This document shows, one piece after another, positions 1 through 64,000 of a stretch of DNA of 64,000 nt. How positions within the stretch are numbered: the stretch's first letter is position 1; each line of letters begins with the position of its first letter. Below the pieces are notes generated by a model. It was given only the letters and a program-made list of their open reading frames with translations. It did no database searches and was not told where the DNA came from. Location: IMG/VR virus record IMGVR_UViG_3300032331_003609, positions 1 through 64,000 of that record. The stretch is one strand, 5' to 3'. The translations under genes and the position numbers were made by a program.

Positions 1-149
1 ACACTATCATGTTTAGGAAGAACGAGGAGTATAAATCCTCAACTTGCTCATGTGGCAAGATCAACTCCCATCCTCGGCCTGTACCGAAGAAGAGGAAAAG
101 AATTTCTCCCGCAGTTTTATCTATAAGATAGATTGATTACATTTGCCCT

Positions 150-356
150 ATGATACAAGAACATCCAATAAAACCCGTTTACAAATCCAATCCTAGTCTA
201 GCAGACTTGGAACGTGAATTGAAGAAACAAAGAGAGAAGCTAGAGATGACTTACTTCTCCCAGGAAGATAGGCATAAGACAATCTCTCAGATCCGCATGC
301 TACGCAGCAGCATAGACATGCTCCGGAGCTATATGCAGCACTTTCAAATGAATTAA
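150..356 (+). CDS. hypothetical protein (68 aa, coiled-coil-like)
   Basis: ORF with ATG, followed by a strong terminator. Confidence 0.55.
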   Translation: MIQEHPIKPVYKSNPSLADLERELKKQREKLEMTYFSQEDRHKTISQIRMLRSSIDMLRSYMQHFQMN

Positions 357-396
357 GAATTGTGATTTAATGTGTGAATAGTTGATAATGATAAAG

Positions 397-422
397 ATCT
401 CTCCTTCGGGAGAGATTTTTTT
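397..422 (+). terminator. intrinsic terminator
   Basis: ATCTCTCC-TTCG-GGAGAGAT perfect 8-bp stem with C(UUCG)G loop, followed by a T-run. Confidence 0.85.
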
Positions 423-472
423 GTGGACCTGGTCTAAAAAGACCTTTTTTCACGTCAAACAGAGAGCAGCGG

Positions 473-758
473 TGAGGGCACCCACATCTGATGCATAAAA
501 GATGCATTATAGAGATGCTGCTGCGGGAGGAGGTGCCCTCATTCTGATAATGTCAGAATACATGTTTTTCTAAAGAAGGTGCCCTCATCTGGTTTTGGAG
601 AGAAAACTGAAAACTCTCTGGATTACAAGTTAGGGCGCCCTCATCCCGGAAAAGCCAAAAAACGGAAAACACCTTGCTTTCCTAGAGGAGGTGCCCTCAT
701 CCCGGATTTGGGGCATGAAACGGAAAACGCTTGGATTACAAGTTAGGGCGCCCTCATC
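473..758. repeat. iteron-like repeats GG(T/C)GCCCTCAT in a degenerate ~56-bp tandem unit
   Basis: Direct copies start at 532, 578, 634, 690 and 747, with one inverted copy at 473-482. TGGATTACAAGTTAGGGCGCCCTCATC occurs twice (619, 732) and C(G/T)GAAAAC recurs at 607, 663 and 721. Confidence 0.8.
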
Positions 759-789
759 AGGAAATCGGTAGGAATAGGTGCTTTCTGAA

Positions 790-910
790 CCCCCCGTGGG
801 ATCCCCCAGAAAAGGGAGGGGGAGAAGGGCTATAGGGAGCCTAGGGGGACACCGGCCCTAAAAGGCCCCTAAAATAGGGGGGTAAAAGGGGGGCTTTTAA
901 AGGGGGGCCG
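790..910 (+). other. G/C homopolymer tract, potential G-quadruplex
   Basis: GGG-A-GGGGG-AGAA-GGG-CTATA-GGG-AGCCTA-GGGGG, then three G6 runs (877-907), in an otherwise AT-rich genome. Confidence 0.55.
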
Positions 911-1039
911 TATATGCTCATATTCTTACATTTATAGAGATATGGTTCTTGAGATGATTGATTAAATATAGAGCTAGGGTTTCCCGCGGGGGTCCCTTCT
1001 TCCTTCTCGTTTTTCTTTTCCGGAGGCCTTAGCCTAACT

Positions 1040-1157
1040 ATGCGCGTACGCTCATTAGAACTAACGACATATTATAATTTTAGTACGACGCGTTATTATA
1101 ATTTAAGTACGAACCCGCGCATATAGTAAGCTTCTACCAATGCGCGTACGCGTCATT
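1040..1157. repeat. paired direct repeats with palindromic cores
   Basis: ATGCGCGTACGC at 1040 and 1140 (100 bp apart), bracketing TATTATAATTT(T/A)AGTACGA at 1070 and 1094. Confidence 0.7.
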
Positions 1158-1178
1158 GATAGCCTATCCATTCGGATA

Positions 1179-1212
1179 AAAATAAAAAGATCCAGCTTAT
1201 TAGGGCTGGATC
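1179..1212 (-). terminator. probable intrinsic terminator for the minus-strand oxygenase gene
   Basis: GATCCAGC/GCTGGATC 8-bp stem with a T-rich tail on the minus strand. Confidence 0.6.
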
Positions 1213-1245
1213 ACAGGATCACAGGATCACAGGATCACAAGATCA
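1208..1245. repeat. tandem repeat (GGATCACA)x4 plus partial copy
   Basis: Read directly; gives a GATC every 8 bp. Confidence 0.9.
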
Positions 1246-1322
1246 TTCATAAAGGAATTCATTAATGGGTGTTTATAAGACATCTAGAAAGAGATCTGAC
1301 CCGATGTTCCTAACCGCGTGCC

Positions 1323-2144
1323 CTATAAGGGCTTGATATCTGCGAAGGTCTGAATGGCTATTCTTTCAAAGCCTAGATTGACTCTCTCGATTGAGTGTCC
1401 CACATTCCACTTTGTGAAGTCCATGATAGCATAGTTGCCATAGATAGGCGGACACTGCTCATAAGGCTCTAAGAAGTACTGGATCTGATCATCACCCTTG
1501 GCTATCTCGTGTCCTACTACTAGTTCGCCACCCTTAGTCGCATCCCAGGTAGCAGGATCTGCTAGATAGATGATCATGACACAGATCCGGCCTGGATTGA
1601 TCCCATCATAGTGGACTTCTGAGAAGTCTCCTTCTGTATAGAGACTATAGGCAGGATGCATGTCAAAGGTTCCTTCTGCCTCCCCTAATTCAGGATAGAC
1701 CAGAGCTAGTTGCTTGCGGATTAGACCCTTGAAGTAAAGATCCATCTCTGAGATCTTGTTACCATCCCCTGGTAGGTTGTTCAGCATCAGTCTTCCCCAC
1801 TGCTGGGTTGTTCTGATTCCTCCTCCGCCCTCCTGGACTGCCTGGACGTATTCTTTACGATGAGCTACTCTATTGTACGGGATATCATCCAGAGCTTCTT
1901 CCTCTGTCGGGGTCGGTCCGGTGTATCCTGGCTTAGTTAAGTAAACATCAGAATCATGCTGAGCTGTGAAGTTATGGCGGTAGTTATACCTGTCCACCTT
2001 CTGCGAGACGGTGTCCCTGAACGTCTGAGCGTGAGTGTTAAATAGTTCTAGTTCATATCCAGTAGCTGGATTGAGTAGCTCGTCTAGGGTACCTATATGG
2101 TAGCCTTGATCGATTAATTGGGTGTAGATCTGGTTGTGTGTCAT
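1323..2144 (-). CDS. 2OG-Fe(II) oxygenase
   Basis: HxD (VHYD), IIYL, GGEL, distal His (GHSI) and Arg (ERIAI) motifs. Confidence 0.8.
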   Translation of the reverse strand: MTHNQIYTQLIDQGYHIGTLDELLNPATGYELELFNTHAQTFRDTVSQKVDRYNYRHNFTAQHDSDVYLTKPGYTGPTPTEEEALDDIPYNRVAHRKEYVQAVQEGGGGIRTTQQWGRLMLNNLPGDGNKISEMDLYFKGLIRKQLALVYPELGEAEGTFDMHPAYSLYTEGDFSEVHYDGINPGRICVMIIYLADPATWDATKGGELVVGHEIAKGDDQIQYFLEPYEQCPPIYGNYAIMDFTKWNVGHSIERVNLGFERIAIQTFADIKPL

Positions 2145-2303
2145 AGCTCTTATATATGATCGGATCTCTCGGGTCTTCTTTTATTCTGAATATGAGGCGG
2201 TTTCTGAGATTATCCTCGCTATTTCTATAGGCGCGCTTTCCAGTGGACTGGAGATTCGGCCCCCAGCCCCCTTTCTGAATCAGAATGAAGATAAATAAGG
2301 GAT

Positions 2304-2894
2304 ATGCGAATTCTTATTCTCACCCATCCTCGCTCAGGAGGATTTAGTCTGCTTTCTTGGATCTCTAGGGAACTCGGATATACCTCCTATCATGAACCTC
2401 TGCAGACAGGATTTAGAGAAATCTGTCAAATAGCACCTAATGCGGTGGTGAAAGAGGATGTGTCATCTGTGCTTCACTGCTTTCCTGATCTAGACACCTT
2501 TATAGCTAAGTTTGATCTGGTTATCTTTCATACAAGAGTGAATCTTAGGGATTGTGCTATTAGCAGAGTGAGACAGCTGGAAACAGGGGAGTCTCACAAG
2601 TTCTATAAGATAGATGCTCTCTGGTTAGCAGCTCATGAGGCTGAGATCTCTCACACAGAGATGGAATTCAGAGGTATTCAAGGTGCTATTCTGAGTGCTG
2701 CTGCTAGACGCAAGGGACTTCGGATTACCACCTCTTATGAAGGTGTTTATGACACAGGAGTTGACGTCCAGAGAATCTGCCAATTGATAGGAGTGAATGA
2801 TCCTCAATGGACGGACATGCTCCATCCTAAGCGACGTCTCCAAGGTGGAGATCCGGATCAATTGCCTGCTCATAAAAAGGCTAAGATTCTTTGA
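2304..2894 (+). CDS. sulfotransferase-like protein
   Basis: N-terminal ILTHPRSGG PAPS-binding loop and a later R-x-x-x-D-x-x-I-S motif; resembles the ORFs at 53-54 kb. Confidence 0.7.
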   Translation: MRILILTHPRSGGFSLLSWISRELGYTSYHEPLQTGFREICQIAPNAVVKEDVSSVLHCFPDLDTFIAKFDLVIFHTRVNLRDCAISRVRQLETGESHKFYKIDALWLAAHEAEISHTEMEFRGIQGAILSAAARRKGLRITTSYEGVYDTGVDVQRICQLIGVNDPQWTDMLHPKRRLQGGDPDQLPAHKKAKIL

Positions 2895-2921
2895 TAAATA
2901 TCCTATAATCTTTCCAGACCT

Positions 2922-3044
2922 ATGTGGCATCTAGCATGGCTTTACTTCTTATTAGGTGTGGATCTGACCCTGCTTTGGCAAATCTGGTCTAGATTCCGGC
3001 AGCATCCTGAAAATATTGGGGGTTCTTTGGAATCTCCAGATTAA
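2922..3044 (+). CDS. small membrane peptide (40 aa)
   Basis: Translated by hand: MWHLAWLYFLLGVDLTLLWQIW... Confidence 0.3.
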   Translation: MWHLAWLYFLLGVDLTLLWQIWSRFRQHPENIGGSLESPD

Positions 3045-3101
3045 TTAATTTTTTTTTGGAATATCCCTGACCATTCTAGCTATAAAAGATAAATTAGCTT
3101 T

Positions 3102-3266
3102 ATGTGGATATTATTTGGTATTTGTTCAGTCATTCTAGTGCTTGCCTTCCATGCTTTAGGAGAGGTAGCAGATCAAGAGACCCGCATCGATGAATTAGAA
3201 GAGAGATTAACCCGCTTAGAACAAGATGCAGTTAAAATCACATTCGATAGAGACAGAGTTATTTAA
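3102..3266 (+). CDS. small membrane/coiled-coil protein (54 aa)
   Basis: Translated by hand: MWILFGICSVILVLAFHALGEVADQETRIDELEERLTRLE... Confidence 0.55.
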   Translation: MWILFGICSVILVLAFHALGEVADQETRIDELEERLTRLEQDAVKITFDRDRVI

Positions 3267-3284
3267 TCTAAATAAAAAACAAAA

Positions 3285-3716
3285 ATGAGTCAAGTTAAAA
3301 TTTCAACAAGTGGCGGTGATATGATCGCAGACCTTTATGATGAGGCAACACCAGGCACGGTGGCGAATTTCTTAAAATTAGCAAATAGTGGATTCTATAA
3401 TGGACTCAACTTCCATCGGGTGATTCCTGGATTTATGGCTCAGGGTGGATGTCCTAACAAGAGAGGTGACGGCGGACCAGGTTGGACTATTCCGTGTGAG
3501 ACCGGAGGTGACAAACAATATCACGACCAAGGCGTGTTAAGTATGGCGCATGCTGGGCGTAATACAGGAGGCTCTCAATTCTTTATCTGCTTCAATCGCC
3601 AGGGAACCCAGCACCTAGATCGTAACCACACTTGCTTTGGCAAAGTGACGGAAGGATTGGACGTATTAAGCCAAATCACACAGGGTGATGACATACTTTC
3701 CATCTCGGTGATTTAG
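3285..3716 (+). CDS. ppiA: cyclophilin-type peptidyl-prolyl cis-trans isomerase
   Basis: FHRVIPGFMAQGG, GVLSMAHAG, GGSQFFIC and HTCFGKV motifs. Confidence 0.95.
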   Translation: MSQVKISTSGGDMIADLYDEATPGTVANFLKLANSGFYNGLNFHRVIPGFMAQGGCPNKRGDGGPGWTIPCETGGDKQYHDQGVLSMAHAGRNTGGSQFFICFNRQGTQHLDRNHTCFGKVTEGLDVLSQITQGDDILSISVI

Positions 3717-3725
3717 ATATATAAA
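3716..3725 (+). promoter_or_regulatory. putative late promoter GATATATAAA (one example of a recurring motif)
   Basis: The same motif precedes starts at 7422, 10093, 14879, 16992, 20609, 23483, 24150, 32265, 43420, 48911, 49835, 51183 and 63757, and on the minus strand at 21799 and 56455. Confidence 0.7.
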
Positions 3726-3741
3726 TGAAATAATAAAAAGA

Positions 3742-4425
3742 ATGAAGTATATTAAAATTTTTGAAGATTTCTCTACAGGCACATCTCTAAACGAAGAAGC
3801 TATGAAGGAAGTAACTCTTCCTGGGGGATTCATCAATCGTAATACCACTGATACGAACGCTAATGAAGGATCCCCAGATAAGCCTGGTGTGATTTATTTT
3901 GATACAAACACGACAACTCCTAGCAAAGCTACTGGATCCCCTGGTACTTTAACTGTTCATAGTGATGATGGTACCAAAGGAAGAAAGCAATTAGAATTTG
4001 CTGATAATAATTTTGTTGATAGTGATAGAATCATAAGCTATCATTATAAAGATTATGCTAAGATGCAATCCGGTGGTAATGAGCCTGATCCTACAATTTT
4101 AGCTAAGAACCCTGGTGAGGCAAAGGCTAAAGCGTACGAGATCCTAGGATGGGGTACTTTTGTTACTCCCACTTCAGGTGATCCTAAAGTTCTAGGAAAC
4201 ATGCTAAGATCCTATTTTGAAATTCGTAAGATGTATCCAGAATACGTAACCAAGAATTCCTTGTTTAAAGGATTTCTAGATGGCATCATCGAGGGGTATC
4301 CTAACGGGGATTTCGGTAGATTAAATCAGGTTGAAAGTTTTTCTGTTAATGTCAAGAATAAAAAATTCATGACAGAGGTCGGAGCAGTTCTAAGAGAAGT
4401 TGGTGTTATTAAAGACGCTAAATAA
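3742..4425 (+). CDS. hypothetical protein with N-terminal MKYIKIFEDF tag (putative virion-internal)
   Basis: Shared N-terminal motif; GATATATAAA upstream. Confidence 0.65.
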   Translation: MKYIKIFEDFSTGTSLNEEAMKEVTLPGGFINRNTTDTNANEGSPDKPGVIYFDTNTTTPSKATGSPGTLTVHSDDGTKGRKQLEFADNNFVDSDRIISYHYKDYAKMQSGGNEPDPTILAKNPGEAKAKAYEILGWGTFVTPTSGDPKVLGNMLRSYFEIRKMYPEYVTKNSLFKGFLDGIIEGYPNGDFGRLNQVESFSVNVKNKKFMTEVGAVLREVGVIKDAK

Positions 4426-4444
4426 TTATCCTTAATTATATTAC

Positions 4445-4474
4445 AAAAAAGGATCTGCTATCAGATCCTTTTTT
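4445..4474. terminator. bidirectional intrinsic terminator
   Basis: AAAAAAGGATCTG-CTAT-CAGATCCTTTTTT between convergent genes. Confidence 0.85.
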
Positions 4475-4877
4475 ATTTTAGGTCTAGCCAAACGTGGCTG
4501 ATTTCGTCGTTATGAAAAACAACGACTAAACCACATGGATAAACCTCAGTTCTTTCTTTATGATCTGCCCACTGAAAGAAATTCACCTCTGGGATTTCAT
4601 TCTTAGCTGATTCAAGTTTATTCTTAAACATCGAAATCTGATCCTTGATCTCTTCAATGGATCCTTCTTTGACCCTGGAAGTATTTTCATATGCTACAAT
4701 AACACCTTCTGGAAGAGTAGCAGAAAAACGAGCAAAAATAGGGGATTGAAAGACATCTGACATTTCTTTGTCAGAAGCAATTACCAAAAATTCAGGCACT
4801 TTACCGAATAGGCTTTTACTCTGTGCATGACAGACTGTTGCAGTCATTAGTGCTAATAGAAGAACAACTTTACTCAT
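4473..4877 (-). CDS. exported hypothetical protein
   Basis: Start moved to MSKVVLLLALMTATVCHAQ (signal peptide), which removes the overlap with the divergent gene. Confidence 0.65.
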   Translation of the reverse strand: MSKVVLLLALMTATVCHAQSKSLFGKVPEFLVIASDKEMSDVFQSPIFARFSATLPEGVIVAYENTSRVKEGSIEEIKDQISMFKNKLESAKNEIPEVNFFQWADHKERTEVYPCGLVVVFHNDEISHVWLDLK

Positions 4878-4950
4878 TTTGATTATTTTAGTGTCTAAAT
4901 GTATAGGAATTACCCGAAACAAAAAAATGCACCACAATATATAGGGCAAG

Positions 4951-5703
4951 ATGTCAAAATTATATTTAGCAATATTTGGTGATAAGGGTCCACAAAAAGA
5001 CATGACCCTTACAAAATATAGACTTGCAAAGCAAGCAGACGAGACTGGATGGTTCGATGGTATTTTCACTTATGACCGAAATGATATTCAAATAACTAAT
5101 AATGAAGCAGGGGAGACCGGATTTGGGTGGTGGAGATTCAAGCATCAAATAGTAAAATTAACATTTGATAAAATAGAATATGGTGATATTGTTTTATATC
5201 TGGATGCTGGGTGTAGTTTAAATAAGGGGGGTGAAAAAAGATTTTTAGAATATGTTGAAATTTGCAAAAGCGGTGCAGGATTTCTTGGATTCGAAATTGG
5301 GAATACATTAGAAAAAACCCACACGAAAAGGGATTTATTTTTGTTCATGAATTGTGATTCTTTGAAATACACTCATACATTTCAAATTGCTGGGGGAATA
5401 TTTTTTATCAGGAAAAATAAATTTGGAAAGGATCTAATAGAGGAATTTGGTCATTTGTGTGGTATTGATCATCTTGTCAATAATGCTCCTTCAGTTGAAA
5501 AAAATTACGGGGGATTTAAACAACATAGTAATGATCAATCCATTTTAAGTTTAGTAGTCAAAAAAAATTTACCAGCAGAAGGACATCATCTCATTAAGGG
5601 TCCAGAACTTAATAATTATTATACGAAAGAGTATATGTCACATCCAATTAAAGTTAGTAGGATAAAAGACGGGATGTTTAATAATCCGGGTGCTATTAGA
5701 TAA
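4951..5703 (+). CDS. glycosyltransferase-like (nucleotide-diphospho-sugar transferase fold) protein
   Basis: WWRFKHQIV, YLDAG (DxD-like), GGIFFIRK and HSNDQSILSL motifs. Confidence 0.6.
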   Translation: MSKLYLAIFGDKGPQKDMTLTKYRLAKQADETGWFDGIFTYDRNDIQITNNEAGETGFGWWRFKHQIVKLTFDKIEYGDIVLYLDAGCSLNKGGEKRFLEYVEICKSGAGFLGFEIGNTLEKTHTKRDLFLFMNCDSLKYTHTFQIAGGIFFIRKNKFGKDLIEEFGHLCGIDHLVNNAPSVEKNYGGFKQHSNDQSILSLVVKKNLPAEGHHLIKGPELNNYYTKEYMSHPIKVSRIKDGMFNNPGAIR

Positions 5704-5705
5704 AT

Positions 5706-5969
5706 ATGATTATGAAAAAGATAATCTTATTTTTGTTTTTGTTTGTAAGTATGCCTTCATGTATCAGATACAAGATTAGGGTGATTCAATATGATAATAC
5801 AGGATATAATCTTTATCTGCCTATGAAAAAATATAGGGTTGGAAAATGGTATGATGGAGATATTATATATTATTCAGAGGAGATGGCAAGGTTTAAAATC
5901 CAAAAATGGAAAAATGGTGAATCTTTTTTAAATCCATATAAACAACCTACATATATTAGAATAAAATAG
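5706..5969 (+). CDS. hypothetical lipoprotein
   Basis: MKKIILFLFLFVSMPSC lipobox-like signal. Confidence 0.55.
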   Translation: MIMKKIILFLFLFVSMPSCIRYKIRVIQYDNTGYNLYLPMKKYRVGKWYDGDIIYYSEEMARFKIQKWKNGESFLNPYKQPTYIRIK

Positions 5970-6038
5970 CATAAGTGGTAATTGAAACTTTCTTATGAAA
6001 CATTTTATTTTTTGAAGAAATACCTGTATATTTAGGAT

Positions 6039-7415
6039 ATGAAAAAGATCATTCCGTTTCTTCTTATTCTCCTTGTCTCTTGTACCAAAGAGGATATTCA
6101 GCCGCAGGCAAAACAAACAATAGTTTCAGATAGCGCTATCACAGGATATAAAGTTTCATCCAATGCTATATCCGATGGCCAATCTTACTGGGAAAATACA
6201 GGTGTTCCCCTAGATTTAATTGTTGACATCTTTCAAAGGGGTACACAGCCATTAAAAGACGGTGTATATGCTTATGCATCGACAACTCAAGCTCTGAGTG
6301 CTGGTGATTTCAATCTGGATGGATACATTGATGTTTTTAATGCCGGCACTCTGTGTAACGGATCGGGATCTAATCTTAGTTTTTTAATTTGGAACACTAA
6401 GACATTAACCTATGATGAGAAAAATCTTATTAATAACGGAACACGTAATATTGGAGGGCCAACAAAGACAGTTCCTGTCTATTTAAATGGCGATGCCTAC
6501 GTTGATCTAGTTATCTTTGGACATGTTGATGATTGTGCAGGATTTGGACCTAATGAGCCTACTACGATCTGTCTTAGCGATGGTAAAGGAGGCTATGATT
6601 TAACCTCATTAGTATTAGAACCTATCGCTCTCTCAAATAGATTCACCCACGAGGGCGGAGATATTGGAGATTTAAATGGAGACGGATTACCGGATCTTTT
6701 GATAGTTGCAAATTCACATTCGTATATTTTCTGGGGAATTAAAAATTATCCGTATTTTACCAATACCGGATATGCTCATTTTTCTTCGGATCAAAAGAAT
6801 TATCCTAGTAATAATGGATTTGGCGAGTCAGTGACAGAAGGGGCAGGATTTGTTTATACTGCTCATATTGCAGACGTAAACGGGGATGGTAAAAATGACC
6901 TTCTATTAGGATCTTCAGAAGGTTCTACGTCTCAAAATAGAATCATGCTTAATAAAGGAAATGGTAGATTTAACGATGCTGTTAAATTGCCTTACTATTC
7001 TAATAATTTTATTGGCATTGGTAACAAGGATTTCATAGTTGATGATATTAATAGTGATGGACTTCGTGATATTATAGTAGTTAACGACGAAGCATATAAA
7101 TCATGGAATCTAGTTCTTTACCTACAACAAAAGGATGGTTCATTTATTATAGACAAAACAGCCTTTGAATACACTATCAATAAATCATTTCCGAGAGGGG
7201 GAGATTGGAAATGCAATCTAATTTATAAAGATTTTAACGGGGACGGTAAAAAAGACATATCATATACAGATGCAGGTGTTTCTGCGTGGAATATCGCAGG
7301 AAATGGATTATCCACAAAAACCGTCTTTATCCGTTCAGGAAATGCATTTAAAGAACAATCCCTATATGATTTAGACCCGTATGCTAAATCCCTAAGCTCT
7401 AAGTTTCCAAAGTAG
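6039..7415 (+). CDS. FG-GAP/VCBS repeat lipoprotein (beta-propeller)
   Basis: LLVSC lipobox; repeated GD(F/L)NxDGxxD motifs (GDFNLDGYID, GDLNGDGLPD, ADVNGDGKND, DDINSDGLRD, KDFNGDGKKD). Confidence 0.85.
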   Translation: MKKIIPFLLILLVSCTKEDIQPQAKQTIVSDSAITGYKVSSNAISDGQSYWENTGVPLDLIVDIFQRGTQPLKDGVYAYASTTQALSAGDFNLDGYIDVFNAGTLCNGSGSNLSFLIWNTKTLTYDEKNLINNGTRNIGGPTKTVPVYLNGDAYVDLVIFGHVDDCAGFGPNEPTTICLSDGKGGYDLTSLVLEPIALSNRFTHEGGDIGDLNGDGLPDLLIVANSHSYIFWGIKNYPYFTNTGYAHFSSDQKNYPSNNGFGESVTEGAGFVYTAHIADVNGDGKNDLLLGSSEGSTSQNRIMLNKGNGRFNDAVKLPYYSNNFIGIGNKDFIVDDINSDGLRDIIVVNDEAYKSWNLVLYLQQKDGSFIIDKTAFEYTINKSFPRGGDWKCNLIYKDFNGDGKKDISYTDAGVSAWNIAGNGLSTKTVFIRSGNAFKEQSLYDLDPYAKSLSSKFPK

Positions 7416-7433
7416 CCCTAGCATATATAGAAT

Positions 7434-7646
7434 ATGCACGTCATTAAATTAAAGAACTTTTTGAATGAATGGCTTGATTACAACCAGCAAGAAATGGTGG
7501 ATGGGATTATTGATATCCTTGTTCAGGTAAACGATGAGCAAAATCGAATGGAGATTGCTCAGAAGATGCTAAAACAATTCAAGGATGAGAACATTCCCGT
7601 GGATGCTAAGTGGTTTATAAGCAAGTGTAATTTGTCAATGGAATAA
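7434..7646 (+). CDS. hypothetical protein with MHVIKLKNFLNE tag
   Basis: N-terminal tag variant; CATATATAGA upstream. Confidence 0.6.
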   Translation: MHVIKLKNFLNEWLDYNQQEMVDGIIDILVQVNDEQNRMEIAQKMLKQFKDENIPVDAKWFISKCNLSME

Positions 7647-7726
7647 TAGATAAATCCTCATTATCATTATTCAGACCTGGGAAAAGTCTCAGGCATAAAG
7701 ATCTTTTTTAAAAAATAATGAAATAA

Positions 7727-8008
7727 ATGAAAAACATGGAAGACGCTAAGAAAGGATTTACTGAGGTATTCTTAGATAAATTAAAAGAACAATCATTCAC
7801 AATTGTTCTCATGGTAGGTATACTGGTTTACCAAACCATCAATAAGAATGCGGAGATTGAAAAATTAGAAAAACAAATAGGTGTTAAACAAGAATACATC
7901 GATAAGATGGTAGAGGATCAGAGGCAAAGATGGCAGGTAAGAGAGCAATATCTTATGCAGCAGAGGGATACATATATAGAGGATCTTTTAAAACAAAATA
8001 CAAAATAG
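7727..8008 (+). CDS. single-TM coiled-coil protein
   Basis: Hydrophobic FTIVLMVGILVY followed by heptad-rich tail. Confidence 0.6.
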   Translation: MKNMEDAKKGFTEVFLDKLKEQSFTIVLMVGILVYQTINKNAEIEKLEKQIGVKQEYIDKMVEDQRQRWQVREQYLMQQRDTYIEDLLKQNTK

Positions 8009-8011
8009 AAT

Positions 8012-9085
8012 ATGACAAACGAACAAATTCCTACAGGATGGCAGGGTGGATTTCCCTCTAAAGATCAAAAGAAAATGCTATATCCTACTACAGATTTAAC
8101 TGCATTACCTATGTTGGGTAATATGGATAACATTAATTTACTACAAAGACAATGGGGTGTTAAATGGCCAATGTTTAGTTGGAATACCCTAAATGGGGAA
8201 AAGGACCCAAAACGTTGTTATGTACAATTCGCTCCTTATATTTCAAGAATAGGATATACCAATGAAGGTAGAATTTATTCCATAATCTGTCCTCAACAAG
8301 GAATGTGGATTGGAGATGAGATTTGTATCAATGTGGAAGTAACAGTTACGGGACAAAGAGGATGGGTTAACGAAGACACAAAAGAGATTGCTGCTGATAT
8401 GATGGTTGAGGGAAAAATTTGGTTAACACCAGGTGAAAATCAAGGTGGTCTATTAAGAGCAATTTGGCCATTATTAAAATATAGTTCTCGCAAATACCCT
8501 ATTGACAAAGATAATGCTATTCGTGTTTTAACACATCTACCAGGAAATCCTAAAGAACCTATATTTCAACTCGGAAAGGGTTTATCACCAAGATTTAAAA
8601 ATCCACAATTTGCTGTACAGGAAGAAGCATATACAACAGGACATATCAATGTAGAAATAGGAGGAATGGTACCAACAAATGATCACAAATTAGATAAGTT
8701 TAATCAATACTTTTTAAATCTTTTTAACTTAGGTACGGGTAATATGTTACAAAAGGGTAATGTATTATCGTGGAATTTATTTTTTGATTCGCCTGAATTG
8801 GTTTCAGTTCCTGAATGGCAAAATCACGCTGACTATTGGCGTACTTCCATAGGTGCACATCACGGTTCACCCGGTGGGGAAGGAACAAGTCCAAGATATT
8901 TTGATGGAACATACTTTGACACTAAAAATTTCGCCATTAAAGAGGTTATTAAAGATATTTTAAACCACGTTGTAAAAAACCCCACGTTGAGGAAGGGTTT
9001 AATATTACTTGTAGAATATTGTCCTAAAACAATATTTGATATATTTTTAAAGAAGGGTGATCAATCTAAAACAAAAACACAATAA
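8012..9085 (+). CDS. hypothetical protein (357 aa)
   Basis: Long ORF rich in W, P and G; no family recognised. Confidence 0.7.
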   Translation: MTNEQIPTGWQGGFPSKDQKKMLYPTTDLTALPMLGNMDNINLLQRQWGVKWPMFSWNTLNGEKDPKRCYVQFAPYISRIGYTNEGRIYSIICPQQGMWIGDEICINVEVTVTGQRGWVNEDTKEIAADMMVEGKIWLTPGENQGGLLRAIWPLLKYSSRKYPIDKDNAIRVLTHLPGNPKEPIFQLGKGLSPRFKNPQFAVQEEAYTTGHINVEIGGMVPTNDHKLDKFNQYFLNLFNLGTGNMLQKGNVLSWNLFFDSPELVSVPEWQNHADYWRTSIGAHHGSPGGEGTSPRYFDGTYFDTKNFAIKEVIKDILNHVVKNPTLRKGLILLVEYCPKTIFDIFLKKGDQSKTKTQ

Positions 9086-9088
9086 ACT

Positions 9089-9325
9089 ATGGAAGAAGAA
9101 TTAATTGGGACAATTAAATTATTTGCAGGAGACTACGTTCCTCGGGGATATGCGGAATGCAACGGACAATTATTAGACATTAGTCAAAATCAGGCGTTAT
9201 ATGTATTACTGCAAGATAGATACGGGGCAACACCAAATTTATTTGCGGTACCTAAAATGACACCACCTATGGATGGTATGAAATACATAATAGCCACTAG
9301 TGGTATATGGCCAGCAAGACAGTAA
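9089..9325 (+). CDS. phage tail collar domain protein (microcystin-dependent protein-like)
   Basis: IGTIKLFAGDYVPRGYAECNGQLLDISQNQALYVLL...YG signature. Confidence 0.85.
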   Translation: MEEELIGTIKLFAGDYVPRGYAECNGQLLDISQNQALYVLLQDRYGATPNLFAVPKMTPPMDGMKYIIATSGIWPARQ

Positions 9326-9349
9326 TAATATAACAAAAACAAATACAAA

Positions 9350-10090
9350 ATGACAAAAGACGAAATAGTTTACAATGTTTCATTATCGGATATTGTATAC
9401 AAAGAAGTGTCTGATATAAATTTTAAAGATTTAGGACTTTCTCTTATTAAATGGATAGACCACAAAAAATCCGACACACAAGGATTTGTAGCAATAAAAG
9501 ATAATATGGTCTATGTTGTATGGAGAGGAAGTTCTAGCAAGAAAGATTTCCAGAATGATGCTTCCGTTGATAAAGTTCCTTTTTTAAAAGAAGGTGAGAA
9601 AGTTCATATAGGATTTTTATCATCCTGGGATAGTGTGAAAGATATTACATTCAGTAGTTTAGATGCTGCAATTAAAAAAATTAAGTCCGACGAGATTAAT
9701 ATAACTGTATGTGGACATAGTTTAGGTGCTGCGGTTTCTACCCTATCTGCATATGCTATCAAGTACAAATATCCGGATGCTGATATTAAATGCTGCAATA
9801 TTGGATCTCCGAGGGTTGGAAATAAAAAATTCAAAGAGAATTACAATTCGTCAGGAATTAAAACTATGAGGATAGTCCATAATAATGATGTTGTAACAAG
9901 ATCCCCTAAAATTGGATATCATCACGTTGACACGGAATTAAGAATTGATAGTGACGGGAATGTTAAAAAATGGATGATTGATTGGCAAAGAGCTTGGGGT
10001 TTTATTAAAGATCTATTTAGAGGCCAAACAATTAAAGATCATATGACGGGAGGTTACATAAGTTCTGTTAATAAATGGAGCAGTAAATAA
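9350..10090 (+). CDS. class 3 lipase
   Basis: VVWRGS, VHIGF, GHSLGAA nucleophile elbow, GSPRVGN and NDVVT motifs. Confidence 0.9.
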   Translation: MTKDEIVYNVSLSDIVYKEVSDINFKDLGLSLIKWIDHKKSDTQGFVAIKDNMVYVVWRGSSSKKDFQNDASVDKVPFLKEGEKVHIGFLSSWDSVKDITFSSLDAAIKKIKSDEINITVCGHSLGAAVSTLSAYAIKYKYPDADIKCCNIGSPRVGNKKFKENYNSSGIKTMRIVHNNDVVTRSPKIGYHHVDTELRIDSDGNVKKWMIDWQRAWGFIKDLFRGQTIKDHMTGGYISSVNKWSSK

Positions 10091-10118
10091 AGAATATATA
10101 GATAAAATTATTATAAAG

Positions 10119-11339
10119 ATGAAGTATTTAGCAGAATTTGAATCTTGGAAATCTGGATTTGCCACAACTATTAATGAGCAAGAAACTGGGACAGGTAAAG
10201 GATTTATCGTGGTTTTCGGATCAACTGATAACGACAATCTTAAAGCAGGAGCAGCAGAACCATTAGGATTCAAAGAAAACGAGGTTATAACTGGATCTAT
10301 TAAAGGTATTGATAGCATGCTTAAAATTGGTTCTGCTAAATCGTTCGAAAATGCTAACCATCCCGGAAAAACTGTTAAGCCTGGGTATGATTATCTTAAT
10401 GTGAGTGCGGATGGCAAGAAATACTCAATTAAAGAAAGAGGTGCATTAAAGATTCCTTTCACTAAAGATACTGTGTTAGAAATAGAAGGAGCGGGCAATG
10501 GATTATTAGCTTTAATGAGAGCTCTTTATTATTTAAATGTTTCAGTTACTCAAAACAAATTCGATTATAATGTTCCATTCGATGGTACGCTGTTCATTAA
10601 AATAGGTGAGACTACAAGAAAAGGTTTATCATTAAGCGTCAACGGAAAATATACCGGGCCGGCTGGAATTAGAATGAGCGAGGGGTATGCTGATATTGCG
10701 AAAAAATTTATTAAAGAATCGGTGGATTTAGGCGAAGCACCCAAGCAGGATAATTCGGTAGAACAGATAATAACCGTTGCAGATACTATTGCTGATGCAA
10801 TCAAAGCATCCCATTTTTATAAAATGAAACAGCAATATAAGTCATTCTTCAGTGCTTATAATGGATTTCGCGATATGTATGATATTTCTAAAGATTATAC
10901 ATGGACAAAAGGTAACGAATTTCAAGAAAAGGGATCATTCTTTCTTGCGGTTGCTTTCCAATATTGTATAGCTACGCTTTCTTACTATTATCCAATGGAT
11001 CTTTCTAAGATCTATAAAATAGATCTTGAGCCATATGCAAAGAAAATAATGGATGGTCAGGGATCGGATCTAACTAAATTCGATGAACAATCGATCAGAA
11101 CCCAGATTGCTGCGATGTTTAAACAGTTTGAACCTAAGGAATTAAAGGATTACCCCGAATTTAAAGACCAATTACCTAAATACTGGGCAGTTGTTACTAA
11201 TGCAGTAATAGATAGAATAATCCTCACCATGCCGTCTACATATAAAGCGGCAATGAGTCCAAATAGAATCGGAACAAGAGTACCAGCTAAAGGGGGAATA
11301 CAAACAGGTAAAACTGAATTCGGATCAGGTAAGATCTAA
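10119..11339 (+). CDS. hypothetical protein with MKYLAEFESW tag
   Basis: 406-aa ORF, shared N-terminal motif, AATATATAGA upstream. Confidence 0.7.
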   Translation: MKYLAEFESWKSGFATTINEQETGTGKGFIVVFGSTDNDNLKAGAAEPLGFKENEVITGSIKGIDSMLKIGSAKSFENANHPGKTVKPGYDYLNVSADGKKYSIKERGALKIPFTKDTVLEIEGAGNGLLALMRALYYLNVSVTQNKFDYNVPFDGTLFIKIGETTRKGLSLSVNGKYTGPAGIRMSEGYADIAKKFIKESVDLGEAPKQDNSVEQIITVADTIADAIKASHFYKMKQQYKSFFSAYNGFRDMYDISKDYTWTKGNEFQEKGSFFLAVAFQYCIATLSYYYPMDLSKIYKIDLEPYAKKIMDGQGSDLTKFDEQSIRTQIAAMFKQFEPKELKDYPEFKDQLPKYWAVVTNAVIDRIILTMPSTYKAAMSPNRIGTRVPAKGGIQTGKTEFGSGKI

Positions 11340-11343
11340 TTGA

Positions 11344-11604
11344 TTAATATCTAGACCCTGTGGTTAAAACCTGTTCCAAACCATTTTCATCCTTAGATCT
11401 GTATGTCACTATTTCTTTCGGGGTTTTTCCAAAAGATTCCGCGTGAATAGCACCTGCATCTATATAGTAAGCTATCTTTCTTTTATCAAGATCCTTACGG
11501 ATTTCTCTAAATTTTTGGATAGAAACCTCAATCACCTTAGTCTCTGCAGAGAATGCAAGGGTGAAAATAAATGCAAACATTAGGGTAAGAAGATACTTTT
11601 TCAT
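11344..11604 (-). CDS. exported hypothetical protein
   Basis: Signal peptide MKKYLLTLMFAFIFTLAFSA. Confidence 0.6.
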   Translation of the reverse strand: MKKYLLTLMFAFIFTLAFSAETKVIEVSIQKFREIRKDLDKRKIAYYIDAGAIHAESFGKTPKEIVTYRSKDENGLEQVLTTGSRY

Positions 11605-11699
11605 TTATTATAATTTAGGAAGTAAATGTACGAGAAATCCTCGAAACAAAAAAATGTAACATTTAAGGAAATTAATTTTCTATTCCCTCTATAATATAC

Positions 11700-12671
11700 A
11701 TGAAAATTCTAATCACAGGGGGAGCTGGTTATTTAGGCTCTGTTATCACTGGAAAAATGCTAAACGCGGGGCACGAAGTTGTCGTTTTAGATAAATTGAT
11801 ATTCAATCAAACATCTCTGCTGGTTTACACCTCAAACCCTAATTTTAGATTCATTCACGGAGATGTTAGGAATGAGTCATTATTTGAAAGACTTTGCAAC
11901 GAGGCTGATGCAATTATTCCATTAGCTGCAATTGTAGGATTTCCTGCTTGCGATGCTGAACCTGAATTAGCCGAGGAAATTAACTTTAACCAAATATCCA
12001 ATATTGTTAGATTTACCAAGGATAAAGGTAAAAAAATATTATACCCTAATACTAATAGCGGATACGGCATCGGTGTGGGACAAACAGAATGTACAGAGGA
12101 ATCCCCATTAAACCCTATATCGATTTACGGTAAAACAAAATGCCATGCTGAAGATTTATTAAAATCAAGTACCGATGCTATCATTTTTAGATTAGCAACG
12201 GTATTTGGAGTTTCTCCAAGAATGAGAACTGATTTATTAGTTAACGATTTCACGTACAAGGCTATTACTGACAAATACATTGTGGTTTTTGAGAAGAACT
12301 TTAAAAGAAATTTTATTCATATCCAAGACGTTGCAAACGTGTTCTTGTTTATGTTAGAAAATTATGAGAAATATAAAGGCGAGATTTATAATGTTGGATT
12401 GACTACTGCAAATCTAAGCAAACAAGAATTGCTTGAAAAAATACAAAATCACGTTAAGAACTTTGCTGTTTCGTATAATGACTATTATGAGGATCCAGAT
12501 AAAAGAGATTATATAGTATCAAATGCAAAAATTGAATCAACTGGCTGGTCTCCCGAGTGGGATATAGATAGAGGAATAAAAGAATTGATAATGGGTTACC
12601 AGATGATTGTACCAAAAATGGGCGCAGAATTCCGAAATGGCTTTCCATTGGGATACGCAAATAATATGTAG
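11700..12671 (+). CDS. NAD-dependent NDP-sugar epimerase/dehydratase (extended SDR)
   Basis: TGGAGYLGS Rossmann motif, YGKTK catalytic YxxxK, RLATVFG, RNFIHIQD. Confidence 0.9.
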   Translation: MKILITGGAGYLGSVITGKMLNAGHEVVVLDKLIFNQTSLLVYTSNPNFRFIHGDVRNESLFERLCNEADAIIPLAAIVGFPACDAEPELAEEINFNQISNIVRFTKDKGKKILYPNTNSGYGIGVGQTECTEESPLNPISIYGKTKCHAEDLLKSSTDAIIFRLATVFGVSPRMRTDLLVNDFTYKAITDKYIVVFEKNFKRNFIHIQDVANVFLFMLENYEKYKGEIYNVGLTTANLSKQELLEKIQNHVKNFAVSYNDYYEDPDKRDYIVSNAKIESTGWSPEWDIDRGIKELIMGYQMIVPKMGAEFRNGFPLGYANNM

Positions 12672-12672
12672 T

Positions 12673-13218
12673 ATGAGCAACAAGTGGGACGAGTTTATAG
12701 AAACTCCATCAAAAAAATTCGGATATGAAGTTCCGATCTTTACACCTTCAATCTATAGAGAATATAGGGGAGAAATCTTTACTACGTTTCATAGTGAAGA
12801 ACATCCAGTAATGAGCCACATTCATTATGAGAAAAACGAAATTAGCATTCATGGAAGATTCTCGAAATCTTATAAGGGTGTATTAAGGGGATTGCACTAC
12901 GATAATAAAACTTGGAAATTAGTTCAAGCTGCAGTTGGAGACATTTATTTAATCGTGTTGGATATGAGAAAGCAATCCTCAACATTTGGAGATTGGGAAT
13001 CATTTATGATCACGGAGAAAGATCGTAATCAAGTTCTAGTTCCTCCAGGATTTGCTAATGGACATTATGCTTTAACTGATTGTATGTTCCATTATAATCT
13101 ATTTTATAAAGATGGATACGTTGATGCTGACGAACAAGGAGTGATTAAATGGAATGATCCCGAATACCAAATGGAATGGCCAACAGATAAACCAATATTA
13201 CAAAAAAGAGATCGATGA
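12673..13218 (+). CDS. rmlC: dTDP-4-dehydrorhamnose 3,5-epimerase-like cupin
   Basis: EYRGEIF, GVLRGLHY, VLDMRKQSSTFG, VPPGFANGH, IKWNDP; start moved to MSNKW. Confidence 0.85.
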   Translation: MSNKWDEFIETPSKKFGYEVPIFTPSIYREYRGEIFTTFHSEEHPVMSHIHYEKNEISIHGRFSKSYKGVLRGLHYDNKTWKLVQAAVGDIYLIVLDMRKQSSTFGDWESFMITEKDRNQVLVPPGFANGHYALTDCMFHYNLFYKDGYVDADEQGVIKWNDPEYQMEWPTDKPILQKRDR

Positions 13219-13847
13219 TAAAAAATTTAGACAAATACCCAATAGTCAACGATGGGATTTACACCAAAGAAGAATTATCAAAATTTGAAAGATTAATTGC
13301 TGATCATTGGGAAGCAGGGAGAATTAAAGGACCCGTACATCTTAGCGGTGGAAACGAAGATCAACTAATAGAGATAGGTAAAAGAATTAAACCTACTGAT
13401 TGGGTTTTTTCCACATGGAGATCTCACTATCATGCTTTGATTAAAGGTGTATGTCCAGTTTGGTTGGAGGAAGAAATTATTGCTGGAAGATCTATCACAA
13501 TAGTAAGTCAGGAAGAAAGATTTTATGCATCCGCTATAGTTGGTGCAATAATTCCTATAGCAACCGGTGTTGCTCTTTCTAATAAAAGAGAAAAAAGAAA
13601 CAATAAGGTTTGGTGCTTCGTTGGTGATATGGCTTTTGAGACTGGAGGATTTTACGAGATGCATAAGTATGCTAAAAACCTAAATCTCCCAATCGTATTT
13701 GTTATAGAAGATAATCACGTTTCAACTAATACACCAACAATAGAAACCTGGGGAGGAATCAAAAGAGAAATTCCAGATAATGTTATCTGGTATGAATATG
13801 AAAAAGAATGGCCACATTACGGAACAGGAAAATGGGTAGTTTTTTAA
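13215..13847 (+). CDS. ThDP-dependent enzyme, E1-alpha-like subunit
   Basis: GPVHLSGGNE, WRSHYHAL and the GDMAFETG...VIEDN ThDP-binding motif. Confidence 0.85.
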   Translation: MIKNLDKYPIVNDGIYTKEELSKFERLIADHWEAGRIKGPVHLSGGNEDQLIEIGKRIKPTDWVFSTWRSHYHALIKGVCPVWLEEEIIAGRSITIVSQEERFYASAIVGAIIPIATGVALSNKREKRNNKVWCFVGDMAFETGGFYEMHKYAKNLNLPIVFVIEDNHVSTNTPTIETWGGIKREIPDNVIWYEYEKEWPHYGTGKWVVF

Positions 13848-13865
13848 ATTTAATAAAATAAGAAT

Positions 13866-14414
13866 ATGAGTCAACCAGAATATACACCTTACAAAGATGC
13901 CCTAACCAATTCAATGACATTTCTTGGGGAACAACCAGATACTGTTTTTATCGGACAACAGCTTCTCTGGCACGGAAATCCGATGAGTACTACAATCGGT
14001 AATGTCTCAAAGGACAAGATGATTGAAGTTCCTGTAATGGAAGAATCACAAATGGGAATGTCATTAGGAATGGCAATGGCAGGGGATTTTGTTATCACAT
14101 TTTATCCTAGATGGGATTTTTTAATCTGTGCAACAAATCAATTGGTAAACCATGTTGATAAGATAAATTTAATGAGCCAGGGAAAATGGGATGCTAATAT
14201 GATTATTAGGTTAGGAAAAGGATCAGATAAGCCTTTAGATCCTGGGCATCAGCATAGAGGTAATTATTTGACAGAATTTAAATCGATGTGTCCGAATATT
14301 AATTTCCACAATCTTAATAAATGGAATGATATTGAAGAGATCTACAAGAATGCATACGAAAATGGGGGTATCCACGTTATAGTAGAATACCCCGAGCTAT
14401 ATTACATTCAATAA
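13866..14414 (+). CDS. ThDP-dependent enzyme, E1-beta/transketolase pyrimidine-binding subunit (short)
   Basis: IEVPVMEESQMGMSLGMAMAG, DFLICATNQLVNHVDK and GHQH motifs; lacks the C-terminal E1-beta domain. Confidence 0.8.
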   Translation: MSQPEYTPYKDALTNSMTFLGEQPDTVFIGQQLLWHGNPMSTTIGNVSKDKMIEVPVMEESQMGMSLGMAMAGDFVITFYPRWDFLICATNQLVNHVDKINLMSQGKWDANMIIRLGKGSDKPLDPGHQHRGNYLTEFKSMCPNINFHNLNKWNDIEEIYKNAYENGGIHVIVEYPELYYIQ

Positions 14415-14816
14415 TTACCAGCTAATTTCCCAATCACTGAAGTCTGCGGCTAAGCAATCGATTTTATAATCTTTTCTTCCTCCGACTATTTCTTGGATCT
14501 TGTTCTTTGCAGTATTTCTTATCCCGTTTAATCCGTGTGTAAGTTCTAGATTATTTCCGTCCTTTATCCCCTTTCGGTAATTTGATTCATTGTGCCAGAT
14601 GTGAAGATTCATTTGTGAAAGAACCACTATAGCTCTGATTGTATCTGCATTTACCTTTTCGCTGGAATCTAGCAAAACCTGAATATCATGGACAATGTCC
14701 TTAATCTCCTCTGAATATTCATCCTTATGTTGCGGTATAAAGACCTCTTTTAATTGTGAAATGCTTAACCTGTCGACCAATTCTGCCAATGTGGGTAGAT
14801 ATTTTCTTTCTGCCAT
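14415..14816 (-). CDS. hypothetical helical protein
   Basis: 133-aa ORF convergent with the sugar operon. Confidence 0.65.
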   Translation of the reverse strand: MAERKYLPTLAELVDRLSISQLKEVFIPQHKDEYSEEIKDIVHDIQVLLDSSEKVNADTIRAIVVLSQMNLHIWHNESNYRKGIKDGNNLELTHGLNGIRNTAKNKIQEIVGGRKDYKIDCLAADFSDWEISW

Positions 14817-14894
14817 GTTTTTTTATTATTTTAGTTTATTTGAGATCCTTTGTTTCTAAAAGATTAATTTATGTATCTGATATATAGAATCACT

Positions 14895-15209
14895 ATGAAA
14901 CATCTAAAAGTGTACGAATCATATTCAGACGGAGAGAATATAACATTAACTTCCAGACAGAACAGAGAAATAACTTTCTCTGTTAAAGGGGGAAGAATAG
15001 AATCCATAGAAAATAACTCAGGAATTAGATTCCCTTATTCTGTTGGTCAATCTTATAATATGGGAATGAAAACCTGGGCATGCAATAATGGATTTAAATG
15101 GAACGGCAAAGATCCTTGCCCAGAAGAGAAAATATTTGGAATTAAAAAAGAAGATATACCACAGGGACACGAACTAAGAATGATGTTCCCACACAAATTT
15201 AGAAATTAA
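14895..15209 (+). CDS. hypothetical protein with MKHLKVYESY tag
   Basis: Shared motif; GATATATAGA at 14879. Confidence 0.65.
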   Translation: MKHLKVYESYSDGENITLTSRQNREITFSVKGGRIESIENNSGIRFPYSVGQSYNMGMKTWACNNGFKWNGKDPCPEEKIFGIKKEDIPQGHELRMMFPHKFRN

Positions 15210-15210
15210 T

Positions 15211-16164
15211 ATGAAACACCTTAAATTATTTACCCCGTTCATTAACGAGCAAGAGTCCAATAAAAAGATTGTTGCAGGACAAGATACTACGGGAACAACT
15301 AAGGATGTTGCTGCATCGCTGGCTGGTGTTGGTGATCTATTTAAAAAGTATGGGTTCGAGGATTGGATCGGTGGAGGCGGAGCTACTGGAGCTGGGAGTG
15401 TATCGGGAACTGGAGCAGCAGCTTCTAATAGAAAAGTACCAACAGAAGCGGAAAAGCAAGAAAACATTAAAATCCTAAATGATACACTTCAAAAGAATGG
15501 ATTTACTGATCAAAATATAAGAGCAGCGATAATTGGAATAATAGGGAACGAAACTGGCTGGGCACCTTCAATGGAAGAATCATACTACAGAACGGGATTC
15601 CCTAGAATGAGAGAAATGTTTACATCCAGAGTTGATGGACATGAGGCAGAAATAGAATCATGGAAAAAATTAAATCAAGTTGAATTTGATAAAAATTTCT
15701 GGGAATTAGTGTATGGATATCAAACTAAAGTTGGACAATCATTAGGAAACACATCTCCTGGTGATGCTTCGAAATATCGAGGAGGAGGATTTAATGGAAT
15801 AACAGGGAAGGGAGGATATCAAAGAATGCAGGATCTTTACAATGGATACAAATCAACGAATCCTGATGCAGTAAAAGATCTGCCTAATATAGACATCCTT
15901 TCTAATCCTGAACAAATAAACGATCCTAAAATTGCTGCGCAAATCGCTGCTATGTATTTCCTGTCAGGTGTGCAATCTAATCTTTTCAAACAAAAATATC
16001 CAGACGTAACCCCACAAGGACCTAACGATAGGGATAAAGCAGTTATGGCAGTTGCCAACGTTAATGCGGGTTTAGGAAATAATATGAACTCTGGTCCTTT
16101 TGTTGCTTATGTTTCTAACGGTAAAGGTTATGCTAACGATTTAGTATCTAAAAATATGGTCTAA
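15211..16164 (+). CDS. GH19-like lysozyme/chitinase with MKHLKLFTPFINE tag
   Basis: GNETG...MEE acidic pair, GNTSPGDASKYRGGGFNGITGK (compare GDGxxYRGRGxIQLTG), then NPEQINDPKIAAQIAAMYF. Confidence 0.7.
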   Translation: MKHLKLFTPFINEQESNKKIVAGQDTTGTTKDVAASLAGVGDLFKKYGFEDWIGGGGATGAGSVSGTGAAASNRKVPTEAEKQENIKILNDTLQKNGFTDQNIRAAIIGIIGNETGWAPSMEESYYRTGFPRMREMFTSRVDGHEAEIESWKKLNQVEFDKNFWELVYGYQTKVGQSLGNTSPGDASKYRGGGFNGITGKGGYQRMQDLYNGYKSTNPDAVKDLPNIDILSNPEQINDPKIAAQIAAMYFLSGVQSNLFKQKYPDVTPQGPNDRDKAVMAVANVNAGLGNNMNSGPFVAYVSNGKGYANDLVSKNMV

Positions 16165-16165
16165 T

Positions 16166-16714
16166 ATGAATCATTCTTTAAATAGACAAAATATATCAGA
16201 GCATTTACAATTTCATGTTGATAACAGAATTTGTATTGCCGAATCAATATTCAGACCTGGTAGCGATTCTCATATTGGCTTATTAAAAGAAGCCAGAGAA
16301 TTATACCTTTCAGGGGATCTTTATGTCGACAAATCAACATCACTTCTTTTTGAGGCAACTGACCTTGGTTTAATTGGCGTATACGAAGGCCAAACAGTTC
16401 CTCTTGATATGCCATTAGAAATTCTATATGAAGCAGAATACCATGGAAAGAATGTCAAATTGGGATATCCAATGAGGGGAGGTACTAAAAAATTCTACGT
16501 TTATGTTAAAAACCCGAATGGCAGGGTAATTAAGGTTCAATTTGGAATACATGGTATGTCATCTAAGGTTAGCGACCCTGATCGTAGAAGAAGCTTTGCA
16601 GCAAGACATAAATGCAAGGAGAAGAAGGATAAAACTAAAGCAGGTTATTGGGCTTGCAGAATTAATAGGTATGCCCATATATGGGGAGGTAAAACATATC
16701 CAGGATTTTGGTAG
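16166..16714 (+). CDS. hypothetical phage protein with basic C-terminal domain
   Basis: EAEYHG...KKFYVYV...SFAARHKC...AGYWAC, a pattern recalled from freshwater phage hypotheticals. Confidence 0.65.
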   Translation: MNHSLNRQNISEHLQFHVDNRICIAESIFRPGSDSHIGLLKEARELYLSGDLYVDKSTSLLFEATDLGLIGVYEGQTVPLDMPLEILYEAEYHGKNVKLGYPMRGGTKKFYVYVKNPNGRVIKVQFGIHGMSSKVSDPDRRRSFAARHKCKEKKDKTKAGYWACRINRYAHIWGGKTYPGFW

Positions 16715-16974
16715 AAGAAAAACCATACACAGAAACATTTACGATCGATTCTACGATTCGTTCATTCTCTCAGGAAATAGATCCAATAGAACTTATGTGG
16801 CATAGAGATCTAAAAAATAGATCTGTAAAATTATTAGAAGGATCCGGGTGGAGGATTCAATTAGAAAATACATTACCCTCTGATTTTAACGAAATCATAA
16901 TTCCAAAATTAACATGGCATCGTGTTATTAAAGGATTTGGAGATCTTACTGTGGAGATTAAAGAGTGGGATTAG
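16708..16974 (+). CDS. small cupin-like protein
   Basis: WHRD...IPKLTWHRVIKG two-His pattern. Confidence 0.55.
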   Translation: MVEEKPYTETFTIDSTIRSFSQEIDPIELMWHRDLKNRSVKLLEGSGWRIQLENTLPSDFNEIIIPKLTWHRVIKGFGDLTVEIKEWD

Positions 16975-17004
16975 CGCGTATTCGCATTGTTGATATATAG
17001 GGAT

Positions 17005-17211
17005 ATGAAAGAAGAAAAATCTATCAATCCCTTTTTAAGTGGTGAAAAAAATCCGAACTCTAAATTAACAGAATCACAGGTTCAAGAAATCAGAGCTCTC
17101 TATAAAAGTGGATCATTCACTATGGTCCAGCTTGGAGAAAAATTTAGTATGTCCAGAAGGAGTATTTCCGCTATTATTAATAAGGATAGATGGAAACATA
17201 TAGAATCTTAA
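17005..17211 (+). CDS. stand-alone HTH of the type found C-terminal to HNH homing endonucleases
   Basis: GEKNPNSKLTESQVQEIR...LGEKFSMSRRSISAII...WKHI. Confidence 0.75.
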   Translation: MKEEKSINPFLSGEKNPNSKLTESQVQEIRALYKSGSFTMVQLGEKFSMSRRSISAIINKDRWKHIES

Positions 17212-17227
17212 CGGATAGAACTTTAAT

Positions 17228-18907
17228 ATGTACATACTAGGTATATCAGCTTATTACCATGACTCTGCTGCGTGTCTATTCAGAAACGGAACTCTGATCG
17301 GTGCAGCTGAGGAAGAAAGATTTACTGGAATAAAGGGAGACAAAGCATTTCCAAATAAAACAATAGATTGGCTTTTGAGCTCCAATGGAATTAACATCTC
17401 TGACGTATCAACAGTTTGCTGGTATGAAAATCCGGATCTAAAGAGGGATAGGGTATTAAAAACATTTAAAAGAAACCCGATTAAAAATTGGAAAAGAATA
17501 ATCAAGCATTTTACGTGGGGTAATTTTCCAAAGCTTTGGAAGATACTCAACGAGGAAATAGGATTTTTTGGAAAAATTCACGTTGTCGATCATCATCTAT
17601 CTCATGCATCCCTTGCATATTTCACATCATATTTTGAAGAATGTAATATAGTAACCGTAGACGGCGTAGGAGAACATGAGACAATTACAATATCTAAGGC
17701 TTCCCAAAATAAAATAACCAAATTAGCATCAATAAATTATCCACATTCATTGGGTCTATTCTACTCTGCATTCACAGCATACCTTGGATTTAAACCCAAT
17801 GAGGGGGAATACAAGCTTATGGGCCTAGCAGCATACGGGGACCCTGACATATACAGAGAAAGAATTAAAAAAACAATAGCATTTAAAGAAGGCGAATTAT
17901 ATGTTGATATGAAATATTTTTCATGGGATTATTCTGATGAGATAATGTTCAATGAAAATCTTTGCGAGCTTTTAGAAATCCCGCCAAGAATTAGTACAGA
18001 CCCTTTAGATGATCAATATAAGCACATAGCGGCTGCCGTTCAGAAGATCTATGAAGAAATATTGTTTGATGTATTAAACCACAGCTACGAGCTTAATAGG
18101 AGCAGTAATCTTTGTTTAGGTGGGGGATGTGCTTATAACGGAGTAGCTAATGCTGGTATTCAAAAAAATACACCTTACAAAAAGATTTGGATACCGCTTT
18201 CCCCCTCTGATAGCGGATCAGCTATAGGTGCCTGCCTCCATTACATTAATATCAAAAAAGGGCAAAAAAGAAAAGGTGCATTCGAAGCATATCAGGGTCC
18301 ATCTTTTGGAATTAATGAAATAAGATCTGCTCTTTTGAAATATGGTAACAAAGTAGATTGGGAACACATGGAAACCTCAGCTCTTATAAAAAAATCTGCC
18401 AATCTTCTGAACAATGGAAATGTCTTTGGTTGGTTCCAGGGAAAAATGGAATTTGGTGCTAGAGCATTGGGAAACAGATCTATATTGGCTTCTCCTATAT
18501 TTCCAGGTATGCAAGATAGAATAAATTCTGTTATTAAGAAGAGAGAACTTTTTAGACCATTTGCACCATCCGTTTCTTTTGACAAAGCAAATCTTTATTT
18601 CGATATAGATTCGCCCGTCCCGTATATGAATATGGTGGTTAAAGTTAAACCCGGGTGGAATCTGCCTGCTATAACACACGTAGATGGTACTGCAAGGGTA
18701 CAGACTGTTACATCATTCGAAAATCCAAGATATCACAGATTACTAAAAGAAATGGAAGAATTATCAGGGTATCCAATATTATTAAATACCTCTTTTAATT
18801 TTAAGGATCAGACCATTACCCTTTATCCCGAGGATGCAATTATAAGATTTTTAGATTCAGAAATGGACTACTTAGTCTTGGGTAATTTCTTCGTTTCCAA
18901 AAAATAG
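17228..18907 (+). CDS. carbamoyltransferase, NodU/CmcH/TobZ family
   Basis: HDSAA, EEERF, HHLSHA, DGVGE, GEYKLMGLAAYG, GGCAYNG, EFGARALGNRSIL, RPFAPS, HVDGTARVQTV and LNTSFN motifs. Confidence 0.95.
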   Translation: MYILGISAYYHDSAACLFRNGTLIGAAEEERFTGIKGDKAFPNKTIDWLLSSNGINISDVSTVCWYENPDLKRDRVLKTFKRNPIKNWKRIIKHFTWGNFPKLWKILNEEIGFFGKIHVVDHHLSHASLAYFTSYFEECNIVTVDGVGEHETITISKASQNKITKLASINYPHSLGLFYSAFTAYLGFKPNEGEYKLMGLAAYGDPDIYRERIKKTIAFKEGELYVDMKYFSWDYSDEIMFNENLCELLEIPPRISTDPLDDQYKHIAAAVQKIYEEILFDVLNHSYELNRSSNLCLGGGCAYNGVANAGIQKNTPYKKIWIPLSPSDSGSAIGACLHYINIKKGQKRKGAFEAYQGPSFGINEIRSALLKYGNKVDWEHMETSALIKKSANLLNNGNVFGWFQGKMEFGARALGNRSILASPIFPGMQDRINSVIKKRELFRPFAPSVSFDKANLYFDIDSPVPYMNMVVKVKPGWNLPAITHVDGTARVQTVTSFENPRYHRLLKEMEELSGYPILLNTSFNFKDQTITLYPEDAIIRFLDSEMDYLVLGNFFVSKK

Positions 18908-18946
18908 ACCGAAACTTTCGATAGAAATTAAAATAATATATACATC

Positions 18947-19141
18947 ATGATAATTATAGACGTAACTAAATATGGGTCAATTGACCAGGCCTTGAAGGTG
19001 TATAAGAATAAGGTTAATAAGACCAAAATGATTAACAATCTAAGAGAAAGACAGGCTTACACGAAGCCTTCGGTTGTAAGAAGAAAGGAAGTACTTGGTG
19101 CAATTTACAAGCAGCAGGTTATTGATTCCGCAGGTGAATAG
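18947..19141 (+). CDS. rpsU: ribosomal protein bS21 (phage-encoded)
   Basis: IDQALKVYKNKV...LRERQAYTKPSVVRRKE matches the bS21 ALKxFKxK...YxKPS.RR consensus; 64 aa. Confidence 0.85.
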   Translation: MIIIDVTKYGSIDQALKVYKNKVNKTKMINNLRERQAYTKPSVVRRKEVLGAIYKQQVIDSAGE

Positions 19142-19166
19142 CAATTGAAACCAACATTCAAAATAT

Positions 19167-19445
19167 ATGACCAAAACCGCTAAGGAAAAATGTGTTATGT
19201 GCGGGGGAGAAACTCCATATAACATATACGATCATATCGATTTAAGATATGGATACGTTGAAGGAATGGGCCAATTGTGTTCTCCCTGCTATCAAGGATC
19301 TTCAAGATCCTCATTACTTGTGGATCATAGAACTATAATGGACACCCCAAATGATATGGAACTTGGGATGAAGGTAAGACAAGCTTATCATGAGTCTCTT
19401 AACATTAAGCCTCCAATAAAATGGGAATCAATAGGTAGGGGATAA
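19167..19445 (+). CDS. hypothetical Zn-binding protein
   Basis: CVMC...YVEGMGQLCSPC; TPNDMELG tail. Confidence 0.6.
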   Translation: MTKTAKEKCVMCGGETPYNIYDHIDLRYGYVEGMGQLCSPCYQGSSRSSLLVDHRTIMDTPNDMELGMKVRQAYHESLNIKPPIKWESIGRG

Positions 19446-19453
19446 ATAAAAAA

Positions 19454-20617
19454 ATGCCTAGAAAATTATCAGCGGAGTCGCTTAGATTTTTAAAAAAGTT
19501 TGTTTCGGGATCCTGGGATATAGATGGAAATAATTCTGTCGTTATAGAAGGAGATCTGGATTGTGCAAGAGGACTTTGGCCAGACCAAAAAGAACTTCCG
19601 CGACTAAATATTGAAAGGATCTCTGGAAATTTTGATTGTTCGAATAATGGATTAGAGTCTCTTGTAAACTCACCGAAGCACGTAGGAGGATCATTTAGAT
19701 GTTCAGGAAATAAGCTGACTTCACTAATAGGCTCTCCACTCACTGTAGGTTCAAACTTTGATTGCATGTATAATCGAATCAAAACTTTAGAAGGATGCAC
19801 AAATGAAATACCAGGGAGCTTTATTGCAGACTTTAATGAATTAGAATCACTTGAGTATGGGCCAGAAATAGTTCTTGGAGATTATAGAATTTCTACAAAT
19901 AAGATAGTATCTTTAGAAGGATGCCCAAAGATTATTGGTGGTTCTTTTCAATGCGAGAATAATATGTTACCCTCACTTATAGGAGGACCTTCTGAAGTTG
20001 GAGGATTTTATAATTGTTCAGAAAATAGTTTAACATCATTAGAAGGATCTCCTGATCACATAAAAGGAAGGTTTATATGCTCCAATAATTCTTTGAAAAC
20101 CCTGGAATTTGGACCTAAGCTAGTAGATGGGGATTATCTTTGCCATTCCAATCTTTTAACAAATTTATTAGGTTCCCCAGCATATTTAATAAACTCTGCT
20201 TTAAACTGCTCTTCTAATTTAATAATTTCTCTTGAGGGATTACCCATAATGTATGCAGAAAACCTAGTCATATCCTCTAATAAAATATCCGAAAAAACAT
20301 CAGCAATGCTAGCTAAAGATGTTTGTACTGGAATACCTTTTAGTGTATCCCTTGCTCTTTCGTGGGATCTAATAGATTATAGGGATCAAGAAAATTTAAG
20401 TTGTTTTTTAGATTTTTTAAAAGTATCAGATTACATATTTAAGACCTTTAAAAACGACCCGGTCGAAACAACAAAAATATATGATAGACTACCGGTACAC
20501 ATAAAAAATAAGGTAATAAAAGAAATATCCAAAAGATCAAAGGATTCTGGAGCATTTGAACGATCGATAGAGAATATCTCGGATCTGATGCAAGCTGGCA
20601 TCTTTGATGATATATAA
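19454..20617 (+). CDS. leucine-rich repeat protein (22-aa SLxGxPxx(V/I)xGxFxCxxN repeats)
   Basis: About ten consecutive 22-residue repeats visible. Confidence 0.8.
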   Translation: MPRKLSAESLRFLKKFVSGSWDIDGNNSVVIEGDLDCARGLWPDQKELPRLNIERISGNFDCSNNGLESLVNSPKHVGGSFRCSGNKLTSLIGSPLTVGSNFDCMYNRIKTLEGCTNEIPGSFIADFNELESLEYGPEIVLGDYRISTNKIVSLEGCPKIIGGSFQCENNMLPSLIGGPSEVGGFYNCSENSLTSLEGSPDHIKGRFICSNNSLKTLEFGPKLVDGDYLCHSNLLTNLLGSPAYLINSALNCSSNLIISLEGLPIMYAENLVISSNKISEKTSAMLAKDVCTGIPFSVSLALSWDLIDYRDQENLSCFLDFLKVSDYIFKTFKNDPVETTKIYDRLPVHIKNKVIKEISKRSKDSGAFERSIENISDLMQAGIFDDI

Positions 20618-20621
20618 TTCA

Positions 20622-21233
20622 ATGAAATATCTTAAGAACTTTAAATCTTTATTTGAATTTGATAGTACGGCGGAAACTACCAATGACATTTTTGATCTTT
20701 GGAAAAGATATAGAATGGTAGGTCCTTCTTATGTCAGTGGAATCAAAGATGATGAATGGGAGCTACAAGATATTATAGACACCCATGAATATAGTAGGGA
20801 ATGGTCAGGTATTTATATTGACGAGAATGATTTAGAATGGGAAGCTAATGTATCTGTTTCGAAGGGAAATGATGAAATAGAACAGGTTGACTATGTAGAA
20901 ATGCCGATAGAGGTTTTCGAAAAAATTCAGAAAGTTTTTTTAGAATCACTAAAATCGTTCGGATGTGAGTTTAAAACAGAAGTAATCCCGGATCAACACA
21001 AGAGAAAGAATCGATTCATTTTAACAGAAGATGAATTTGAAGATTTTACAAATAAAATACCAACTGTTCCTGCACCTAAGGATTTTCATATTAAATTTGA
21101 AGTTGGATTATTTAAATCAACCGATCTTTCCTTTAGCAGAAGAACAAACGAAGGAGAATCAATATTGGTTTATCAGTTGAGAGAGGGATCAAATTCAGAA
21201 GATAATTACTTAGTTACCAAAAAATCCAAATAG
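20622..21233 (+). CDS. hypothetical acidic protein with MKYLKNFKSLFE tag
   Basis: Shared motif; GATATATAAT at 20609. Confidence 0.65.
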   Translation: MKYLKNFKSLFEFDSTAETTNDIFDLWKRYRMVGPSYVSGIKDDEWELQDIIDTHEYSREWSGIYIDENDLEWEANVSVSKGNDEIEQVDYVEMPIEVFEKIQKVFLESLKSFGCEFKTEVIPDQHKRKNRFILTEDEFEDFTNKIPTVPAPKDFHIKFEVGLFKSTDLSFSRRTNEGESILVYQLREGSNSEDNYLVTKKSK

Positions 21234-21236
21234 TCT

Positions 21237-21437
21237 CTACAGTCTTTGGTTTTCTATGAGGCTGCTTATTTCTAATATTTTAGCTTCGTCCTCAACAATA
21301 TCTTCATCATCACCAAACGCATCTATAGAGAAGTGCCCGGAATAAAAATCCTCGGTTATCATAACAGTATAGGAATTTCCATCGTCAGTAGTGACATTAT
21401 ACGTAAGGTCGGTTTGCATTAATAATACTGATGCCAT
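21237..21437 (-). CDS. small acidic hypothetical protein
   Basis: ORF co-oriented with the upstream PAAKK gene. Confidence 0.55.
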   Translation of the reverse strand: MASVLLMQTDLTYNVTTDDGNSYTVMITEDFYSGHFSIDAFGDDEDIVEDEAKILEISSLIENQRL

Positions 21438-21497
21438 AATGAATAAAAAAAGCGATAGGAATATCCCATCGCTTTATTTGATTTTAGTAGATTCCTA

Positions 21498-21782
21498 CTA
21501 CTTTTTAGCTTTTTTAGCTTTAGATGTTTCAGCCTTAGCCGGTGCTTTTTTAGCAGCTGGTTTAGCAGCTGGCTTTTTAGCAGCTGGCTTTTTAGCAGCT
21601 GGTTTAGAAGCTTTAACAACAACTGGTGCTGCTTCAACCTGTGCAACTGGCTCTTCCACTTTTACCTCAATAATAGGCTCAGATTTAACTGGTTCAGCCT
21701 CTTGATTTTTTGGTTTTTTGCTAATCTTTGTGTAAGCAAAATAAGCTCCTAAAACTAAAATCGCTAGAAATAATACTTGCAT
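21498..21782 (-). CDS. membrane-anchored histone H1/AlgP-like protein (PAAKK repeats)
   Basis: N-terminal TM, then KPAAKKPAAKKPAAKPAAKK; GATATATAAA upstream on the minus strand. Confidence 0.75.
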   Translation of the reverse strand: MQVLFLAILVLGAYFAYTKISKKPKNQEAEPVKSEPIIEVKVEEPVAQVEAAPVVVKASKPAAKKPAAKKPAAKPAAKKAPAKAETSKAKKAKK

Positions 21783-21859
21783 ATTTTTGGTTATTTGATT
21801 TATATATCACTTGATTCTTTCGTTTTTGCATTTTTTAGGGGGATCCCGAATCTTTTCGA

Positions 21860-21867
21860 TACATTTG
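21860..21867 (+). promoter_or_regulatory. Bacteroidota-type sigma-A -7 element TAnnTTTG (one example)
   Basis: TACATTTG here and at 36551 and 50276, TATATTTG at 44355 and 46767, TATATTTA variant at 6027; each lies shortly before a start. Confidence 0.6.
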
Positions 21868-21890
21868 AGATAGAATAAAAAAACATTTCT

Positions 21891-22571
21891 ATGAAGATAA
21901 AACACCCGCTCGTTAAGGGAAAAGTTGAAATGATAAAACCTTTCATTTATTGCGTGGAAGTAAAGGATGACTATGATAGAGCAATGCTTTTTTGTAGATA
22001 CCAAGAATTTTATGAATCCCCTTATAAAAACATCAGGGGTAAGTATTTTAGCTGGGAAACCTTCATGAGAACCTATACAAAAGAAAGGGTATCCGATTTC
22101 TTTACGTACCCTTTTGATTGGTCTGGTTATAACATACCATCCAATGTTTTAGAAAGTGGTATAGATACTTTTAATAAACAAAGCGAGTATGATAAGATAA
22201 TGAGTGACATTTACTTCTATTGCGCAATAGATTCACAAAACAAAAACAAAGGGACAAGAACAAAGTGGTATTTAATAGGAGCTGATTCTAAAAAATCACA
22301 AACTATGCATCACGAAATAGCACATGGTCTTTATTACACCAATAAGAAATATAAAAAAAGAATGGACCTGATCATATCTCATATGAAGAAGCCACATTTT
22401 AAATTTATGAAAAAAGCATTGGTTAAAATGGGATATGCAGATGATGATAAAATTATATTTGATGAGATACAGGCATTTATGTCAACAGGTTTATATAAAA
22501 CATTTGATGATGAAAATACGAGATCATATCAGGACAGCTTCAAGAAGGTTTATAACGAGTTTAATATATAA
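21891..22571 (+). CDS. hypothetical protein with HExxH (zincin-like)
   Basis: HEIAHGLYY...DEIQAFM. Confidence 0.6.
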   Translation: MKIKHPLVKGKVEMIKPFIYCVEVKDDYDRAMLFCRYQEFYESPYKNIRGKYFSWETFMRTYTKERVSDFFTYPFDWSGYNIPSNVLESGIDTFNKQSEYDKIMSDIYFYCAIDSQNKNKGTRTKWYLIGADSKKSQTMHHEIAHGLYYTNKKYKKRMDLIISHMKKPHFKFMKKALVKMGYADDDKIIFDEIQAFMSTGLYKTFDDENTRSYQDSFKKVYNEFNI

Positions 22572-22574
22572 AGG

Positions 22575-22793
22575 ATGACACCGAGCAAAGAATATTTAGA
22601 TCAGATAGCAAACAAACTAGATTCTTTAAATAAGATGAATGGGGTAGATCCTGCGATGAGAAGCCAATTATTTAATGACAGCTTTGATCTTATGGATTAT
22701 ACGGGTAAGGCTGCTTTAGAATATATGAAAAATAAAAATCAGGAGGAGCCACAACCAATAGATCCTTTATTTACGGATCATAATAAATATTAA
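22575..22793 (+). CDS. hypothetical protein
   Basis: Tightly packed ORF. Confidence 0.6.
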   Translation: MTPSKEYLDQIANKLDSLNKMNGVDPAMRSQLFNDSFDLMDYTGKAALEYMKNKNQEEPQPIDPLFTDHNKY

Positions 22794-22795
22794 TT

Positions 22796-23002
22796 ATGGA
22801 TTTAAAAAAATTAGAACAAAAAACTGTAAAGAAAGGAATAGCAGATAAAGGATGGAATTTGCACCTCCCTAATCCGTTAAAAAATCAGGAGACAATTTGG
22901 GTACATTCAGACCAAGGCGGGATAGACAGCAAGCAATATTTAAGGGTTATACATTCTGATCCCCAGGTAATCTCAGTTTTTAGTAAAAGATATTTTGAAT
23001 AA
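22796..23002 (+). CDS. hypothetical protein
   Basis: Tightly packed ORF. Confidence 0.55.
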   Translation: MDLKKLEQKTVKKGIADKGWNLHLPNPLKNQETIWVHSDQGGIDSKQYLRVIHSDPQVISVFSKRYFE

Positions 23003-23015
23003 AAATATATACACT

Positions 23016-23465
23016 ATGGGATATGAAATAAATCTTATAATGGGAGAAATTGGAGGAACTGATACCTTCATAGAAATTGCTAGGGTTGATTTAGCTAAGA
23101 TAGGCAATGGTCCTTTACATAATCTTATTTCGTATGCAAAAGGGAAAGAAACACCAAATTTCATCGATTGGAAATTTTTAAAGGATGTAAAGGGAGATCA
23201 CCTAGGAGTTGATTCAGCCTCCAGTGAGATATTCGGGCTTGGGATGGACTATAAGAATGTTGATATCTGGGAAGGTGACGTTAAAACTACAGAGGATCCA
23301 TACGGAGATCCATTGCCAGCAGTTCCACTATTACATATATTATCCGCAATAAATCAGGAACTAAAGCTCGGAAATTATAGAAGATTTAGTCTAGCAAAAT
23401 CAATACTTGAAGAATTTGCAACGGACAAATGGGATAACATATTCGTAGTTCCGTACGGTCATTAG
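23016..23465 (+). CDS. hypothetical protein
   Basis: ORF; ATG start MGYEINL chosen. Confidence 0.6.
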   Translation: MGYEINLIMGEIGGTDTFIEIARVDLAKIGNGPLHNLISYAKGKETPNFIDWKFLKDVKGDHLGVDSASSEIFGLGMDYKNVDIWEGDVKTTEDPYGDPLPAVPLLHILSAINQELKLGNYRRFSLAKSILEEFATDKWDNIFVVPYGH

Positions 23466-23505
23466 AAATCTTAACGCCGGGGAATATATAGAAAAAACCC
23501 CAATT

Positions 23506-23634
23506 ATGGCAAAGGCAAAAGGATCATCAGGCAGTCAAAAGATCACCTTCGGTAAAAGAAGGAACGGTAAAGCTAAAAAGAACCACAACAAGCACGACCG
23601 CAAGGAGAGAAACTACAGAGGTCAAGGTAGATAA
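23506..23634 (+). CDS. small very basic protein (42 aa) ending YRGQGR
   Basis: Translated by hand: MAKAKGSSGSQKITFGKRRNGKAKKNHNKHDRKERNYRGQGR; AATATATAGA upstream. Confidence 0.75.
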   Translation: MAKAKGSSGSQKITFGKRRNGKAKKNHNKHDRKERNYRGQGR

Positions 23635-23687
23635 ATCATTTTTATTTTACGGCAAATGTGTTTACCTTTATATTTAAAATATAAGGG

Positions 23688-24101
23688 ATGAATAAAGTTT
23701 TGGTTTTAGTTAGGGGCCTACCTGGATCAGGTAAGTCTACGTTTGCAAATCTTGTATGGAACAATTATGCAATCTGCGAGGCAGACAAATTCTTTTATGA
23801 CAAAGAGGGTAATTATAATTTTGATGCATCTAAGTTAAAACAAGCACATGAATGGTGCCAAAATCAGGTTGAGACTAAGATGCAGGACAATCAAAACAAT
23901 CCACAATTTTACCCAGAAATTGTTGTTTCTAATACATTCACTCAAGAATGGGAGATGCAAGCATATTTTAATTTGGCTAAAAAATATGATTATAAAATTT
24001 TTTCAGTTATAGTTGAAAATAGACACGGCAGTACAAACGTGCATGGTGTTCCTGATGATACGCTTAAAAAAATGATGGATCGTTTTCAAATATCATTATA
24101 A
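23688..24101 (+). CDS. P-loop kinase (AAA_33 / N4BP2- or PNK-like)
   Basis: VRGLPGSGKST, EADKFF, AHEWCQ, IVVSNTF and HGVP motifs. Confidence 0.85.
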   Translation: MNKVLVLVRGLPGSGKSTFANLVWNNYAICEADKFFYDKEGNYNFDASKLKQAHEWCQNQVETKMQDNQNNPQFYPEIVVSNTFTQEWEMQAYFNLAKKYDYKIFSVIVENRHGSTNVHGVPDDTLKKMMDRFQISL

Positions 24102-24162
24102 ATTTACATTTATTTTTTTTATAAGGAGGTAATTTTTCGGTATCGGTTAGATATATAAACTG

Positions 24163-24294
24163 AAAAAATCCTCATTCCGTGAAAAAGATACGACCTTTTA
24201 CGCGAAATAATTACAGTCTTTCAGGTACGGGACCACGACCCCCGATCAGAAAGACTTTATATTTGTCCCAATACAGGGAAAGTGTGGATTTTTT
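24163..24294 (+). ncRNA. structured RNA leader / sRNA, copy 1
   Basis: AAAAAATCC (24163) pairs with GGATTTTTT (24286); inner hairpins CGT..AAAAG/CTTTTACG, AGTCTTTC/GAAAGACT and TCCC/GGGA; late-type promoter directly upstream. Confidence 0.55.
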
Positions 24295-24311
24295 CCAATC
24301 TAATTGGAAAA

Positions 24312-24818
24312 ATGTTAAAACCACTTAAATTCTTATCTATAGCAATTATAGCTATTCTGTTCTCTTTCCAATCGTTTGGACAAGGAAAATCTATCCTAAT
24401 AGGAGACATCACAAATAAAATTCAGATCGGTAATTTAGCTGGGTCTAGACCTCTAACATTTGGATTCAAAAATATGTTAGAAGAATATCTCCAAGAAAAC
24501 AATTTTGACATCATAGAAGATGAGACCAAATTTGATTATAAAATCAATATAGATCTTCTATTCTTTGATGTAGAAACAACAAAGTCAAGCGTTGCAATAT
24601 TTCATAAAAACAATGCAGAGACAGTATTAAAAATAAAAGCATATCTTTTAGATAATAAAGGGAAGAAAATAAAAGAATGTTTAATAACGGAAAAAGCTTC
24701 CGAAATTTCCACGTCAACGTTGATAGTCGATGAAGGCGGGAAGATGAATCAGCAATCGGTGTCTACTGTTATTAAAAAGGTGTGCGGAACAGCAATAAAA
24801 CAATTACTAACACCATGA
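24312..24818 (+). CDS. exported CsgG/TolB-N-like alpha/beta protein
   Basis: Signal peptide; same layout as the clearer CsgG-like ORF at 34219 (ends STVIKKVC vs STSTKKAL). Confidence 0.5.
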   Translation: MLKPLKFLSIAIIAILFSFQSFGQGKSILIGDITNKIQIGNLAGSRPLTFGFKNMLEEYLQENNFDIIEDETKFDYKINIDLLFFDVETTKSSVAIFHKNNAETVLKIKAYLLDNKGKKIKECLITEKASEISTSTLIVDEGGKMNQQSVSTVIKKVCGTAIKQLLTP

Positions 24819-26488
24819 AAAAACTAATTCTACTCACCACACTCTTATTCTTTGTGGGAGTCTCGTGCTTTGCACAATTAACTGTAAATCAATCAGTATC
24901 ACCAACGACCGGATTGAAGGTCGGAGATACAATCTCGGTAAAGTATACGGTTGCTAAGGGAACTACAACACCTCGTTATTTTTGGTTAAGATACCAATAC
25001 AATAATAAAGCATTGGCTTATGTTTCAACCACATGGTCGCAAGGAACCTCTGTTCAAACTTACTATACGGGTTGGACTGGATATAAATTCACTGCAAGTA
25101 CAGCTAATAGTATTACCGCTACAAGTTTGTATGCACAATATCTAGCATCTCCTTGGGGATATGCAGCTAATGCTGATTGGAACGCAGGCCAACTTACTGT
25201 TCAAAGAACAGATGCATCGGTCGATGGCGACATTGCGACACAAAAATATGTTATTAAGGATCTCGGAGCTTATAACGATATTCATAAATTAGATCTATCA
25301 TATGCTATTGATGCTACTGGTGCCAATATTTCTCCGATTACAACAACAACAGGCTTAGCTTCATTATCTAACGTTATTGGAAATACGTCACAATTTAAAG
25401 TAAGAGTTCTATTTCCAACCGGATATGATATAGCTTCACATAGTGTCTCTTTAATACCGCTAACAACCAACGGAGATGTTAATTGGACAGCTCAAGCAAT
25501 TGCAACAAAATCACTAGATGCATCAGGGGAAGCTATATTTACGACAGAGACAAAGGTCGGTGATTCATTTGCAGTTTTTGTAAACGCAGCAATGCAAAAA
25601 ACTTTCATGAATAATATAGTAACAGTTTCAGATGCTTATAAAGCTTTCCTTGGAGTATCCCAAACAGATATTGCAGGAGCATCTACTTATTTCACATATC
25701 CTGTATTAGAGAAAAAAGTTGGTCTAGTAACTAAAAATAAAACAGCATTCAGCGAGAGCGATTCGTATCACTTATTTGCTAGTGTTATGGGTACGGACGT
25801 TTCTAGTAGTGCAATGATTCCTTCTAATGCTGCTCCTGTTAATGGGGTAGTTAATTTCAAATGGTATAATGGTCTATTAAATCAAAGTTGGCTGGATGGA
25901 ACACCAACATATAAAACCAAAGTAACAGCTTCTAATCAAGCAGTGGATATGGTATTTGCCTGGGGTGGTGATTTAGATTGGTCACACTCTTCTTTACCAA
26001 CAGAAATTTCATCAAGAATAGCCACAGGAAATTATGCAAATTCAATCAATCCTGGTTCTTCAACTGCAACTGCATATAGAACAATGTCAAACACATCAAT
26101 GGCATATACTGCAGCTCCTTTGGAGAATGCAACTCTGAGTGTATCCTCTAAATTAGAAAACGGTAAAGTTATATTAACAACAAATTTAACTAGAGCGGAT
26201 CTAGCAGGTTTACAGGTTATTATGAATTATGACGAATCTAAATTAACACTAGATAACGTGATATTTGATGCGGGAAGTACAATAACAAACTTCTCAACAC
26301 ATAACAATGGCAGATTAACATTTGGTTCTATAGATCAATTAAAAACAGCAAGAATTAAACCAGGTACACCATACACATTGGTGTTTACCCCTAAATCAGC
26401 TTTAACAAACACTGCTGGCTTATTCTATTTTGTTCTATCCGATGCAGTTGATGCAAAAGGTAACAAGATAAATTTAGTTGTAGAATAA
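24815..26488 (+). CDS. exported cohesin/dockerin-like scaffold protein
   Basis: Signal peptide; IVTVSDAYKAF dockerin-like helix; GGDLDWSHS; C-terminal cohesin LQVIMNYDESKL; C-terminal half parallels the next ORF. Confidence 0.65.
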   Translation: MKKLILLTTLLFFVGVSCFAQLTVNQSVSPTTGLKVGDTISVKYTVAKGTTTPRYFWLRYQYNNKALAYVSTTWSQGTSVQTYYTGWTGYKFTASTANSITATSLYAQYLASPWGYAANADWNAGQLTVQRTDASVDGDIATQKYVIKDLGAYNDIHKLDLSYAIDATGANISPITTTTGLASLSNVIGNTSQFKVRVLFPTGYDIASHSVSLIPLTTNGDVNWTAQAIATKSLDASGEAIFTTETKVGDSFAVFVNAAMQKTFMNNIVTVSDAYKAFLGVSQTDIAGASTYFTYPVLEKKVGLVTKNKTAFSESDSYHLFASVMGTDVSSSAMIPSNAAPVNGVVNFKWYNGLLNQSWLDGTPTYKTKVTASNQAVDMVFAWGGDLDWSHSSLPTEISSRIATGNYANSINPGSSTATAYRTMSNTSMAYTAAPLENATLSVSSKLENGKVILTTNLTRADLAGLQVIMNYDESKLTLDNVIFDAGSTITNFSTHNNGRLTFGSIDQLKTARIKPGTPYTLVFTPKSALTNTAGLFYFVLSDAVDAKGNKINLVVE

Positions 26489-26489
26489 T

Positions 26490-29069
26490 ATGAAGAAATT
26501 ACTAACAGTTTTATTATTATTGGTATCTTTTTTGGGGTTTGGACAGGGCGTATCTGCACCAGACCCTAAATCATTTACTGCTAGTACTAGCGGTCAAGAT
26601 GCTAGCGGATTTGAATTAACAGGATTTAGTGCAACATCAACTTTACTTACATCAATCAGTTTAGTTAATCCACCTTCCGGTACAACATTCTCTTTAGGAA
26701 CAATAACAGGTTTAACTGCTGCAAGTGGATTTACTTTAACGGGTAATAAAACTCGTTTAGTAGTAACTGGAACAATGGCTAGTATCAATACGGCATTAGC
26801 ATCATTAAAGATAAACACAGGAACAATAACGGGAGATATTAATATTTCAGTAGCAGCAACTGTAAACCCAACGGGATATTATTTTAATGGTGTAAACGGA
26901 CACTTTTATAAACCCGTATCAACCGGAGCATATTACACAGTAGCTAGAGATGCAGCATTAGCAACAACATTCAAAGGACAGAAGGGATATTTGGTAACAA
27001 TTACTTCTGCAGATGAAGATGCATTTATTTATAATAATGTACCTCAATCAAATATTTGGTTTGCATTAACCGATGAAGTAAGTGAAGCTAGATGGATAAT
27101 AGATGCTGGACCTGAAAAAGGAACTCTGATTAAAATAAATAACGGACAAACAAACGGAAACATTCCTGGTCAATATAACAACTGGGCAGGTGGTGAACCA
27201 AACAATAGTGGTAACGAAGATTATGCAGTAACTAAATGGGGTGGTGGTACTCAATGGAATGATTTACCAAATAACTTTAGTTGTGCTTATGTGATTGAAT
27301 ATGGAACTTGGAGTAATCCTGATGATGCAACATTTACTGAATTTTACACCAATTCAGTTGCACATTCAAACGGGGAAACTATTAAGGCACTATTTGGATT
27401 TAAGTTTAATAGTTCAATTGATAAAACAAAATTTTTAGCACAAATATTCAAAAGAAATGATTCATATTCAAGCTGGACAGCAGCTGATGGTTATAAATCA
27501 TTAAGCGGATTAGGTAAGGTGTATCTTTCAAATCAAATAGACACCTCAAAAGTTTTCTCGTCGGGTATTCCGTTATCAGGAGTAAGCGATATGACACAAT
27601 TTACTACTGCCGATATTGGTAAGATTTATAGAATAACTATAACCGGTGCAAATGGCGGCGGGTGGGGAACTGACATTTATACAAATGACTCGAATATTCC
27701 AGGTATGGCGGTTCATGCAGGTATTGTGGCAATCGGACAAACAAAAGAAGTTTATATTAAAGTAGTTGAGGGCCAAACAAATTATCCGGGCACAACTCGG
27801 AATGGTATATCAACATCTGATTGGGGAGGCTGGGATTTGAGTTATCAATTTGTATCTGCCCCAACATCATACAAAGCAACGGCATCACCCGGACAAGTTG
27901 AATGGTGTGCAATTAGTAAAAATTTAAACAACGGTAAAACTAGAATTCTAATTGACATGAGACAGATAGGAACTCTGGATCCTACTAAAATATCTAATTT
28001 AAAATTATTAGATGTTTATGACGGAGTGATATCTTATGTTTCCAATGACGCAACATGGGGACAATATGATATACCTTATGATATTAGTACTAAAATATTA
28101 ACATCAGCATATCCTAATAATTTTAGAGGATATAGCGGATACTACGGGGTTAGTATTGATTTTGCATTCACACAACAAGGTGCATTCAAACAGCACAAAA
28201 TGGAATTACAAGAGTATGATGCAACCCAATTAAAAGCTTTATATAATAGTATCGTAACTGTGTCCGATGTTTATTTAGCATTTAAGGAGTTAGCAAACGG
28301 TGGAATATTTGGAAATCAAACAGGTAATGAATTCACATACGGTATTCAATATAAAAACTCGGATGTTAACGAAGATGGTGTATTCAACGAGGCGGATTGT
28401 TTTGCACTATTACAAAACTTAACAGGAGCAAAAGATCTAGTAACATCATACACGTTAGATAATACTGTTAGATTGATTCCTGATTCAATTTATAATTTGA
28501 TTGGTAAATCTACTTGGAGTTCATTTCAAGATTTTAGAGGAAAGACATATAATTTTAGCTTAATGGATAACGTGTTAAGCTATAACTATGATCTGGCGGT
28601 TAGTTGGAAAGGCGATGTTAACCTGTCACATTCTGCAACACCTCCATCGAATAACGTAACAACAATGTCAATCAGAACAGCAAGTGCTGCGATACTAAAT
28701 GAAATGAGCGCTGCTATTATGACTGAAGTAATTGGAGATAGCGTTTATGCTTATATTACTATCGATCCTTTACAGCAAAATGTAGTTGGAACACAATTTC
28801 AACTAAATTATGATAATTCAATGTTAAAATTCAATAATGTAACATTTAAAACTAAAGGTTCACCTATGAACTATGGCAATGATAAAGGTTCATATATTAA
28901 TTTAGGATCTTTAATTAGTGATGGAACAACATCTTTAGATAACACAACAGAGTATAAAATATCATTTACAGCAAAAAGTAAATTGGATAACGTATTTGGT
29001 TTAATCTCTATCGGAACAACCGATGCAGTAAATAAATCTGGGATACAATTAAAAGTTAAATTAAACTAA
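26490..29069 (+). CDS. exported multidomain adhesin: C-type lectin + LCCL + dockerin + cohesin
   Basis: WAGGEPNNSGNEDY...WNDLP (C-type lectin); WGTDIYTNDSNIPGMAVHAG...RNGISTSDWG (LCCL); DVNEDGVFNEAD (dockerin); VVGTQFQLNYDNSML (cohesin). Confidence 0.8.
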   Translation: MKKLLTVLLLLVSFLGFGQGVSAPDPKSFTASTSGQDASGFELTGFSATSTLLTSISLVNPPSGTTFSLGTITGLTAASGFTLTGNKTRLVVTGTMASINTALASLKINTGTITGDINISVAATVNPTGYYFNGVNGHFYKPVSTGAYYTVARDAALATTFKGQKGYLVTITSADEDAFIYNNVPQSNIWFALTDEVSEARWIIDAGPEKGTLIKINNGQTNGNIPGQYNNWAGGEPNNSGNEDYAVTKWGGGTQWNDLPNNFSCAYVIEYGTWSNPDDATFTEFYTNSVAHSNGETIKALFGFKFNSSIDKTKFLAQIFKRNDSYSSWTAADGYKSLSGLGKVYLSNQIDTSKVFSSGIPLSGVSDMTQFTTADIGKIYRITITGANGGGWGTDIYTNDSNIPGMAVHAGIVAIGQTKEVYIKVVEGQTNYPGTTRNGISTSDWGGWDLSYQFVSAPTSYKATASPGQVEWCAISKNLNNGKTRILIDMRQIGTLDPTKISNLKLLDVYDGVISYVSNDATWGQYDIPYDISTKILTSAYPNNFRGYSGYYGVSIDFAFTQQGAFKQHKMELQEYDATQLKALYNSIVTVSDVYLAFKELANGGIFGNQTGNEFTYGIQYKNSDVNEDGVFNEADCFALLQNLTGAKDLVTSYTLDNTVRLIPDSIYNLIGKSTWSSFQDFRGKTYNFSLMDNVLSYNYDLAVSWKGDVNLSHSATPPSNNVTTMSIRTASAAILNEMSAAIMTEVIGDSVYAYITIDPLQQNVVGTQFQLNYDNSMLKFNNVTFKTKGSPMNYGNDKGSYINLGSLISDGTTSLDNTTEYKISFTAKSKLDNVFGLISIGTTDAVNKSGIQLKVKLN

Positions 29070-29962
29070 TGAAAAAACTATTATTAATTCTGTCACTAAT
29101 TTTGACAACATTTATGGCAAATGCACAGATACAAAAACCTGATACTTTACAATTATCACCAAAAGAATTATTTGGAGCAAGTAGTGATTGGAACAATTTG
29201 GGTATTTTACAATCATATGTTGATTTTTCAAAAGATGTTTTATCATCTTCAAACTTATCTGTTGGTATAATTGGAAAACAGGTATCTACCACTTTAAATT
29301 TAGGATATAGTAAGTCATCAGCGAATGGAAGGTGGAGTCATTCATTTGCGTCATCAATAAATCCAGTATGGAAGTATTATGGTGTTGGTTATGGTTTCAG
29401 TAGAAATACGGATAGGAGGACTACTACAATACAATCATTTTATTCAACGGATTTTGATTTTCAAAAAGATATAACATTATCATTTATAGATGTATTCAGA
29501 ACTAAAAAGTTTGGAACATTTGGATATAGTTTAATTGCGTCAAAATCGTTTTGGGGACCATATGAAGGTGAGTGGGGAGGAAAATACACGGTAGATGCTA
29601 ATGGTAACTTTTTGGATTTAATATACCCGATGAATCCACCATCGTCTCAAATAACTTACAAAGGTATGGCAATGTACACATATACATTGAAAACAAAGAG
29701 GGTTAATATATCACCACAAGTATTTGTTATGAGTGACATCTACAAGGTATTTAAAGATGGTACTACATCGGATTTAGCATATGTAGATGATTTCAATTTA
29801 GACTTATATTATGGTACATCATTGGATTGGAAAATAACTAAAAGATTTATTTTGAATACTAATATTAGATTTAATAAAACCTGGGATAAACTAAGTGAGT
29901 CGGTTGGTTATAAAAAAAGTAATCCAATAATGTTTATGATAGGAACAAACTTTCAATTTTAA
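29069..29962 (+). CDS. putative outer-membrane beta-barrel protein
   Basis: Signal peptide, alternating amphipathic strands, terminal GTNFQF. Confidence 0.65.
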   Translation: MKKLLLILSLILTTFMANAQIQKPDTLQLSPKELFGASSDWNNLGILQSYVDFSKDVLSSSNLSVGIIGKQVSTTLNLGYSKSSANGRWSHSFASSINPVWKYYGVGYGFSRNTDRRTTTIQSFYSTDFDFQKDITLSFIDVFRTKKFGTFGYSLIASKSFWGPYEGEWGGKYTVDANGNFLDLIYPMNPPSSQITYKGMAMYTYTLKTKRVNISPQVFVMSDIYKVFKDGTTSDLAYVDDFNLDLYYGTSLDWKITKRFILNTNIRFNKTWDKLSESVGYKKSNPIMFMIGTNFQF

Positions 29963-29965
29963 AAT

Positions 29966-30310
29966 ATGAAACGTATTAAAATTATATTATTGTGTTTCGT
30001 GGTGTCGTGTACAAAACCCGATTTACAGGTTCCTGCTATTGCAACCGACAAAGAATTTTTTACTGTGCCCGAAAATACGGTAAAAAATGGGGACGTTATT
30101 AAATTTAATTTAACATCTGCTGGAATGTATACCTTGACAATGACGGACGCAGTCCAAAATCAAGTGGTTTCTAGAGAAAGATTTACCGGTAAGATTGGTT
30201 TAAATTCGCTTAAAATATACACAAACTCTCTTTCAACAAAATACCTAAATGTTGAACTAAAGGATCAAAATAACAACCAAATAGGTAAAACAAAAATAAT
30301 AATAAATTAA
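29966..30310 (+). CDS. lipoprotein, Ig-like (T9SS CTD-like fold)
   Basis: VVSC lipobox; GMYTLT...LKIYTNSL...KTKIII. Confidence 0.6.
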   Translation: MKRIKIILLCFVVSCTKPDLQVPAIATDKEFFTVPENTVKNGDVIKFNLTSAGMYTLTMTDAVQNQVVSRERFTGKIGLNSLKIYTNSLSTKYLNVELKDQNNNQIGKTKIIIN

Positions 30311-30311
30311 A

Positions 30312-30686
30312 ATGAAAAAATTATCTTTCCTAATTCTAAGCTTAATAGTACTTAATAGTTGTACTAAGCATGATCTTCCTGAGCCAATTTCTCAGCAAAT
30401 GGATCCAAATCTTAAAATGTCTTCTTCTTTCGGAATTAAATTACAAAATTCTTTTGTTACGAGCGAGGTGTCTATGAATGTCAAAACCGAATCAGCACAG
30501 ACCGTAACTATTAAAATATATGATATTTCTAATAGAGTTGTTTCTAAGTCAACAAGTGAAGTTAAGTCTGGCGATAATCTTTTAAACGTATACACATCAG
30601 CTCTTCCATCTTCAGCATACAGAATCGCTCTTTATGATAGTAATAATAATCTATTAGGAATAACTGATTTTAATAAAATAAACTAG
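30312..30686 (+). CDS. lipoprotein, T9SS C-terminal sorting domain-like
   Basis: LNSC lipobox; VTIKIYDISNRVVS...LPSSAYRIALYD...F.K. Confidence 0.6.
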   Translation: MKKLSFLILSLIVLNSCTKHDLPEPISQQMDPNLKMSSSFGIKLQNSFVTSEVSMNVKTESAQTVTIKIYDISNRVVSKSTSEVKSGDNLLNVYTSALPSSAYRIALYDSNNNLLGITDFNKIN

Positions 30687-30731
30687 GAGTAGTATAATCT
30701 TTAAAAAATATTTGGTGAGGAAAAAAATCAG

Positions 30732-32258
30732 ATGAAGAAATTGTTGGTGTTATTTTTATTGGTGATAGCTTCAAAAGTAAATGGTCAGGTATTTACTCAA
30801 ACGTATGTTGATAAATGTACAGGAGAAATTAAACTGGTTGTATCTACTCCATTGCCAAATGGGGGTGTAATGATTGCTTTTTACAATCAGATAAAGACAT
30901 TTGATGTATCTCAGGTAAATAACGGAACTGTTCAAAAATGGTTAAACGATGTTTATCAAGACTATAGTACAAGACCATGCCCAGTAAGTACCGTTGTTAC
31001 ACAAACTGTTCAACAAACAGTTTCTCAAGCTGCAGCTGCGGCAGCAGCTTCAGCAGCAGCTTCAGCAGCTTCAGCAGCAGCTTCTTCTGCAGCAAGTGGT
31101 GCAGCATCATCTGCAGCAAGCTCAGCAGCTAGCGGAGCAGCTAGCGGAGCAGCATCATCTGCAGCATCGGGAGCAGCAAGTGGTGCGGCAAGCGGAGCAG
31201 CATCGGGAGCAGCAAGTGGTGCAGCAACAGGGGGTGCTAGTTCTCCGCCTCCTGCATCAAGTGGCGGATCATCTGGGGGTGGTTCTTCGTCAGGTGGTAG
31301 TTCTTCAGGGGGTAGTTCTTCATCTTCAGAAAGTAAAAGTAGTGGTGGATCTACGGAACAAAAATCCGAATCTAAGGCAGAAACTAAATCAGAATCAAAA
31401 TCGGAAAGTAAATCCGAAAGCAAAACCGAAGAAAAGAAAGAGGAAAGTAAATCTGAAACAAAAAAAGAAGAAAAAAAGGAGGAAAGCAAATCAGAAGAAA
31501 AAAAGAAAGAGGAAAGTAAGAAAGAAGAAGAGAAAAAGAAAGAAGAGGATAAGAAAAAAGAGGAAGAGAAAAAGAAAGAAGAAGAGAAAAAGAAAAAGCA
31601 ATCTATCAGTAATCCTACTTTAGTTGCTTCTGATGTTGCAATAACAGAAGCTAAAGATGGAAAATATGCCGCAATGATTTCTACTGGTATAAGCAAATCT
31701 TCTATGACAGGAACAGAAAGTTGGGGATTAACATCTATGATATGGACAACCTTCGATCAATTTGCTTTAAATGGTGGATATACTAAAATGAATTTTAAGC
31801 AGGGTAAATTAAAAGATATTGACTCATATTCAATTACTGCAGCATATTTGCAAGGAAATCTAATGATTATGCAGGGTTACACGTTTATTAAGCCTGATCC
31901 AAAAATAGGAACATATGGATATAATATAGGTGTCGTAAGTTTATTATTAAAAAATGGTAATAGTTATGATTATTCAGCATCTGTGTCTGCTATTGGATTC
32001 TGGACAAAGATTTATCCATTAAATAAGAAATCATCTTTGGCCCCTCAGGTTTTTATAACAAGTTCCCCAATTTCTTGGAATCCTTCAACCAATCAAACTC
32101 TTGTTAATAGACAGTATGGATTTATGACTGGATTCTCTTACGATTTTAAATTGACTGGAAGATTCGGTCTTAACTTCAATTATAAGTTTTCTGGATCTAC
32201 TCAACCAGAAACCCCAATATTGCACAATTTTATGATAGGATCGAGAATTATGCTATAA
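30732..32258 (+). CDS. exported protein with Ala/Ser/Gly and Glu/Lys low-complexity linker and C-terminal beta-barrel
   Basis: Signal peptide; AASSAASGA and KKEEEK repeats; amphipathic strands in the last ~210 aa. Confidence 0.7.
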   Translation: MKKLLVLFLLVIASKVNGQVFTQTYVDKCTGEIKLVVSTPLPNGGVMIAFYNQIKTFDVSQVNNGTVQKWLNDVYQDYSTRPCPVSTVVTQTVQQTVSQAAAAAAASAAASAASAAASSAASGAASSAASSAASGAASGAASSAASGAASGAASGAASGAASGAATGGASSPPPASSGGSSGGGSSSGGSSSGGSSSSSESKSSGGSTEQKSESKAETKSESKSESKSESKTEEKKEESKSETKKEEKKEESKSEEKKKEESKKEEEKKKEEDKKKEEEKKKEEEKKKKQSISNPTLVASDVAITEAKDGKYAAMISTGISKSSMTGTESWGLTSMIWTTFDQFALNGGYTKMNFKQGKLKDIDSYSITAAYLQGNLMIMQGYTFIKPDPKIGTYGYNIGVVSLLLKNGNSYDYSASVSAIGFWTKIYPLNKKSSLAPQVFITSSPISWNPSTNQTLVNRQYGFMTGFSYDFKLTGRFGLNFNYKFSGSTQPETPILHNFMIGSRIML

Positions 32259-32278
32259 AAAAAAGATATATAAAGTTG

Positions 32279-32396
32279 AAAAAAATCCTCATTCCGTTCG
32301 AAAGAAATTTACGTTTCTTCGTTCACTTTTTCAAATTTGATGGCTTAATGCCTGAAACTTACATGAAAAGTGAATTTCAAGTTTGAGTATTTTTTT
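32279..32396 (+). ncRNA. structured RNA leader / sRNA, copy 2
   Basis: Same 5-prime AAAAAATCCTCATTCCGT as copy 1; pairs with GAGTATTTTTTT; inner hairpins CGAAAGAAA/TTTCTTCG and TTCACTTTT/AAAAGTGAA. Confidence 0.55.
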
Positions 32397-32432
32397 CTAG
32401 TAGCTAAAACTAGAATATAAAAATAAAACAAA

Positions 32433-32744
32433 ATGAGCGAAGAAACACAAAACGACGGATCCTGGTCAGGTTTAAAAAAGACAATCGTAGGAGTATTAGG
32501 AACTGTAGTAACAGCAGGAGGAGTATTTTTAACTACTCTATTAGGCGGGGGAGATAAAGAAGCAGCACAGCCTGCTGCAGCACCCGTAATCAACATTACA
32601 AATTCAAATCAACAACAATCTGCAGGTAAAACCGTGATTATTCAAGGCGGAGGTAATGCAGGAGCAGCTAAACCCGCTGCACCAGCACCAAAGCCAAAGA
32701 AGAAAGAAGGTGACGAATTTAAAGAGGAAGCACCAAAATGGTAA
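32433..32744 (+). CDS. single-TM protein with Pro/Ala-rich tail
   Basis: IVGVLGTVVTAGGVFLTTLL. Confidence 0.7.
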   Translation: MSEETQNDGSWSGLKKTIVGVLGTVVTAGGVFLTTLLGGGDKEAAQPAAAPVINITNSNQQQSAGKTVIIQGGGNAGAAKPAAPAPKPKKKEGDEFKEEAPKW

Positions 32745-32842
32745 TAACCGGATATCAAATAGGTACCGTATTATTTTTTATGGTACTGATTGGATGGGTG
32801 ATTAATTGGAGTACAAAAATAAAGAACAAGAAAGATGAGTAA
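32738..32842 (+). CDS. small TM peptide (34 aa)
   Basis: Translated by hand: MVITGYQIGTVLFFMVLIGWVINWSTKIKNKKDE; overlaps both neighbours. Confidence 0.45.
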   Translation: MVITGYQIGTVLFFMVLIGWVINWSTKIKNKKDE

Positions 32843-33401
32843 ACAAGAAACACCAAGCGGATTTAAAGACCTATTAAATGCAATGATGACACGTAGATGG
32901 TACATCACTGCATTAGTATTGGGAGGATTCATGTTAATAATAGCAGGAATGTTTGCAGCTATAGGGGTAGGTACAAAAATGGCAGGAGAATGGAAAGAAC
33001 TTCTTCTATTATTACTAGGAGCTTTCATCGGCTCTTATGGTAAAATTATTGACTACTGGTTTTCTGATACTGATAAAGATAAAATGCTAGTTCAGAAAAT
33101 GGACGAGGAGGATGGTACTACTTTATCTCACACTAATGATATGAAGGAAACAAATAAGCCATATGCCCCAACCATTCCTGATGCATTTATTGTGGGAGCA
33201 CAAGCTGCTAGAGAATTAGCTGTAGTAGAAAATAATCAAAATTTTGAACTAGTTAAAGATCAACAAGAGCATGAGCAAGAAATGGAAAAGCTTGAATATG
33301 AATCACACAGACAATGCGAGCATGAGTGGGGTGATTCAGATCATGACGGACACGAAGAATGTCAAAAATGCGGATTATTAAGAGAAAATTTCGAGGGATA
33401 A
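32835..33401 (+). CDS. two-TM membrane protein with coiled coil and C-terminal Cys/His cluster
   Basis: Two hydrophobic helices; CEHEW..SDHDGHEECQKCG. Confidence 0.7.
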   Translation: MSKQETPSGFKDLLNAMMTRRWYITALVLGGFMLIIAGMFAAIGVGTKMAGEWKELLLLLLGAFIGSYGKIIDYWFSDTDKDKMLVQKMDEEDGTTLSHTNDMKETNKPYAPTIPDAFIVGAQAARELAVVENNQNFELVKDQQEHEQEMEKLEYESHRQCEHEWGDSDHDGHEECQKCGLLRENFEG

Positions 33402-33427
33402 TCCCAACAATAATATAAAAAAACAAC

Positions 33428-33688
33428 ATGACTTTTAAAGAATGGATTATTGATTTATTCAAAGACGAAAGAGGTGCAATATCAGTTAAACCTGTAATTG
33501 CATTCATCGGAGCATTATTCCTTTGCGGAACTATGCTAGCAAATTCCTTTACAGAAGAGCATTTTAAACCAGCTAATGAATTGGTAAATGCTGTAATGGT
33601 TATAACAGCAATTGGCATGGGTGCTGATACCTTAGATAAATTTACTAAGAAAGCACCTGCTGATAAAAAAGAAGAAGAAGAAGCTTAA
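33428..33688 (+). CDS. small two-TM protein (holin-like)
   Basis: Two hydrophobic segments and a charged C-terminus. Confidence 0.6.
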   Translation: MTFKEWIIDLFKDERGAISVKPVIAFIGALFLCGTMLANSFTEEHFKPANELVNAVMVITAIGMGADTLDKFTKKAPADKKEEEEA

Positions 33689-33694
33689 AGTCGA

Positions 33695-33717
33695 GGAACG
33701 GGTTAATCTCCCGTTCC
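33695..33717 (+). terminator. hairpin, possible terminator or processing site
   Basis: GGAACGGG/CCCGTTCC 8-bp stem; weak U-tail. Confidence 0.4.
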
Positions 33718-33748
33718 CTTCAAATATAAATAAAACACGACAACCCCC

Positions 33749-33982
33749 ATGAAAAAAAGATTAACACAAGCAAGCGAATTTCTGTTTCACGTCTATCTAA
33801 GACTTTGTATATGCTGGATAGTTCTAGCATTAGGAACTCAACTATTTTTTGTTTATTTAATGGTCTCTAATCAAGAAGAAAGAGCTGCAGGATACGCAAA
33901 CGAATTTGAATGGAAATTTGACGGAACATTCAAAGACTATCCTGGTAACATTATGTATGAAGAGCCAGTAGCTAAAAAGTAA
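33749..33982 (+). CDS. membrane hypothetical protein
   Basis: Hydrophobic N-terminal half. Confidence 0.6.
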   Translation: MKKRLTQASEFLFHVYLRLCICWIVLALGTQLFFVYLMVSNQEERAAGYANEFEWKFDGTFKDYPGNIMYEEPVAKK

Positions 33983-33985
33983 ATC

Positions 33986-34222
33986 ATGAAAATATTTGAC
34001 GTCATTGATGTTCCGCAACCAGAAGACTGTAAGAAATGCACACCGTGCCTACGTTTAAGAATGATGGAAATGGGATTTATATCAGGGCAAAGAATAGAAA
34101 TAAGTGATAAAAAATTAGGTCTATGGTTGGTTAACATTTTATCCGATAATGATAGTGTTGATTCAACCATAGCTTTAAGACAAGAAGAATTAGATAGAAT
34201 ATGTTTAAAAGAAATAGAATGA
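33986..34222 (+). CDS. feoA: FeoA-domain (SH3-like) protein
   Basis: LRLRMMEMGFISGQRIEI...IALRQEE matches the FeoA LxxMGxxxG...ALRxxE pattern. Confidence 0.7.
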   Translation: MKIFDVIDVPQPEDCKKCTPCLRLRMMEMGFISGQRIEISDKKLGLWLVNILSDNDSVDSTIALRQEELDRICLKEIE

Positions 34223-34956
34223 AAAAGCAGATATACAACATCACAATATTGACAATCATTTTTATGATTGGATTTGTTTTGACCACAGAGGCTCAAACGA
34301 TAGGCAGAACAAAAACCGAAGACTTCAAGGCAGATTTTGAAAAGAAGAAAGACATATCTGCTTATCTTGATTATGATGGTCCAAAGAAAAATATCCAATT
34401 ACTTAAATGTGGTATTAATGACGAAACCTATGAGGCATATCCTGAATTAAAAGAAAAGAGAGTAGGTCTCGGTGTTACTAATATAGTATTGGAATATCTT
34501 GATAATCTTAATCGATTTGAATTCACTGAGGATAAAACTGAGATTAAGAATAGAATGGTTAAGCAATTCCAAGCTTCTCAGTCAGGAATTTCGGAAAACA
34601 AATTAGACGGAAGAGGAAAGATAAAATTAGCTCACTATTTTGTTGAGATTGAGGTTTATGATTACTCTGTGTCTGAAGACGAGTCTATAAGCTTAAAAGA
34701 TGGTATTAAAGACAATTTAGTAACTAGACTAGGACTTCAAGTTAGATTTACTAATGCTGAGACTGGAGCGATCATAGCAGCATCAGGTTTGGGAGAAGCT
34801 AAGACAACAAGGGAATTAAGTTTAGTTGCAGATGCTTCGCTTGATCCTATTAAATTTAATCAATCAACTATAAGTACATCAACAAAAAAAGCATTAGATA
34901 TAGCATGTGCAAATATTCTTGACAAAATGATTAAAAAGGGAGTATTCCCAAAATAA
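34219..34956 (+). CDS. CsgG/HfaB family curli-secretion-channel-like protein
   Basis: Signal peptide; GLGVTNIVLEYL...RFEFTE, GLQVRFTNAETGAIIAA, STSTKKAL. Confidence 0.75.
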   Translation: MKKQIYNITILTIIFMIGFVLTTEAQTIGRTKTEDFKADFEKKKDISAYLDYDGPKKNIQLLKCGINDETYEAYPELKEKRVGLGVTNIVLEYLDNLNRFEFTEDKTEIKNRMVKQFQASQSGISENKLDGRGKIKLAHYFVEIEVYDYSVSEDESISLKDGIKDNLVTRLGLQVRFTNAETGAIIAASGLGEAKTTRELSLVADASLDPIKFNQSTISTSTKKALDIACANILDKMIKKGVFPK

Positions 34957-35003
34957 GTATAGACTTAAAACCTATACTTTAGTTACACGACCTAAAGTAT
35001 AAA

Positions 35004-35651
35004 ATGAATTTAAAACACGACAATTCCACATCAAGCATCATAGTAGTGGTGCTATTCTTAGTAATTTCCCAGTTCTTGTATAGCTGTAAGAATAATAGCT
35101 CACCAAGAAAAATATCAGGCAAAGAAAGGGATTCGATTGGAAAAATATCTTCGGATACAGCATTTATACACGACACCCTATATGTCGATGTTCCATTTCC
35201 ATTCCAAGTTTTAAAAGACACTATAATTTACAGAGATATTCCTGCTGTTGTTGATACGATGGCAATATTAAGCATTTATAATGCAAAAAAAGTTAAGATC
35301 GATACTCTTAAAATTGATTACGGGTATATTACAGTCACTGATACTATATCAGGAGGTGATATTATTTCTAGAAAATACCTTTCTAAGATTAAAGTACCGG
35401 TTAAAGAGAAAATTCAAAAGATAAAAGAAGAACCTAGGGGTAATCTATATTTGGGTCTGAATGGGGGTTTAGATAAACCTAATTATGTTTATTCCCTGGG
35501 AACTTCTTTTCTATATAAAACACCGCAAGATAAGATTTTTGAGCTTGGGTTTGGTGTTTGGAATAAGACAGCAAATGGAATAGATGGTGAATTTGTTCCG
35601 TATATAAAAGGTGGTGTTTATTGGAAGATCAACCTTAAAGGTAAGAAATAA
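35004..35651 (+). CDS. lipoprotein with DTxx beta-rich stalk and C-terminal beta-strands (spanin-like or OMP)
   Basis: LYSC lipobox; DTLYV, DTIIY, DTLKI repeats; YLGLNGG...GGVYWKI. Confidence 0.6.
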   Translation: MNLKHDNSTSSIIVVVLFLVISQFLYSCKNNSSPRKISGKERDSIGKISSDTAFIHDTLYVDVPFPFQVLKDTIIYRDIPAVVDTMAILSIYNAKKVKIDTLKIDYGYITVTDTISGGDIISRKYLSKIKVPVKEKIQKIKEEPRGNLYLGLNGGLDKPNYVYSLGTSFLYKTPQDKIFELGFGVWNKTANGIDGEFVPYIKGGVYWKINLKGKK

Positions 35652-35695
35652 CTTAGCCTACTTATGTCGAATTATTTCCATGATATTGATCTATA

Positions 35696-35959
35696 ATGAT
35701 TAAAAAATGTATGGAAATTAAATCAAGTCCTCAGCATTGCACAATAGTTTTTGATTTTAAAATTGGTGATAATGATTTTATTGTTTCCCTTTATCAAGAC
35801 TTAACCACGAACGATAAGGTCGTGAACGTGCTAAATACCGACGGAAGTAGCGTCGATGATGCAAATCTCTGCGATCTTATTGTTAAATATGCTATAGATA
35901 AATATAGTATTACGTACGATCCTGGAACCGATGATAATTCCTTAGATCCTGTAATTTAA
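35696..35959 (+). CDS. hypothetical protein
   Basis: ORF. Confidence 0.55.
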   Translation: MIKKCMEIKSSPQHCTIVFDFKIGDNDFIVSLYQDLTTNDKVVNVLNTDGSSVDDANLCDLIVKYAIDKYSITYDPGTDDNSLDPVI

Positions 35960-35968
35960 TGTTAATCT

Positions 35969-36523
35969 ATGATTTTAGAGAAAGAAGATTTTTTATCAGA
36001 ACAAGACTGTAAAGACCTGATAGAATTAGCGCAACCCCAGCTTTTTAAAACGACAACACTAGGTAAACCTGTAGACGGATACAGAACAGCAGAAGGTGCT
36101 TGGCTTACTCCAACCCATGATGTTGTTTGTAAATTTAGATGTGCAGTTTCTGAGCTAATTGGAATACCAGAAGAAAACATGGAAGGAACCCACGTTGTTA
36201 AGTATGAAATAGGAGGAGAGTATAAGGTTCATCATGATTTTTTCCATCCTAATGAGGGTTATTACGACAACGAGGTAACTAAAAGGGGAGGTCAAAGAGT
36301 TAAGACTGCTTTGGTGTATCTTAATGAAGGGTACAAAGGTGGATCCACGGATTTCCCACAAATGGAAAGAACGATAACACCCAAAATGGGAAAATTGGTA
36401 GTGTGGGATAATACAAATCAAGACGGAACATTAGATTTCACAAGCATGCATGCAGGACTTCCTGTCGAGGAAGGAATCAAATATATTGCAGTTATCTGGG
36501 TCAGGGAAAATAAATTCAGATAA
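35969..36523 (+). CDS. prolyl 4-hydroxylase-like 2OG-Fe(II) oxygenase
   Basis: YRTAEGAWL, YKVHHDFF, GGQRVKTALVYLN, GGSTDFP, HAGLPVEEGIKY. Confidence 0.9.
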   Translation: MILEKEDFLSEQDCKDLIELAQPQLFKTTTLGKPVDGYRTAEGAWLTPTHDVVCKFRCAVSELIGIPEENMEGTHVVKYEIGGEYKVHHDFFHPNEGYYDNEVTKRGGQRVKTALVYLNEGYKGGSTDFPQMERTITPKMGKLVVWDNTNQDGTLDFTSMHAGLPVEEGIKYIAVIWVRENKFR

Positions 36524-36575
36524 ACATTTTTTTACTGCACATACTATTTTTACATTTGTAAAAAATTACCATCTT

Positions 36576-36998
36576 TTGGGTCACGACATAACAGCAACAG
36601 CAAAAAAATCAGGCGAGAGATTATCCTATATTAGTATAGGGGCGTTCAATCAGTGCAAATCATGGATCCTATATGAATCCTTAAACTGCAACGAATTCAA
36701 TGCTGGTGTTTCCGGAAACGGAGGATCTAAAGTAATTTCAGAGACCGATATAAAAACGTCTCTTTCCAAATTTAGGTATCTTGCTGGAGAGCCATCCCAC
36801 GAGATGGAATCTGCAGTATCATCATATAAACCCTGCAATTCAGCATCTGGTGTATTAAAAAAGGTATTAACCTCCTTAGGGTATAAACCTAGCAGGGAAG
36901 ATATAAGGGTTACCCCCGATCCAGAGTCACTTGCTGACGTTGAAAGATTCTTAAAAGATATACAGGAATATGGGGAAATAGTAATAGATTTCCTCTAA
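36576..36998 (+). CDS. hypothetical protein
   Basis: TTG start (MGHDITA) chosen downstream of TACATTTG. Confidence 0.6.
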   Translation: MGHDITATAKKSGERLSYISIGAFNQCKSWILYESLNCNEFNAGVSGNGGSKVISETDIKTSLSKFRYLAGEPSHEMESAVSSYKPCNSASGVLKKVLTSLGYKPSREDIRVTPDPESLADVERFLKDIQEYGEIVIDFL

Positions 36999-37083
36999 AC
37001 CTCCGTTTTTACCCCATTTTTGAAACCTTTTTGTTTAATTGTACTATAATATGTATATTTTAAACAAACTAAATTTAACAAAA

Positions 37084-37275
37084 ATGGCAAAAGCTACAAA
37101 AAACAAAAACATGGTACCTGTTGTACAAATGACACCAGGGGGAAGAAAACTTAAGAAGTATTCTTCAATTCGCGAAGCAGCAGCATCAACTGGTGCAGAT
37201 CCAAGTAACATTTCAAAAGTTACTAGAGGAGTTTATAAAACTGCAGGTGGATTCCGCTGGCAAACTTCAAAGTAG
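37084..37275 (+). CDS. stand-alone NUMOD1 DNA-binding domain protein
   Basis: VVQM...KKYSSIREAAASTG...SNISKV...KTAGGFRW. Confidence 0.8.
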   Translation: MAKATKNKNMVPVVQMTPGGRKLKKYSSIREAAASTGADPSNISKVTRGVYKTAGGFRWQTSK

Positions 37276-37285
37276 TTTAAACTTA

Positions 37286-37321
37286 AATACAGGACTTCAT
37301 TATTTTTTGGAGTCCTGTATT
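37286..37321 (+). terminator. stem-loop terminator
   Basis: AATACAGGACT/AGTCCTGTATT 11-bp stem. Confidence 0.7.
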
Positions 37322-37338
37322 GTTTACATCAGAATCAA

Positions 37339-38037
37339 ATGATATACGATTTTCACGGTAATTTTTCAGAGATCTATCCTATACCTAAGGATTCATTAAA
37401 ATCCCCGGATAGAGACAAATGGGGATATTACTGGGATTTTGAAGATTATTTAATAGAGAATGAGTCAGGGAGAGGGCTATCTCTACAAGGAATTCTTTTA
37501 TCGAACCCTAATGATTTTGAATTATTTTCAGGTTTATTTCAGAGAGCATTTAGAATGTCAACTATAAATGCAAAGCTGAAAAATTTCCATGTTGTAAATT
37601 TTAAAGATTTTATAGATTCATCAGAATTTGAATCCTCATACGTGAAGGAATCTGTTGAAGTTTTAAGCTCTGAGGTGGATCAAAAAATAGAAAGAATGAA
37701 TAATCTATTTAGTGAAATTAAGAACTTAATCAAAAGAAGAAACGGGGTATGGATATCGCTTTGCCCATATTCGACGGATCTAATTCACGAGGAGATCCAA
37801 AAATTCTGGGGTGAAGATATATTTGTTTTAAGACTTCCTGTTGAATATTCCCCGATGAACTACAAAGGGCTCTGGGAAGAGCTTGACACCTTAGGAGGTA
37901 TGAAATTTGACAAGGATATGATGTGGGAGGACTTTTCCTACATGTATCCAGAATATGTCAAATATATGGATCAAGGGATAAGCAAAAGAATAGACACAGG
38001 ATTTCTTGGAACAAGTTCAGAATACGGACTGTTGTAA
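37339..38037 (+). CDS. hypothetical protein
   Basis: 232-aa ORF. Confidence 0.7.
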   Translation: MIYDFHGNFSEIYPIPKDSLKSPDRDKWGYYWDFEDYLIENESGRGLSLQGILLSNPNDFELFSGLFQRAFRMSTINAKLKNFHVVNFKDFIDSSEFESSYVKESVEVLSSEVDQKIERMNNLFSEIKNLIKRRNGVWISLCPYSTDLIHEEIQKFWGEDIFVLRLPVEYSPMNYKGLWEELDTLGGMKFDKDMMWEDFSYMYPEYVKYMDQGISKRIDTGFLGTSSEYGLL

Positions 38038-38242
38038 AAGAAAGGATAGATACAGTAAGATGGGAGGGATATAGCATTGGTTGGACTGCTATTTAACAAT
38101 CAGTTAGGTGATTTTTAATGAATGTTTTATCCTAAAAATTTCCATCTACCTCAAATTTATTGACTGTCATAATAGTATTTGAACCAAAAATACGGGGATT
38201 GCTATAAATAATGGCCTTTAAGAGGTTTATATAAAATAATAA

Positions 38243-38680
38243 ATGGAAGAGAAAGAATTAGGAGGGGCTGGAATAGCTACCACAGAAAGGGATGAAAGTG
38301 CAGAACTGTCACAAGAAAATGGATCAAGCAGAGGAAAATTAACAGATTTAGACGTTGCTAAGAAAATGATCAATTTAAAACAGAGTGCAGATGCTAGAAA
38401 CATTAAATTTGATTTATCATTTACTACATTAAAGAAATTAATGGAGCAAAAGAAATGTTTTTACACAGGAAGAACATTGGATCCTAGAGGAGATTATGCC
38501 TTAAGCATAGATAGGATCGATAATAAATTGGGATATCTTGAGGGCAATGTTGTTTCATGTACAGTGGAAATAAACAGAAAAAAAACTGACATTACCCTGG
38601 ATGAAATAGAAATGATCTATAAAGCTATAAAGAAAGCTAAGAAAGGAATTTTCGAGTCAGAAGATAATGGAGATAACTAG
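38243..38680 (+). CDS. HNH/His-Me finger nuclease-like protein
   Basis: CFYTG...SIDRIDNKLGYLEGNVVSC...NRKK. Confidence 0.7.
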   Translation: MEEKELGGAGIATTERDESAELSQENGSSRGKLTDLDVAKKMINLKQSADARNIKFDLSFTTLKKLMEQKKCFYTGRTLDPRGDYALSIDRIDNKLGYLEGNVVSCTVEINRKKTDITLDEIEMIYKAIKKAKKGIFESEDNGDN

Positions 38681-39089
38681 AGAAAATATTGAAAAATCAT
38701 TTTTGGATATGCTAGGATTAATTCCTGGTGAAATGTTATTTGAATCCCTCTGGAATCATTTTGTTGATCGGGGGGATTTTAATAATGTTATCCTGCTTGA
38801 TGGAAAGCCTCTCTATAATAACGACGGATATCACATAAAGCCTATTTACTTAGACCCAGATGCTAGCGATAGTGTATATGACATATTTTATACTCCCAAC
38901 GAGATTCCTGATAATTTCAGAAAGAAAATAGGGAATTATTATCTCATTACTGGTAAAATAAGATTTATGGACGATTTAGCTTCCGATCTCATAGTGTATG
39001 CAAGAAGAAAGAATAAGAATGGGGAATGGAAGAAATCCCACAATCAATTATTAGTTTATAAGATAAGACCTAAAGAAGAAGAAGAATAG
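38667..39089 (+). CDS. hypothetical protein
   Basis: ORF overlapping the upstream stop. Confidence 0.65.
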   Translation: MEITRENIEKSFLDMLGLIPGEMLFESLWNHFVDRGDFNNVILLDGKPLYNNDGYHIKPIYLDPDASDSVYDIFYTPNEIPDNFRKKIGNYYLITGKIRFMDDLASDLIVYARRKNKNGEWKKSHNQLLVYKIRPKEEEE

Positions 39090-39093
39090 TAAT

Positions 39094-39465
39094 ATGAATA
39101 CTTCAGACATTAATTTAAAAAATGCGAGGATTATTCTAGATTGGTGCTACCAAAATCTGGGTGGTTCAAAGTACAGGCCATATTCTAAACTTAAAGTCTC
39201 AATATCAAGAAGTATCAATTGCAGAGGTCTATACGAAGAAGATAGTGACTCTAGCATAATATACGTCAACCCAAAAAGACATAGAAGTTTTAACGAGTTT
39301 ATAGATACAATGATACATGAGTATATTCATTTTTTACAAAGTCTAAGATATTATGACCAGATCATGGAAATAACAGGGTATGACAAACATCCGATGGAGC
39401 ATACATCAAATCTTGTTGCGTACATACTTAAGTACAAATGCAGAAAAGAGCTTTTTCCCAACTAA
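39094..39465 (+). CDS. SprT-like HExxH metalloprotein
   Basis: TMIHEYIHFLQ...HPME. Confidence 0.65.
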   Translation: MNTSDINLKNARIILDWCYQNLGGSKYRPYSKLKVSISRSINCRGLYEEDSDSSIIYVNPKRHRSFNEFIDTMIHEYIHFLQSLRYYDQIMEITGYDKHPMEHTSNLVAYILKYKCRKELFPN

Positions 39466-39517
39466 TTTTTTTATACCGCTAAATTCCCTTATATTTACTT
39501 TCTAAAAGTAATAATTT

Positions 39518-39934
39518 ATGGAAATAAAGGGGAAGCAATGGTCATCCGAGGAGATAAAGTTCCTTAGAGATAATTACGAGCAAATGGGGTTTAAAGATCT
39601 GTCAGGAAGCTTAGAAAGAAGTATAGAAAGTATTAGATCTAAATTGAAAAGAATGGGACTTTCTAAAGAGTCAAAAATCCCTGCCAGCCCAAAAAATTCT
39701 ATCATAGTAAAAAGTCCTATAGGAAAAGCTGCTAAACCTGCACATAAGGGTGGAAGGCCTCCAAAGGTTAGAAAGCAATTCGAGACCCTGAATCATGACA
39801 CCAAAAAGATGATACGGGTAATTATTGATTCAAAAACGACTATTTATATTAAGGAAGGTGAAGATCCTGAATTAGCTAGAGAAAAATATTTCACTAGAAT
39901 GGCAGAGAGAACCCAGCCTATTGTTCATTTTTAA
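39518..39934 (+). CDS. Myb/SANT-like HTH protein with AT-hook-like motif
   Basis: WSSEEIKFLRDNY...RSIESIRSKLKRMGL; KGGRPPK. Confidence 0.65.
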   Translation: MEIKGKQWSSEEIKFLRDNYEQMGFKDLSGSLERSIESIRSKLKRMGLSKESKIPASPKNSIIVKSPIGKAAKPAHKGGRPPKVRKQFETLNHDTKKMIRVIIDSKTTIYIKEGEDPELAREKYFTRMAERTQPIVHF

Positions 39935-39965
39935 TTTACGAGATATTTCTGTATTCTTACATTAT

Positions 39966-40307
39966 ATGAAGGTCTATCACATTTCGCCTAAGAGTTTAAG
40001 AAAATACATTTTAAAAGAAGGATTAAAACCCAGCTTAGGTCCTAGATCTAAGAGATTCGGGGAAAATGAAGAAAAGCTTTTTTTCACAAAAGAATTAAAA
40101 CATTCTATTGATCTTTCAAAAAATAAAAGATTTAATAGACACCCGGATTTTTCTAAAGGACTAGACATATGGGAAATAAAATTATCAGATAAAACTAAAA
40201 TAGAAAATGATATGAAATTTAACGATGGATTTTATACCAAAGAAATTATAGGAGCTCTTGATATAGAGCTAGTTAAATCGTTTGAATGGATGGATCACCA
40301 AAATTAA
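39966..40307 (+). CDS. ADP-ribosyltransferase / Tpt1-fold-like protein
   Basis: VYHIS...ILKEGLKP...LFFT, typical of the ART/KptA NAD-binding fold. Confidence 0.55.
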   Translation: MKVYHISPKSLRKYILKEGLKPSLGPRSKRFGENEEKLFFTKELKHSIDLSKNKRFNRHPDFSKGLDIWEIKLSDKTKIENDMKFNDGFYTKEIIGALDIELVKSFEWMDHQN

Positions 40308-40311
40308 TATT

Positions 40312-40545
40312 ATGGCTAGCTGGATAAAACATAATGATATTATTATTAATCTTAGTAATGTTTTCTTTTATGAAAAAAAGACTTTCGAAAGAAGACTAGA
40401 TGGCGGAAAGGCCAAAACAGTATATTCGATACAATTCGATTCTACGGGTAATAATTACACCTCTTTAGAATTTGATTCGGAGGAGGAAAGAGAAAAATGC
40501 ATGTCTAGATTAGGGGATAAGACCGGACCCGAAACTTTGGTATGA
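40312..40545 (+). CDS. hypothetical protein
   Basis: ORF. Confidence 0.55.
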   Translation: MASWIKHNDIIINLSNVFFYEKKTFERRLDGGKAKTVYSIQFDSTGNNYTSLEFDSEEEREKCMSRLGDKTGPETLV

Positions 40546-40579
40546 TCTTTTAATATAATAAAGCATATAACATGCTGAA

Positions 40580-40945
40580 TTGAAAAGATCAGAACACTAC
40601 AGGGATTACCCCCAACCAGTATCGGAATTAACAGAAAAATTATTGGACGGATTAGAGGAAGAAAAATTCTTCGAGACAGAGCATGCTGATTATAATATCA
40701 CTTTCCGAAGATTTGCTGATGCTTCTTTGAAAAAATGGATCAAAGGAGATAATATGGATGATTTTTCGGAAGACGAATTCTCTCAAATACTTAGATTCTC
40801 TATGGTTGAAACTGATCTTGATAGAATGAGCAAAAAGGGGCTATTAGATTCTATAGAGGATGCCAACGGAGAATCGGTCTATTTCTTAACAGACAAAGGC
40901 AAAAAAGAAGTAGGAAACTTCGTAGGAAAAAAAGAACTACAATAA
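40580..40945 (+). CDS. hypothetical protein (winged-helix-like C-terminus)
   Basis: KKGLLD...VYFLTDKGK. Confidence 0.55.
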   Translation: MKRSEHYRDYPQPVSELTEKLLDGLEEEKFFETEHADYNITFRRFADASLKKWIKGDNMDDFSEDEFSQILRFSMVETDLDRMSKKGLLDSIEDANGESVYFLTDKGKKEVGNFVGKKELQ

Positions 40946-41009
40946 ATTAATTCCCCAGGTTTACTGAAATAAAACTCACTCTTTGTACTAATATAAGGAA
41001 AAGTAAAGA

Positions 41010-41231
41010 ATGAATAATTTATCATGGTCTGGCGAAAGTTCCGAAAAGAAGACCTCAGTTAAAAAAGAAGATCCCAAGAAGAAAAAGATAGATTATAAGA
41101 AAGAGATAGAAGACTTAGAAAAAATCTATCAAAGGATATCAGTGAAGTATGAATTGCATGCACACAGTAAGGTATCTAATGCAATGATTGATATCATGGG
41201 TTCATTGGAGAATTTAAAGAAGTTCGAATAA
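41010..41231 (+). CDS. hypothetical protein
   Basis: ORF. Confidence 0.55.
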   Translation: MNNLSWSGESSEKKTSVKKEDPKKKKIDYKKEIEDLEKIYQRISVKYELHAHSKVSNAMIDIMGSLENLKKFE

Positions 41232-41235
41232 AAAG

Positions 41236-41466
41236 ATGAAGATACCCCATAAAATATCACAAAGCGATATTAAGGCTGCATCTTTGAAGTTTGTTAAAGA
41301 AAGATTTGGATTTACTAACCTGAAATCTGCTGAGAAATATGACTTGGATCTTAGATCACATAGAATATCATACGAAGTAGGTATGATACAAACTATAGAA
41401 AAAATTGGATATAGGAAAGAGGGGAACTCTTACATATATGATACGGAATATAATACATCTAAATGA
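41236..41466 (+). CDS. hypothetical protein
   Basis: ORF, ATGA-coupled to the next gene. Confidence 0.55.
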   Translation: MKIPHKISQSDIKAASLKFVKERFGFTNLKSAEKYDLDLRSHRISYEVGMIQTIEKIGYRKEGNSYIYDTEYNTSK

Positions 41467-41870
41467 GCGAATCAAAGTTCAAAGTTCTTTCAAAAGAAAA
41501 ATTACTTTCATATAGGGAAAGCCACTATCTAACCGTCGGAAGACTTTTAGAATTCATCAAAGAAAATAACATTCCGGAAGATGCTATCGTTGTAGCTCAA
41601 AGAGTGGAAGATATCTATTATGAAACACACAGCTGGGGTGTTTACCAGAAAGAAGGAGAGCATACACATTGGATGAGAAACATGAACGAGAAGATAGATT
41701 CTGGTGTTTTTGATGATAAAGAAAAATTTCCCATGATTACTGAGGAGATGAAAAAGAAATTCACAGAGGATGATATAAATGAAGCAATGGATCAATATCA
41801 TCCAGTTTGGAGTCCGGTTTTGCACAGGGACGATAAAGATGATATACTTTTTTTGGATTTACATTATTAA
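41463..41870 (+). CDS. hypothetical protein
   Basis: ORF. Confidence 0.6.
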   Translation: MSESKFKVLSKEKLLSYRESHYLTVGRLLEFIKENNIPEDAIVVAQRVEDIYYETHSWGVYQKEGEHTHWMRNMNEKIDSGVFDDKEKFPMITEEMKKKFTEDDINEAMDQYHPVWSPVLHRDDKDDILFLDLHY

Positions 41871-41873
41871 TTT

Positions 41874-42602
41874 ATGTCCAAGAAAAAAGTCTGCATAATC
41901 ATACCTGCTAGATTGGGTAGTTCTAGATTTCCTAATAAACCTTTGGTTGATATAGGAGGTAGGAGCATGATACAAAGGGTATATGAAAGATGTAAGGAAT
42001 CATATGCTAACGAAGTAATAGTATCAACGGAAGATCAATTAATATACGATCATGTAAAGAAATTTGGTAAATGCGATTTGACCCCAAAATTTGAAAACGG
42101 AACACTAAGAGTTTGCCACACAGCTTCTTCTTTAATTAACGAATTCAGCCACATCATAAACGTACAAGGCGATGAGCCATTCATAGATCTTGCATTTCTC
42201 AATAGATTTATTAGGGATCTTTCCGACATAACACCAGGAAACGTATTGACAGGTGCTGAGGATAATTCTATATTATCTGAGGCTCAAAGAAAAAATCCAA
42301 ATGCCGTTAAATTTATTTCTGCAAAAGATAAATTTATTTCAGGATTTACCCGAAGTCCATTCTTTGTACATGTAAGCGGAATCTATAAGCACATCGGGGT
42401 ATATGGATTTTGCTCTGAGGATATAGAATCTATATCATTAATGGAGACAACAGAATTATCAAAAAGAGATTCTTTAGAGCAGATAACATGGATGGAAAGA
42501 GGCTTTAATATTAAGTATACTGTCTCTTATAATAAATCCATATCTATAGATACACCAGAGGATTTAAGCTTAGCTACGAGCATCTTTTTATCCAATAAGT
42601 AA
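41874..42602 (+). CDS. kdsB: 3-deoxy-manno-octulosonate cytidylyltransferase (CMP-Kdo synthetase)
   Basis: IPARLGSSRFPNKPL, NVQGDEPFI, YKHIGVYGF, SLEQITW, SIDTPEDL. Confidence 0.9.
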   Translation: MSKKKVCIIIPARLGSSRFPNKPLVDIGGRSMIQRVYERCKESYANEVIVSTEDQLIYDHVKKFGKCDLTPKFENGTLRVCHTASSLINEFSHIINVQGDEPFIDLAFLNRFIRDLSDITPGNVLTGAEDNSILSEAQRKNPNAVKFISAKDKFISGFTRSPFFVHVSGIYKHIGVYGFCSEDIESISLMETTELSKRDSLEQITWMERGFNIKYTVSYNKSISIDTPEDLSLATSIFLSNK

Positions 42603-42630
42603 AGAATTTTTCTTTATATTTAGGATAAAT

Positions 42631-43113
42631 ATGGGAGTGAGAATTTACATAGATCTTGATGGAACTGTATGCGACCTTAAAGGTGCAGTTATTAAATACA
42701 GGGAAAGAAATTCAGATGCTATTGAAAATATCAATTATAAATACCCCTGGTCCATTTCTGGATTTTTTTTAGATCTAGATCCGTTACCATTAGCAATAGA
42801 ATCCGTTAATTTTTTAAATGAGAATCATGACGTCTGGTTCTTGAGCAGACCTTCGTTTAAGAATACAAATTCCTACACAGAAAAAGCAGAATGGGTTAAA
42901 AAACATTTCGGTTATGAAATGCAAAAAAAATTAATACTCTGCGGGGATAAATCATTACTAAAAGGAAAGATACTAATAGACGATGCACAAAATGCTAATC
43001 AAGATAAGTTCGAAGGTATTTGGCTAAAGATAGGATCTGAGCAATATCCAGGATGGGAAAGTATCATAAAAAGGGTTCAAGAAATATCAGAATTAGGGAT
43101 AAATAGCTTATAG
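42631..43113 (+). CDS. 5'(3')-deoxyribonucleotidase (NT5C, HAD)
   Basis: YIDLDGTV, EKAEWVKKHFG, DKSLLKGKILIDD. Confidence 0.85.
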   Translation: MGVRIYIDLDGTVCDLKGAVIKYRERNSDAIENINYKYPWSISGFFLDLDPLPLAIESVNFLNENHDVWFLSRPSFKNTNSYTEKAEWVKKHFGYEMQKKLILCGDKSLLKGKILIDDAQNANQDKFEGIWLKIGSEQYPGWESIIKRVQEISELGINSL

Positions 43114-43122
43114 GATTTACTT

Positions 43123-43428
43123 ATGGCTAGAATGATAAGAAGATTTGATTTTAATTCAGAAGACATCACAGTTGATGCCCTAGTCAGTGTGAAAGATCCA
43201 GAAATAATCTATGAAATTTTAAGAGGTATATTTTACGGTATAGCATCAGGACACGATTCTGTAGATTTATTTGAAATTAGAACAGCTTGCGGTGATCAAA
43301 CCTTCTCTATAGGTAGAAAACAATGGAAAAAAGCTCTAGATAAATGTATGATATCTCTAATAGAAGAGGAAGATTATGAAACATGTTCTGAGATTCAGAA
43401 AGCTTTAGATATAGTTAAGAATATATAA
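43123..43428 (+). CDS. hypothetical protein with UVR-like C-terminal motif
   Basis: LIEEEDYETCSEIQK. Confidence 0.6.
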   Translation: MARMIRRFDFNSEDITVDALVSVKDPEIIYEILRGIFYGIASGHDSVDLFEIRTACGDQTFSIGRKQWKKALDKCMISLIEEEDYETCSEIQKALDIVKNI

Positions 43429-43432
43429 ATCT

Positions 43433-43675
43433 ATGAACCATATTAAAATCTTTGAAGAATACGACCCAAATTATAATCCATATCCTTATAAGGTACTTAA
43501 CCCTGGGCAAATTCAGCACTATCGTCAGGTTTTTAGGCTTAGACAGGCTAAAGACGTTGATTATGCCTGGAAAATATTGGATACAGTAGAGAAGAACGAG
43601 GGTAAGATATCTCTTAAACAATGGAATGTTATCCAAAAGACCTATCATGGTGGAAATTATCCAGTTAATTATTAA
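43433..43675 (+). CDS. hypothetical protein with MNHIKIFEEY tag
   Basis: Shared motif; AATATATAAA upstream. Confidence 0.65.
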   Translation: MNHIKIFEEYDPNYNPYPYKVLNPGQIQHYRQVFRLRQAKDVDYAWKILDTVEKNEGKISLKQWNVIQKTYHGGNYPVNY

Positions 43676-44328
43676 TGAGACATCTATTAGAATATCTTGA
43701 CTTTAGTGATCTTTCAGGCGAAGCTGCAGAAAGGGCAATTCAAAAAATCAGGGAGAAAAAATACGAAGGATCTTATGGAGGTTATGATACTGCGGAAGAT
43801 GCAATAGATGATGATGCATTGTTCGAACCCGATCATCAGGAGATGTCACAAATGTTCGGCGACGACTATTACGAGGATAATGGCAATAATTTTATGATAG
43901 CTAATGATAGAACCGATATAGGTTTTGTTGGGATGCAGGATCAGAACTATTACCTTCACTGTGCAAAGGCTTTAAATGTTACTAATGATAATCTTTTCTT
44001 TAGATGGTTAGGAATACCTACTAGATTTTGGCCATATATTTCTTACACATTTAAAGATAGCAGGGGATCATCTTCTAATACATCTATAGAATTTGCTGCT
44101 GACGAAACATGGGTAATAGATTACCTTGGGGAGGAATCGTTAAAACAATTGGACGACAGTTATTTACCAAAAGCAGAGGAAAAATTCAATAAACACATCA
44201 GGAATATTCTTTTTAAGATATCTGATAGAATAGACGATGCATACGAAGATGATGGTATAATTGATACTATAGAAAGATTCGACCTCAAATTCACCGAAGA
44301 TGGTGAAATAGACACATCCAAAGAATAG
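43675..44328 (+). CDS. acidic hypothetical protein with MRHLLEYLDF tag
   Basis: Tag variant; TAATG-coupled. Confidence 0.65.
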   Translation: MRHLLEYLDFSDLSGEAAERAIQKIREKKYEGSYGGYDTAEDAIDDDALFEPDHQEMSQMFGDDYYEDNGNNFMIANDRTDIGFVGMQDQNYYLHCAKALNVTNDNLFFRWLGIPTRFWPYISYTFKDSRGSSSNTSIEFAADETWVIDYLGEESLKQLDDSYLPKAEEKFNKHIRNILFKISDRIDDAYEDDGIIDTIERFDLKFTEDGEIDTSKE

Positions 44329-44372
44329 CATTTAATAATCTCGGGAAATTATTTTATATTTGTAAGTATAAA

Positions 44373-45128
44373 ATGTTAAACTTAGACCCATTGAGCCAAA
44401 AAGAGATAAATTTTGATAGATTAAAATTGGATCCCAGCGATGGGATTTTAAAAATAACAAAATCCAAAAAATTTAAAGAACTTTCCTATATTGATGTTAA
44501 TCAACACATCGAAGAATCCGTTATTTGGGCAATTAAGAACGAATTTCAGAGTAACGGAAGGACGATTGATAAAGTAATAAGAAATTCAATTATCGGAAAA
44601 CTTGGCGAATTTGTGATCTATCATTTTTTAGATCGTATGGGGTATCTTCCAGCATATCCAGATCTTAGGGTAATAGAAAAAGGAGAGAAGAAGAATGATG
44701 GAGGATACGATCTAAAAATTCTTGATAAGTATTGGATAAATGTAAAAACATCAACCGGTGCATCTAATACGTTGTTATTGAAAAAAGATCATTTCGATTC
44801 TCTAGGAAATTGTGTATATCGAAGGGATCCAAAAGATCCGCCATGTCAATATTTTTTTCTGTGCAGATTAAACCAAGATATCAATAAAATTAAGCTCGAG
44901 AATTGGACCGATGTTGATTACGTTGTTAGTGAATTATCCCAATTGAGATTCGGATGCGACATCCCTGGATTTTTGACGATATCAGATTTCAGAAAAATTA
45001 TCTCAGAGAATATTACAATAGAGTCCGGACAAATGCTAGCAGTCAAAGATTTTAAATTTGATGTTGATACGTATTACTGCCAAGCAGGAAATCTTAGAGA
45101 CATAGAAGAAATTAAAAAACATGATTGA
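44373..45128 (+). CDS. PD-(D/E)xK restriction-endonuclease-like protein
   Basis: GKLGEFVIY, DGGYDL, INVKT. Confidence 0.55.
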   Translation: MLNLDPLSQKEINFDRLKLDPSDGILKITKSKKFKELSYIDVNQHIEESVIWAIKNEFQSNGRTIDKVIRNSIIGKLGEFVIYHFLDRMGYLPAYPDLRVIEKGEKKNDGGYDLKILDKYWINVKTSTGASNTLLLKKDHFDSLGNCVYRRDPKDPPCQYFFLCRLNQDINKIKLENWTDVDYVVSELSQLRFGCDIPGFLTISDFRKIISENITIESGQMLAVKDFKFDVDTYYCQAGNLRDIEEIKKHD

Positions 45129-45825
45129 TATAGTAATACTTAGTTGTTCTGCAAATGATGAATTAAAAAAGCAAACCACCGATTGTCTCGATTCATTATT
45201 CTCCTCAGAAGAGAACTCTGAAGATTTATTTAATGTTATAATACTAGAATCTGATGATTTTGTTAATTGGGATTCATACCCAAATACAAAAACATATAAA
45301 TCTCCTGAACCTTATGGATACCATAAATACATGAACTATGGCAGAAAACTTGGCAACAACGAATACGTCTGCTTATGTAATAACGATCTGATATTTTATA
45401 AAGGATGGGCTTCACACATTCTAGAATTATCCAAAGAGCATTCAGAAATACTTTCATTTTCCCCAATTTGTCCAAGAACACAACCGATGTATGGGATTGG
45501 TTTAAATACTCAGAACTATATTGGATATGAGGTAAGGAAACATATTTCGGGATGGTGCATTTTTCAGAAGAGAAAAATATATGATATTATTGGGGATCTT
45601 GACGAGAGATTTACTCATTGGTTTTCTGATAATGATTATGCTTTAACGCTATACACAAAAAATATATTACACTGTTTAGTTACTCATTCTATAGTAGAGC
45701 ATCATGACAAGAATGTAGGAAAAACCGGACCGGCAGTTTTGAATGAAGATGAGATGTACAGCATGACCAACGGAAGCCAAGATATTTTCACCCAAAAATG
45801 GGATTCATACTTTCCCAATAAATAA
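45121..45825 (+). CDS. glycosyltransferase family 2
   Basis: IDIVILS, CLCNNDLIF (DxD-like), ISGWCIF, DERFTHWFSDND. Confidence 0.8.
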   Translation: MIDIVILSCSANDELKKQTTDCLDSLFSSEENSEDLFNVIILESDDFVNWDSYPNTKTYKSPEPYGYHKYMNYGRKLGNNEYVCLCNNDLIFYKGWASHILELSKEHSEILSFSPICPRTQPMYGIGLNTQNYIGYEVRKHISGWCIFQKRKIYDIIGDLDERFTHWFSDNDYALTLYTKNILHCLVTHSIVEHHDKNVGKTGPAVLNEDEMYSMTNGSQDIFTQKWDSYFPNK

Positions 45826-45893
45826 TTCAATTTTTCCCCCATTTATTGAAAATCTAAAGGGATTTTGATCTATAGTATTTAATATAGATTTTG

Positions 45894-46382
45894 ATGTTTA
45901 AGATATCCTTTAGAATCTCCCCGTTCCAAGAATTTAATATTGGATCCCTGGTTACGTATCGGGACGAAAATCTAGTGGACTATATAAAGGATACACTTTA
46001 TTCCCGATCAAATTTCTTCTATATAGAGTCAGTTAATTGGGATAAGTATGAATGTAAGATTTCAAACGGCATAGATTCTGTATTATCCACACCTGATCAA
46101 TTAATAGAGGTAGTTTCTTATATTGAAAAAATCGATGACTCTGGAATAAAATCTATGCATTTTTCAGGGAATACCGTGGAAAATGTTGCTAAGTGGCAAA
46201 ATGATTTTGATAATAGAGAATCATATATTTTAGAGAACCAAAGAATTGCAATTTTTTTAGAAAATGTATCAATTCCCAGGAATTATTTCTCATTAGAAAG
46301 CAGGATAATTAATATCAATTCTGCGATTAAAAATTATACAGTAGCAAGATTTGACGATGAAGCGATTCAGGATCTTCTCTGA
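45894..46382 (+). CDS. hypothetical protein
   Basis: ORF. Confidence 0.55.
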   Translation: MFKISFRISPFQEFNIGSLVTYRDENLVDYIKDTLYSRSNFFYIESVNWDKYECKISNGIDSVLSTPDQLIEVVSYIEKIDDSGIKSMHFSGNTVENVAKWQNDFDNRESYILENQRIAIFLENVSIPRNYFSLESRIININSAIKNYTVARFDDEAIQDLL

Positions 46383-46410
46383 GATAGATACTGATATAAA
46401 ATTTAGAAAA

Positions 46411-46710
46411 ATGACAGAATTAAAAAGCGAGAATTTTGAGAGTGCTGTTTCTTCAGCAAAGAAATGTTTGATTGATTTCTATGCAACATGGTGCGGTCCA
46501 TGTAAAGCAATGAATCCGGTTTTAGAAAGTGTAGAAAATGAATTGGGTATTGAGGTTATTTACAAAATTGATGTTGATAAAAATAGAGATCTAGTTGAAA
46601 AATACGGAATTAGATCTGTTCCGACTTTTCTATTCTTTGAAGATGGGATTGAAAAAGAAAGAAAGAGTGGGGTAATTCCTAAAAACTATTTAATAGAATC
46701 ATTATCATAA
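46411..46710 (+). CDS. trxA: thioredoxin
   Basis: DFYATWCGPCK, YGIRSVPTFLFF. Confidence 0.95.
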   Translation: MTELKSENFESAVSSAKKCLIDFYATWCGPCKAMNPVLESVENELGIEVIYKIDVDKNRDLVEKYGIRSVPTFLFFEDGIEKERKSGVIPKNYLIESLS

Positions 46711-46784
46711 TACAGAAGATCCGGAATAATTTTTATAAAACATTTTTATTTTCGGGGAAACTATTCTATATTTGCATATATAAA

Positions 46785-47238
46785 CATCTAAACAAAAAAG
46801 TTCTTTAAAATATTGGTTGTTAAAGTTGAAGCGGCAGAATTTGGTACATCAAAAATCAATTATGCAAGGAAACAGTTTGGTCTCGTATCAAATTTATCCA
46901 AACACTATCTTACCCGTTCTAATAGGGTAGATGCATCGGACGCCAAGCGACTGGTGAAAAATTTAGATATTCTGAAAAGAAATTCAGGGCGGCTGACCGG
47001 CCTTAAGGGTTAGAGAATCGTTCACTTAATGGACAACCCCAAATCTGGGGATTCTCAGCGAACAACAACTAATTAATAAAATACTATCCGATGCGGGATA
47101 GGGAGTTACATCAAGGCAAACGAAAAAAAAACTCCCTTTCAATATTCTCGGTAAGTTATTTCTAAAATGCAATTCACAAATTTGTGTTTGTTTATAATAT
47201 AGGAAGAAGCTTATCGTCAATCGGTAGGCTTTTTTTTT
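46785..47238 (+). ncRNA. structured Y-RNA-like locus upstream of Ro60
   Basis: Own promoter elements (TATATTTG 46767, CATATATAAA 46775) and terminator. Two units GA(A/T)GCGG-N10-TACATC at 46828 and 47090, whose N10 pairs downstream, flank a multi-stem central domain closed by GCATCGGA/TCCGATGC. Confidence 0.6.
47207..47238 (+). terminator. intrinsic terminator between the RNA locus and the TROVE gene
   Basis: AAGCTTATCG/CGGTAGGCTT 10-bp stem (GU pairs) plus T-run. Confidence 0.7.
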
Positions 47239-47260
47239 GTCAAAAATTAAAAACAAACAT

Positions 47261-48898
47261 ATGAGCAAGTTATCAGAATACGCAGTTAAATCCAAATCAG
47301 AAACTAGAAAATACGAGGACCTAGTGGTAGAGAATTTTATGGGGGGTAATTCCTATAAACTTTCTCCCTTGCAAACTCTTAAAATAGTGGCTGCTAGTTC
47401 TATCTTCGGTGAGCCTCAGTATTATAAGAATGGCATAAAATCTGAGGCATCTATCAAGAATCATGATACACTATTGGAATATTCTATATTTTCAGATCTT
47501 ATTAAGGATTCTACCTCTGCTGCAGATGTTTTTACGAACGCTATTGACTCATCCTTAGATTATGACTTCAAGGGAACTTTAGACTTAGCTACGGAGCTAA
47601 GAATGCTGTTTTTGATGAGGTTAAACCCTGCTGTCATTTTCATACGAGCTTCAATTCATTCAAAAAGAGCTGAATTCAATGAATCTAATCCAGGTTACAT
47701 GAAAACTGTCGGTAAATCGATAGCTCTTAGACCAGATGATCTGACAAATCAATTTGAGTATTTCATGTATGTGAATAAGACTAAAAACAAATTGAGCTCA
47801 ATCGTTAAAAGAACATGGGCAGAAAGACTTGGAGAATATTCAAAATATCAACTGAACAAATATAAAGGAAAGAGTCTAATTGATCTTGTTAGGATTTCAC
47901 ACGCTTGGAATAATAACATAGATGAGTTAATGAAGACCGGATCTATTAAGGTTGAGGAATCGGAAAGAACCTGGGAGAATTTAAAATCCAGCGGAAAGAA
48001 CTGGAAAGAAATCCTAGAGACTATCGAAATTCCGCACATGGCACTTTTAAGAAATCTAAGAGGTATTTTTAAAGAGATCGAAGATTTAGAAATTGCTAAA
48101 TCAGTCATGGAAAAATTATCTGCTGGTGTTTCTAAAGGAAATCAATTCCCTTTTAGATATTGGTCAGCATACAAAGCGGTAGAGAAAGAAGATGAGATCA
48201 ATCATAAAGGAATTATCTTAGATGGACTAGAATCTTGTATGGACATCTCAGTTTTAAATATGCCAAAGCTTGTTGGGAAAACCATATGCCTTTCTGATAA
48301 TTCAGGATCTTCTTGGGGACAATTGGCTTCCGAATACGGAAGTGTTCACGCAGCAGAGATAGCAAACCTTTCTTCCCTAATTACAGGTAAGCAGTCAGAC
48401 GAAGGTGAAATAGGATTATTCGGAGACAAACTTATCGTTGAATCAGTTTCTAAAAGAAACGGTTTACTTTCCCAATTAAAGGCAGTTAATGCGGTAGAAA
48501 GAGATGATAGTAGATTAGGTGGAAGTACAGAAAATGGTATTTGGATTTTCTTTGATCAAGCAATTAAAGAGAAAAAGCATTACGATAACATTTTCATATA
48601 TTCAGACATGCAAGCTGGGCATGGAGGTTTATATGGTAGCGACCCTAGCGAATATGAGGATTTCGTGCACAGCAAAGGAGGATGGAGATACATTGACGTT
48701 CTAGCTCTTGTTTCTAAATATAGAAAAGAGGTGAATCCGAAAGTTAATATTTTTTCAGTTCAGGTTGCAGGGTATGATAATACAGTATTACCAGAAAATA
48801 TTTATAGAGGAGCGATTTTAGCTGGATGGACAGGAAAAGAACCAGTTTTTGCTAAGGCATTAATCGATACCTGGAATGAAATAGAATCTACCAAATAG
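47261..48898 (+). CDS. rsr: Ro60 / TROVE-vWA RNA-binding protein
   Basis: NFMGGNSY, SIFGEPQYY, KYQLNKY, LIDLVRISHA, PHMALLRNLR, PFRYWSAY, and vWA SDNSGSS and IYSDMQ. Confidence 0.9.
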   Translation: MSKLSEYAVKSKSETRKYEDLVVENFMGGNSYKLSPLQTLKIVAASSIFGEPQYYKNGIKSEASIKNHDTLLEYSIFSDLIKDSTSAADVFTNAIDSSLDYDFKGTLDLATELRMLFLMRLNPAVIFIRASIHSKRAEFNESNPGYMKTVGKSIALRPDDLTNQFEYFMYVNKTKNKLSSIVKRTWAERLGEYSKYQLNKYKGKSLIDLVRISHAWNNNIDELMKTGSIKVEESERTWENLKSSGKNWKEILETIEIPHMALLRNLRGIFKEIEDLEIAKSVMEKLSAGVSKGNQFPFRYWSAYKAVEKEDEINHKGIILDGLESCMDISVLNMPKLVGKTICLSDNSGSSWGQLASEYGSVHAAEIANLSSLITGKQSDEGEIGLFGDKLIVESVSKRNGLLSQLKAVNAVERDDSRLGGSTENGIWIFFDQAIKEKKHYDNIFIYSDMQAGHGGLYGSDPSEYEDFVHSKGGWRYIDVLALVSKYRKEVNPKVNIFSVQVAGYDNTVLPENIYRGAILAGWTGKEPVFAKALIDTWNEIESTK

Positions 48899-48922
48899 AG
48901 CTTATTTCCTGATATATAAAAC

Positions 48923-49585
48923 ATGAAACACCTGAATCCGTTTGAATCTTTACTTACAGGATCGCCAGCAAAACAATCGAAATTTACAGATCCAAGGGAC
49001 GGTAAAGTATATCGGACTGTTACCATAGAGGATACTGAATGGTTTTTAGATAACCTAGATTATGATGACACTGATGATTTTGGAGGTAATTCTGCTTTGG
49101 AGATTTTTTTCACGAAGGAAGAATTACCATCGATCAAAGAAGATACTAATAGGAACACCTGCGGTAGATACTATAGATTCAATTCATTAGATAATGCATG
49201 TCCAGACGGATGGGAGATTCCAAAAAGAGAAGATTTTATAAATCTTTTTAAAAAGATCACAGGGAAAAATCCACACGAGTGGAGAGATTCCGAAAGGGGA
49301 GAGATATTCAGATCACTCTGTGGATTTAGATCTATCCTAGAATTGGAAATGTGTGGAAGCTATGAAAAACCACGTTTCGTGGGGACCTCATCACTTGCTG
49401 GCGACAGATTTAATTCTAATGGATTTAATTTTACTAGCAACAAAGATGGATATTATTGGTCAAGTACCCCAGGTTCTCTAAATAACGGAGGTGCAGTTTT
49501 TATATTCGGAGGGGAAGAAAAAAAGTATTTAGAGGATGTTGGCTATGGATATTATCAGGTTAGACCAATAAGAAAAAATATATAG
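48923..49585 (+). CDS. FISUMP (Fib_succ_major) domain protein with MKHLNPFES tag
   Basis: FTDPRDGKVYRTVTI...WFLDNL...GRYY...ACPDGWEIP...GYYWSST...VRPI; no signal peptide. Confidence 0.8.
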   Translation: MKHLNPFESLLTGSPAKQSKFTDPRDGKVYRTVTIEDTEWFLDNLDYDDTDDFGGNSALEIFFTKEELPSIKEDTNRNTCGRYYRFNSLDNACPDGWEIPKREDFINLFKKITGKNPHEWRDSERGEIFRSLCGFRSILELEMCGSYEKPRFVGTSSLAGDRFNSNGFNFTSNKDGYYWSSTPGSLNNGGAVFIFGGEEKKYLEDVGYGYYQVRPIRKNI

Positions 49586-49588
49586 GGT

Positions 49589-49831
49589 ATGGAAATTAAA
49601 AGATTTGGAGCATTTCTAAATGAAATGAAAAAAGCATACGGAGAAGATTTCTCCCTTAGAGATATCAAGGCTGGTGATAAAGTGACCTATATGGGGACTA
49701 AATACCACGTAATAGATTCTAACGAAGTGGTTTTAGAGCTTTCTAAGAACGATAAATCAAAAGTCGGGGAGAAAGGAAACTTCTTTGTGAATAGAAATAT
49801 GTTCAAACAAAACGGTGCTATTCCTGAATAA
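49589..49831 (+). CDS. small SH3-like protein with MEIKRFGAFLNE tag
   Basis: Tag variant; IKAGDKVTYMG. Confidence 0.6.
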   Translation: MEIKRFGAFLNEMKKAYGEDFSLRDIKAGDKVTYMGTKYHVIDSNEVVLELSKNDKSKVGEKGNFFVNRNMFKQNGAIPE

Positions 49832-49856
49832 ACCGATATATAAATAAACTAAAAAT

Positions 49857-50243
49857 ATGAAGTACTTAAAAGATTTTGATTCTATAGTAGAAAATTTAGA
49901 GGAGTCCGACGTTATGGATCCTACAGGGGAAATGCCTGTTATGCAGCCAGTTAAAGATGAAAGCCTTATAAACGCAGATTCTTGGGTAGCTTCTGCTAAT
50001 GAAGAAGGTGATTACGATGTTACATGGAAGAACGAGAATGGAGAAGATATAACAGCTTCGTTTAAAGATATCGGGGGTCCAATACAAAATGGGGGTGACG
50101 GCGTAGGATTCTCTGATTTTGAGACTATTCCAGGTACATCTACAGATGGAAAGGAGTATGTAGCAGAGGTTAGATATAAAGAGGGACACGGAAATTCAGA
50201 CAACGTGTTTTTAATAACCAATATAGCAATTAGTTCTAAGTAA
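49857..50243 (+). CDS. acidic hypothetical protein with MKYLKDFDS tag
   Basis: Shared motif; GATATATAAA at 49835. Confidence 0.65.
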   Translation: MKYLKDFDSIVENLEESDVMDPTGEMPVMQPVKDESLINADSWVASANEEGDYDVTWKNENGEDITASFKDIGGPIQNGGDGVGFSDFETIPGTSTDGKEYVAEVRYKEGHGNSDNVFLITNIAISSK

Positions 50244-50287
50244 TCGAAACATTTTTTTAAACCGACTGTTTTTAATACATTTGAAGG

Positions 50288-50797
50288 ATGAAACACATCC
50301 TTCTTTTTTTGCTCCTAATATTTAGTATATCTTTATACTCGCAAAGGTCAATTCCTTATGGATATGATGGGGATCGGGTTAGAGAAGCATGCTCGCTATT
50401 GAAAATGTATGCACCCGAAACATATTCATCTATAACATCGGAATCAAATATACAATCATTTCTAGACAGAGACGGGGAGAGATTCTCCAGCACTAATAGA
50501 ATAGAGGGGGGATACGAAAAGACCTACTGGATATTAACCGGATTTGGATCTATTAGAGAAAGAAGTAAATACCATCTTGCCGGAGTAATTTTTCATGAAT
50601 CAATGCACCTGTTAATGGCGGAGAAAAGAATATCAGAAGGAAGATCCGGGTATTTTTCAGATCTATCTCAAAAAGAACAGAAACAAGAAGAATTTTTTAT
50701 CTATAAAAGGGAGATAGATCTCCTTGTCAGAATGAATACTCCGATTAAGGAAATTCAAGAAATAGGAGAATGGATGGAACCCTATAAACCTCGCTAA
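50288..50797 (+). CDS. exported HExxH metalloprotein
   Basis: Signal peptide; IFHESMHL...QEE. Confidence 0.6.
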   Translation: MKHILLFLLLIFSISLYSQRSIPYGYDGDRVREACSLLKMYAPETYSSITSESNIQSFLDRDGERFSSTNRIEGGYEKTYWILTGFGSIRERSKYHLAGVIFHESMHLLMAEKRISEGRSGYFSDLSQKEQKQEEFFIYKREIDLLVRMNTPIKEIQEIGEWMEPYKPR

Positions 50798-50836
50798 AAT
50801 AAACGAGATACATAGCGGCAATATAAGTAATCAGAA

Positions 50837-51163
50837 ATGGCCCTTGTTGTCTACAGTAAATTAAAGGAATTACAAATCCAAGAAAAAGAAATTTATGAAT
50901 TTGGAAATTGGCTAAGAAGCTTTGCCAATGAATCTGCGTGGGAAGGAGACGACGAATACGAAAATTCATACGAGGAAGAAACAGAAACACCAACAAACCA
51001 CGATGGAGACGTTATGGAATATCCATGGGACGATTTTAGCTACATAGTTGTTCCTGATTCTACAGACGAAATTAATGAGGCATTGGATGTTTCTAGAATG
51101 CTGGGTGTATCGTCCAGATTTGACGTTTATGACATGGGCAGGGTATTTTTTGTTGTTAAGTAA
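50837..51163 (+). CDS. acidic hypothetical protein
   Basis: ORF. Confidence 0.6.
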   Translation: MALVVYSKLKELQIQEKEIYEFGNWLRSFANESAWEGDDEYENSYEEETETPTNHDGDVMEYPWDDFSYIVVPDSTDEINEALDVSRMLGVSSRFDVYDMGRVFFVVK

Positions 51164-51206
51164 AGGACTCGGTGTTCTTTTAGATATATAAAAAAAAGAG
51201 ATTAAA

Positions 51207-51758
51207 ATGGCTATACAAATTAATCAAGAAATTGAGACAATTAATAAGGGAATAGTAACAAATCCCTATTTAAGGATTGAAGCATATAGAATAGATAAAA
51301 TTTTAGGCTATTTTCTAGTTACCACTGCGATGTTTAGGGATAAAGCAGATGCTGATACCAATAAATTTGTTTATCACGAGGATTATGCACAGCCTATTGA
51401 CAGAGCACCTCAAACCGGTCCAATAGCAACCCTTATCACATATAATGATAACTCTTTTGAATATCCGGTAGTTATAGAATTTCCTTTAGTTGTACCAGAG
51501 GTTGTAACCGAGGATATTTACGAAGATCAGGAGATAACAAAAACTATCACATATAATGATTTTGATGAAAATGGTGACATTGTAGAAAAAACAAGAGTAG
51601 AAACCACCATCGAAAAAGTTAAAACAGGTACACACGAAGTAACAAAATCCAAGATAGATATTACCTTAATAGGAGCAGATCCTTATGGATGGGCTTACTC
51701 AAAATTAAAAACGCACTACGAAGGAATCTTCGGGGCCGGAAATGTAATTGATTGTTAA
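51207..51758 (+). CDS. hypothetical protein (possible fibre-associated/chaperone)
   Basis: Late-type promoter; YGWAYSKLK tail; family call is inference. Confidence 0.55.
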   Translation: MAIQINQEIETINKGIVTNPYLRIEAYRIDKILGYFLVTTAMFRDKADADTNKFVYHEDYAQPIDRAPQTGPIATLITYNDNSFEYPVVIEFPLVVPEVVTEDIYEDQEITKTITYNDFDENGDIVEKTRVETTIEKVKTGTHEVTKSKIDITLIGADPYGWAYSKLKTHYEGIFGAGNVIDC

Positions 51759-51761
51759 GAT

Positions 51762-52241
51762 ATGAGTGTAGTTGCTTTCGTTTCTAGTAATATTACATTT
51801 GGTAATCAGGGTACCTTCGGTGGAACTGGCCAATTGTCCAATCTATGGATGGGAACAACTAACGTTTCCTTACAGACAATATACACCGCAAGAATATATC
51901 CAAGGGGTCCTGCTTTAGGAGCTAACCTTTCAACCTTCAGATCCTCAAAATGGCGTGTTATAAGATTAAACAGTAATGATTATGCAAAGGGAAATGTTTC
52001 TTTTACGTATCCTATCACTATTTCATCAGCAGGAAATCCAGTAGGGGATAACTATACATTTAGTAATCTGGACTATTCTTTTGTTACTATAACAGCAACT
52101 CCGACTTATCCATACACGTTTCAAAGATGGGAAACATTAACTCCCCTGCCAGCCGGAACTAATATTAGCAGTACTGCATCAACGAATCTTTATTTCACAG
52201 ACTGGACAGGATATTACACAGTTAAAGCGATATTCGCATAA
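51762..52241 (+). CDS. Thr/Ser-rich beta protein with InlB B-repeat-like C-terminal domain
   Basis: VTITATPTYPYTFQRW...YTVKAIF. Confidence 0.55.
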   Translation: MSVVAFVSSNITFGNQGTFGGTGQLSNLWMGTTNVSLQTIYTARIYPRGPALGANLSTFRSSKWRVIRLNSNDYAKGNVSFTYPITISSAGNPVGDNYTFSNLDYSFVTITATPTYPYTFQRWETLTPLPAGTNISSTASTNLYFTDWTGYYTVKAIFA

Positions 52242-52244
52242 TTT

Positions 52245-53141
52245 ATGAAAGTAATTTGGGTCCTAGAAAATATTAAAAAGGGACATAAATTTTTTTTACC
52301 AGAAATAGAGCTTCTTGGATTAATTGCTTCTGTATCTAACTGGAAGATCCTGTATCCAAAAACATCCACCCATCTTTATTGCGATTCATCAGTTTTAGAA
52401 TATCTAGATAAAATAGAGATATCAGATCTTTGGGAAACAATACACACGAATGAATTAGATTCCCCGGATCTAATAGACAGAAACCCATTCTGGGCAGCTT
52501 CAAAAATTAAAGTCATAAAGGAAATAGAAGCTCCATTTATAATAATGGATTGCGATCTTTATTTCAAAGATCAATGTTTAGATCTTGATTCATTTTCAGA
52601 ATTTGATATAATTACAAACCAAATAGAGGATGGGATAGGATACTATCCTACAAAAAGGGATTCAGTTATAAAAGACATGATAGATCCATTCGGATACAAA
52701 TCAAGCCATGCATTCAATGTTGCATTTCTTTATATAGGAGATGAAAGGATCAGAAAAGAATATACAGATCTGGCATATTCCTGGATGGAGGATCTTTCTA
52801 TGAAGAACGAAGAATCTTTAAGTGGAAAGTATATGATTTTTTGTGAGCAAAAAATGCTAAAGGAATTTGCTGATCTTTATGATGCTAAAATAATATGTCT
52901 AGCAGATCATTCGATAAAAGGAGCTGAGGAAAAGATCCCTATAATAAATGGGTATAAAACATTGAATCTTAATGATTCTAATTATGTTCATTTGCATAGA
53001 CTAAAATCAAGGGTTAAATCAAATACAGGTTTGTTCCTTGATACCAGAAGTGATGTTATTAAATCAATTTATAATTTAGATAAACTGATGGCTAAGCGAT
53101 CTTTTTCTGCTCTTAAGCTTTCTAATGAGGATCTATTCTAA
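52245..53141 (+). CDS. glycosyltransferase-like protein (DUF6734-like)
   Basis: FWAASKIKVI...PFIIMDCDLY (DxD), FNVAFLYI, IFCEQKML, YVHL. Confidence 0.6.
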   Translation: MKVIWVLENIKKGHKFFLPEIELLGLIASVSNWKILYPKTSTHLYCDSSVLEYLDKIEISDLWETIHTNELDSPDLIDRNPFWAASKIKVIKEIEAPFIIMDCDLYFKDQCLDLDSFSEFDIITNQIEDGIGYYPTKRDSVIKDMIDPFGYKSSHAFNVAFLYIGDERIRKEYTDLAYSWMEDLSMKNEESLSGKYMIFCEQKMLKEFADLYDAKIICLADHSIKGAEEKIPIINGYKTLNLNDSNYVHLHRLKSRVKSNTGLFLDTRSDVIKSIYNLDKLMAKRSFSALKLSNEDLF

Positions 53142-53760
53142 CCTTTCTTTTGTCTGATATGATAAAATCATAAACTTTTTTATCATCCATTTCTACCCCA
53201 ATATAATCAAGCATTCTTTTTATCTCTTCTATATTATGATCTACATATAGATCTTCATAATAAAAAATTGGCCATGATTTTTCTTCGGCTATTAACTTCA
53301 TTCTTTCCGAGAAGTGTAAAAACGAATTTGTTTCCTTCTCTATTCTTACTTTATCTATTTTATCTATTTCGTATATCTTAGGGATATCCCATCCCATTTT
53401 AGAATCTGCATTTACTAAAAGACTTTCAGCCTGTAGTCTTTTGTCTCTCCTATCCAGAACTATAACTCTTTCAAAAAATCCATCCATCCAATTTATGAAT
53501 TCTATTTCTTCTAGCCCTAAAGATTTTACCGGATGTTGACTACATCCAAAAAGTGTTTTTATTAAGATCTTATCGAATTTTAAAAGAGGATTTATGTGAT
53601 CAAAATCAAATCCTTTTCTATAATAGTCCACATAATTTCTTGGGTTAAATGGCTCATAGAAGCATTCAAAGCCTTCTGAATAGAGTTGTGATTCTAGCAT
53701 CCTATATAAAGAAGTTGAGCCAGTTCTGGGTCTAGCCAGTATTGCTATTTTATTAAACAT
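53122..53760 (-). CDS. sulfotransferase-like protein
   Basis: ILARPRTGSTSL, YEPFN, LDRRD...AES, YYEDLY. Confidence 0.75.
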   Translation of the reverse strand: MFNKIAILARPRTGSTSLYRMLESQLYSEGFECFYEPFNPRNYVDYYRKGFDFDHINPLLKFDKILIKTLFGCSQHPVKSLGLEEIEFINWMDGFFERVIVLDRRDKRLQAESLLVNADSKMGWDIPKIYEIDKIDKVRIEKETNSFLHFSERMKLIAEEKSWPIFYYEDLYVDHNIEEIKRMLDYIGVEMDDKKVYDFIISDKRKVRIDPH

Positions 53761-54318
53761 TTATAATAATTTATTGACATCTTTATTTTTTCTAAGCCTT
53801 TGACCATACGGAAATTGTTTGTTTTCTAATTCTGGTATATTTAAATAATCCAGTATTCTTTCAAATCCGTTGTTATAATATAATTCTTCGTATGATATAT
53901 TAAAATAACCTTTATCTAAATAATTATCTTTTATTCCTAGTTTTATCTCGTTAAAATATGATGTATCAGCATCTTTGATCAGTTCTTCTTTAAATACCCA
54001 ATTTCTATCCCAATTATTTGTTTTATTAGCATTTAACCATGATTCGATTTGTTCTGTTGCATTCTCTCTATATAGTATAATCGTTTTATCACACACTGAT
54101 AATAATTCAGAAAAGTCTACTTCTGGGTAATATGTTTCTTTAATTAAAAGATGTTGTGTACTATATTCCCAAGATTTAGGGGATGTTCCGTTCTTAAACC
54201 ATTCTTTATCGGAACTAGTTATTGGTTCGAATAGTGTTGTAAATTTTTTATTAAAATAAAACCAATTTGCTAAATTTGTTGAACCACTTCTTGGCTCTGC
54301 TAAGATTGTGATTATCAT
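53761..54318 (-). CDS. sulfotransferase-like protein
   Basis: ILAEPRSGSTNL, FEP, LYREN..EQIES, SYEELY. Confidence 0.75.
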   Translation of the reverse strand: MIITILAEPRSGSTNLANWFYFNKKFTTLFEPITSSDKEWFKNGTSPKSWEYSTQHLLIKETYYPEVDFSELLSVCDKTIILYRENATEQIESWLNANKTNNWDRNWVFKEELIKDADTSYFNEIKLGIKDNYLDKGYFNISYEELYYNNGFERILDYLNIPELENKQFPYGQRLRKNKDVNKLL

Positions 54319-54320
54319 GT

Positions 54321-54762
54321 TTAAATTATTTTATTTATAATTTTAGATTTAATTAACGTATATCTTTCAATATCAAACATCTCAGGTTTAAAATCTAAAT
54401 ATTCCTTCCATTGCCATTGGTGACCTGTTATGTTATAAGAGCTATTCATATAAAAATTATAAAGCTCGTCACAATAGACTGGTTCGGGTAATTTTCCGCC
54501 TACCCTTTTATTTGTTTAATTAATCCGGTAGAGTTGTTATAGACAATAACAATGTGAGATTTATTTAAATCCGGTGTTGCTTCTCTTAGTTCTATTAATG
54601 TGTCTTCATAATTACATCGGCCACAATTACCCATTCTTGCAATCATTTCGATAGAATAATGCTTTTCTAAATCAACCCAATAATATCCAATAAGATAGAG
54701 CCTATTTTATTTCCAACGATACTATCAATTATTTTTAATTGATGTGATCGAGATGATGCCAT
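54321..54762 (-). pseudogene. frameshifted gene (or homopolymer assembly error)
   Basis: Three consecutive reading segments join by -1 shifts in A4 runs (54705-54708, 54506-54509) into a 147-aa ORF that begins TAATG-coupled and ends ...KIINKII like its neighbours. Confidence 0.5.
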
Positions 54763-54902
54763 TAATTCAAGTGTTTATCTTTTATAGCATTCACAAAAGC
54801 TTGAAATGCAGTAGCAACCTTTGCTTTTAAATCTGCAGATACCGGTGTTACCGTTGTCTTAATTATTTGTAAGGGTCTTTCTATTCTTTCTTTCTTTGCC
54901 AT
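54762..54902 (-). CDS. small hypothetical protein (46 aa)
   Basis: Translated by hand: MAKKERIERPLQIIKTTVTPVSADLKAKVATAFQAFVNAIKDKHLN. Confidence 0.65.
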   Translation of the reverse strand: MAKKERIERPLQIIKTTVTPVSADLKAKVATAFQAFVNAIKDKHLN

Positions 54903-54932
54903 ATTTTTTATTTTATATTTTTATTAAAACTA

Positions 54933-56435
54933 TTAAGGCTCAAATTTTTGGTTACCACCCCATCTACATGTTGGACACCATGTTTCATAACACCAGTTTC
55001 CGCAATACGTAGAACTACACCAGCATGTTGGATTGTGCATTATACTGTATAGTCCTTCTCCGATATCAACTAAGAATAAATCGGAAGGTTCAAAATCTAA
55101 ACCATAGATTGTTTTGATTGCATATTCCATTTCTAATCCGGTAATTGCTACTGTTGTCAATTCGTTTGTCTCGGAATCTGTTATTACTAATTTATCCCCG
55201 ATGTAAAAATTGTTTACATTTTCAAATCTTGTTTCGGTTGATCCTAATTCTTCAATAAAATATTTACAGCTTGGTGTATCTACCCAAGAAAGTCCATTTT
55301 CTAACGTGATTCTAATATGTATGGTGTCAACTTGTGCTGAAACAATTTCTTGTAAAGATGTGCTTAATTTTGTTAAAGTAGCATTTGCTTGGGCTAAATC
55401 GCAATCCCATCCATAGGTTTGCAAATTCTCTAGATTTGGGGTACCCCCAAGATTCCCATTTAAATCCGTGAATTGTATGGATCTCATATAATCACCTATT
55501 TGAATCGTACTTAAATCCGCTAAAGTTCCGTCATATTTTAAAATTTTGCTATCTTCTTCTAAGTGATAATTCACAAGACCAAATTTTCCTAAGGCCTTTG
55601 TAATGTATTTATATCTGCTCTTCTGCTTAAATTCTCTAGATCCATCTTTAAATTCATTCTGTGAAAATGAAACAGGAAGAACAGCAGATTGCTTATAGCA
55701 GCCCATGTTGATAATATCAATTTCTGAACCATATAGAATATCTATACTCCTGATAACACTATATTTTCCTTCTTCCAGATTCTGAACATCATATACAAAT
55801 TCTTGTAGCATGTTATTTTCCGGAAGATTAAGATTTGATTTCATTGCTCCAAATTCGGTTTCATTCTGGATAGAATAAATCGCGGGAAGTTGCATTGGAT
55901 CATATTGAGGATATCTGTGTTTTTTAATGAGATTTGGTTCATCCACGTTTGAATAGTCAAGAACATCTAATGTATCCAAAGATAATTCTCCTCCAAAGTA
56001 TGTTTTAGGTATAAATTCAGACCCTTCCATTAACTTAAAAAACTCAAATTTGTCTGCACAGTATGTTTCGTCTATTAGTGCTGTTGTATCAAAAGATTGT
56101 CTAAGAATGAATTTATGGTCAGCATCTTCTATATAAGGAACAGTAACGGAATTAGCGCTAACAATATGCGGAATATATGTTATTTCATTCTCCTCACATT
56201 TTTCCTTCAATATTTCCTCAAATCTGTGGGGGAAATTGAGAGGTAGAAATGCTTCGGTATCTGTGTATATGTAATGAAATTCTGTGATGTTATTCAGAAC
56301 CAGCATAGAGAATAAGGGCGCATAATCTAATAAATCTGCACCATTATTATAAATAGTTGTGTTTGTGTTAATCTCTAGAATTTTTACATCTTCCCCTGTT
56401 TGTAATAAATCGCTACCAATTATAGTTGCTTTCAT
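54933..56435 (-). CDS. circularly permuted ATP-grasp-like domain + Hint domain + Cys/Trp-rich C-terminal peptide
   Basis: N-terminal GSDLL...ILEINTN (ATP-grasp D..E.N), then LIKK and MLQEF; Hint-like LEEDSKILKYDG..IQIGDYMRS ... IYGLDFEPSDLFLV...IMHN; then PTCWCSSTYCGNWCYETWCPTCRWGGNQKFEP. Confidence 0.7.
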   Translation of the reverse strand: MKATIIGSDLLQTGEDVKILEINTNTTIYNNGADLLDYAPLFSMLVLNNITEFHYIYTDTEAFLPLNFPHRFEEILKEKCEENEITYIPHIVSANSVTVPYIEDADHKFILRQSFDTTALIDETYCADKFEFFKLMEGSEFIPKTYFGGELSLDTLDVLDYSNVDEPNLIKKHRYPQYDPMQLPAIYSIQNETEFGAMKSNLNLPENNMLQEFVYDVQNLEEGKYSVIRSIDILYGSEIDIINMGCYKQSAVLPVSFSQNEFKDGSREFKQKSRYKYITKALGKFGLVNYHLEEDSKILKYDGTLADLSTIQIGDYMRSIQFTDLNGNLGGTPNLENLQTYGWDCDLAQANATLTKLSTSLQEIVSAQVDTIHIRITLENGLSWVDTPSCKYFIEELGSTETRFENVNNFYIGDKLVITDSETNELTTVAITGLEMEYAIKTIYGLDFEPSDLFLVDIGEGLYSIMHNPTCWCSSTYCGNWCYETWCPTCRWGGNQKFEP

Positions 56436-56467
56436 ATTTTTTTATCTATTTATATTATATATCTGTC

Positions 56468-56773
56468 TTATAAAATCGTCCTAAAATCCTTTATTTTTAT
56501 AATTTTACCATATTTAGCATCGACTTCTTTCCATTTGCCCTTTGGACATGGTTCAGATTCCATACTAAATATCTTCCTATTTATGGGACATCCACAGCTT
56601 CCACAAATTGCTGACCATGATTTTTTTTTAAGTATTTCAGTGTAATGTTCACACCCCGAATTATCTGCATCTCCCTGACATATTAGCAACCTTTCCTGTG
56701 AGTTTGCCCTTTCGATCTCTGTTGGGTTTTTAGACCTTTTCCAAGCATTGAATATCTCTATAAAATTTATCAT
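56468..56773 (-). CDS. small Cys-rich (Zn/Fe-S) protein
   Basis: RLLIC...GCEH...ICGSCGC...K...CPKGKW. Confidence 0.7.
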   Translation of the reverse strand: MINFIEIFNAWKRSKNPTEIERANSQERLLICQGDADNSGCEHYTEILKKKSWSAICGSCGCPINRKIFSMESEPCPKGKWKEVDAKYGKIIKIKDFRTIL

Positions 56774-57498
56774 ATTAATGTTCTATTAGATTTGACGATG
56801 TCATACCTATCATAGATAGAATTATAGCGCGTGATGAATTCGTCATCTAGTTTTAGATTACATTCGAAATGTTGGCTTCCGTTTGATTTTTCCATTTTAA
56901 AAGGCTTACCAATTTTATTAGATACCCATTTTTCTAATTCGTCAAATTTTCCAAATTCGAACCAAGTTATATTAGGGTCGTTGTTGTGCCAATATGAAGT
57001 TGGTCTAAATATAATTTCGAACATATTTCCTAAATATGTATCATATTTTTCATCCATCCCAATTTTTTTTATGAATTCACTGACTGTATTACGTAATGCT
57101 TCTGTAGTAAAAATATCGGTATCTTTATAAAATAGAATATCATTTACGTTTAATTTTTGTAATATAGTACTATATTTTTCCCCATGCTCAAAGTGTATCA
57201 TGTCAATTAAATGCTTCCAGACTGAAATGAATCGTTCATGTCTATTTCTCCTTATTGCAATTATTTCATATTGATCTCCAAAGTGTCTTTTTAGATTTAA
57301 TATACCCTCATGCAGATGAAGCATGATGTCTGCAAGATATTCATTATCCAATTTTAAATCGATGTTAGCATTGTGCTTATCTATGATCTTTTGTTCGCCA
57401 TGCTTTACGTCCAATTCACTACGCAAACAAGATATGTAAAAAGAAGTAGATGCACATCTAGGTAAACTAATAAATAAAAAATTGTTTTCTATTAACAT
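56770..57498 (-). CDS. sulfotransferase-like protein (Sulfotransfer_2 type)
   Basis: FISLPRCASTSF, HLH, IRRNRHERFISVW. Confidence 0.7.
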   Translation of the reverse strand: MLIENNFLFISLPRCASTSFYISCLRSELDVKHGEQKIIDKHNANIDLKLDNEYLADIMLHLHEGILNLKRHFGDQYEIIAIRRNRHERFISVWKHLIDMIHFEHGEKYSTILQKLNVNDILFYKDTDIFTTEALRNTVSEFIKKIGMDEKYDTYLGNMFEIIFRPTSYWHNNDPNITWFEFGKFDELEKWVSNKIGKPFKMEKSNGSQHFECNLKLDDEFITRYNSIYDRYDIVKSNRTLI

Positions 57499-58722
57499 CT
57501 ATATTAAAGATTTTTGTTTTTGTTTGATTCCTTTATTTATTATGTCGTAGGAGAATTTACCAAATGTAATACTAGCTTCATCTGCAAATATATCGGCTAG
57601 ATCTTTTTTTGGTTTAAAATTATACGAAGAATCTATTATTAAATCTAAAGGATGTGGCAAATCCCCTGCTAAATCATTCACTTTTTTCCAAAAATTGGTA
57701 TCTGTTCTATTTGTCAAATAATGATAATAAATAAAAATCATATTTTGTGTATTGATAGAATTAACAAATTTATTATATTTTTCTAAAGTAATTTTTTTGG
57801 AAATAACCTCATTGAATACTTCTAGTTGTAAAATTACAGTCATTATTGAAGTGGCCTCTAATGGCTCTAAAAATCCGGTGCTTAATCCTATTGCCAAGCA
57901 ATTTTCAATCCATACATTTTCGTATGATCCTGGTTTAAATTTAATTTGTCTATTAAATTCAACAGAATGTCCTACCCATTCTATTATTTCTTTTTTGGCA
58001 TCATCTTCAGTAATTTCAGTTGAGTCAAATATGTAGCCACACCCCATTCTTGTCTGGAGTGGTATCTGCCACATCCATCCATGTTTCATAGCGATAGATT
58101 TGGTTGTTGTTTTTATGTCAGTAATCTTGTTTGGTAAAAAAAACGGAATTGCGGTATTTACTTTTAAATGAGATTCGTACGAAATCCAATTTGATTTATA
58201 ATGATTACCGATTAATAATCTTTTAAAACCGGAGCAATCAATAACAAATGATGCATCAATCGTTGAATCTGTTGTCTTAAGCCCAATAATTCTGTTTTCG
58301 TCACTTGCTACTGTTTCGGTTACAATACCTTCGATCCAATTAACCCCCCGTTCGATCGATAAGGATTTAAGGTATTTTGCTAATAATCTAGCATTAAAAT
58401 GGTACGCATATCCTTGGCCTTTTACTTTATAATCAATCGGATGATGATACGCAAGATTAGGCTCTGTCCAATTTTCAAAATCAATACCTGTTTTAAATGT
58501 TGCCTCGCAATTTTTGATCATATCATCAGATGTGATCCCTAGCTCATTTAAAAATTTTACAATATTACCAGTAGTTCCTTCACCCGCACCCAATATTCCG
58601 ATCTCATCACTTTCGATTAATGTTATTTTTGAATTTTTAAATTTACTATTTAAATACAACGCTGACAACCATCCTGCTGTACCCCCGCCAACTATAACAA
58701 TATTATCTAAATTATATTTCAT
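57499..58722 (-). CDS. tryptophan halogenase-like flavin-dependent enzyme (PrnA family)
   Basis: GGGTAGW, GAGEGT, ATFKTGIDF, YHFNA, IDCSGF, GWMWQIPL, GLSTGFLEPLEATSI. Confidence 0.9.
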   Translation of the reverse strand: MKYNLDNIVIVGGGTAGWLSALYLNSKFKNSKITLIESDEIGILGAGEGTTGNIVKFLNELGITSDDMIKNCEATFKTGIDFENWTEPNLAYHHPIDYKVKGQGYAYHFNARLLAKYLKSLSIERGVNWIEGIVTETVASDENRIIGLKTTDSTIDASFVIDCSGFKRLLIGNHYKSNWISYESHLKVNTAIPFFLPNKITDIKTTTKSIAMKHGWMWQIPLQTRMGCGYIFDSTEITEDDAKKEIIEWVGHSVEFNRQIKFKPGSYENVWIENCLAIGLSTGFLEPLEATSIMTVILQLEVFNEVISKKITLEKYNKFVNSINTQNMIFIYYHYLTNRTDTNFWKKVNDLAGDLPHPLDLIIDSSYNFKPKKDLADIFADEASITFGKFSYDIINKGIKQKQKSLI

Positions 58723-58723
58723 A

Positions 58724-59368
58724 CTATATTAACGATTTTTGTTTTTTGATAAATTCAAATCCAACATTTCCAGCTAAAACCATCCTATCCTTTGTTGAAT
58801 CCAGCGCGTGCTGTGGAGAGTGAGGTAGATCTGATTTCATTATTATAAAATCCCCTTCTTTTGGTAATATAAAATATTCGCAATCATCTTCACCTTTAAT
58901 ATACAAAGTGCCATCATCATCTTTTAAATTGTCAGGCATTTGAATATAATATATCCACGTAAAATGAGGTATAAATGTATTTCTTTTTTGATTTATTTCT
59001 GTATGTATGTGGTATTGGCGTAATTCGCTTTCGATATTATAGAATTGTACAGGATTTTTAGCTCTAACTACGTTTACCCAGCAATCTGTACTTATTTTAT
59101 TAAATGGTAAATTATACTCCATTTCGAAGATCTTAATGCATGATTGGATTCCAAAAATTAAAATTTCGTCTAATTTATTTTCAATCTTAATTTCTCCAAC
59201 AAAATTTAAATCATTACTTTCCTCGAAATAACCATAGCCATCTTGTGTGACATTAGGTAAGCCTTCAATAATTTCGTTGCACTTTTTTAAAATGTCATTT
59301 TTAAAATCCAGGAGATTTAATACATCTTTATATAAATACGTGATCCTATCATAGATTATCTTTTCCAT
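58724..59368 (-). CDS. putative 2OG-Fe(II) oxygenase
   Basis: YHIH, WIYYIQMP, GTLYI, PKEGDFIIMKSDLPHSP, RMVLAGN. Confidence 0.7.
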   Translation of the reverse strand: MEKIIYDRITYLYKDVLNLLDFKNDILKKCNEIIEGLPNVTQDGYGYFEESNDLNFVGEIKIENKLDEILIFGIQSCIKIFEMEYNLPFNKISTDCWVNVVRAKNPVQFYNIESELRQYHIHTEINQKRNTFIPHFTWIYYIQMPDNLKDDDGTLYIKGEDDCEYFILPKEGDFIIMKSDLPHSPQHALDSTKDRMVLAGNVGFEFIKKQKSLI

Positions 59369-59373
59369 AAAAA

Positions 59374-59838
59374 TTAAATAATAGATTTGGTTGTATGTGG
59401 TTCTAAAACATTATTTACATTAATTTTTAAATAATATTTTGTACCACTGAGAATTTTATTATTTCCGCATTTAATGTTAGGAAAAAAAGTTATCATATCT
59501 CCTGGTAGATTATTCATATGTAAATTTTTATTAGTTTCCTCATTTAGAAATATAAAATTCCCTCCCTTAAAATCTGAATTTAATACTAGCAATAATGTAA
59601 GATCATACCCGGGTTGGCTTAAAAAAACAGGTTCAGTATTTTCTGTAGATATGCTGTAAAATTTTATATCATTTATAGACATACCGCTCCCGTTGTATTT
59701 CATCTTATTCAAATGCTCTTTTAATTTTTGAGCCAAGAAATCATTGCTGGTGGATAATTCATTTTTAAAATCATACAAAAGACTATTACATTCCTCAGAT
59801 GATATAAAATTTTTTAAACATGTAACTCGTTTTTCCAT
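59374..59838 (-). CDS. degenerate 2OG-Fe(II) oxygenase-fold protein
   Basis: LTLLLVLNSDFKGGNFIF...PGDMITF...GTKY; the metal-ligand His residues appear absent. Confidence 0.65.
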   Translation of the reverse strand: MEKRVTCLKNFISSEECNSLLYDFKNELSTSNDFLAQKLKEHLNKMKYNGSGMSINDIKFYSISTENTEPVFLSQPGYDLTLLLVLNSDFKGGNFIFLNEETNKNLHMNNLPGDMITFFPNIKCGNNKILSGTKYYLKINVNNVLEPHTTKSII

Positions 59839-60401
59839 TATATTAAGTTCTGTTTACCTAATTTTGTTTTAACTAACCCGATCCAATTTACCAAAGAATA
59901 TCGCACACCTTTTTGAATAGGGGTTACTCTATGTACCAATCTTGAATTAAACACATATAATGTTCCAATTTTGTTTTCTATTGTTACATGTTCTCCTTTA
60001 ATATTTTTAATCTCTAATATACCCCCCGTATACATTTCGTTTAGTTGAATTACTATTGACATAAACCTGTCTTTATATACTAAATCCGTGCTATCTGTGT
60101 GCCAATCAAAGTATTCCCCCTCTTTATATTCGGTAAATTGATATTGCCCCAATTTGGTAGCTTCCATACCGTTTATATCGAGAGAGTTCCTTAATTTGCT
60201 TGTTAATCTTTTATTTAAAAATCCCAAATCAGATATCCAACCAACCGACGATTTTCTGTTTATTTTATTAAGGGGTTTTTTAGCTGTCTCACCATATACA
60301 GTGGCAGGTGATAAAATTAATTCTTCCTTGCATTTATTTAAAATGAAATCACATTCTTCTTTAGAAAGAAAATTTTTGAAAATACCGATATAATCGTTCA
60401 T
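59838..60401 (-). CDS. 2OG-Fe(II) oxygenase (PKHD type)
   Basis: QFTEY..GEYFDWHTD, SIVIQLN..YTGG, HRVTPIQKGVRYSLVNW. Confidence 0.9.
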   Translation of the reverse strand: MNDYIGIFKNFLSKEECDFILNKCKEELILSPATVYGETAKKPLNKINRKSSVGWISDLGFLNKRLTSKLRNSLDINGMEATKLGQYQFTEYKEGEYFDWHTDSTDLVYKDRFMSIVIQLNEMYTGGILEIKNIKGEHVTIENKIGTLYVFNSRLVHRVTPIQKGVRYSLVNWIGLVKTKLGKQNLI

Positions 60402-60415
60402 TATTGAATGTAATT

Positions 60416-60748
60416 TTATGTGATATTTCTAATTATTATTGTTAGAGATATGCAAATCCATATGGTATTAAAAGCAACTAATGTTGGCAGATTTTTTTTC
60501 ATAGAAGCCCATATCAAAAGAGAAGAAGTGAGAAGTGTTAAAAAGTGCATATACCAAAGTTCTATTCCAAAAACTAATCCGGGTATAATGATCATGGCCT
60601 TTGTAAGCCACGCTGCAAACTCTATTGTATTATAATCCGTCCAGTAATTCTTATCAAGAAACATTTTATACCTATCAAGTATCTTCCCCCACCCTATTAT
60701 GTAATAGAGTAATATATTAAAAGCAGCAAAGACCAGCACGTATTTCAT
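60416..60748 (-). CDS. multi-TM membrane protein
   Basis: About four hydrophobic segments. Confidence 0.7.
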   Translation of the reverse strand: MKYVLVFAAFNILLYYIIGWGKILDRYKMFLDKNYWTDYNTIEFAAWLTKAMIIIPGLVFGIELWYMHFLTLLTSSLLIWASMKKNLPTLVAFNTIWICISLTIIIRNIT

Positions 60749-60772
60749 TTTTAAACGATATTTAATTATATC

Positions 60773-61252
60773 CTATATTAGGGTTTTTTCTTTCTTTTCT
60801 ATTCCTATATAGAATGAAATTAAACTAAATCTACTTCCCCTGATAACATTTAAAACCCGATGCTTTATTTTTTTATGCAGCATTATGCTATAATTCATTT
60901 GAGGCGTTATTTTTATTTTTTGATTCTTAAAAATATACTCAAATTCACCGCCATCAAAATCTTCATTAATATATGTAACAATGGTTAAATCTGCTTTATC
61001 GTTATGAAAATCGTCATTAATATTTGTTTTATCGGTTACCTTGTTAATCCATAAGCCGCTTAACTCGTAGCCGTTTGGTAAATATTTTGAGCATTTTTCC
61101 TGATATTCTAGCAGATCTTTTTCCGCGTTTAATATTTTTCTAACGTAGTAATTATTTCCATCAGGTACCTGGGTTTCTACAAAATCCGAGCATATCAAAC
61201 CTAAAAAAAGCAGATCCTTCTCTGACAACAGATTTTGGTGTGTGTTAATCAT
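60773..61252 (-). CDS. 2OG-Fe(II) oxygenase
   Basis: FHND, IVTYINEDFDGGEF, HRVLNVIRGSRFSLISF. Confidence 0.85.
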   Translation of the reverse strand: MINTHQNLLSEKDLLFLGLICSDFVETQVPDGNNYYVRKILNAEKDLLEYQEKCSKYLPNGYELSGLWINKVTDKTNINDDFHNDKADLTIVTYINEDFDGGEFEYIFKNQKIKITPQMNYSIMLHKKIKHRVLNVIRGSRFSLISFYIGIEKKEKTLI

Positions 61253-61264
61253 AACAGCTTTTTA

Positions 61265-61474
61265 CTATTTCTTAAGTCCGTACTTAATCCATCTATACCA
61301 AATTCTCTCATGTAAGTAATATTGAATTGGTTTATAGATTAATTCTGCTACCCCAAATGCTGCTCCTACTTTAATGGAACCGCTTATTAACCACATTAAT
61401 AAGAATCCAATCACCGTACTTACTATGCGATATGAGATTGTTTTTGCTATATGTCTTTTTCTTTCTACTATCAT
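61265..61474 (-). CDS. DUF2061-like small membrane protein
   Basis: RHIAKTISYRIVST...YYLHERIW. Confidence 0.75.
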   Translation of the reverse strand: MIVERKRHIAKTISYRIVSTVIGFLLMWLISGSIKVGAAFGVAELIYKPIQYYLHERIWYRWIKYGLKK

Positions 61475-61851
61475 TATCCTTTTGTTTCGTCATAGGTAAT
61501 AGATCCGTCTGGTGTCATATGTCCGGTTCTGATTGCAGTTCCGCTTATCGCCGCAACATCTACTGGTGGTTCATGGTAGATCACGTCATATCCAACCCCA
61601 CGTCCGTAGTTTACACTCTCAATGTCAGGAATTACCGAAATTAGAAGTCTCCCTGTTTGTATGTAATCATTTAAAGCAACCTTTAGTTCGTCAAAAACTT
61701 GTTGGGAAGATTTAGGATTGTTCTCATCCTGCGGGACATCCCTGATTGCAACCCAAACGTTTTTTCCCTGGCTGAATTGTTGGTCTATTAACCACTGATG
61801 GCCTTTATGCCAGTTCTGCCATCTCCCGATATAAAGTGAGTATTTTTTCAT
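61474..61851 (-). CDS. HIGH-superfamily nucleotidyltransferase (NadM/cytidylyltransferase-like)
   Basis: YIGRWQNWHKGH and ISGTAIR motifs. Confidence 0.8.
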   Translation of the reverse strand: MKKYSLYIGRWQNWHKGHQWLIDQQFSQGKNVWVAIRDVPQDENNPKSSQQVFDELKVALNDYIQTGRLLISVIPDIESVNYGRGVGYDVIYHEPPVDVAAISGTAIRTGHMTPDGSITYDETKG

Positions 61852-62285
61852 ATAGATTCTAGATTTAGAAGTGAGATAAGTTCCTCGAGGGATTCTTCAG
61901 GATTATCCCCATTTGTGAAAGTTTTATGATTGCTTACAGGGAATTCAAATGTTCCTACGTGGAATTTTTCTTTCCCCGAGAAATGTGGCCGATTGAAAAG
62001 AACTTCTATCACCTCATTATTCGCTTTTAGATCCTCCCTAATTGCACGATAAGGACAAACCATACTTATCACTACATCATGTCCCTTTTGGCTCATAAAG
62101 CGAGCTATAGTGAACGATTTTTCGATGTTTCTGATCCTTCCAGAGTATGAATAATCGGTATTTGGGAAGATCTCTCTTAGATCATCTCCATCTATCCAAA
62201 TAGTGCTATTCCCAAGTTTTTTTACCAGCCTGCTAGCCATCTCGGTCTTTCCCGTTCCTGGCTGTCCGATGAATAAATAAATCAT
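61848..62285 (-). CDS. cysC: adenylyl-sulfate (APS) kinase
   Basis: GQPGTGKT, IDGDDLRE, DYSYSGRIRNI, VISMVCPY. Confidence 0.8.
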   Translation of the reverse strand: MIYLFIGQPGTGKTEMASRLVKKLGNSTIWIDGDDLREIFPNTDYSYSGRIRNIEKSFTIARFMSQKGHDVVISMVCPYRAIREDLKANNEVIEVLFNRPHFSGKEKFHVGTFEFPVSNHKTFTNGDNPEESLEELISLLNLESI

Positions 62286-62296
62286 ATGCTTAAAAT

Positions 62297-62413
62297 TTAA
62301 TGGTTATATGTAAATGGATCTCTTTTTCTAATTTCTTCTATTTTTTTTAGAAATTCTTTCTTTTTTTTCCTTTTTTGGAAGTAATTTTTAATCCAGTTGA
62401 TTAGTTTTCTCAT
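62297..62413 (-). CDS. small basic peptide (38 aa)
   Basis: MRKLINWIKNYFQKRKKKKEFLKKIEEIRKRDPFTYNH; first gene of the minus-strand operon. Confidence 0.55.
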   Translation of the reverse strand: MRKLINWIKNYFQKRKKKKEFLKKIEEIRKRDPFTYNH

Positions 62414-62514
62414 TGCATTTATTATATTAATTATATATTTTAAGTTTCCCACCCTATATGGCATATTATTTCGGAATTTTATTGCATTTTGCTCTAAAAT
62501 ATTAAAATATAAAT

Positions 62515-63741
62515 ATGGTCTGGAATTACAAAGACACATTGCTAGTTCACGTTGAGCTTTCTAATATGTGTAATGCTGCTTGTCCGCTTTGTCCAAGATA
62601 CGTGAATAACTCATTAAGAGTCAATCCCGAGCTTGATTTGGGTAGTGTTTCATTAGAAGATTTTAAAAAATGGTTCCCCTTAGATTTTGTTCAGAAAAGT
62701 AAAAGCTGGATATTTTGCGGAACCAATGGTGATCCTATAATGGCAAGGGATGTTTACGAAATACTGGAATATGTACTTCGCAATTCGGAAGCGAAGGTTC
62801 AGGTAAACACTAACGGATCCATCAGAGATGGGGAATTTTGGGAAAAAATGGGAGCATTATTTGCAGAACCCTGTGTCAATAGTAGATACGTTGTTTTTTC
62901 AGTCGATGGATTGGAAGACACAAATCACATCTATAGAAGAAACGTCAAATGGGATAGGGTGATGGAAAATATGGGAGCATATTCCAAATCGGGTTCTACC
63001 GGAATTTGGGATTTTTTAATATTTAAACACAACGAACATCAGTTAGATGAGGCAGAGGCACTTTGTAAAAAAATAGGATTAGCGTTTTCTCCAAAAAGAC
63101 CTTTCGGGTTTGAGACAGGAAACCCAGATGAATATCAGGATCTAATGGTTTATGATTTAGATGGCAATTTTTTATACAGGATAGAACCTGCTAGCGAAGA
63201 GTGGAGATTAAACAGATCCCTCAATAAATTTCAAAAAGGGGAAGAAAAAATATGGGTTCCCGGGAAGGAGAAAAAAAGTAAGGATCAGACAGAAGAAAAA
63301 TGGAACGGATTAATAGAAAGAGATCTTCCTAAATATCAATTTCCAGAAAGATTCAAGGGAAAATCTGTTAGCTGTAAATCATGCCATCCTATAGGAAAGG
63401 AAATATACGTTGACTGTAAGGGTAATGTTATGCCTTGCTGTTTTGTAGGAACAATGTACAATAGTGATTTTCAACACCACGAAGCATTGCAGATCAAAAA
63501 GCACTTACAAGATTGGGGGTTAGATAAAATAAATTTAAACAACCATTCTCTTGAAGAAATATTAGACAGCAAGTATTTAGACGATGTATTTGCAAATAGA
63601 TGGGATGGTGCTAAAAAGGATGAGGATAAAATGGGATATTGTTTCAATACATGTTCGGTTGATCATATGAAAGACCTTTTCGTTAGAAAGGAGGAATTAC
63701 CTATATCCCCGGAAAAACACGAGATAAAAAGTCTTATATAG
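62515..63741 (+). CDS. radical SAM protein with SPASM/twitch domain
   Basis: CNAACPLC (CxxxCxxC), GTNGDP, SVDGL; C-terminal C...IYVDCKGNVMPCC...CFNTC. Confidence 0.9.
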   Translation: MVWNYKDTLLVHVELSNMCNAACPLCPRYVNNSLRVNPELDLGSVSLEDFKKWFPLDFVQKSKSWIFCGTNGDPIMARDVYEILEYVLRNSEAKVQVNTNGSIRDGEFWEKMGALFAEPCVNSRYVVFSVDGLEDTNHIYRRNVKWDRVMENMGAYSKSGSTGIWDFLIFKHNEHQLDEAEALCKKIGLAFSPKRPFGFETGNPDEYQDLMVYDLDGNFLYRIEPASEEWRLNRSLNKFQKGEEKIWVPGKEKKSKDQTEEKWNGLIERDLPKYQFPERFKGKSVSCKSCHPIGKEIYVDCKGNVMPCCFVGTMYNSDFQHHEALQIKKHLQDWGLDKINLNNHSLEEILDSKYLDDVFANRWDGAKKDEDKMGYCFNTCSVDHMKDLFVRKEELPISPEKHEIKSLI

Positions 63742-63769
63742 AGGTATTTTTTAGTCGATATATAAAAAT

Positions 63770-64000
63770 ATGAACAATACTATAAATTTAGTTTATGATG
63801 ATTGGCCATTAGATCAGGATCATCCCAATCCTAATGGTGATAAATATTTTCCCGAACCTAATGCGTGGATGACAGGAGATGGTCCGATGGAAACCCTTAG
63901 ATATGATAATTATGTTCACAGAAGAATGGAGGACGTTGATAAGTATCAAGAGGAAAATTTCTTCTATGTTGTTTGGCATAGGCATTCTCTATACAATAGA
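63770..64000 (+). CDS. hypothetical protein, truncated by window edge
   Basis: ATG after GATATATAAA; open to the end of the window. Confidence 0.6.
   Translation, partial: MNNTINLVYDDWPLDQDHPNPNGDKYFPEPNAWMTGDGPMETLRYDNYVHRRMEDVDKYQEENFFYVVWHRHSLYNR

Follow-up and report, generated by a model that had tools for sequence, protein, structure and literature searches.

A shared C-terminal tag on tailoring enzymes beside a precursor-like ligase-Hint protein in uncultured T4-like phages

The dense cluster of tailoring enzymes at 53122-63741 of the window (the 64,000 nucleotides of IMG/VR record IMGVR_UViG_3300032331_003609 analysed here) is part of a widespread, previously undescribed system of uncultured T4-like phages; the phage itself is T4-like (gp23 found). 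Most of the tailoring enzymes end in one and the same short C-terminal tail, which, judged from sequence, is the strongest evidence for a single pathway. In our judgement there is about an even chance that this is a phage RiPP-like pathway, in which a Hint domain would release a peptide, recruited tagged enzymes would modify it, and the phage would bring its own PAPS supply.

The gene block is as originally predicted. ORF layout and family assignments show a minus-strand run of 18-19 ORFs (53122 to 62539), most of which abut or overlap by 1-4 nt. On the plus strand a radical SAM/SPASM gene (62515-63741) is transcribed divergently; both of its Pfam domains lie above cut-off (Radical_SAM, E 8e-10; SPASM, 23.6 bits), and CxxxCxxC is present in its translation. 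The plus-strand unit continues past the window to a genome position of about 69.8 kb; the system thus exceeds the coordinates of the block. The following features were annotated:

2304..2894, plus strand: distant sulfotransferase-like gene, tagged KAKIL, in the BLAST family of 53761-54318
52245..53141, plus strand: DUF6734 protein (Pfam E 4.7e-10), conserved left flank of the variable cassette, kept in the related loci L005 and L006
53122..53760, minus strand: sulfotransferase-like, 212 aa, untagged (ends IDPH); Pfam Sulfotransfer_3, E 1.8e-4
53761..54318, minus strand: sulfotransferase-like, 185 aa, tag variant NKLL; PRSGST P-loop
54762..54902, minus strand: 46-aa conserved ORF that immediately follows the precursor gene
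54933..56435, minus strand: precursor-like protein of 500 aa, with an ATP-grasp-like and a Hint domain and, at the C-terminus, a Cys-rich piece
55587..56435, minus strand: its residues 1-283, ATP-grasp fold of GspS/YgiC/glutathione synthetase type (VIA)
55032..55565, minus strand: its residues 291-468, Hint domain; position 1 is His, and H467-N468 close the domain
54936..55031, minus strand: its residues 469-500, a piece rich in Cys, Trp and Tyr that follows His-Asn; candidate for the core peptide to be released
56468..56773, minus strand: Cys-rich protein, 101 aa, tag RTIL; six invariant Cys
56770..57498, minus strand: sulfotransferase-like, 242 aa, tag RTLI; invariant LPRxxST P-loop
57499..58722, minus strand: flavin-dependent Trp-halogenase-like enzyme, 407 aa, tag KSLI; Pfam Trp_halogenase, E 7e-97
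58724..59368, minus strand: 2OG oxygenase-like, 214 aa, tag KSLI; PHROG 2OG family, 1.2e-7
59374..59838, minus strand: 2OG-fold relative, 154 aa, tag KSII; groups with the 2OG family by BLAST
59838..60401, minus strand: 2OG-Fe(II) oxygenase of prolyl-hydroxylase type (PF13640), 187 aa, tag QNLI; 2OG-FeII_Oxy_3, E 4e-14
60416..60748, minus strand: hydrophobic protein, 110 aa, untagged here (ends RNIT)
60773..61252, minus strand: 2OG oxygenase-like, 159 aa, tag KTLI; PHROG 2OG family, 5.7e-8
61265..61474, minus strand: DUF2061 small membrane protein; Pfam E 7e-17
61474..61851, minus strand: minimal cytidylyltransferase-fold nucleotidyltransferase, 125 aa, never tagged; HxGH and ISGTxIR motifs
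61848..62285, minus strand: APS-kinase-like P-loop kinase, 145 aa, never tagged; Pfam APS_kinase 40.8 bits, over cut-off, and NCBIfam adenylyl-sulfate kinase E 4e-14, under its cut-off
62297..62539, minus strand: small ORF of which the C-terminal ~38 aa alone are conserved (66% identity to a 40-aa ORF in L006)
62515..63741, plus strand: radical SAM/SPASM enzyme, 408 aa, tag KSLI; first gene of the plus-strand unit

The majority of the tailoring enzymes share the C-terminal tail K/R-x-L-[IL]-COOH, preceded by a short basic linker. Ends of the form [LI][LI] occur in 13 of 21 island ORFs versus 12 of 245 elsewhere in the genome record of this phage (Fisher p = 2e-10). Across 84 related loci the tag is found on 721 of the 1509 ORFs (48%) within 10 kb of the Hint gene, and its distribution is bimodal by family: 85-100% of the members are tagged in at least 12 unrelated enzyme families, and none in the precursor, nucleotidyltransferase, DUF2061 (40 members), APS kinase and carbamoyltransferase families. 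Tagged ORFs are concentrated around the precursor gene, between -6 and +4 kb: they make up 88-95% of ORFs in the interval from -4 to -2 kb and 7-17% farther than 6 kb away on either side. The tag codons are mixed (Ser via TCN and AGT, Leu via TTR and CTN), and the DNA downstream of the stop codon carries no information. Since untagged genes that are tightly coupled and tagged genes that are uncoupled both occur, the tag is a motif of the protein and not of the DNA.

The protein around which the tag clusters never carries it. Its AF2 model (pLDDT 78) was matched to known folds with VIA and Foldseek. Homologues number more than 561 at 90% clustering and form 400 clusters at 50%; none was recovered by tblastn of 50,697 deposited phage records or by a pattern-limited scan of GTDB genomes, and the ATP-grasp-Hint fusion was not found in the literature searched. 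The ATP-grasp domain aligns in VIA with YgiC (7uka, Z 9.8), GspS (2io7, Z 9.2) and Cp1B (9cjn, Z 7.6). In 125 diverse representatives D9, E21, N23, T24, D104, R112, D122, K172 and R229 are conserved in 87-100%, and E21-x-N23, which is invariant, has its parallel in E163/N165 of Cp1B, the residues required to form the acyl-phosphate (PMC12568646). The ligase domain is apparently active.

The predicted Hint fusion (54933-56435) was confirmed by structure comparison (VIA Z 15.2 to BIL2 6tmm, 15.0 to the NpuDnaB intein, 14.2 to hedgehog 1at0), the alignment pairing model residues 291 and 468 with the first and the last intein residue. Position 1 is H291, neither a Cys nor a Ser nucleophile, and therefore no thioester, splicing or N-terminal cleavage is expected. 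H467 and N468 are conserved in 94% and 97% of the same representatives. Because the domain lost the N-terminal nucleophile and keeps the terminal His-Asn, only cleavage at its C-terminal end, by asparagine cyclisation, would be expected. The residue after Asn468 in this phage is Pro, which may slow cyclisation.

What follows His-Asn is a six-Cys, Trp/Tyr-rich piece of about 30 residues (AF2 pLDDT <50). The framework CxC-x4-C-x3-C-x4-C-x2-C is kept in 166 of 179 unique homologues, along with W, P, Y, N and S, and the piece becomes hypervariable in deeper relatives, across about 400 protein clusters; at least four Cys lie within 70 residues after HN in 84 of 114 diverse HN-keeping representatives, again with hypervariable sequence. 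Canonical Hint domains follow HN in 18 representatives or more; several of these longer relatives have the Cys-rich piece flanked by two Hint domains, as an excised insert would be. A minority, L005 included, has only 5-7 residues after HN, and the neighbours in L005 are still tagged. The original prediction of a candidate substrate within the cluster is plausible; this piece is likelier to be that substrate than the 101-aa Cys-rich protein.

Among the tailoring enzymes the halogenase is as predicted: besides its Pfam match it holds the GxGxxG, K77, WxWxIP and FxEPxE motifs, all 51 family members are tagged, and its best match is in HTVC008M (39% identity). Of the four predicted 2OG-fold proteins three have ligand motifs, namely 59838..60401 (H101-x-D...H157...R), 60773..61252 (H83-x-D...H131...R) and 58724..59368 (H122-x-E...H...R; family 86% tagged), the latter two below Pfam cut-offs, but 59374..59838 has no Pfam match and no HxD...H metal triad and is probably inactive for want of that triad. 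The three sulfotransferase-like proteins show the PAPS P-loop, to which sequence matching is confined (NodH/CurM N-termini), and their Atlas feature and structure neighbours are sulfotransferases: Sulfotransfer_1/2/3 for 56770..57498, whose family is tagged in all of its 85 members, and Sulfotransfer_3 / Stf0 / NodH for 53761..54318. The Sulfotransfer_3 match of 53122..53760, which shares a BLAST family with 53761-54318, covers the N-terminal part alone. For all three the sulfotransferase identity is a lead, not proof. The Cys-rich protein is modelled as two helices and a zinc-ribbon-like hairpin (AF2 pLDDT 73) with no PDB match at Z >=5; its family occurs in 78 of 84 loci. It bears the enzyme tag itself, as do 91% of the 79 members. 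Two smaller proteins have no Pfam match: the 46-aa ORF, with a counterpart of 37-50 aa at the equivalent position in 81 of 83 loci (pattern ERP...IK...KHL), and the 110-aa hydrophobic protein, tagged in 45% of its 11 family members.

Chance does not account for this neighbourhood. In 26 related loci whose flanks are complete, these families are again found near the Hint gene: 2OG proteins in 26, the two sulfotransferase-like families in 26 and 25, the Cys-rich protein in 24, the nucleotidyltransferase in 23, and APS kinase and halogenase in 21 each. In deep relatives precursor and tagged enzymes are still paired, with B12-radical SAM, SET and methyltransferase families swapped in. The predicted own cofactor supply is plausible from the APS kinase/nucleotidyltransferase pair, the latter having weak NCBIfam and Pfam matches and APS_kinase + CTP_transf_like fusions as structural neighbours. 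The nucleotidyltransferase is not a canonical ATP sulfurylase, though; its role as a sulfate adenylyltransferase, and therefore the PAPS supply, is one that we infer.

In a RiPP-like pathway the phage would make a heavily modified ribosomal Cys-rich peptide in three layers: precursor, tailoring enzymes and cofactor supply. Cleavage would free the end piece, which is about 30 residues long and contains six Cys besides several Trp, Tyr and Pro. It would be modified by the sulfotransferase-like proteins, three to four 2OG oxygenases and the halogenase, together with the radical SAM/SPASM enzyme and the small protein that resembles a zinc ribbon. The tag would serve as a common address that gathers unrelated enzymes at one hub, most likely the ATP-grasp-like domain of the precursor, since this fold class binds and activates terminal carboxylates. 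The untagged module of kinase, nucleotidyltransferase and DUF2061 protein would provide activated sulfate (PAPS). The residues that stay invariant in the peptide (W, Y, P, N, S and C) are those on which enzymes of these classes usually act. Several observations count against this model: the apparently active ligase has no place in it, L005-type precursors have short tails beside tagged neighbours, halogenase presence does not follow the Trp count of the peptide, the sulfotransferase likeness is of the carbohydrate type, Pro follows Asn, and the nucleotidyltransferase is non-canonical. Virion proteins, the other target originally proposed, receive no specific support.

The tag could instead signal stability or timing to a machinery of the host and not serve in docking; the enzymes would then have a different target, and the ligase-Hint protein would be a separate effector that just accompanies them. 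We regard this as rather unlikely. A ClpX-type C-terminal signal like that of MuA, in which hydrophobic residues come after basic ones, would be a candidate, and the tail is indeed a basic run ending in two aliphatic residues at the extreme C-terminus; the tagged neighbours of L005-type precursors and the few tagged genes distant from the island (2304-2894; genome position 92860-93489) also fit. A general degron, however, is not expected to track a single gene so closely. The tag is confined to enzymes beside the precursor and absent from cofactor-supply genes of the same operon; the homologous arrays of cultured phages of various hosts (HTVC008M, P-SSM2, Sf-CH11) lack it; and a radical SAM orthologue (73% identical) on a 105-kb fragment where no precursor was found is untagged, tag-like tails occurring there at background frequency (6 of 128 ORFs).

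That the island tailors a glycan or glycoconjugate, for instance a polysaccharide of the host surface or a virion glycoprotein, with carbohydrate sulfotransferases and the tag assembling a multi-enzyme complex, we consider distinctly improbable. A glycan could be a target because sugar-nucleotide epimerases and glycosyltransferases, some of them tagged, adjoin the system: the right-hand conserved unit comprises two NAD-dependent epimerase/dehydratases, of which one is a 2OG-domain fusion with the tag KKII, as well as twitch radical SAM proteins and a GT7-like glycosyltransferase, and relatives have GT25, GT4/GT9 and carbamoyltransferase genes alongside. The small sulfotransferase-like proteins, too, most resemble carbohydrate sulfotransferases (NodH, Stf0). 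Yet GT25 and carbamoyltransferase are untagged, Trp-halogenase-type and prolyl-hydroxylase-type enzymes point to peptide or aromatic chemistry, and the ligase-Hint protein with its hypervariable Cys-rich end, the invariant partner of the tagged enzymes, would be left unexplained. Least credible is a loose set of independent auxiliary genes in a hyperplastic T4-like region, without a common substrate. Gene content between the conserved flanks does differ among close relatives (L005 and L006 versus the window), and similar arrays exist in cyanophages and a pelagiphage (PMC2938197), but a protein-level tag on unrelated families and a constant precursor partner across about 400 clusters disfavour this explanation, which we hold to be very improbable.

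Tandem arrays of 2OG dioxygenases and tryptophan halogenases in Syn9, P-SSM2 and HTVC008M were predicted by Iyer et al. to modify peptides, and bacterial neighbourhoods with sulfotransferases and PAPS synthetases were noted in the same study (PMC2938197). The present cluster resembles the cyanophage and pelagiphage arrays in its enzyme superfamilies, its T4-like phage and the idea that several unrelated oxygenases act on one substrate; those arrays have neither the C-terminal tag nor a ligase-Hint precursor (none by tblastn of the 50,697 phage records), and no substrate gene was identified in them. The ligase domain resembles GspS, the peptidyl-polyamine synthetases YgiC/YjfC and Cp1B in fold over about 205 residues (Z 9.8, 9.2 and 7.6), and its conserved E-x-N and Arg/Asp/Lys set recalls the acyl-phosphate-forming residues of Cp1B (PMC12568646). 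It differs in being shorter (about 283 residues) and Hint-fused, and there was no match at the sequence level, RimK appearing in 3 of 38 members at E >=0.1. With BIL domains, pretoxin-HINT and BUBL (6tmm, 6y75, 2lwy) the Hint domain shares its fold (Z 14.8-15.2) and the terminal His-Asn, with pretoxin-HINT also the variable C-terminal cargo, and with BUBL, in longer relatives, a piece between two Hint domains, Cys-rich here and ubiquitin-like there. It differs by the ATP-grasp fusion and by a peptide cargo of about 30 residues instead of a toxin domain.

In cone-snail maturation short hypervariable peptides with fixed Cys frameworks are cut from a conserved pro-region. By analogy, not homology, the phage enzymes imply the same three modifications, namely sulfation, hydroxylation and Trp halogenation, although in the phage these are predicted, enzymes and organisms are unrelated, and the phage enzymes are cytoplasmic whereas the snail's belong to the secretory pathway. 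In known RiPPs a recognition domain of the enzyme binds the precursor leader, and a separate protease removes it. In the phage system the enzymes bear a tag of four residues, a two-domain protein of 468 residues with an apparently active ligase takes the part of the "leader", the precursor's own Hint domain would carry out the release, and all NCBIfam maturase models stay below their cut-offs. What the system shares with RiPPs, above all with SCIFF/ranthipeptides, Cys-rich peptides matured by radical SAM/SPASM enzymes, and with the NHLP/Nif11 type, whose large leaders derive from enzymes, is a gene-encoded core that is rich in Cys and forms the C-terminal end of a larger precursor, co-located tailoring enzymes including radical SAM/SPASM, and hypervariable cores on a conserved N-terminal part.

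The enzymes encoded at 53122-63741 form a real block of minus-strand genes facing a radical SAM/SPASM gene, as the original prediction had it. Most of the tailoring enzymes end in a common C-terminal tail, K/R-x-L-[IL]-COOH (the tag), and are grouped around a gene for a 500-aa precursor-like protein with an ATP-grasp-like domain, a Hint domain and a Cys-rich C-terminal piece. The features concerned are as follows.

52245-53141, DUF6734 gene
53122-62539, minus strand, 18-19 mostly abutting ORFs
54762-54902, minus strand, 46-aa ORF directly after the 500-aa gene
54933-56435, minus strand, 500-aa precursor-like protein
56436-56467, AT-rich gap before the 500-aa gene
59374-59838, 154-aa protein grouped with a 2OG family
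61265-62285, minus strand, trio of APS-kinase-like, nucleotidyltransferase and DUF2061 genes
62297-62539, minus strand, small ORF in the divergent intergenic region
62515-63741, plus strand, radical SAM/SPASM gene

The IMG/VR virus record comprises 244,850 bp (CheckV completeness 86%), of which the window is the first 64 kb, and encodes a T4-type major capsid protein. No psbA was found in the record, so there is no sign of a cyanophage, and searches of 50,697 records in near and distant modes gave no nucleotide match to deposited phages. Public sequencing runs containing the region are exclusively DNA metagenomes, one of them labelled freshwater sediment.

Among the enzyme assignments, that of the halogenase was borne out in full. 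It is a flavin-dependent (Trp-type) halogenase matching PF04820 (E 7e-97), with GxGxxG (G12-G17), the catalytic Lys (K77), WxWxIP (W216-P221) and the conserved Glu in FxEPxE (F284-E289). The radical SAM/SPASM protein is equally secure (PF04055 39.6 bits, PF13186 23.6 bits, both above cut-off; CxxxCxxC in the translation); against curated maturase models (sactipeptide, SCIFF, mycofactocin and others) it scored 15-48 bits, the cut-offs being 170-650. Three of the four predicted 2OG oxygenases carry the iron triad HxD/E...H and the 2OG-binding Arg: one is clear by Pfam (E 4e-14) and two are PHROG matches with an intact HxD/E...H...R. The fourth (59374-59838) is placed with a 2OG family by BLAST and lacks the iron ligands. 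For the three sulfotransferase-like proteins the P-loop stood, as an invariant PAPS 5'-phosphosulfate-binding loop, together with feature and structure neighbours in the Atlas search that are sulfotransferases, but sequence similarity to known families is confined to that loop: Pfam scored one protein at 22 bits (cut-off 27) and did not match the remaining two, and profile searches of these families against PDB sequences matched the P-loop alone. The proposed cofactor supply is putative. The short kinase (145 aa) reaches 40.8 bits for PF01583 APS_kinase (cut-off 21.1), but only 53 and 42 bits for the NCBIfam models, below their cut-offs of 127 and 139, and the 125-aa nucleotidyltransferase has no canonical ATP sulfurylase domain and is cytidylyltransferase/NMNAT-like. 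Its structural neighbours include APS kinase fusions with this fold in viruses and methanogens, which we take as a lead only towards a PAPS role of the pair.

On the minus strand of the island the tails read RTLI, KSLI, KSLI, KSII, QNLI, KTLI and RTIL; the radical SAM protein ends in KSLI, and two further proteins past the window end in KSLI and RSLI. Counted as ORFs ending in [LI][LI], tails are found on 13 of 21 island ORFs versus 12 of 245 elsewhere in this genome (p = 2e-10). Related loci were gathered in three ways: three via the radical SAM protein and, starting from the 500-aa protein, two via exact look-ups of its homologues and 80 from IMG/VR via its alignment. Across 84 related loci, 721 of 1509 ORFs (ORFs of at least 50 aa) have [LI][LI] ends, the consensus being K-K-x-K-K-[TS]-L-I, and the BLAST-clustered families fall into two classes, with the tail on 85-100% or on 0% of members.

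Table. Protein families of the 84 related loci, by share of members with the C-terminal tail.
Tail share; family; members
85-100%; 2OG oxygenases; 168
85-100%; two sulfotransferase-like families; 85 and 73
85-100%; small Cys-rich protein; 79
85-100%; 2OG-like family; 69
85-100%; DUF6071/SGNH-like family; 67
85-100%; halogenase; 51
85-100%; 414-aa family; 21
85-100%; radical SAM family; 17
85-100%; DUF6734-like family; 15
85-100%; another 2OG family; 13
85-100%; several smaller families
0%; 500-aa protein; 84
0%; nucleotidyltransferase; 43
0%; DUF2061; 40
0%; APS kinase; 33
0%; carbamoyltransferase

Each of the 26 loci whose 10-kb flanks are complete has 8-14 tagged ORFs. Upstream of the 500-aa gene, at a distance of 2-4 kb, 88-95% of ORFs are tagged; 2 kb downstream the share is 76%, and beyond 6 kb it drops to 7-17%.

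The tail is a protein-level and not a DNA-level feature. Ser at position -3 is encoded by TCN and AGT, Thr by all ACN codons, and Leu by TTR and CTN, and information content is at background immediately past the stop codon. Translational coupling to adjacent genes is seen for the kinase, the nucleotidyltransferase and DUF2061, none of which is ever tagged; the Cys-rich gene, where followed by a gap, is tagged in 60 of 65 cases. Codon use, the coupling pattern and the missing post-stop signal led to the rejection of two DNA-level readings, in which the tail would be a side effect of translation initiation in the following gene or would mark a recombination site. A clamp-binding or DNA-modification role was dropped as well, since position -4 is Lys and not Leu and the protein at the heart of the system bears a peptide. 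Tails of this kind are missing from the homologous arrays of Pelagibacter phage HTVC008M, Prochlorococcus phage P-SSM2 and Synechococcus phage Sf-CH11. A natural control comes from a related phage, of which a 105-kb fragment is available: its radical SAM orthologue (73% identical) ends just short of the tag, no 500-aa homologue is present and tails are at background (6 of 128 ORFs); as the fragment is 32% complete, this control is supportive, not conclusive. A search of the 245-kb record for a PDZ-type tail reader gave no PDZ_2 match. On this evidence the tag is very likely a functional protein motif.

The family of the 500-aa protein is abundant: metagenomes contain over 561 close homologues, a profile search of 1.84 billion representatives gave 400 clusters at 50% identity, and the family occurs in at least 256 stretches of IMG/VR. 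Neither Pfam nor PHROG matched the 500-aa protein, Pfam gave nothing significant for 38 homologues, and no relatives were found in the deposited phage genomes searched or, by a pattern-limited scan, in GTDB genomes. Its AlphaFold2 model (pLDDT 78) has two domains. Residues 291-468 adopt a Hint fold, with VIA Z scores of 15.2-12 to BIL, intein and hedgehog domains and Foldseek matches at E 6e-8 (TM by target 0.74-0.80); residues 1-283 adopt an ATP-grasp fold of the glutathionylspermidine-synthetase class, with moderate matches that are consistent across many members and weaker structural matches to TTLL, RimK and LysX.

Table. Structural matches (VIA Z score) of the two domains of the 500-aa protein.
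Hint domain; Tetrahymena BIL domain 15.2; NpuDnaB intein 15.0; hedgehog autoprocessing domain 14.2
ATP-grasp domain; YgiC (7uka) 9.8; GspS (2io7) 9.2; 3k1t 9.0; Cp1B 7.6

Aligned to inteins, the model has residue 291 at intein position 1 and residue 468 at the final intein position. Position 1 is a nearly invariant His in place of a Cys, Ser or Thr nucleophile, so the Hint domain lacks the requisites for thioester formation, splicing and N-terminal cleavage. The terminal His-Asn falls at the exact domain end and is conserved (H467 94%, N468 97% of 125 representatives), and the residue after Asn varies (S, G, T, A, P, N, Q) instead of being the Cys, Ser or Thr that inteins have at +1 for ligation of the flanks; with position 1 lacking a nucleophile, splicing is not expected. 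C-terminal cleavage by asparagine cyclisation is established intein chemistry. The domain retains what inteins use for this reaction, and C-terminal self-cleavage is reasonably probable.

Conserved positions in 125 representatives of the 50%-identity clusters are D9, E21, N23, T24, D104, R112, D122, K172, R229, H467 and N468. In the sequence alignment E21, N23, R112, D122, K172 and R229, a set that includes the E-x-N, Arg and Lys expected to bind Mg/ATP, are 98-100% conserved, a pattern suggesting selection on a putative ATP-grasp active site. Cp1B depends for its activity on an E-x-N pair and on an Arg/Asp pair placed around the nucleotide; YgiC/YjfC act as peptidyl-polyamine synthetases (PMC12568646).

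In 166 of 179 unique close homologues the piece after His-Asn conforms to C-W-C-P-W-N-Y-C-G-x-[WY]-C-x-S-x-[YW]-C-P-x-C and then runs on for 4-12 (usually 7-12) variable residues, which usually end in K-[LIV]. More widely, His-Asn is retained at the domain end in 114 of 124 full-length representatives; at least four Cys lie within the next 70 residues in 84 representatives, with almost no sequence conservation besides Cys, and four of the 124 have fewer than ten residues after His-Asn. At least 18 representatives carry one or two extra canonical Hint domains (position-1 Cys, TxxH block, terminal VHN), placed directly after His-Asn or after the Cys-rich piece. Where a short, hypervariable Cys-rich segment has a C-terminal-cleaving Hint domain before it and an N-terminal-cleaving one behind it, the arrangement is what one would expect for a cut-out insert, which strengthens the reading of the piece as a released product. 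In some relatives of the precursor (within P0122-P0270) the first Hint domain is succeeded by a tandem of two or three canonical ones, each with a terminal VHN and a further 1-4 residues (K, KK, KKF). In three deep relatives the neighbours of the gene again include 2OG oxygenases, a halogenase, B12-binding and SPASM radical SAM proteins, and a SET-domain protein or methyltransferases. K-x-L-[ILF] endings are found on most of these. The pairing of tagged enzymes with the precursor is thus old and has been maintained while the enzyme repertoire turned over.

Two small genes accompany the precursor gene almost throughout. The 46-aa ORF directly after it is kept in 81 of 83 related loci with an ERP...IK...KHL pattern; it lacks both Cys and the tag and matches no family. 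The Cys-rich protein of 101 aa, with six invariant Cys, precedes the precursor gene in 78 of 84 loci; its model consists of two helices and a zinc-ribbon-like hairpin, and a fold search returned no informative structural match. The kinase-nucleotidyltransferase-DUF2061 trio marks the conserved right edge of a variable cassette, which extends to the DUF6734 gene and varies in enzyme content even where the flanking proteins are 80-90% identical.

Several further observations concern the surroundings. The 500-aa gene does not abut its neighbour as the other genes do: an AT-rich gap of 30-100 nt precedes it, also at the same position in related loci L010-L035, and in many loci the gap contains a conserved ATATTTAT-like box about 25-32 nt ahead of the start codon. 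The T4 late-promoter motif TATAAATA occurs 14 times (13.6 expected), and only 22 of 80 loci have it ahead of the 500-aa gene, so that it is given no weight here; sigma-70 and terminator scans gave chance levels. Of the small ORF at 62297-62539, the last ~38 residues (ending RDPFTYNH) alone are conserved in locus L006, and from this comparison the real gene may be about 40 aa long. Beyond the window, at genome positions 63770-74677 (L008:1770-12677), the plus-strand unit continues with an 831-aa protein that belongs to no known family, an epimerase-2OG fusion, another epimerase and a 300-aa protein with the tag, followed on the minus strand by two twitch-type radical SAM proteins and a GT7-like glycosyltransferase. 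Within the window, GC is 30-36% across most of the length versus 42-45% at 1-4000; there, at a great distance from the island, lies a sulfotransferase-like gene with the tag (2304-2894, ending KAKIL). A NodU/CmcH-type carbamoyltransferase homologue is encoded at 17228-18907 (+); in loci L010 and L012 its homologue (47-50% identity) directly adjoins the kinase end of the system. At 24312-32258 (+) a run of 6-7 proteins has signal peptides of a type common in Bacteroidota (MKKLL...FAQ or lipoprotein-like Cys), which may hint at the host group; three of them had no PHROG match. A 545-aa protein at 47261-48898 (+) matches a PHROG annotated RNA-binding protein (E 4e-40), and among ten flanking proteins searched against PHROGs one such annotation was the sole match.

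The candidate core peptide and the tailoring enzymes are co-located, and the island is very probably one functional system. Halogenases of this class act on aromatic rings, PF13640-type oxygenases on Pro, Asn, Asp or Lys side chains, sulfotransferases on hydroxyl groups, and radical SAM/SPASM enzymes form Cys or aromatic cross-links. These targets match the near-invariant residues of the piece after His-Asn (Trp, Tyr, Pro, Asn, Ser, Cys), and we therefore propose a RiPP-like pathway. Tagged enzymes would be recruited to the precursor and would modify its C-terminal piece, the Hint domain would release that piece, and the untagged trio would provide PAPS. The split into tagged and untagged genes fits this model, since tagged enzymes must meet the substrate and supply genes need not. 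That the peptide is the substrate seems to us a little short of an even chance. The best candidate for reading the tag is the ATP-grasp-like domain: the protein that bears it is the one constant untagged member of the system, terminal carboxylates are ligands of its fold class, and the model gives the domain no other role; we hold this assignment to be doubtful. Equally tentative is a fuller version, in which enzymes of any family could join by gaining a K-x-L-I tail that is bound, or even ATP-dependently ligated, by the substrate-borne ATP-grasp domain, with the Hint domain releasing a hypervariable, knotted and possibly cyclised arms-race peptide directed against hosts or competitors.

Evidence against the peptide as substrate comes from precursors such as that of locus L005, which have only five residues after His-Asn while their neighbours are still tagged, and from the halogenase, whose presence shows no association with the Trp count of the peptide. 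The small sulfotransferase-like proteins are most like carbohydrate sulfotransferases, and sugar-nucleotide and glycosyltransferase genes, some of them tagged, adjoin the system in several lineages. For these reasons a glycan as the target, and likewise a tag read by a host protease, are live alternatives to the RiPP-like pathway.

Since 2010 oxygenase and halogenase arrays have been recognised in aquatic phages, but with no substrate to go with them. In the present system a candidate substrate gene stands in the middle of the array and a four-residue tag links the enzymes to it, so that a few recombinant proteins would suffice to address the substrate question. Should the tag prove to be an address, all enzymes of such pathways could be picked out of metagenomes by a simple rule, and the tag itself could serve as a transferable handle in the engineering of peptide modification. 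With the ligase-Hint-peptide architecture, ribosomal peptide biosynthesis would gain a type of precursor that releases its own product. Iyer et al. (2010) described Syn9 with ten tandem dioxygenases and two halogenases, as well as bacterial neighborhoods combining hydroxylases, sulfotransferases and PAPS synthetases, and predicted peptide modification (PMC2938197); the general kind of system is thus already known. Neither the tag nor a fusion of ATP-grasp and Hint domains turned up in the literature searched, and there is a real chance that the recruitment logic is new. Tail-based recruitment, if true, would be a natural plug-and-play system for combinatorial peptide modification. Known RiPP pathways follow a rule of leader peptide and recognition domain; recruitment by tail and ligase would, if true, reverse that rule.

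Follow-up and report, generated by a model that had tools for sequence, protein, structure and literature searches.

In an uncultured large phage, and in at least 78 related viral contigs, nearly every tailoring enzyme encoded around an unusual, predicted self-cleaving precursor protein ends in the same short tail (…K-x-x-K-S/T-L-I), which is conserved, apparently undescribed and best read as a putative address tag. The analysed window is the whole stretch of 64,000 nucleotides (IMGVR_UViG_3300032331_003609:1-64000), a part of a 245-kb genome with a GC content of 30-35%. In the window the strict motif [KR]x[LI][LI]-COOH ends 7 of 19 genes between 53122 and 63741, but 0 of 97 other ORFs and 0 of 361 shadow ORFs (P about 1e-12). 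The first-pass annotation, in which a C-terminal (K/R)x(L/I)(I/L) tag was noticed on unrelated tailoring proteins, is confirmed as an observation and holds far beyond this window.

Tagged and untagged genes of the window

All C-termini noticed at first were found at their genes. Among the tagged proteins is a compact flavin-dependent (Trp) halogenase of 407 aa (57499-58722, minus strand; PF04820 at E = 7e-97) with the tail …KQKSLI. At higher coordinates, also on the minus strand, lie a 2OG-Fe(II) oxygenase-like protein of 214 aa (58724-59368; PF13640 at E = 2e-4; …IKKQKSLI), a 154-aa protein with no Pfam hit (59374-59838; …TTKSII, orthologues ending KSLI), a 2OG-Fe(II) oxygenase of 187 aa (59838-60401; PF13640 at E = 4e-14), which carries a loose form of the tag (…GKQNLI), and a probable 2OG oxygenase of 159 aa (60773-61252; weak PF03171, 2OG-FeII_Oxy, hit at E = 5e-3; …EKKEKTLI, orthologues ending EKTLI and EKSLI). 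In the 187-aa oxygenase the Pfam domain ends at residue 174, so the last 13 residues are an appendix to the fold, and all 159 members of its family end in two hydrophobic residues. On the other side of the halogenase, also on the minus strand, there are a sulfotransferase-like protein of 242 aa (56770-57498; …SNRTLI; a family of 80, with KTLI in 42) and a Cys-rich protein of 101 aa (56468-56773; …DFRTIL), whose family of 73 lies at offset -1 from the core gene and ends in two hydrophobic residues in 100% of cases. A radical SAM/SPASM enzyme of 408 aa (62515-63741; PF04055 and PF13186) is encoded on the opposite (plus) strand with no coupled downstream gene and nevertheless ends …HEIKSLI; its orthologues end KKSLI and TKSLI.

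Looser forms are found as well. A sulfotransferase-like protein of 185 aa (53761-54318, minus strand) ends …DVNKLL, while members of its family in other loci end KRTLI, GKRLI, KKQLI and INKLI. It falls in the same BLAST family as the 212-aa sulfotransferase-like protein next to it at the cluster edge (53122-53760, minus strand; PF13469 at E = 1.8e-4), which is untagged (…RIDPH), as is its orthologue in the related locus L011. The gene at 54321-54762 (minus strand), noted at first as frameshifted, is a broken copy of a 231-aa cluster family: in a tblastn search intact family members matched three different frames, residues 23-108 are missing, and the last piece still ends …INKII. The distant gene at 2304-2894 (plus strand) encodes a sulfotransferase-like protein of 196 aa ending …KAKIL. 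It has 25% identity to the product of 6433-6927 in the related locus L004, itself with a weak PF13469 hit, and belongs to a family which elsewhere lies inside the cluster and of which 92% matches the broad tag pattern [KRNQ]x[LIVMF][LIVMF]$.

The first-pass annotation stated that the PAPS-supply enzymes, the membrane proteins and the Hint fusion lack the tag, and this is also correct. Untagged in the window are the core protein (54933-56435), the 46-aa peptide immediately downstream of it (54762-54902; …KHLN), a 110-aa membrane protein (60416-60748; …IRNIT), a DUF2061 membrane protein of 69 aa (61265-61474; PF09834 at E = 7e-17; 0 of 41 tagged), a 125-aa protein (61474-61851; no Pfam hit; 0 of 37 tagged), which has a GRWQNWHKGH motif and is nucleotidyltransferase-like, its role in PAPS supply being inferred, and an APS kinase of 145 aa (61848-62285; PF01583 at E = 3e-10; …NLESI), all on the minus strand.

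The formula first proposed is, however, too narrow, as KQNLI, VNKLL, INKII and KAKIL do not fit it. The constant part is [L/I][I/L]-COOH, usually preceded by S/T at -3 and by K at -4 and -7. Among 73 tails, 54 end in I, 17 in L, 1 in M and 1 in V, S/T is present at the third position from the end in 55, K at -4 in 54 and K at -7 in 39. The claim that at least five different folds are involved should be taken with some care, because certain assignments are weak: apart from the 154-aa protein without a Pfam hit and the 159-aa protein with a weak one, the sulfotransferases rest on one weak PF13469 hit plus P-loop-like N-termini.

Enrichment, conservation and level of selection

The strict motif occurs in 7/19 cluster genes against 0/97 elsewhere in the window (Fisher P = 1e-6). 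Its internal tetrapeptide frequency is 0.37%, which gives P(>=7 of 19) = 5e-13, and it precedes 0.65% of all six-frame stops. Equal frequency of the motif at C-termini outside the cluster and lack of conservation in homologues had been named beforehand as grounds for rejecting the tag, and neither was found.

In 78 related viral loci 48-97% of genes at offsets -6 to -1 from the core gene carry the tag, and 61-77% at +3 to +5, whereas the core and the 46-aa peptide after it (offsets 0 and +1) carry it in 0-1% of cases and beyond ±9 genes the rate is at most 11%. In total 486/713 near genes are tagged against 42/543 far genes, and most of the far hits belong to cluster families. It must be noted that the loci are related, hence counts across loci are not independent. 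The six enzyme families found in nearly all of the 21 complete loci end in two hydrophobic residues in 100% of members, and at least five further families carry the tag as well; these include several 2OG oxygenases, two sulfotransferase-like families, a halogenase, radical SAM enzymes and a Cys-rich protein. In contrast, two hydrophobic residues end only 1% of the cores, 0% of the 46-aa peptides (0/67 tagged), 0% of the DUF2061 proteins, 0% of the 126-aa protein family and 19% of APS kinases. The split between tagged enzymes inferred to act on the substrate and untagged cofactor-supply, membrane and core proteins thus holds across the 78 loci.

The tag is deeply conserved. For the 214-aa oxygenase 118 of 120 homologue clusters, down to 43% identity, keep the tail (KSLI 42, KSLL 15, NSLI 14, KSII 11). 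The tag is also present in loci whose core is only 27-33% identical (L009, L011 and L012), and it does not differ between lineages. Moreover, it follows membership of the system: 9 of 13 representatives of the compact halogenase clade are tagged against 3 of 137 canonical halogenases of roughly 500 aa, and the P-SSM2 and HTVC008M homologues are untagged. The APS kinase orthologue of the related locus L014 has gained …RLKSLI, whereas the radical SAM orthologue of L013, whose retrieved 21-kb neighbourhood has no cluster genes, ends …ISEIK.

Selection acts on the peptide, because Ser, Thr and Leu codons vary synonymously (Ser uses both codon boxes, Thr four codons and Leu five) and conservation stops at the stop codon, with unbiased stop codons and no shared sequence after them. 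Nevertheless, the last Ile is encoded by ATA in 39/48 cases (81%) against a 46% background, and a purely peptide-level model does not explain this nucleotide-level bias.

The core protein

The core is a protein of 500 aa with a net charge of -40, for which an AlphaFold2 model (pLDDT 80.8) shows a predicted circularly permuted ATP-grasp domain (residues 1-284), a predicted Hint domain (291-468) and a 32-aa Cys/Trp/Tyr-rich C-terminal peptide. For the N-terminal domain the top 11 of 48,161 chains compared all belong to the GspS/YgiC/eukaryotic glutathione synthetase clade (7uka, 3k1t, 5oeu, 3n6x, 3kaj, 2io7, 2wyo, 1m0t, 2vpm and others), although the Z values of 6.9-8.9 over residues 1-283 are only moderate; Foldseek gives 5oet at E = 1.3e-3, and no profile hit to Pfam or to PDB sequences was obtained. 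Residues G7, D9, E21, N23 and T24 of the Mg/ATP-binding D…E-x-N motif are invariant in 45 sequences, and the location of this motif at the N-terminus is consistent with permutation, while ligase activity remains inferred. The Hint fold is supported by Foldseek (E = 9e-8 to 1at0) and by structural alignment with BIL2, the C. thermocellum BIL domain and mini-inteins (Z = 15-16, rmsd about 2 A over 135-146 residues). M466-H467-N468 are conserved in at least 90% of 45 sequences and align with the intein terminal Asn, as needed for Asn cyclisation. The residue aligned to intein position 1 is, however, the conserved His291 instead of a Cys/Ser/Thr nucleophile, and the domain has no TxxH block, therefore only C-terminal cleavage is expected, by inference.

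The core is the only large, universal, untagged and highly conserved protein of the cluster (about 60% identity across hundreds of clusters). The system is very abundant and entirely uncharacterised: the core is represented in 268 IMG/VR contigs and by more than 560 protein clusters, and no GenBank phage encodes it. Its inferred chemistry, a permuted ATP-grasp ligase fused to a Hint domain and a Cys/Trp/Tyr-rich peptide, is unusual. The core of L011 lacks the Cys-rich peptide, and in L009 a second Hint domain beginning with Cys directly follows the peptide. The 46-aa peptide downstream is basic (pI 10.1) with a conserved RP..IK…AF..VV..IK.KHL pattern, and short MAK… ORFs also follow the core in L011, where they are clearly related, and in L012, where the relationship is doubtful.

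Interpretation of the tag

The first-pass interpretation, a convergent docking or targeting signal (PDZ-like recognition or cargo loading) or alternatively a shared degron, is partly supported. It is a genuine protein-level C-terminal signal shared by unrelated folds, restricted to the cluster and conserved in homologues, and its distribution fits a docking or address function, whereas a class I PDZ ligand is not a good description, and compartment loading and a degron are neither supported nor excluded. Convergence is plausible, because different folds carry the tag and single lineages gain or lose it, but the spread of a short DNA cassette is not excluded, given the ATA bias.

The best explanation, held with moderate confidence, is a short linear motif with the approximate consensus hydrophobic-K-K-x-K-[S/T]-[L/I]-[I/L]-COOH, always at the free C-terminus. 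In this view it marks the enzymes that act directly on the macromolecular substrate of a phage peptide-maturation cluster built around the ATP-grasp/Hint/Cys-rich-peptide precursor, while makers of a diffusible cofactor stay untagged. The basic, aliphatic-ended tails would dock in turn on one conserved, cluster-encoded site, most likely the strongly acidic ATP-grasp/Hint body of the precursor, whose charge would suit Lys-rich tails, perhaps together with the 46-aa basic peptide. Docking would place small single-domain halogenase, hydroxylase, sulfotransferase and radical SAM enzymes next to the C-terminal peptide, which the Hint domain would then release by Asn cyclisation. On the other hand, the core's own C-terminal 30 residues are predicted to be disordered, so the model shows no pocket, and the tails reach only about 8-13 residues beyond the fold, which gives little reach. 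It can be said that the motif, its restriction to the cluster, its conservation, the partition of families and the folds predicted for the core rest on the analysis itself, whereas binding of the tag to anything, the receptor, the substrate, the ligase activity and Hint cleavage are inferred.

A bolder version of this idea, which may be put forward only tentatively, is a reverse-polarity recognition system for peptide maturation, in which a protein-sized, self-cleaving leader (a permuted ATP-grasp ligase plus a Hint domain that cleaves only at its C-terminus) would carry the binding site, and every enzyme that touches the substrate would carry the same 4-8-residue C-terminal handle. Any enzyme fold could then be recruited simply by acquiring the tail. 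The system is widespread in uncultured large phages and absent from cultured phages and cellular genomes. If the tail is a universal docking handle, it would be a simple and portable rule for assembling multi-enzyme peptide-modification pathways, and a few residues might be enough to bring arbitrary enzymes to a scaffolded substrate. The tail would also be a bioinformatic marker, since ending in …K-[S/T]-L-I would flag which genes of these viral clusters act on the substrate, including families with no recognisable domain.

Two alternatives remain possible but are considered unlikely. According to the first, the tail is a degron or remodelling tag recognised by a host AAA+ protease (ClpXP, ClpAP or FtsH), which would give the tailoring enzymes a short, timed life in the infected cell. 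The strictly terminal position, the basic run followed by a small residue and then aliphatic residues, and the invariance across many viruses would fit a conserved host machine, and by analogy the ClpX C-motif 2 of MuA (…RRKKAI-COOH) may be a comparable tail. However, the tag is confined to one gene cluster out of more than 500 flanking genes, no phage benefit is evident, and the absence of the tag from the PAPS-supply enzymes of the same cluster is odd if turnover of the pathway were the aim. According to the second, the tail directs enzymes to a compartment or surface, as a cargo-loading peptide for the capsid interior or a tether to the small membrane proteins of the cluster or to anionic membrane. 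Short C-terminal peptides load cargo into HK97-fold shells, the cluster nearly always includes a DUF2061 protein (18/21 complete loci), and the tail is cationic with a hydrophobic end. Nevertheless, no shell, encapsulin or BMC family appeared in the Pfam scans of cluster proteins, the tail is too short and not amphipathic enough for a membrane-targeting helix, packaging of 10-15 cofactor-dependent enzymes into a capsid has no obvious rationale, and the 110-aa membrane protein is not universal.

It also remains possible, but is still less likely, that the tails are substrates of the ATP-grasp domain, which would activate the terminal Ile/Leu carboxylate and ligate it to an amine, extending the C-terminus as RimK or tubulin tyrosine ligase do or tethering it covalently in the manner of LysW. 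The best structural matches of this domain all act on peptide C-terminal carboxylates, RimK and ArgX/LysX appear lower in the list, the Mg-binding motif is invariant, and the tag requires a free carboxylate. The core's own released peptide is, however, the more obvious substrate, the second Hint domain of L009 would also activate the C-terminus of that peptide, which suggests that this is the chemistry needed, and covalent modification of a dozen different enzymes has no precedent. A by-product of AT-rich composition, of translational coupling between abutting or overlapping genes, or of a DNA or RNA element at gene ends, in spite of the ATA bias, is already largely refuted by the absence of the motif from shadow and other ORFs and its rarity before six-frame stops, by equally tightly packed genes elsewhere that lack it, by G/C-containing and non-synonymous-box codons for S/T at -3, by the uncoupled radical SAM gene and by the lack of conservation after the stop codon.

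Comparison with known systems

In RiPP pathways, including those with protein-sized NHLP/proteusin leaders (PMC12537861, PMC10858898), several unrelated tailoring enzymes are also directed to one ribosomal precursor, whose large structured N-terminal part is not in the product and whose C-terminal core peptide is modified and then released. The architecture of the present cluster, a Cys/Trp/Tyr-rich peptide next to a halogenase, oxygenases, sulfotransferases and a radical SAM/SPASM enzyme, is suggestive of such a pathway. In RiPPs, however, the recognition element sits on the substrate and the reader domain (RRE) on each enzyme, whereas here the shared element sits on the enzymes, no Pfam family other than the catalytic domain was detected in those scanned, and the putative leader is a 468-aa ATP-grasp/Hint protein that probably cleaves itself. 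Docking on it, which would be the mirror image of the usual logic, is an inference.

Phage clusters combining several 2OG dioxygenases, Trp-halogenase-like enzymes and sulfotransferases, predicted to modify peptides, have been described in cyanophages (Iyer et al. 2010, PMC2938197) and in a jumbo-phage survey (PMC7824862), but those papers do not mention a shared C-terminal tail or an ATP-grasp/Hint precursor. Encapsulin cargo-loading and BMC encapsulation peptides are likewise short terminal addresses shared by unrelated enzymes; the present tag is shorter, strictly ends in two aliphatic residues, and lacks the Gly/Pro-rich linker and the GSL-type motif, and no shell gene was found among the scanned cluster proteins. 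C-terminal docking peptides of NRPS/PKS subunits also organise the enzymes of a pathway, however they mediate specific pairwise ordering with cognate docking domains, whereas here one identical tag sits on 6-13 enzymes per genome. ClpX C-motif 2 tags share with it the basic run followed by small and aliphatic residues at the extreme C-terminus, but the present tag is restricted to one biosynthetic cluster and excludes its cofactor-supply enzymes.

KSLI, KTLI, RTLI, KSII and RTIL formally match the class I PDZ-binding motif (x-[S/T]-x-hydrophobic-COOH), including the free carboxylate, but whole families have E (halogenase, KELI), K, D or N (KKLI, KDLI, KNLI) or Y (SYLL) at p-2, and Lys at -4 and -7 is conserved in addition. 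No PDZ family appeared in the Pfam scans of cluster proteins, which did not cover every protein, or among the top 25 of 35 families listed for 59 other window proteins. The PTS1 peroxisomal signal ([SAC][KRH][LM]-COOH) is not matched, since the final tripeptide is [ST][LI][IL], and with a median intergenic gap of 11.5 nt, ATGA/TAATG overlaps and long co-directional gene arrays the genome is that of a prokaryotic virus.

Genomic context

The window is the first 64 kb of the IMG/VR contig IMGVR_UViG_3300032331_003609 (244,850 bp), and window and contig coordinates coincide. GC content is 30-36% over most of the window, but 42-45% in positions 1-4000, a stretch which holds a 2OG oxygenase (1323-2144, minus strand) and the tagged sulfotransferase-like gene at 2304-2894. 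Genes are small (mean 190 aa) and tightly packed (median gap 11.5 nt), they often overlap by 1 or 4 nt, about 90 consecutive genes lie on one strand, and Shine-Dalgarno-like sequences are not used. This is the organisation of a prokaryotic virus, although one relative is labelled as a giant-virus bin (GVMAG). The reading of the contig as a eukaryotic giant virus, and hence of the C-terminal tails as PTS1 or ER signals, was rejected on the basis of gene packing, overlaps and long co-directional arrays.

Nothing in GenBank phages is close. Megablast of the cluster against GenBank phages gave no match, and the halogenase is at most 39% identical to those of pelagiphage HTVC008M and cyanophages. 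A tblastn search of phages with the core protein was also without a match, whereas in GTDB genomes one hit was obtained, on a 5-kb MAG contig which is probably viral. Comparison of ten large window proteins with PHROGs returned almost nothing, and a profile of the core run against PDB sequences returned nothing.

The C-terminal motif

The first-pass annotation claimed that unrelated tailoring proteins share a C-terminal (K/R)x(L/I)(I/L) tag, and this observation held. Every C-terminus it listed is present. With a mechanical gene call (longest non-overlapping ORFs), [KR]x[LI][LI]-COOH ends 7 of 19 genes in 53122-63741 and 0 of 97 elsewhere in the window (Fisher P = 1e-6). The same tetrapeptide occurs internally at 0.37%, which gives P(>=7 of 19) = 5e-13. 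None of 361 shadow ORFs ends this way, and the motif precedes only 0.65% of all stops in six frames. The explanation of the tag as an artefact of AT-rich composition, which had been set beforehand as one of two grounds for refutation together with lack of conservation in homologues, is therefore excluded. Nevertheless, the formula of the annotation is too strict, as KQNLI, VNKLL, INKII and KAKIL do not fit it. A logo of 73 tails from nine loci shows I54/L17 at -1, L54/I16 at -2, T28/S27/K10 at -3, K54/N13 at -4 and K39 at -7, thus the motif is about eight residues long with a rigid [L/I][I/L]-COOH end. The tag ending INKII belongs to a decayed gene (54321-54762, minus strand), in which pieces of a 231-aa cluster family lie in three frames with residues 23-108 deleted; the remnant still ends in the tag.

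Selection acts on the peptide. At the tag, Ser is encoded from both codon boxes (TCN and AGY), Thr by four codons and Leu by five, stop-codon usage does not differ from that of other genes, and the sequences after the stop share nothing. A DNA-level element or a late-promoter-like motif at gene ends was rejected because the codons vary synonymously and nothing is conserved after the stop codon. Enrichment of TAG stops after the tag was seen in the window (4 of 10) but not across loci. One nucleotide-level oddity remains in the last sense codon of tagged genes from the window and from the related viral loci L004-L014: the terminal Ile is ATA in 39 of 48 cases against a 46% background (P = 1e-6). 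Orthologues are not independent, so this P value is inflated, but the bias is still unexplained, as a codon-context explanation based on the next base was rejected. One possibility is the spread of a short DNA cassette.

Conservation in homologues and position relative to the core gene

The tag is conserved in homologues. The 214-aa oxygenase (58724-59368) has 184 homologue clusters, and of the best 120, down to 43% identity, 118 keep the tail: KSLI 42, KSLL 15, NSLI 14 and KSII 11. In loci found through the halogenase and the radical SAM enzyme, the orthologues keep the tag, and so do cluster genes with no counterpart in the window, including GDSL-type hydrolases, an epimerase-oxygenase fusion and several unknowns. 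In the related locus L014 (51% identity) most genes in a run of about 18 carry it, the run being interrupted by the core, the small peptide, DUF2061 and the 135-aa NTase-like protein.

All these loci share a 500-aa gene (54933-56435, minus strand), referred to as the core. It is encoded by 268 IMG/VR contigs, and at least 561 protein clusters match it, most at about 60% identity. In the 78 loci analysed, tag frequency plotted against gene offset from the core is 48-97% at -6 to -1, 0-1% at 0 and +1, 61-77% at +3 to +5, and at most 11% beyond +-9. Near genes score 486/713 and far genes 42/543, and most of the far hits belong to cluster families in larger clusters. The loci are phylogenetically related, so pooled P values overstate independence. 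In the 21 loci with full flanks the partition is binary. Six enzyme families end in two hydrophobic residues in 100% of members, namely two 2OG-oxygenase families, two sulfotransferase-like families, the Cys-rich 95-aa protein and the compact halogenase, although several fold labels in the cluster rest on weak Pfam hits. In contrast, the rates are 1% for the core, 0% for the 46-aa peptide, 0% for DUF2061, 0% for the 126-aa nucleotidyltransferase-like protein and 19% for APS kinase. Each genome carries 6-13 tagged genes. The composition of the tag does not differ between lineages, for which reason covariation between tag variant and core lineage cannot be used to locate a receptor site.

The tag follows membership of the system. 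Among the 150 best halogenase representatives, 9 of 13 compact (about 410 aa) members are tagged, while only 3 of 137 canonical (about 500 aa) members end in [LI][LI]. The halogenases of P-SSM2 and HTVC008M and their neighbouring oxygenases are untagged, and no GenBank phage encodes the core. The APS kinase of L014 (6047-6478, plus strand) has gained a full tag (…RLKSLI), whereas most orthologues end …KLDL or …LESI. In another related locus, L013, the radical SAM orthologue (10001-11203, plus strand; 73% identity) lies among structural-looking genes, next to homologues of window genes 24282-33688 instead of the cluster, and no cluster genes were found in the 21-kb neighbourhood retrieved. It stops at …ISEIK, eight residues early relative to the window protein, and has no tag.

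Predicted architecture of the core protein

In an AF2 model (pLDDT 80.8), residues 291-468 of the core form a Hint domain, with Z of 15-16 against BIL domains, mini-inteins and the Hedgehog autoprocessing domain. The terminal H467-N468 is conserved and aligns with the intein Asn, but the position of the N-terminal nucleophile is occupied by a conserved His (His291) and there is no TxxH block. Cleavage at the C-terminal side only is therefore inferred, and it would release about 32 residues following the pattern xCWCxWxYCGxWCxSxxCPxC…, rich in Cys, Trp and Tyr. Folded alone, residues 1-284 match only ATP-grasp enzymes of the circularly permuted GspS/YgiC/eukaryotic glutathione-synthetase type: the top 11 of 48,161 chains fall in this clade with Z = 6.9-8.9, and Foldseek gives E = 1e-3. 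The invariant G7-x-D9…E21-x-N23-T24 motif is the usual ATP-grasp Mg-binding motif, placed here at the N-terminus. These Z values are moderate, and enzymatic activity of the domain is a prediction only.

Variants of the core exist in more distant loci. In L009 (7173-9101, plus strand) a second intein-like Hint domain, starting CFIGE… and ending VHN, directly follows the Cys-rich peptide, so that the peptide is bracketed by two Hint domains. The core of L012 (7193-8695, minus strand) has a different, 8-Cys peptide, while that of L011 (5731-7131, minus strand) has none (HN followed by FVPEK) yet still has tagged neighbours. A conserved basic peptide starting MAK… (RP..IK…AF..VV..IK.KHL), of 46 aa in the window (54762-54902, minus strand), follows the core in most loci examined, including L009 and, in a shortened form, L011. 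The short ORF at that position in L012 is only doubtfully related. The peptide may be an adaptor, an acceptor or a second substrate.

Interpretation of the tag

The cluster looks like a phage pathway that decorates a ribosomal peptide by halogenation, hydroxylation, sulfation with self-supplied PAPS, and radical SAM chemistry. That peptide would be attached to a self-cleaving, enzymatically active carrier. In this view, the tag marks exactly the proteins expected to touch the macromolecular substrate and is absent from those that make a diffusible cofactor, sit in the membrane, or are the substrate. Three further points favour a cluster-encoded partner: the tag is strictly terminal, it is invariant across cores as low as 27% identical, and folds newly joining the cluster acquire it. 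The core is the leading candidate, because it is the only large, universal, untagged, highly conserved protein, and its net charge is -40 (-20 on each domain) against Lys-rich tails. It can be said that a selected peptide-level address or docking signal is very likely, whereas the assignment of the core as the receptor is tentative and at best about as likely as not. The proposal of the first-pass annotation that the tag is a docking or targeting signal is partly supported. The existence of the motif, its conservation and its association with the cluster come directly from the sequences, and the Hint and ATP-grasp folds from structural models, whereas binding of the tag to any partner, cleavage by the Hint domain, ligation by the ATP-grasp domain and the nature of the substrate are inferred.

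Among alternative explanations, a ClpX-type degron is weakened by the untagged PAPS enzymes and by the restriction of the tag to the cluster, seen within the 74 kb of the 245-kb genome examined. Capsid or membrane targeting is weakened by the absence of a shell gene among the proteins scanned. It is possible that the tails are substrates of the ATP-grasp domain, because this ATP-grasp clade acts on peptide C-terminal carboxylates, although the released peptide is the likelier substrate. A nucleotide-level artefact is essentially excluded.

Comparison with known systems

Formally, many tails match class I PDZ ligands. However, whole families have E, K, N, D or Y at p-2, and no PDZ hit appeared in the scans that were run. 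Functionally, the closest analogues are cargo-loading peptides, docking peptides of NRPS/PKS systems, and RiPP leader recognition with reversed polarity, the last including protein-like leaders (PMC12537861). Earlier descriptions of phage dioxygenase/halogenase clusters (PMC2938197, PMC7824862) mention neither the tail nor the ATP-grasp/Hint precursor, and literature searches for the cluster, the tag or an ATP-grasp/Hint fusion found no description.

Other genes of the window and its flank

A co-directional array of about 90 genes (3285-53141, plus strand) includes a carbamoyltransferase, a TROVE/Ro-like protein, a cyclophilin, a class 3 lipase, a thioredoxin, an FG-GAP protein, and an 859-aa protein with LCCL, C-type lectin and cohesin domains. 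There are no tRNAs, and no capsid, portal or terminase family was found in a partial Pfam scan of window proteins. An 80-aa very basic ORF (62297-62539, minus strand; pI 10.2), which may be spurious, overlaps the start of the radical SAM gene on the opposite strand. The cluster continues past the window at contig positions 63770-71272 (11256-18758 of locus L010), where it holds an 831-aa protein (…SGII), an epimerase-2OG oxygenase fusion (…KKII), an untagged epimerase, a 303-aa protein (…KSLI) and a further radical SAM enzyme (…EKII).

Follow-up and report, generated by a model that had tools for sequence, protein, structure and literature searches.

A viral gene family joining an ATP-grasp-like domain, a Hint domain and a Cys-rich tail, with predicted self-processing

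The stretch of DNA analysed here, called the window below, comprises 64,000 nucleotides (positions 1 to 64,000) of the IMG/VR virus record IMGVR_UViG_3300032331_003609. On its minus strand lies an open reading frame of 500 aa (54933..56435) that encodes an ATP-grasp-like domain, a Hint domain and a short Cys-rich tail. A preliminary description of the locus proposed that the protein cuts off its own tail and that the freed peptide is the substrate of modifying enzymes encoded nearby. The question raised by the locus is whether an enzyme and its peptide cargo are united here in one gene, and which of the neighbouring genes belong with either.

Protein architecture and family

The AlphaFold model of the 500-aa protein (pLDDT 89.7, pTM 0.86) was obtained with an alignment of 128 sequences; with 28 close homologues as input the pLDDT was 53.5. 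The model and its Foldseek matches bear out the three-part order of ATP-grasp-like region, Hint domain and tail that had been read from the ORF, and the motifs named at that time (YH-LEEDS, TPSC, His467-Asn468 and Pro469) are each found in it. At least 561 full-length homologues were recovered by homologue search, every one of them named "hypothetical" and none with a Pfam domain, and at 50% identity the family falls into 271 clusters. With the whole protein as query, Pfam, PHROGs and NCBIfam gave no match, and a fold search of BFVD returned Hint-containing viral proteins only, none of them with the whole architecture. No relatives were found among isolated phages (50,697 phage records searched by tblastn, also by megablast), nor in GTDB genomes in a scan limited to two peptide patterns, and locus searches with single proteins of distant subfamilies returned few or no loci. 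The family occurs here solely in viral and metagenomic contigs, which reach 324 kb. Conservation is given below as counts over 83 loci or relatives of the ligase-Hint gene, and over the 79 loci with room for it in the case of the ORF directly downstream. The preliminary description knew of no account of a ligase, a Hint and a Cys-rich tail in one protein, and none was found; the arrangement is without match in the databases and literature searched, and the family is unannotated.

The source, a large uncultured virus of aquatic origin, is likely a phage, judging by its gene content. Overlapping same-strand genes, an endolysin-like ORF, and the phage-like halogenase and TROVE relatives favour this assignment. 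Among about 40 window ORFs scanned with Pfam and PHROG, no virion or replication hallmark gene appeared, and the window holds no tRNAs. The early promoter motif of Mimivirus type, AAAATTGA, is depleted rather than enriched in the window. The contig of one close relative is named as a giant-virus MAG.

The N-terminal domain (residues 1-285; 55581..56435, minus strand) resembles in the model an ATP-grasp ligase of the GspS type, with apparent circular permutation. Foldseek matched the model to 3n6x (E 5.7e-5) and to 2io7 and 2io8 (about 1e-4, up to 1.5e-4) with probabilities of 0.99-1.0 and TM-scores of 0.22-0.27 over 350-380 columns, the domain not having been queried separately. It opens with a beta-hairpin (56367..56411, minus strand; strands at residues 2-13 and 16-23 in the model) bearing Asp9 and Glu21-x-Asn23, presumably the Mg/ATP-site triad, which is invariant or nearly so among 128 sequences. 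Residues E21, N23, R112, D122 and R229 are invariant in the domain, D9 and K172 are conserved at 90% or more, and an LQEF motif is located at residues 209-213; D9, E21, N23, K172 and LQEF would serve in metal and ATP binding and in the hinge. The E-x-N motif at the N-terminus fits the permuted order suggested earlier, which is GspS-like in the model and its Foldseek matches. Matches to the Pfam RimK model were weak and confined to 3 of 17 members (best E 0.019); no significant HMM match was obtained for the domain with Pfam, NCBIfam or PHROG, and a profile of it matched no PDB sequence.

The Hint domain spans residues 291-468 (55032..55565, minus strand). These boundaries, proposed from the sequence, agree with the AlphaFold model (Hint fold at residues ~290-468), with Foldseek and with a profile match to the KlbA intein. 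The structural matches include 1at0 (Hedgehog; E 9e-8, TMt 0.73), 2lwy (BIL; TMt 0.82), 6y75 and many mini-inteins, the E values against Hedgehog, BIL and mini-inteins ranging from 5e-8 to 1e-5. The KlbA match (E 2e-8 in a search of PDB) came from a profile built solely from members without extra Hint domains; the Pfam Hint models, PT-HINT included, fail to recognise this first Hint (Hint1) in the window protein. The position-1 equivalent (residue 291) is His in 36, Lys in 18 and Ile in 6 of the 83 members, with other residues elsewhere and Cys in none. Block B reads TPSC in the window and not TxxH, and its positions (387-390) vary across the family. The terminal Asn is conserved in 82 of the 83 relatives and the terminal His in 79, Tyr taking the place of His in three tail-less members. 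Having neither Cys1/Ser1 nor TxxH, the domain could therefore perform the C-terminal reaction alone, and, as a +1 nucleophile is lacking, cleavage rather than splicing is expected at the predicted Asn-cyclisation site, His467-Asn468 (55032..55037, minus strand), at the bond to Pro469. The +1 residue varies (Ala, Pro, Ser, Val and others; Cys, Ser or Thr in 13/83); Pro, as found in the window protein, recurs in several subfamilies, though it is unusual for inteins. A Hint restricted to C-terminal cleavage had been proposed for the window protein, and the conservation pattern supports such a specialisation across the whole ligase-Hint family.

The Cys-rich tail and the neighbouring genes

The tail (residues 469-500; 54936..55031, minus strand) is 32 residues long and is the piece predicted to be released. 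It contains 6 Cys, 4 Trp and 2 Tyr, as first counted, and 6 Ser/Thr where 5 had been given, with Lys fourth from the end. The Cys content is 17% in tails and 0.5% in the rest of the protein, and tails are enriched in Trp, Tyr and Pro as well. In the close subfamily six Cys and a Gly are invariant, and of 102 Cys-rich tails about 100 have an even number of Cys (6, 8, 10, 12, 14 or 16). The Cys-rich tail is not a chance feature. Comparison of homologues, as recommended in the preliminary description, revealed the conserved core and variable tail that had been anticipated: pairwise identity is 0.66 in the Hint and 0.64-0.66 in the protein body against 0.43 at non-Cys tail positions, and between subfamilies the tails are unrelated in sequence. 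A metallothionein-like tail was considered and rejected, since the tails are aromatic-rich and have even Cys counts.

The predicted mature C-terminus has Lys within its last four residues in 58/83 members (7% expected), and the Peptidase_S74 junctions found in relatives likewise leave ...K. In some relatives a canonical Cys1 Hint (PT-HINT / Intein_splicing) or a Peptidase_S74 domain follows the Cys-rich piece at its far end. These far-side self-cleaving domains are the best comparative evidence for release of the tail, which becomes more plausible in their light. In the AlphaFold model the tail of the window protein has a pLDDT below 50 and is not packed against the body, so that a disulfide knot has no fold backing. 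The tail has no Pfam match, and neither a signal peptide nor a route of export is evident. Eight of the 83 members have a tail of 3-7 residues only, and 17 members carry a second Hint without a Cys-rich piece; core function is therefore independent of the cargo.

The most constant partners of the gene are a ~46-aa ORF and a 101-aa Cys-rich protein, both absent from the preliminary description. The small ORF (54762..54902, minus strand), which ends in ..IKxKHL(x), is a candidate partner or substrate of the ligase. It lies on the same strand 26 bp downstream of the ligase-Hint gene in 78 of the 79 loci with room, adjoins the distant members P0122, P0155, P0160, P0210, P0240 and P0250 too, and is conserved in alignments whatever the type of tail; the P0190 subfamily has a different ORF of 25-29 aa at this position. 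A role as immunity gene was rejected for the 46-aa ORF, as it does not co-vary with the tail. The 101-aa protein (56468..56773, minus strand; CxxC ... CxxCxC ... C) is encoded directly upstream, at about 55 bp from the ligase-Hint gene across the loci; its gene is found in 76/83 of them and in the distant contexts L007, L088-L093 and L096, and the protein has no Pfam match. The 242-aa protein (56770..57498, minus strand), conserved in 75/83 loci, is sulfotransferase-like by motif only (a P-loop-like PRCASTS and RNRxERFIS); its 338 homologues are all hypothetical and without Pfam domain, and its profile found no sulfotransferase or other match in PDB. All three genes are on the strand of the ligase-Hint gene and nearly abut.

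The adjoining enzyme genes are less constant. A short (407-aa) homologue of flavin-dependent Trp halogenases (57499..58722, minus strand; Pfam Trp_halogenase, E 7e-97), with PDB matches that include RebH, PrnA and the viral VirX1, is present in 56/83 loci and is thus a frequent, not an obligatory, neighbour. The following block (58724..61252, minus strand) contains homologues of 2OG-Fe(II) oxygenases together with unassigned ORFs. Four such oxygenases had been proposed, of which one is above the Pfam threshold (59838-60401, conserved in 64/83 loci) and two others match weakly (58724-59368, in 68/83; 60773-61252, in 16/83). A nucleotidyltransferase-like gene (weak Pfam match) and an APS-kinase gene (61474..62285, minus strand) recur beside distant members in L007 and L090 and possibly serve in PAPS supply. 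On the other side of the ligase-Hint gene, two P-loop proteins (53122..54318, minus strand) have homologues in 50/83 and 19/83 loci and also beside distant members; their label as sulfotransferases, used before without reserve, is reduced here to sulfotransferase-like, on one sub-threshold Sulfotransfer_3 match and P-loop motifs. A SPASM radical SAM gene, on the strand opposite to the ligase-Hint gene, was rejected as a partner, being conserved in 2/83 loci.

The proposal that the residues of the tail match the neighbouring enzymes is weakened by the rarity of the radical SAM gene and by the presence of the enzymes beside tail-less relatives. The tail-less P0210 retains the halogenase, 242-aa and 101-aa genes, and P0250, with a second Hint and without Cys tail, retains 2OG, sulfotransferase-like and SPASM neighbours. 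Homologues that lose the tail and keep the enzymes, which the preliminary description had itself named as an argument against its reading, were in part found, these two members keeping similar neighbours. A tie of the halogenase, 2OG and sulfotransferase-like proteins to the Cys-rich tail is not supported. Arrays of halogenase and 2OG genes also occur in marine myoviruses without a ligase-Hint gene, e.g. HTVC008M (PMC2938197; PMC7824862).

Proposed mechanism and rival explanations

The reading preferred here, given an even chance of being right, sees the gene product as a self-processing protein, enzyme and cargo in one, from an unannotated family, working by cleavage, disulfide formation and ligation. 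Asn468 would cyclise to a succinimide, by which the Asn468-Pro469 bond is broken and a peptide of about 3.8 kDa is freed. The six tail Cys would pair in three disulfides after exit from the reducing cytoplasm, e.g. at lysis, oxidation at that stage being an assumption. The ligase domain would form an ATP-dependent amide bond, either on the freed tail, at the newly exposed amino end or at the carboxyl end near Lys, or on the peptide encoded by the ~46-aa ORF 26 bp downstream, which is an equally good candidate substrate. With the tail as substrate the protein would be ligase and precursor in one, as first suggested. The 101-aa Cys-rich protein may be a helper of the ligase reaction, and modification of the freed tail or the ~46-aa peptide may be the task of the halogenase, the 2OG oxygenases and the sulfotransferase-like proteins. 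Against this scheme, the conserved His-Asn could be structural, cleavage being predicted, and the ATP-grasp label rests on fold similarity of low TM-score (0.22-0.27) and motifs, with no significant sequence-profile match. In its furthest form, which is quite improbable, the locus would be a self-contained ATP-driven peptide-maturation device, in which the Hint cut exposes the amino end of the tail and the ligase joins it to the Lys-proximal carboxyl end or to the 46-aa partner, to give a cyclic or conjugated disulfide-rich peptide that acts outside the cell after lysis. Such a product, perhaps carrying halogen and sulfate groups, would make a viral equivalent of cyclotide-like molecules, and intein-based cyclisation of peptides would have its natural analogue in the members with the order Hint - peptide - Hint(Cys1).

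A tentative but serious possibility is that the real ligase substrate is the ~46-aa peptide, perhaps together with the 101-aa protein, and that Hint and tail are accessory, as a removable autoinhibitory or targeting appendage or as hitch-hiking cargo. In position and occurrence no neighbour is as constant as the small ORF (78/79), which keeps its C-terminal motif next to members that lack a tail or carry tandem Hints or S74 and is conserved while the tail varies; the ligase residues are invariant regardless of tail type. Genes for small peptide substrates adjoin ATP-grasp ligases in LysW/LysX and in graspetides. The different ORF of the P0190 subfamily does not fit, an interaction of the two proteins is hypothetical, and the upkeep of His-Asn and of three different self-cleaving modules around a Cys-rich piece is left unexplained. 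The RiPP-like pathway of the preliminary description, in which the protein is leader/enzyme and precursor and the tail is modified by halogenase (Trp), sulfotransferase-like proteins (Tyr/Ser/Thr), 2OG oxygenases (Pro, others) and radical SAM (Cys), is rather doubtful. A conserved leader with a variable core is indeed present, Trp, Tyr, Pro and Cys are enriched in the tail, one same-strand block unites the halogenase gene with the 2OG and 242-aa genes (56-75/83 loci), and the APS kinase (by Pfam) and the weakly matched nucleotidyltransferase-like gene suggest PAPS supply; also, no halogenase gene lies within 10 kb at the P0190-subfamily locus L088, whose tail is without Trp. RiPP leaders of protein size and Trp halogenases that act on peptides have been described (PMC12537861). 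However, the tailoring enzymes appear to be independent of the tail, as P0210, P0250 and the SPASM gene (2/83 loci, other strand) indicate, the tails of L089 and L090 contain Trp with no halogenase in the sequence covered, and the marine myovirus arrays (PMC2938197; PMC7824862) do without a ligase-Hint gene. The even Cys number moreover suits disulfides better than thioether chemistry.

Two further explanations differ in the fate of the tail. That it stays attached, as a metal-binding or disulfide-stabilised C-terminal module that anchors or oligomerises the enzyme (e.g. on the virion) behind a degenerate, structural Hint, is unlikely. Its CxC/CxxC spacing could bind metal, Peptidase_S74 domains usually go with trimeric virion fibres, and cleavage is a prediction; but 6, 10 and 14 Cys are common, unlike four-Cys metal sites, no Hint residue is better conserved than the terminal Asn, for which no structural role is known, some members manage without a tail, and the AlphaFold tail is unpacked. 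Release of a toxic peptide against competitors or grazers after lysis, from a polymorphic-toxin-like weapon with constant N-terminal part, Hint and variable end, is decidedly unlikely. Polymorphic toxins have PT-HINT before a variable C-terminal module, according to work cited in PMC7824862 (ref. 105). The Hint here directly precedes a hypervariable module in the same way, the extra Hints of relatives score as PT-HINT, and secreted peptide toxins typically combine a fixed Cys framework with variable loops, as seen here. On the other hand, Hint1 itself has no PT-HINT match, the N-terminal part is an enzyme fold without secretion or trafficking domain, a co-varying immunity gene is missing, the downstream ORF being conserved with tails of any kind, and the activity of the tail peptide is putative.

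If cleavage is real, as the self-processing reading predicts, the family would represent a new viral route to small disulfide-rich peptides, in which the precursor brings along both a ligase and a release module that needs no protease, and the Cys scaffold stays fixed while the rest of the cargo changes quickly. It would also be a second natural use of Hints reduced to Asn-cyclisation chemistry, the fused ATP-grasp/Hint pair could become a protein-engineering tool, and the hundreds of family clusters would stand for an unexplored viral peptide class in aquatic systems. Even without tail release, the four-gene core (242-aa, 101-aa, ligase-Hint and 46-aa) is a well-defined and widespread viral module.

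Comparison with known systems

The best non-Hint structural matches of the window protein are glutathionylspermidine synthase and circularly permuted ATP-grasp amidoligases (2io7, 3n6x), with which it shares, in permuted order, a presumed acidic/Asn metal triad before the Lys-bearing strand and the QEF hinge. The window domain is much smaller (~285 aa) and has no sequence-profile match, and no fusion of such an amidoligase to a Hint was found reported in the literature searched. With BIL and PT-HINT domains the window Hint has in common the fold (TMt 0.75-0.82 to 2lwy and 6y75), the terminal His-Asn and the place directly before a hypervariable C-terminal piece. Unlike them it lacks Cys1/Ser1 and TxxH, is matched by no Pfam Hint model, and sits behind an enzyme where they have a toxin stem, secreted or filamentous; the cargo of the family is a Cys-rich peptide of 20-90 residues, theirs a toxin domain.

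Marine T4-like cyanophage and pelagiphage arrays (PMC2938197; PMC7824862) are alike in having 2OG, Trp halogenase, carbamoyltransferase and sulfotransferase-like genes near one another, and the window halogenase is 39% identical to that of HTVC008M; these arrays are without an ATP-grasp-Hint gene, and none is found in the HTVC008M region. RiPPs with protein-sized (nitrile-hydratase-like) leaders and peptide halogenases (PMC12537861) resemble the locus in the large conserved N-terminal part, the short variable C-terminal core and the Trp-halogenase homologue nearby. The window "leader", in contrast, is itself an enzyme with its own self-cleaving domain, so that a separate protease would be unneeded, and the view that the neighbouring enzymes depend on the tail is unsupported. 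P0122-like members, built as Hint(..HN) - peptide - Hint(Cys1..), follow the same plan as the C-intein - peptide - N-intein of engineered SICLOPPS and of intein-mediated peptide release or cyclisation, with the differences that the family uses two separate full Hints and not halves of one intein, that the first peptide residue is rarely Cys, and that the window protein is without a second Hint. With disulfide-rich mini-proteins of the knottin or cyclotide type, finally, the tails share an even number of Cys, a fixed framework and variable loops.

Domain architecture and family of the ligase-Hint protein

The ligase-Hint ORF (54933-56435, minus strand) encodes 500 residues and contains all of the motifs quoted in the preliminary description, namely the N-terminal ..LEINTN.., 'YH-LEEDS', 'TPSC', and His467-Asn468 followed by Pro. 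It represents a genuine gene that is under selection. More than 561 full-length homologues (492-501 residues, 57-99% identity) were retrieved by a word-indexed search, every one labelled 'hypothetical' and none with a Pfam domain, and an exhaustive HMMER search extended the family to 271 clusters, formed at 50% identity, with members as distant as about 22%. The protein has no match in Pfam, PHROGs or NCBIfam, and searches of 50,697 phage records and, within the peptide patterns used, of 185,579 GTDB genomes gave no match either. The window is part of a 244,850-bp IMG/VR contig (L016); contigs of relatives are up to 324 kb long.

The AlphaFold model, computed from an alignment of 128 diverse sequences, has a pLDDT of 89.7 and a pTM of 0.86, with values below 50 in residues 471-500 only. 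The Hint domain claimed earlier was recovered both by Foldseek and, independently, by a sequence profile. Foldseek against the PDB listed about 45 Hint structures (E 5e-8 to 1e-4), among them Hedgehog (1at0), the BIL domains 2lwy and 6y75 and numerous mini-inteins; TM-scores normalised to the target are 0.7-0.8. The profile, built only from the 83 members without extra domains, aligns through its positions 290-449 with the KlbA intein (E 2e-8) and, less strongly, with the VMA and PolII inteins (about 5e-4). As had been noted, the N-terminal nucleophile is absent, the residue at intein position 1 being His, Lys, Ile or another but never Cys in 83 relatives, and there is no TxxH, the block-B Thr and His positions being unconserved across the family. 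His467 is conserved in 79 and Asn468 in 82 of the 83 relatives, Asn468 being thus the best conserved position of the whole domain. At +1 the residue varies and is only rarely a nucleophile. Inteins from which the first nucleophile has been removed can still cleave their C-terminal junction by Asn cyclisation. The Hint domain thus appears to be reduced to one reaction, a predicted C-terminal cleavage.

The ATP-grasp assignment is weaker than the Hint assignment. Next in the Foldseek list after the Hint structures are ATP-grasp enzymes of the glutathionylspermidine synthase type (3n6x, E 5.7e-5; 2io7/2io8, about 1e-4). Sequence-profile searches gave no match for this domain, and Pfam matches to RimK are weak and occur in 3 of 17 members. 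E21, N23, R112, D122 and R229 are invariant over the 128 sequences, and D9, D104, D116 and K172 nearly so. In the model a presumed metal triad in the first hairpin is followed by a Rossmann-like unit and then by a Lys strand and a 'QEF' hinge, the order expected of a permuted ATP-grasp.

The tail and alternative C-terminal architectures

The 32-residue tail (54936-55031, minus strand) contains the 6 Cys, 4 Trp and 2 Tyr reported for it, with 6 Ser/Thr instead of 5. The sequence after His-Asn cannot be aligned between subfamilies and is 21 to about 150 residues long. Besides Cys, which makes up 17% of the tails as against 0.5% of the body, Gly, Pro, Tyr and Trp are over-represented. The number of Cys is 6, 8, 10, 12, 14 or 16 in about 100 of the 102 Cys-rich tails, and these even counts point to cysteines paired as disulfides. 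In the window's subfamily the six Cys and a single Gly never vary, whereas identity is 43% at the remaining tail positions and 64% and 66% in the two domains, in agreement with the expected contrast between conserved core and variable tail. Lys is found among the last four residues of the tail in 58 of 83 members (expected, 7%).

Some members (P0122, P0127, P0226, P0235, P0247, P0267) continue after the Cys-rich piece into one or two canonical Hints (Cys1 ... His-Asn-Lys) that score as PT-HINT, Intein_splicing or Vint and end in ..VHNK at the extreme C-terminus; others (P0155, P0158, P0185) continue into a Peptidase_S74 chaperone and self-cleavage domain, whose predicted junction would leave a C-terminal Lys on the tail. 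In P0268 the order is reversed and the extra Hint precedes the Cys-rich piece. The extra Hints resemble insertions at both tail ends. The tail Cys count of members with extra domains is still even when Cys1 of the second Hint is excluded. One kind of segment thus has its far end set in three unrelated ways: translation stops there, or a Hint or S74 domain follows. No other available evidence argues as strongly that the Cys-rich segment is meant for excision. Counting against a strict need for Cys-rich cargo are 8 of 83 members with only 3-7 residues after His-Asn, in 3 of which Tyr replaces His, and 17 more members with a second Hint and no Cys-rich piece.

Neighbouring genes and the virus

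The operon was compared across 83 independent loci of the close subfamily. Of the 79 loci with space for it, 78 have a 46-aa ORF (54762-54902, minus strand) 26 bp downstream in the same orientation; a 101-aa Cys-rich ORF (56468-56773, minus strand) lies about 55 bp upstream in 76 loci, and a 242-aa ORF (56770-57498, minus strand) adjoins it in 75. Two 2OG oxygenase homologues occur in 68 and 64 loci and a halogenase in 56. The small ORF (~41-49 aa, ending ..IKxKHL(x)) directly follows the ligase-Hint gene in almost every locus (L001 11504-11647, L003 11531-11671, L006 2233-2370, L007 3080-3229, L095 1954-2097, L096 5288-5425), and its motif ..[FL][VT]xx[ILV][KR]x[KA]H[LST] is also found beside the distant members P0122, P0155, P0160, P0210, P0240 and P0250, that is, in every architecture checked. 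In the P0190 subfamily its position is taken by a different, Thr/Asn-rich ORF of 25-29 aa ending ..LIVxxNS (L088 9071-9148, L089 2140-2229, L090 3779-3868), conceivably a diverged homologue of the KHL peptide. Nearly all distant contexts contain a homologue of the 101-aa protein (93-101 aa), upstream or downstream of the ligase-Hint gene (L007 3251-3538, L088 9163-9444, L089 3359-3664, L096 3060-3347); its pattern CxxC ... CxxCxCP ... CP may represent a zinc ribbon. None of the three proteins matched a Pfam family. The 242-aa protein, tentatively called sulfotransferase-like on two PAPS-site-like motifs, retrieved only unannotated proteins in a homologue search and no sulfotransferase in a profile search of PDB sequences.

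The preliminary description regarded the tail as a substrate of the neighbouring halogenase, SPASM radical SAM enzyme, sulfotransferases and 2OG oxygenases. Those P0190-type loci whose tails are free of Trp are consistent with this, having no halogenase within 10 kb; however, none is seen either at two further loci whose tails do contain Trp, although less sequence is covered there. The proposal is further weakened by two members that keep the same kind of neighbourhood without a Cys-rich tail, a combination that the preliminary description itself had named as evidence against it: P0210 (tail AKQLW) has the small ORF and the 101-aa gene nearby, together with a 242-aa homologue and a halogenase 42% identical to that of the window; around P0250, whose second Hint comes without a Cys piece, lie the small ORF, genes for a 2OG oxygenase and a sulfotransferase-like P-loop protein, and a SPASM gene (L095 5240-6403). 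The window's own radical SAM/SPASM gene (62515-63741, plus strand), next to the cluster, is encoded on the opposite strand; homologues occur in only 2 of the 83 related loci, which argues against a partnership. Marine myoviruses without a ligase-Hint gene are also known for arrays of halogenases and dioxygenases (PMC2938197; PMC7824862). HTVC008M is an example of such an array. On this mixed evidence, decoration of the tail by these enzymes is kept as a minority reading and is rather unlikely; the ligase is at least equally likely to act on the conserved small peptide.

The window carries glycan and auxiliary-metabolism-type genes, and neither a hallmark gene nor, with ARAGORN, a tRNA gene was found in it. 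A large tailed phage is favoured on account of tightly abutting same-strand genes, an endolysin-like ORF, a TROVE/Ro-like RNA-binding protein (47237-48898, plus strand; 48% identity to Bacillus phage G gp540 across 99% of the protein) and the relatives of the halogenase, the closest being pelagiphage and cyanophage versions. A relative with 77% identity lies on a 10-kb contig (L008, IMGVR_UViG_GVMAG-M-3300009164-63_000001) that was placed in a giant-virus MAG, which reflects either mis-binning or real spread of the family across virus groups. The Trp-halogenase homologue (57499-58722, minus strand) has only 407 aa, compared with 497-550 for the solved Trp halogenases matched, and its alignments end near query residue 350-400, so that part of the usual C-terminal substrate module is possibly missing. 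A nucleotidyltransferase-like gene (weak Pfam match) and an APS-kinase gene lie side by side (61474-62285, minus strand), recur beside distant members (L007, L090), in many cases accompanied by a DUF2061 membrane protein, and may provide a virus-encoded PAPS supply. An 859-aa protein with C-type lectin, LCCL and cohesin domains (26490-29069, plus strand) and a 458-aa FG-GAP repeat protein (6039-7415, plus strand) are possible adhesion or fibre proteins. A class-3 lipase (9350-10090), a split E1-dehydrogenase/transketolase-like pair (13215-14414), a cytidylyltransferase (41874-42602) and a carbamoyltransferase (17228-18907), all on the plus strand, form a large auxiliary glycan or metabolite island.

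Proposed mechanism and related systems

Beyond the observed folds, residue conservation, tail statistics, alternative architectures and operon, a mechanism may be proposed in which cyclisation of Asn468 would free the tail, the tail cysteines would pair once outside the cytoplasm, and the fused ligase would modify either the tail or the 46-aa peptide by forming an amide bond. Among the roughly 8.4 million papers and preprints searched, no text was found that joins ATP-grasp, Hint and phage in the sense of this protein. The enzyme partner and the type of cargo are rated as new here, a Hint-released variable C-terminal cargo being itself already known. The ligase part is like GspS and the permuted ATP-grasp enzymes by fold only. 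Although it matches no family model of BIL or PT-HINT domains and lacks their N-terminal chemistry as well as an immunity partner and a trafficking domain, the ligase-Hint protein is predicted to work like these release modules.
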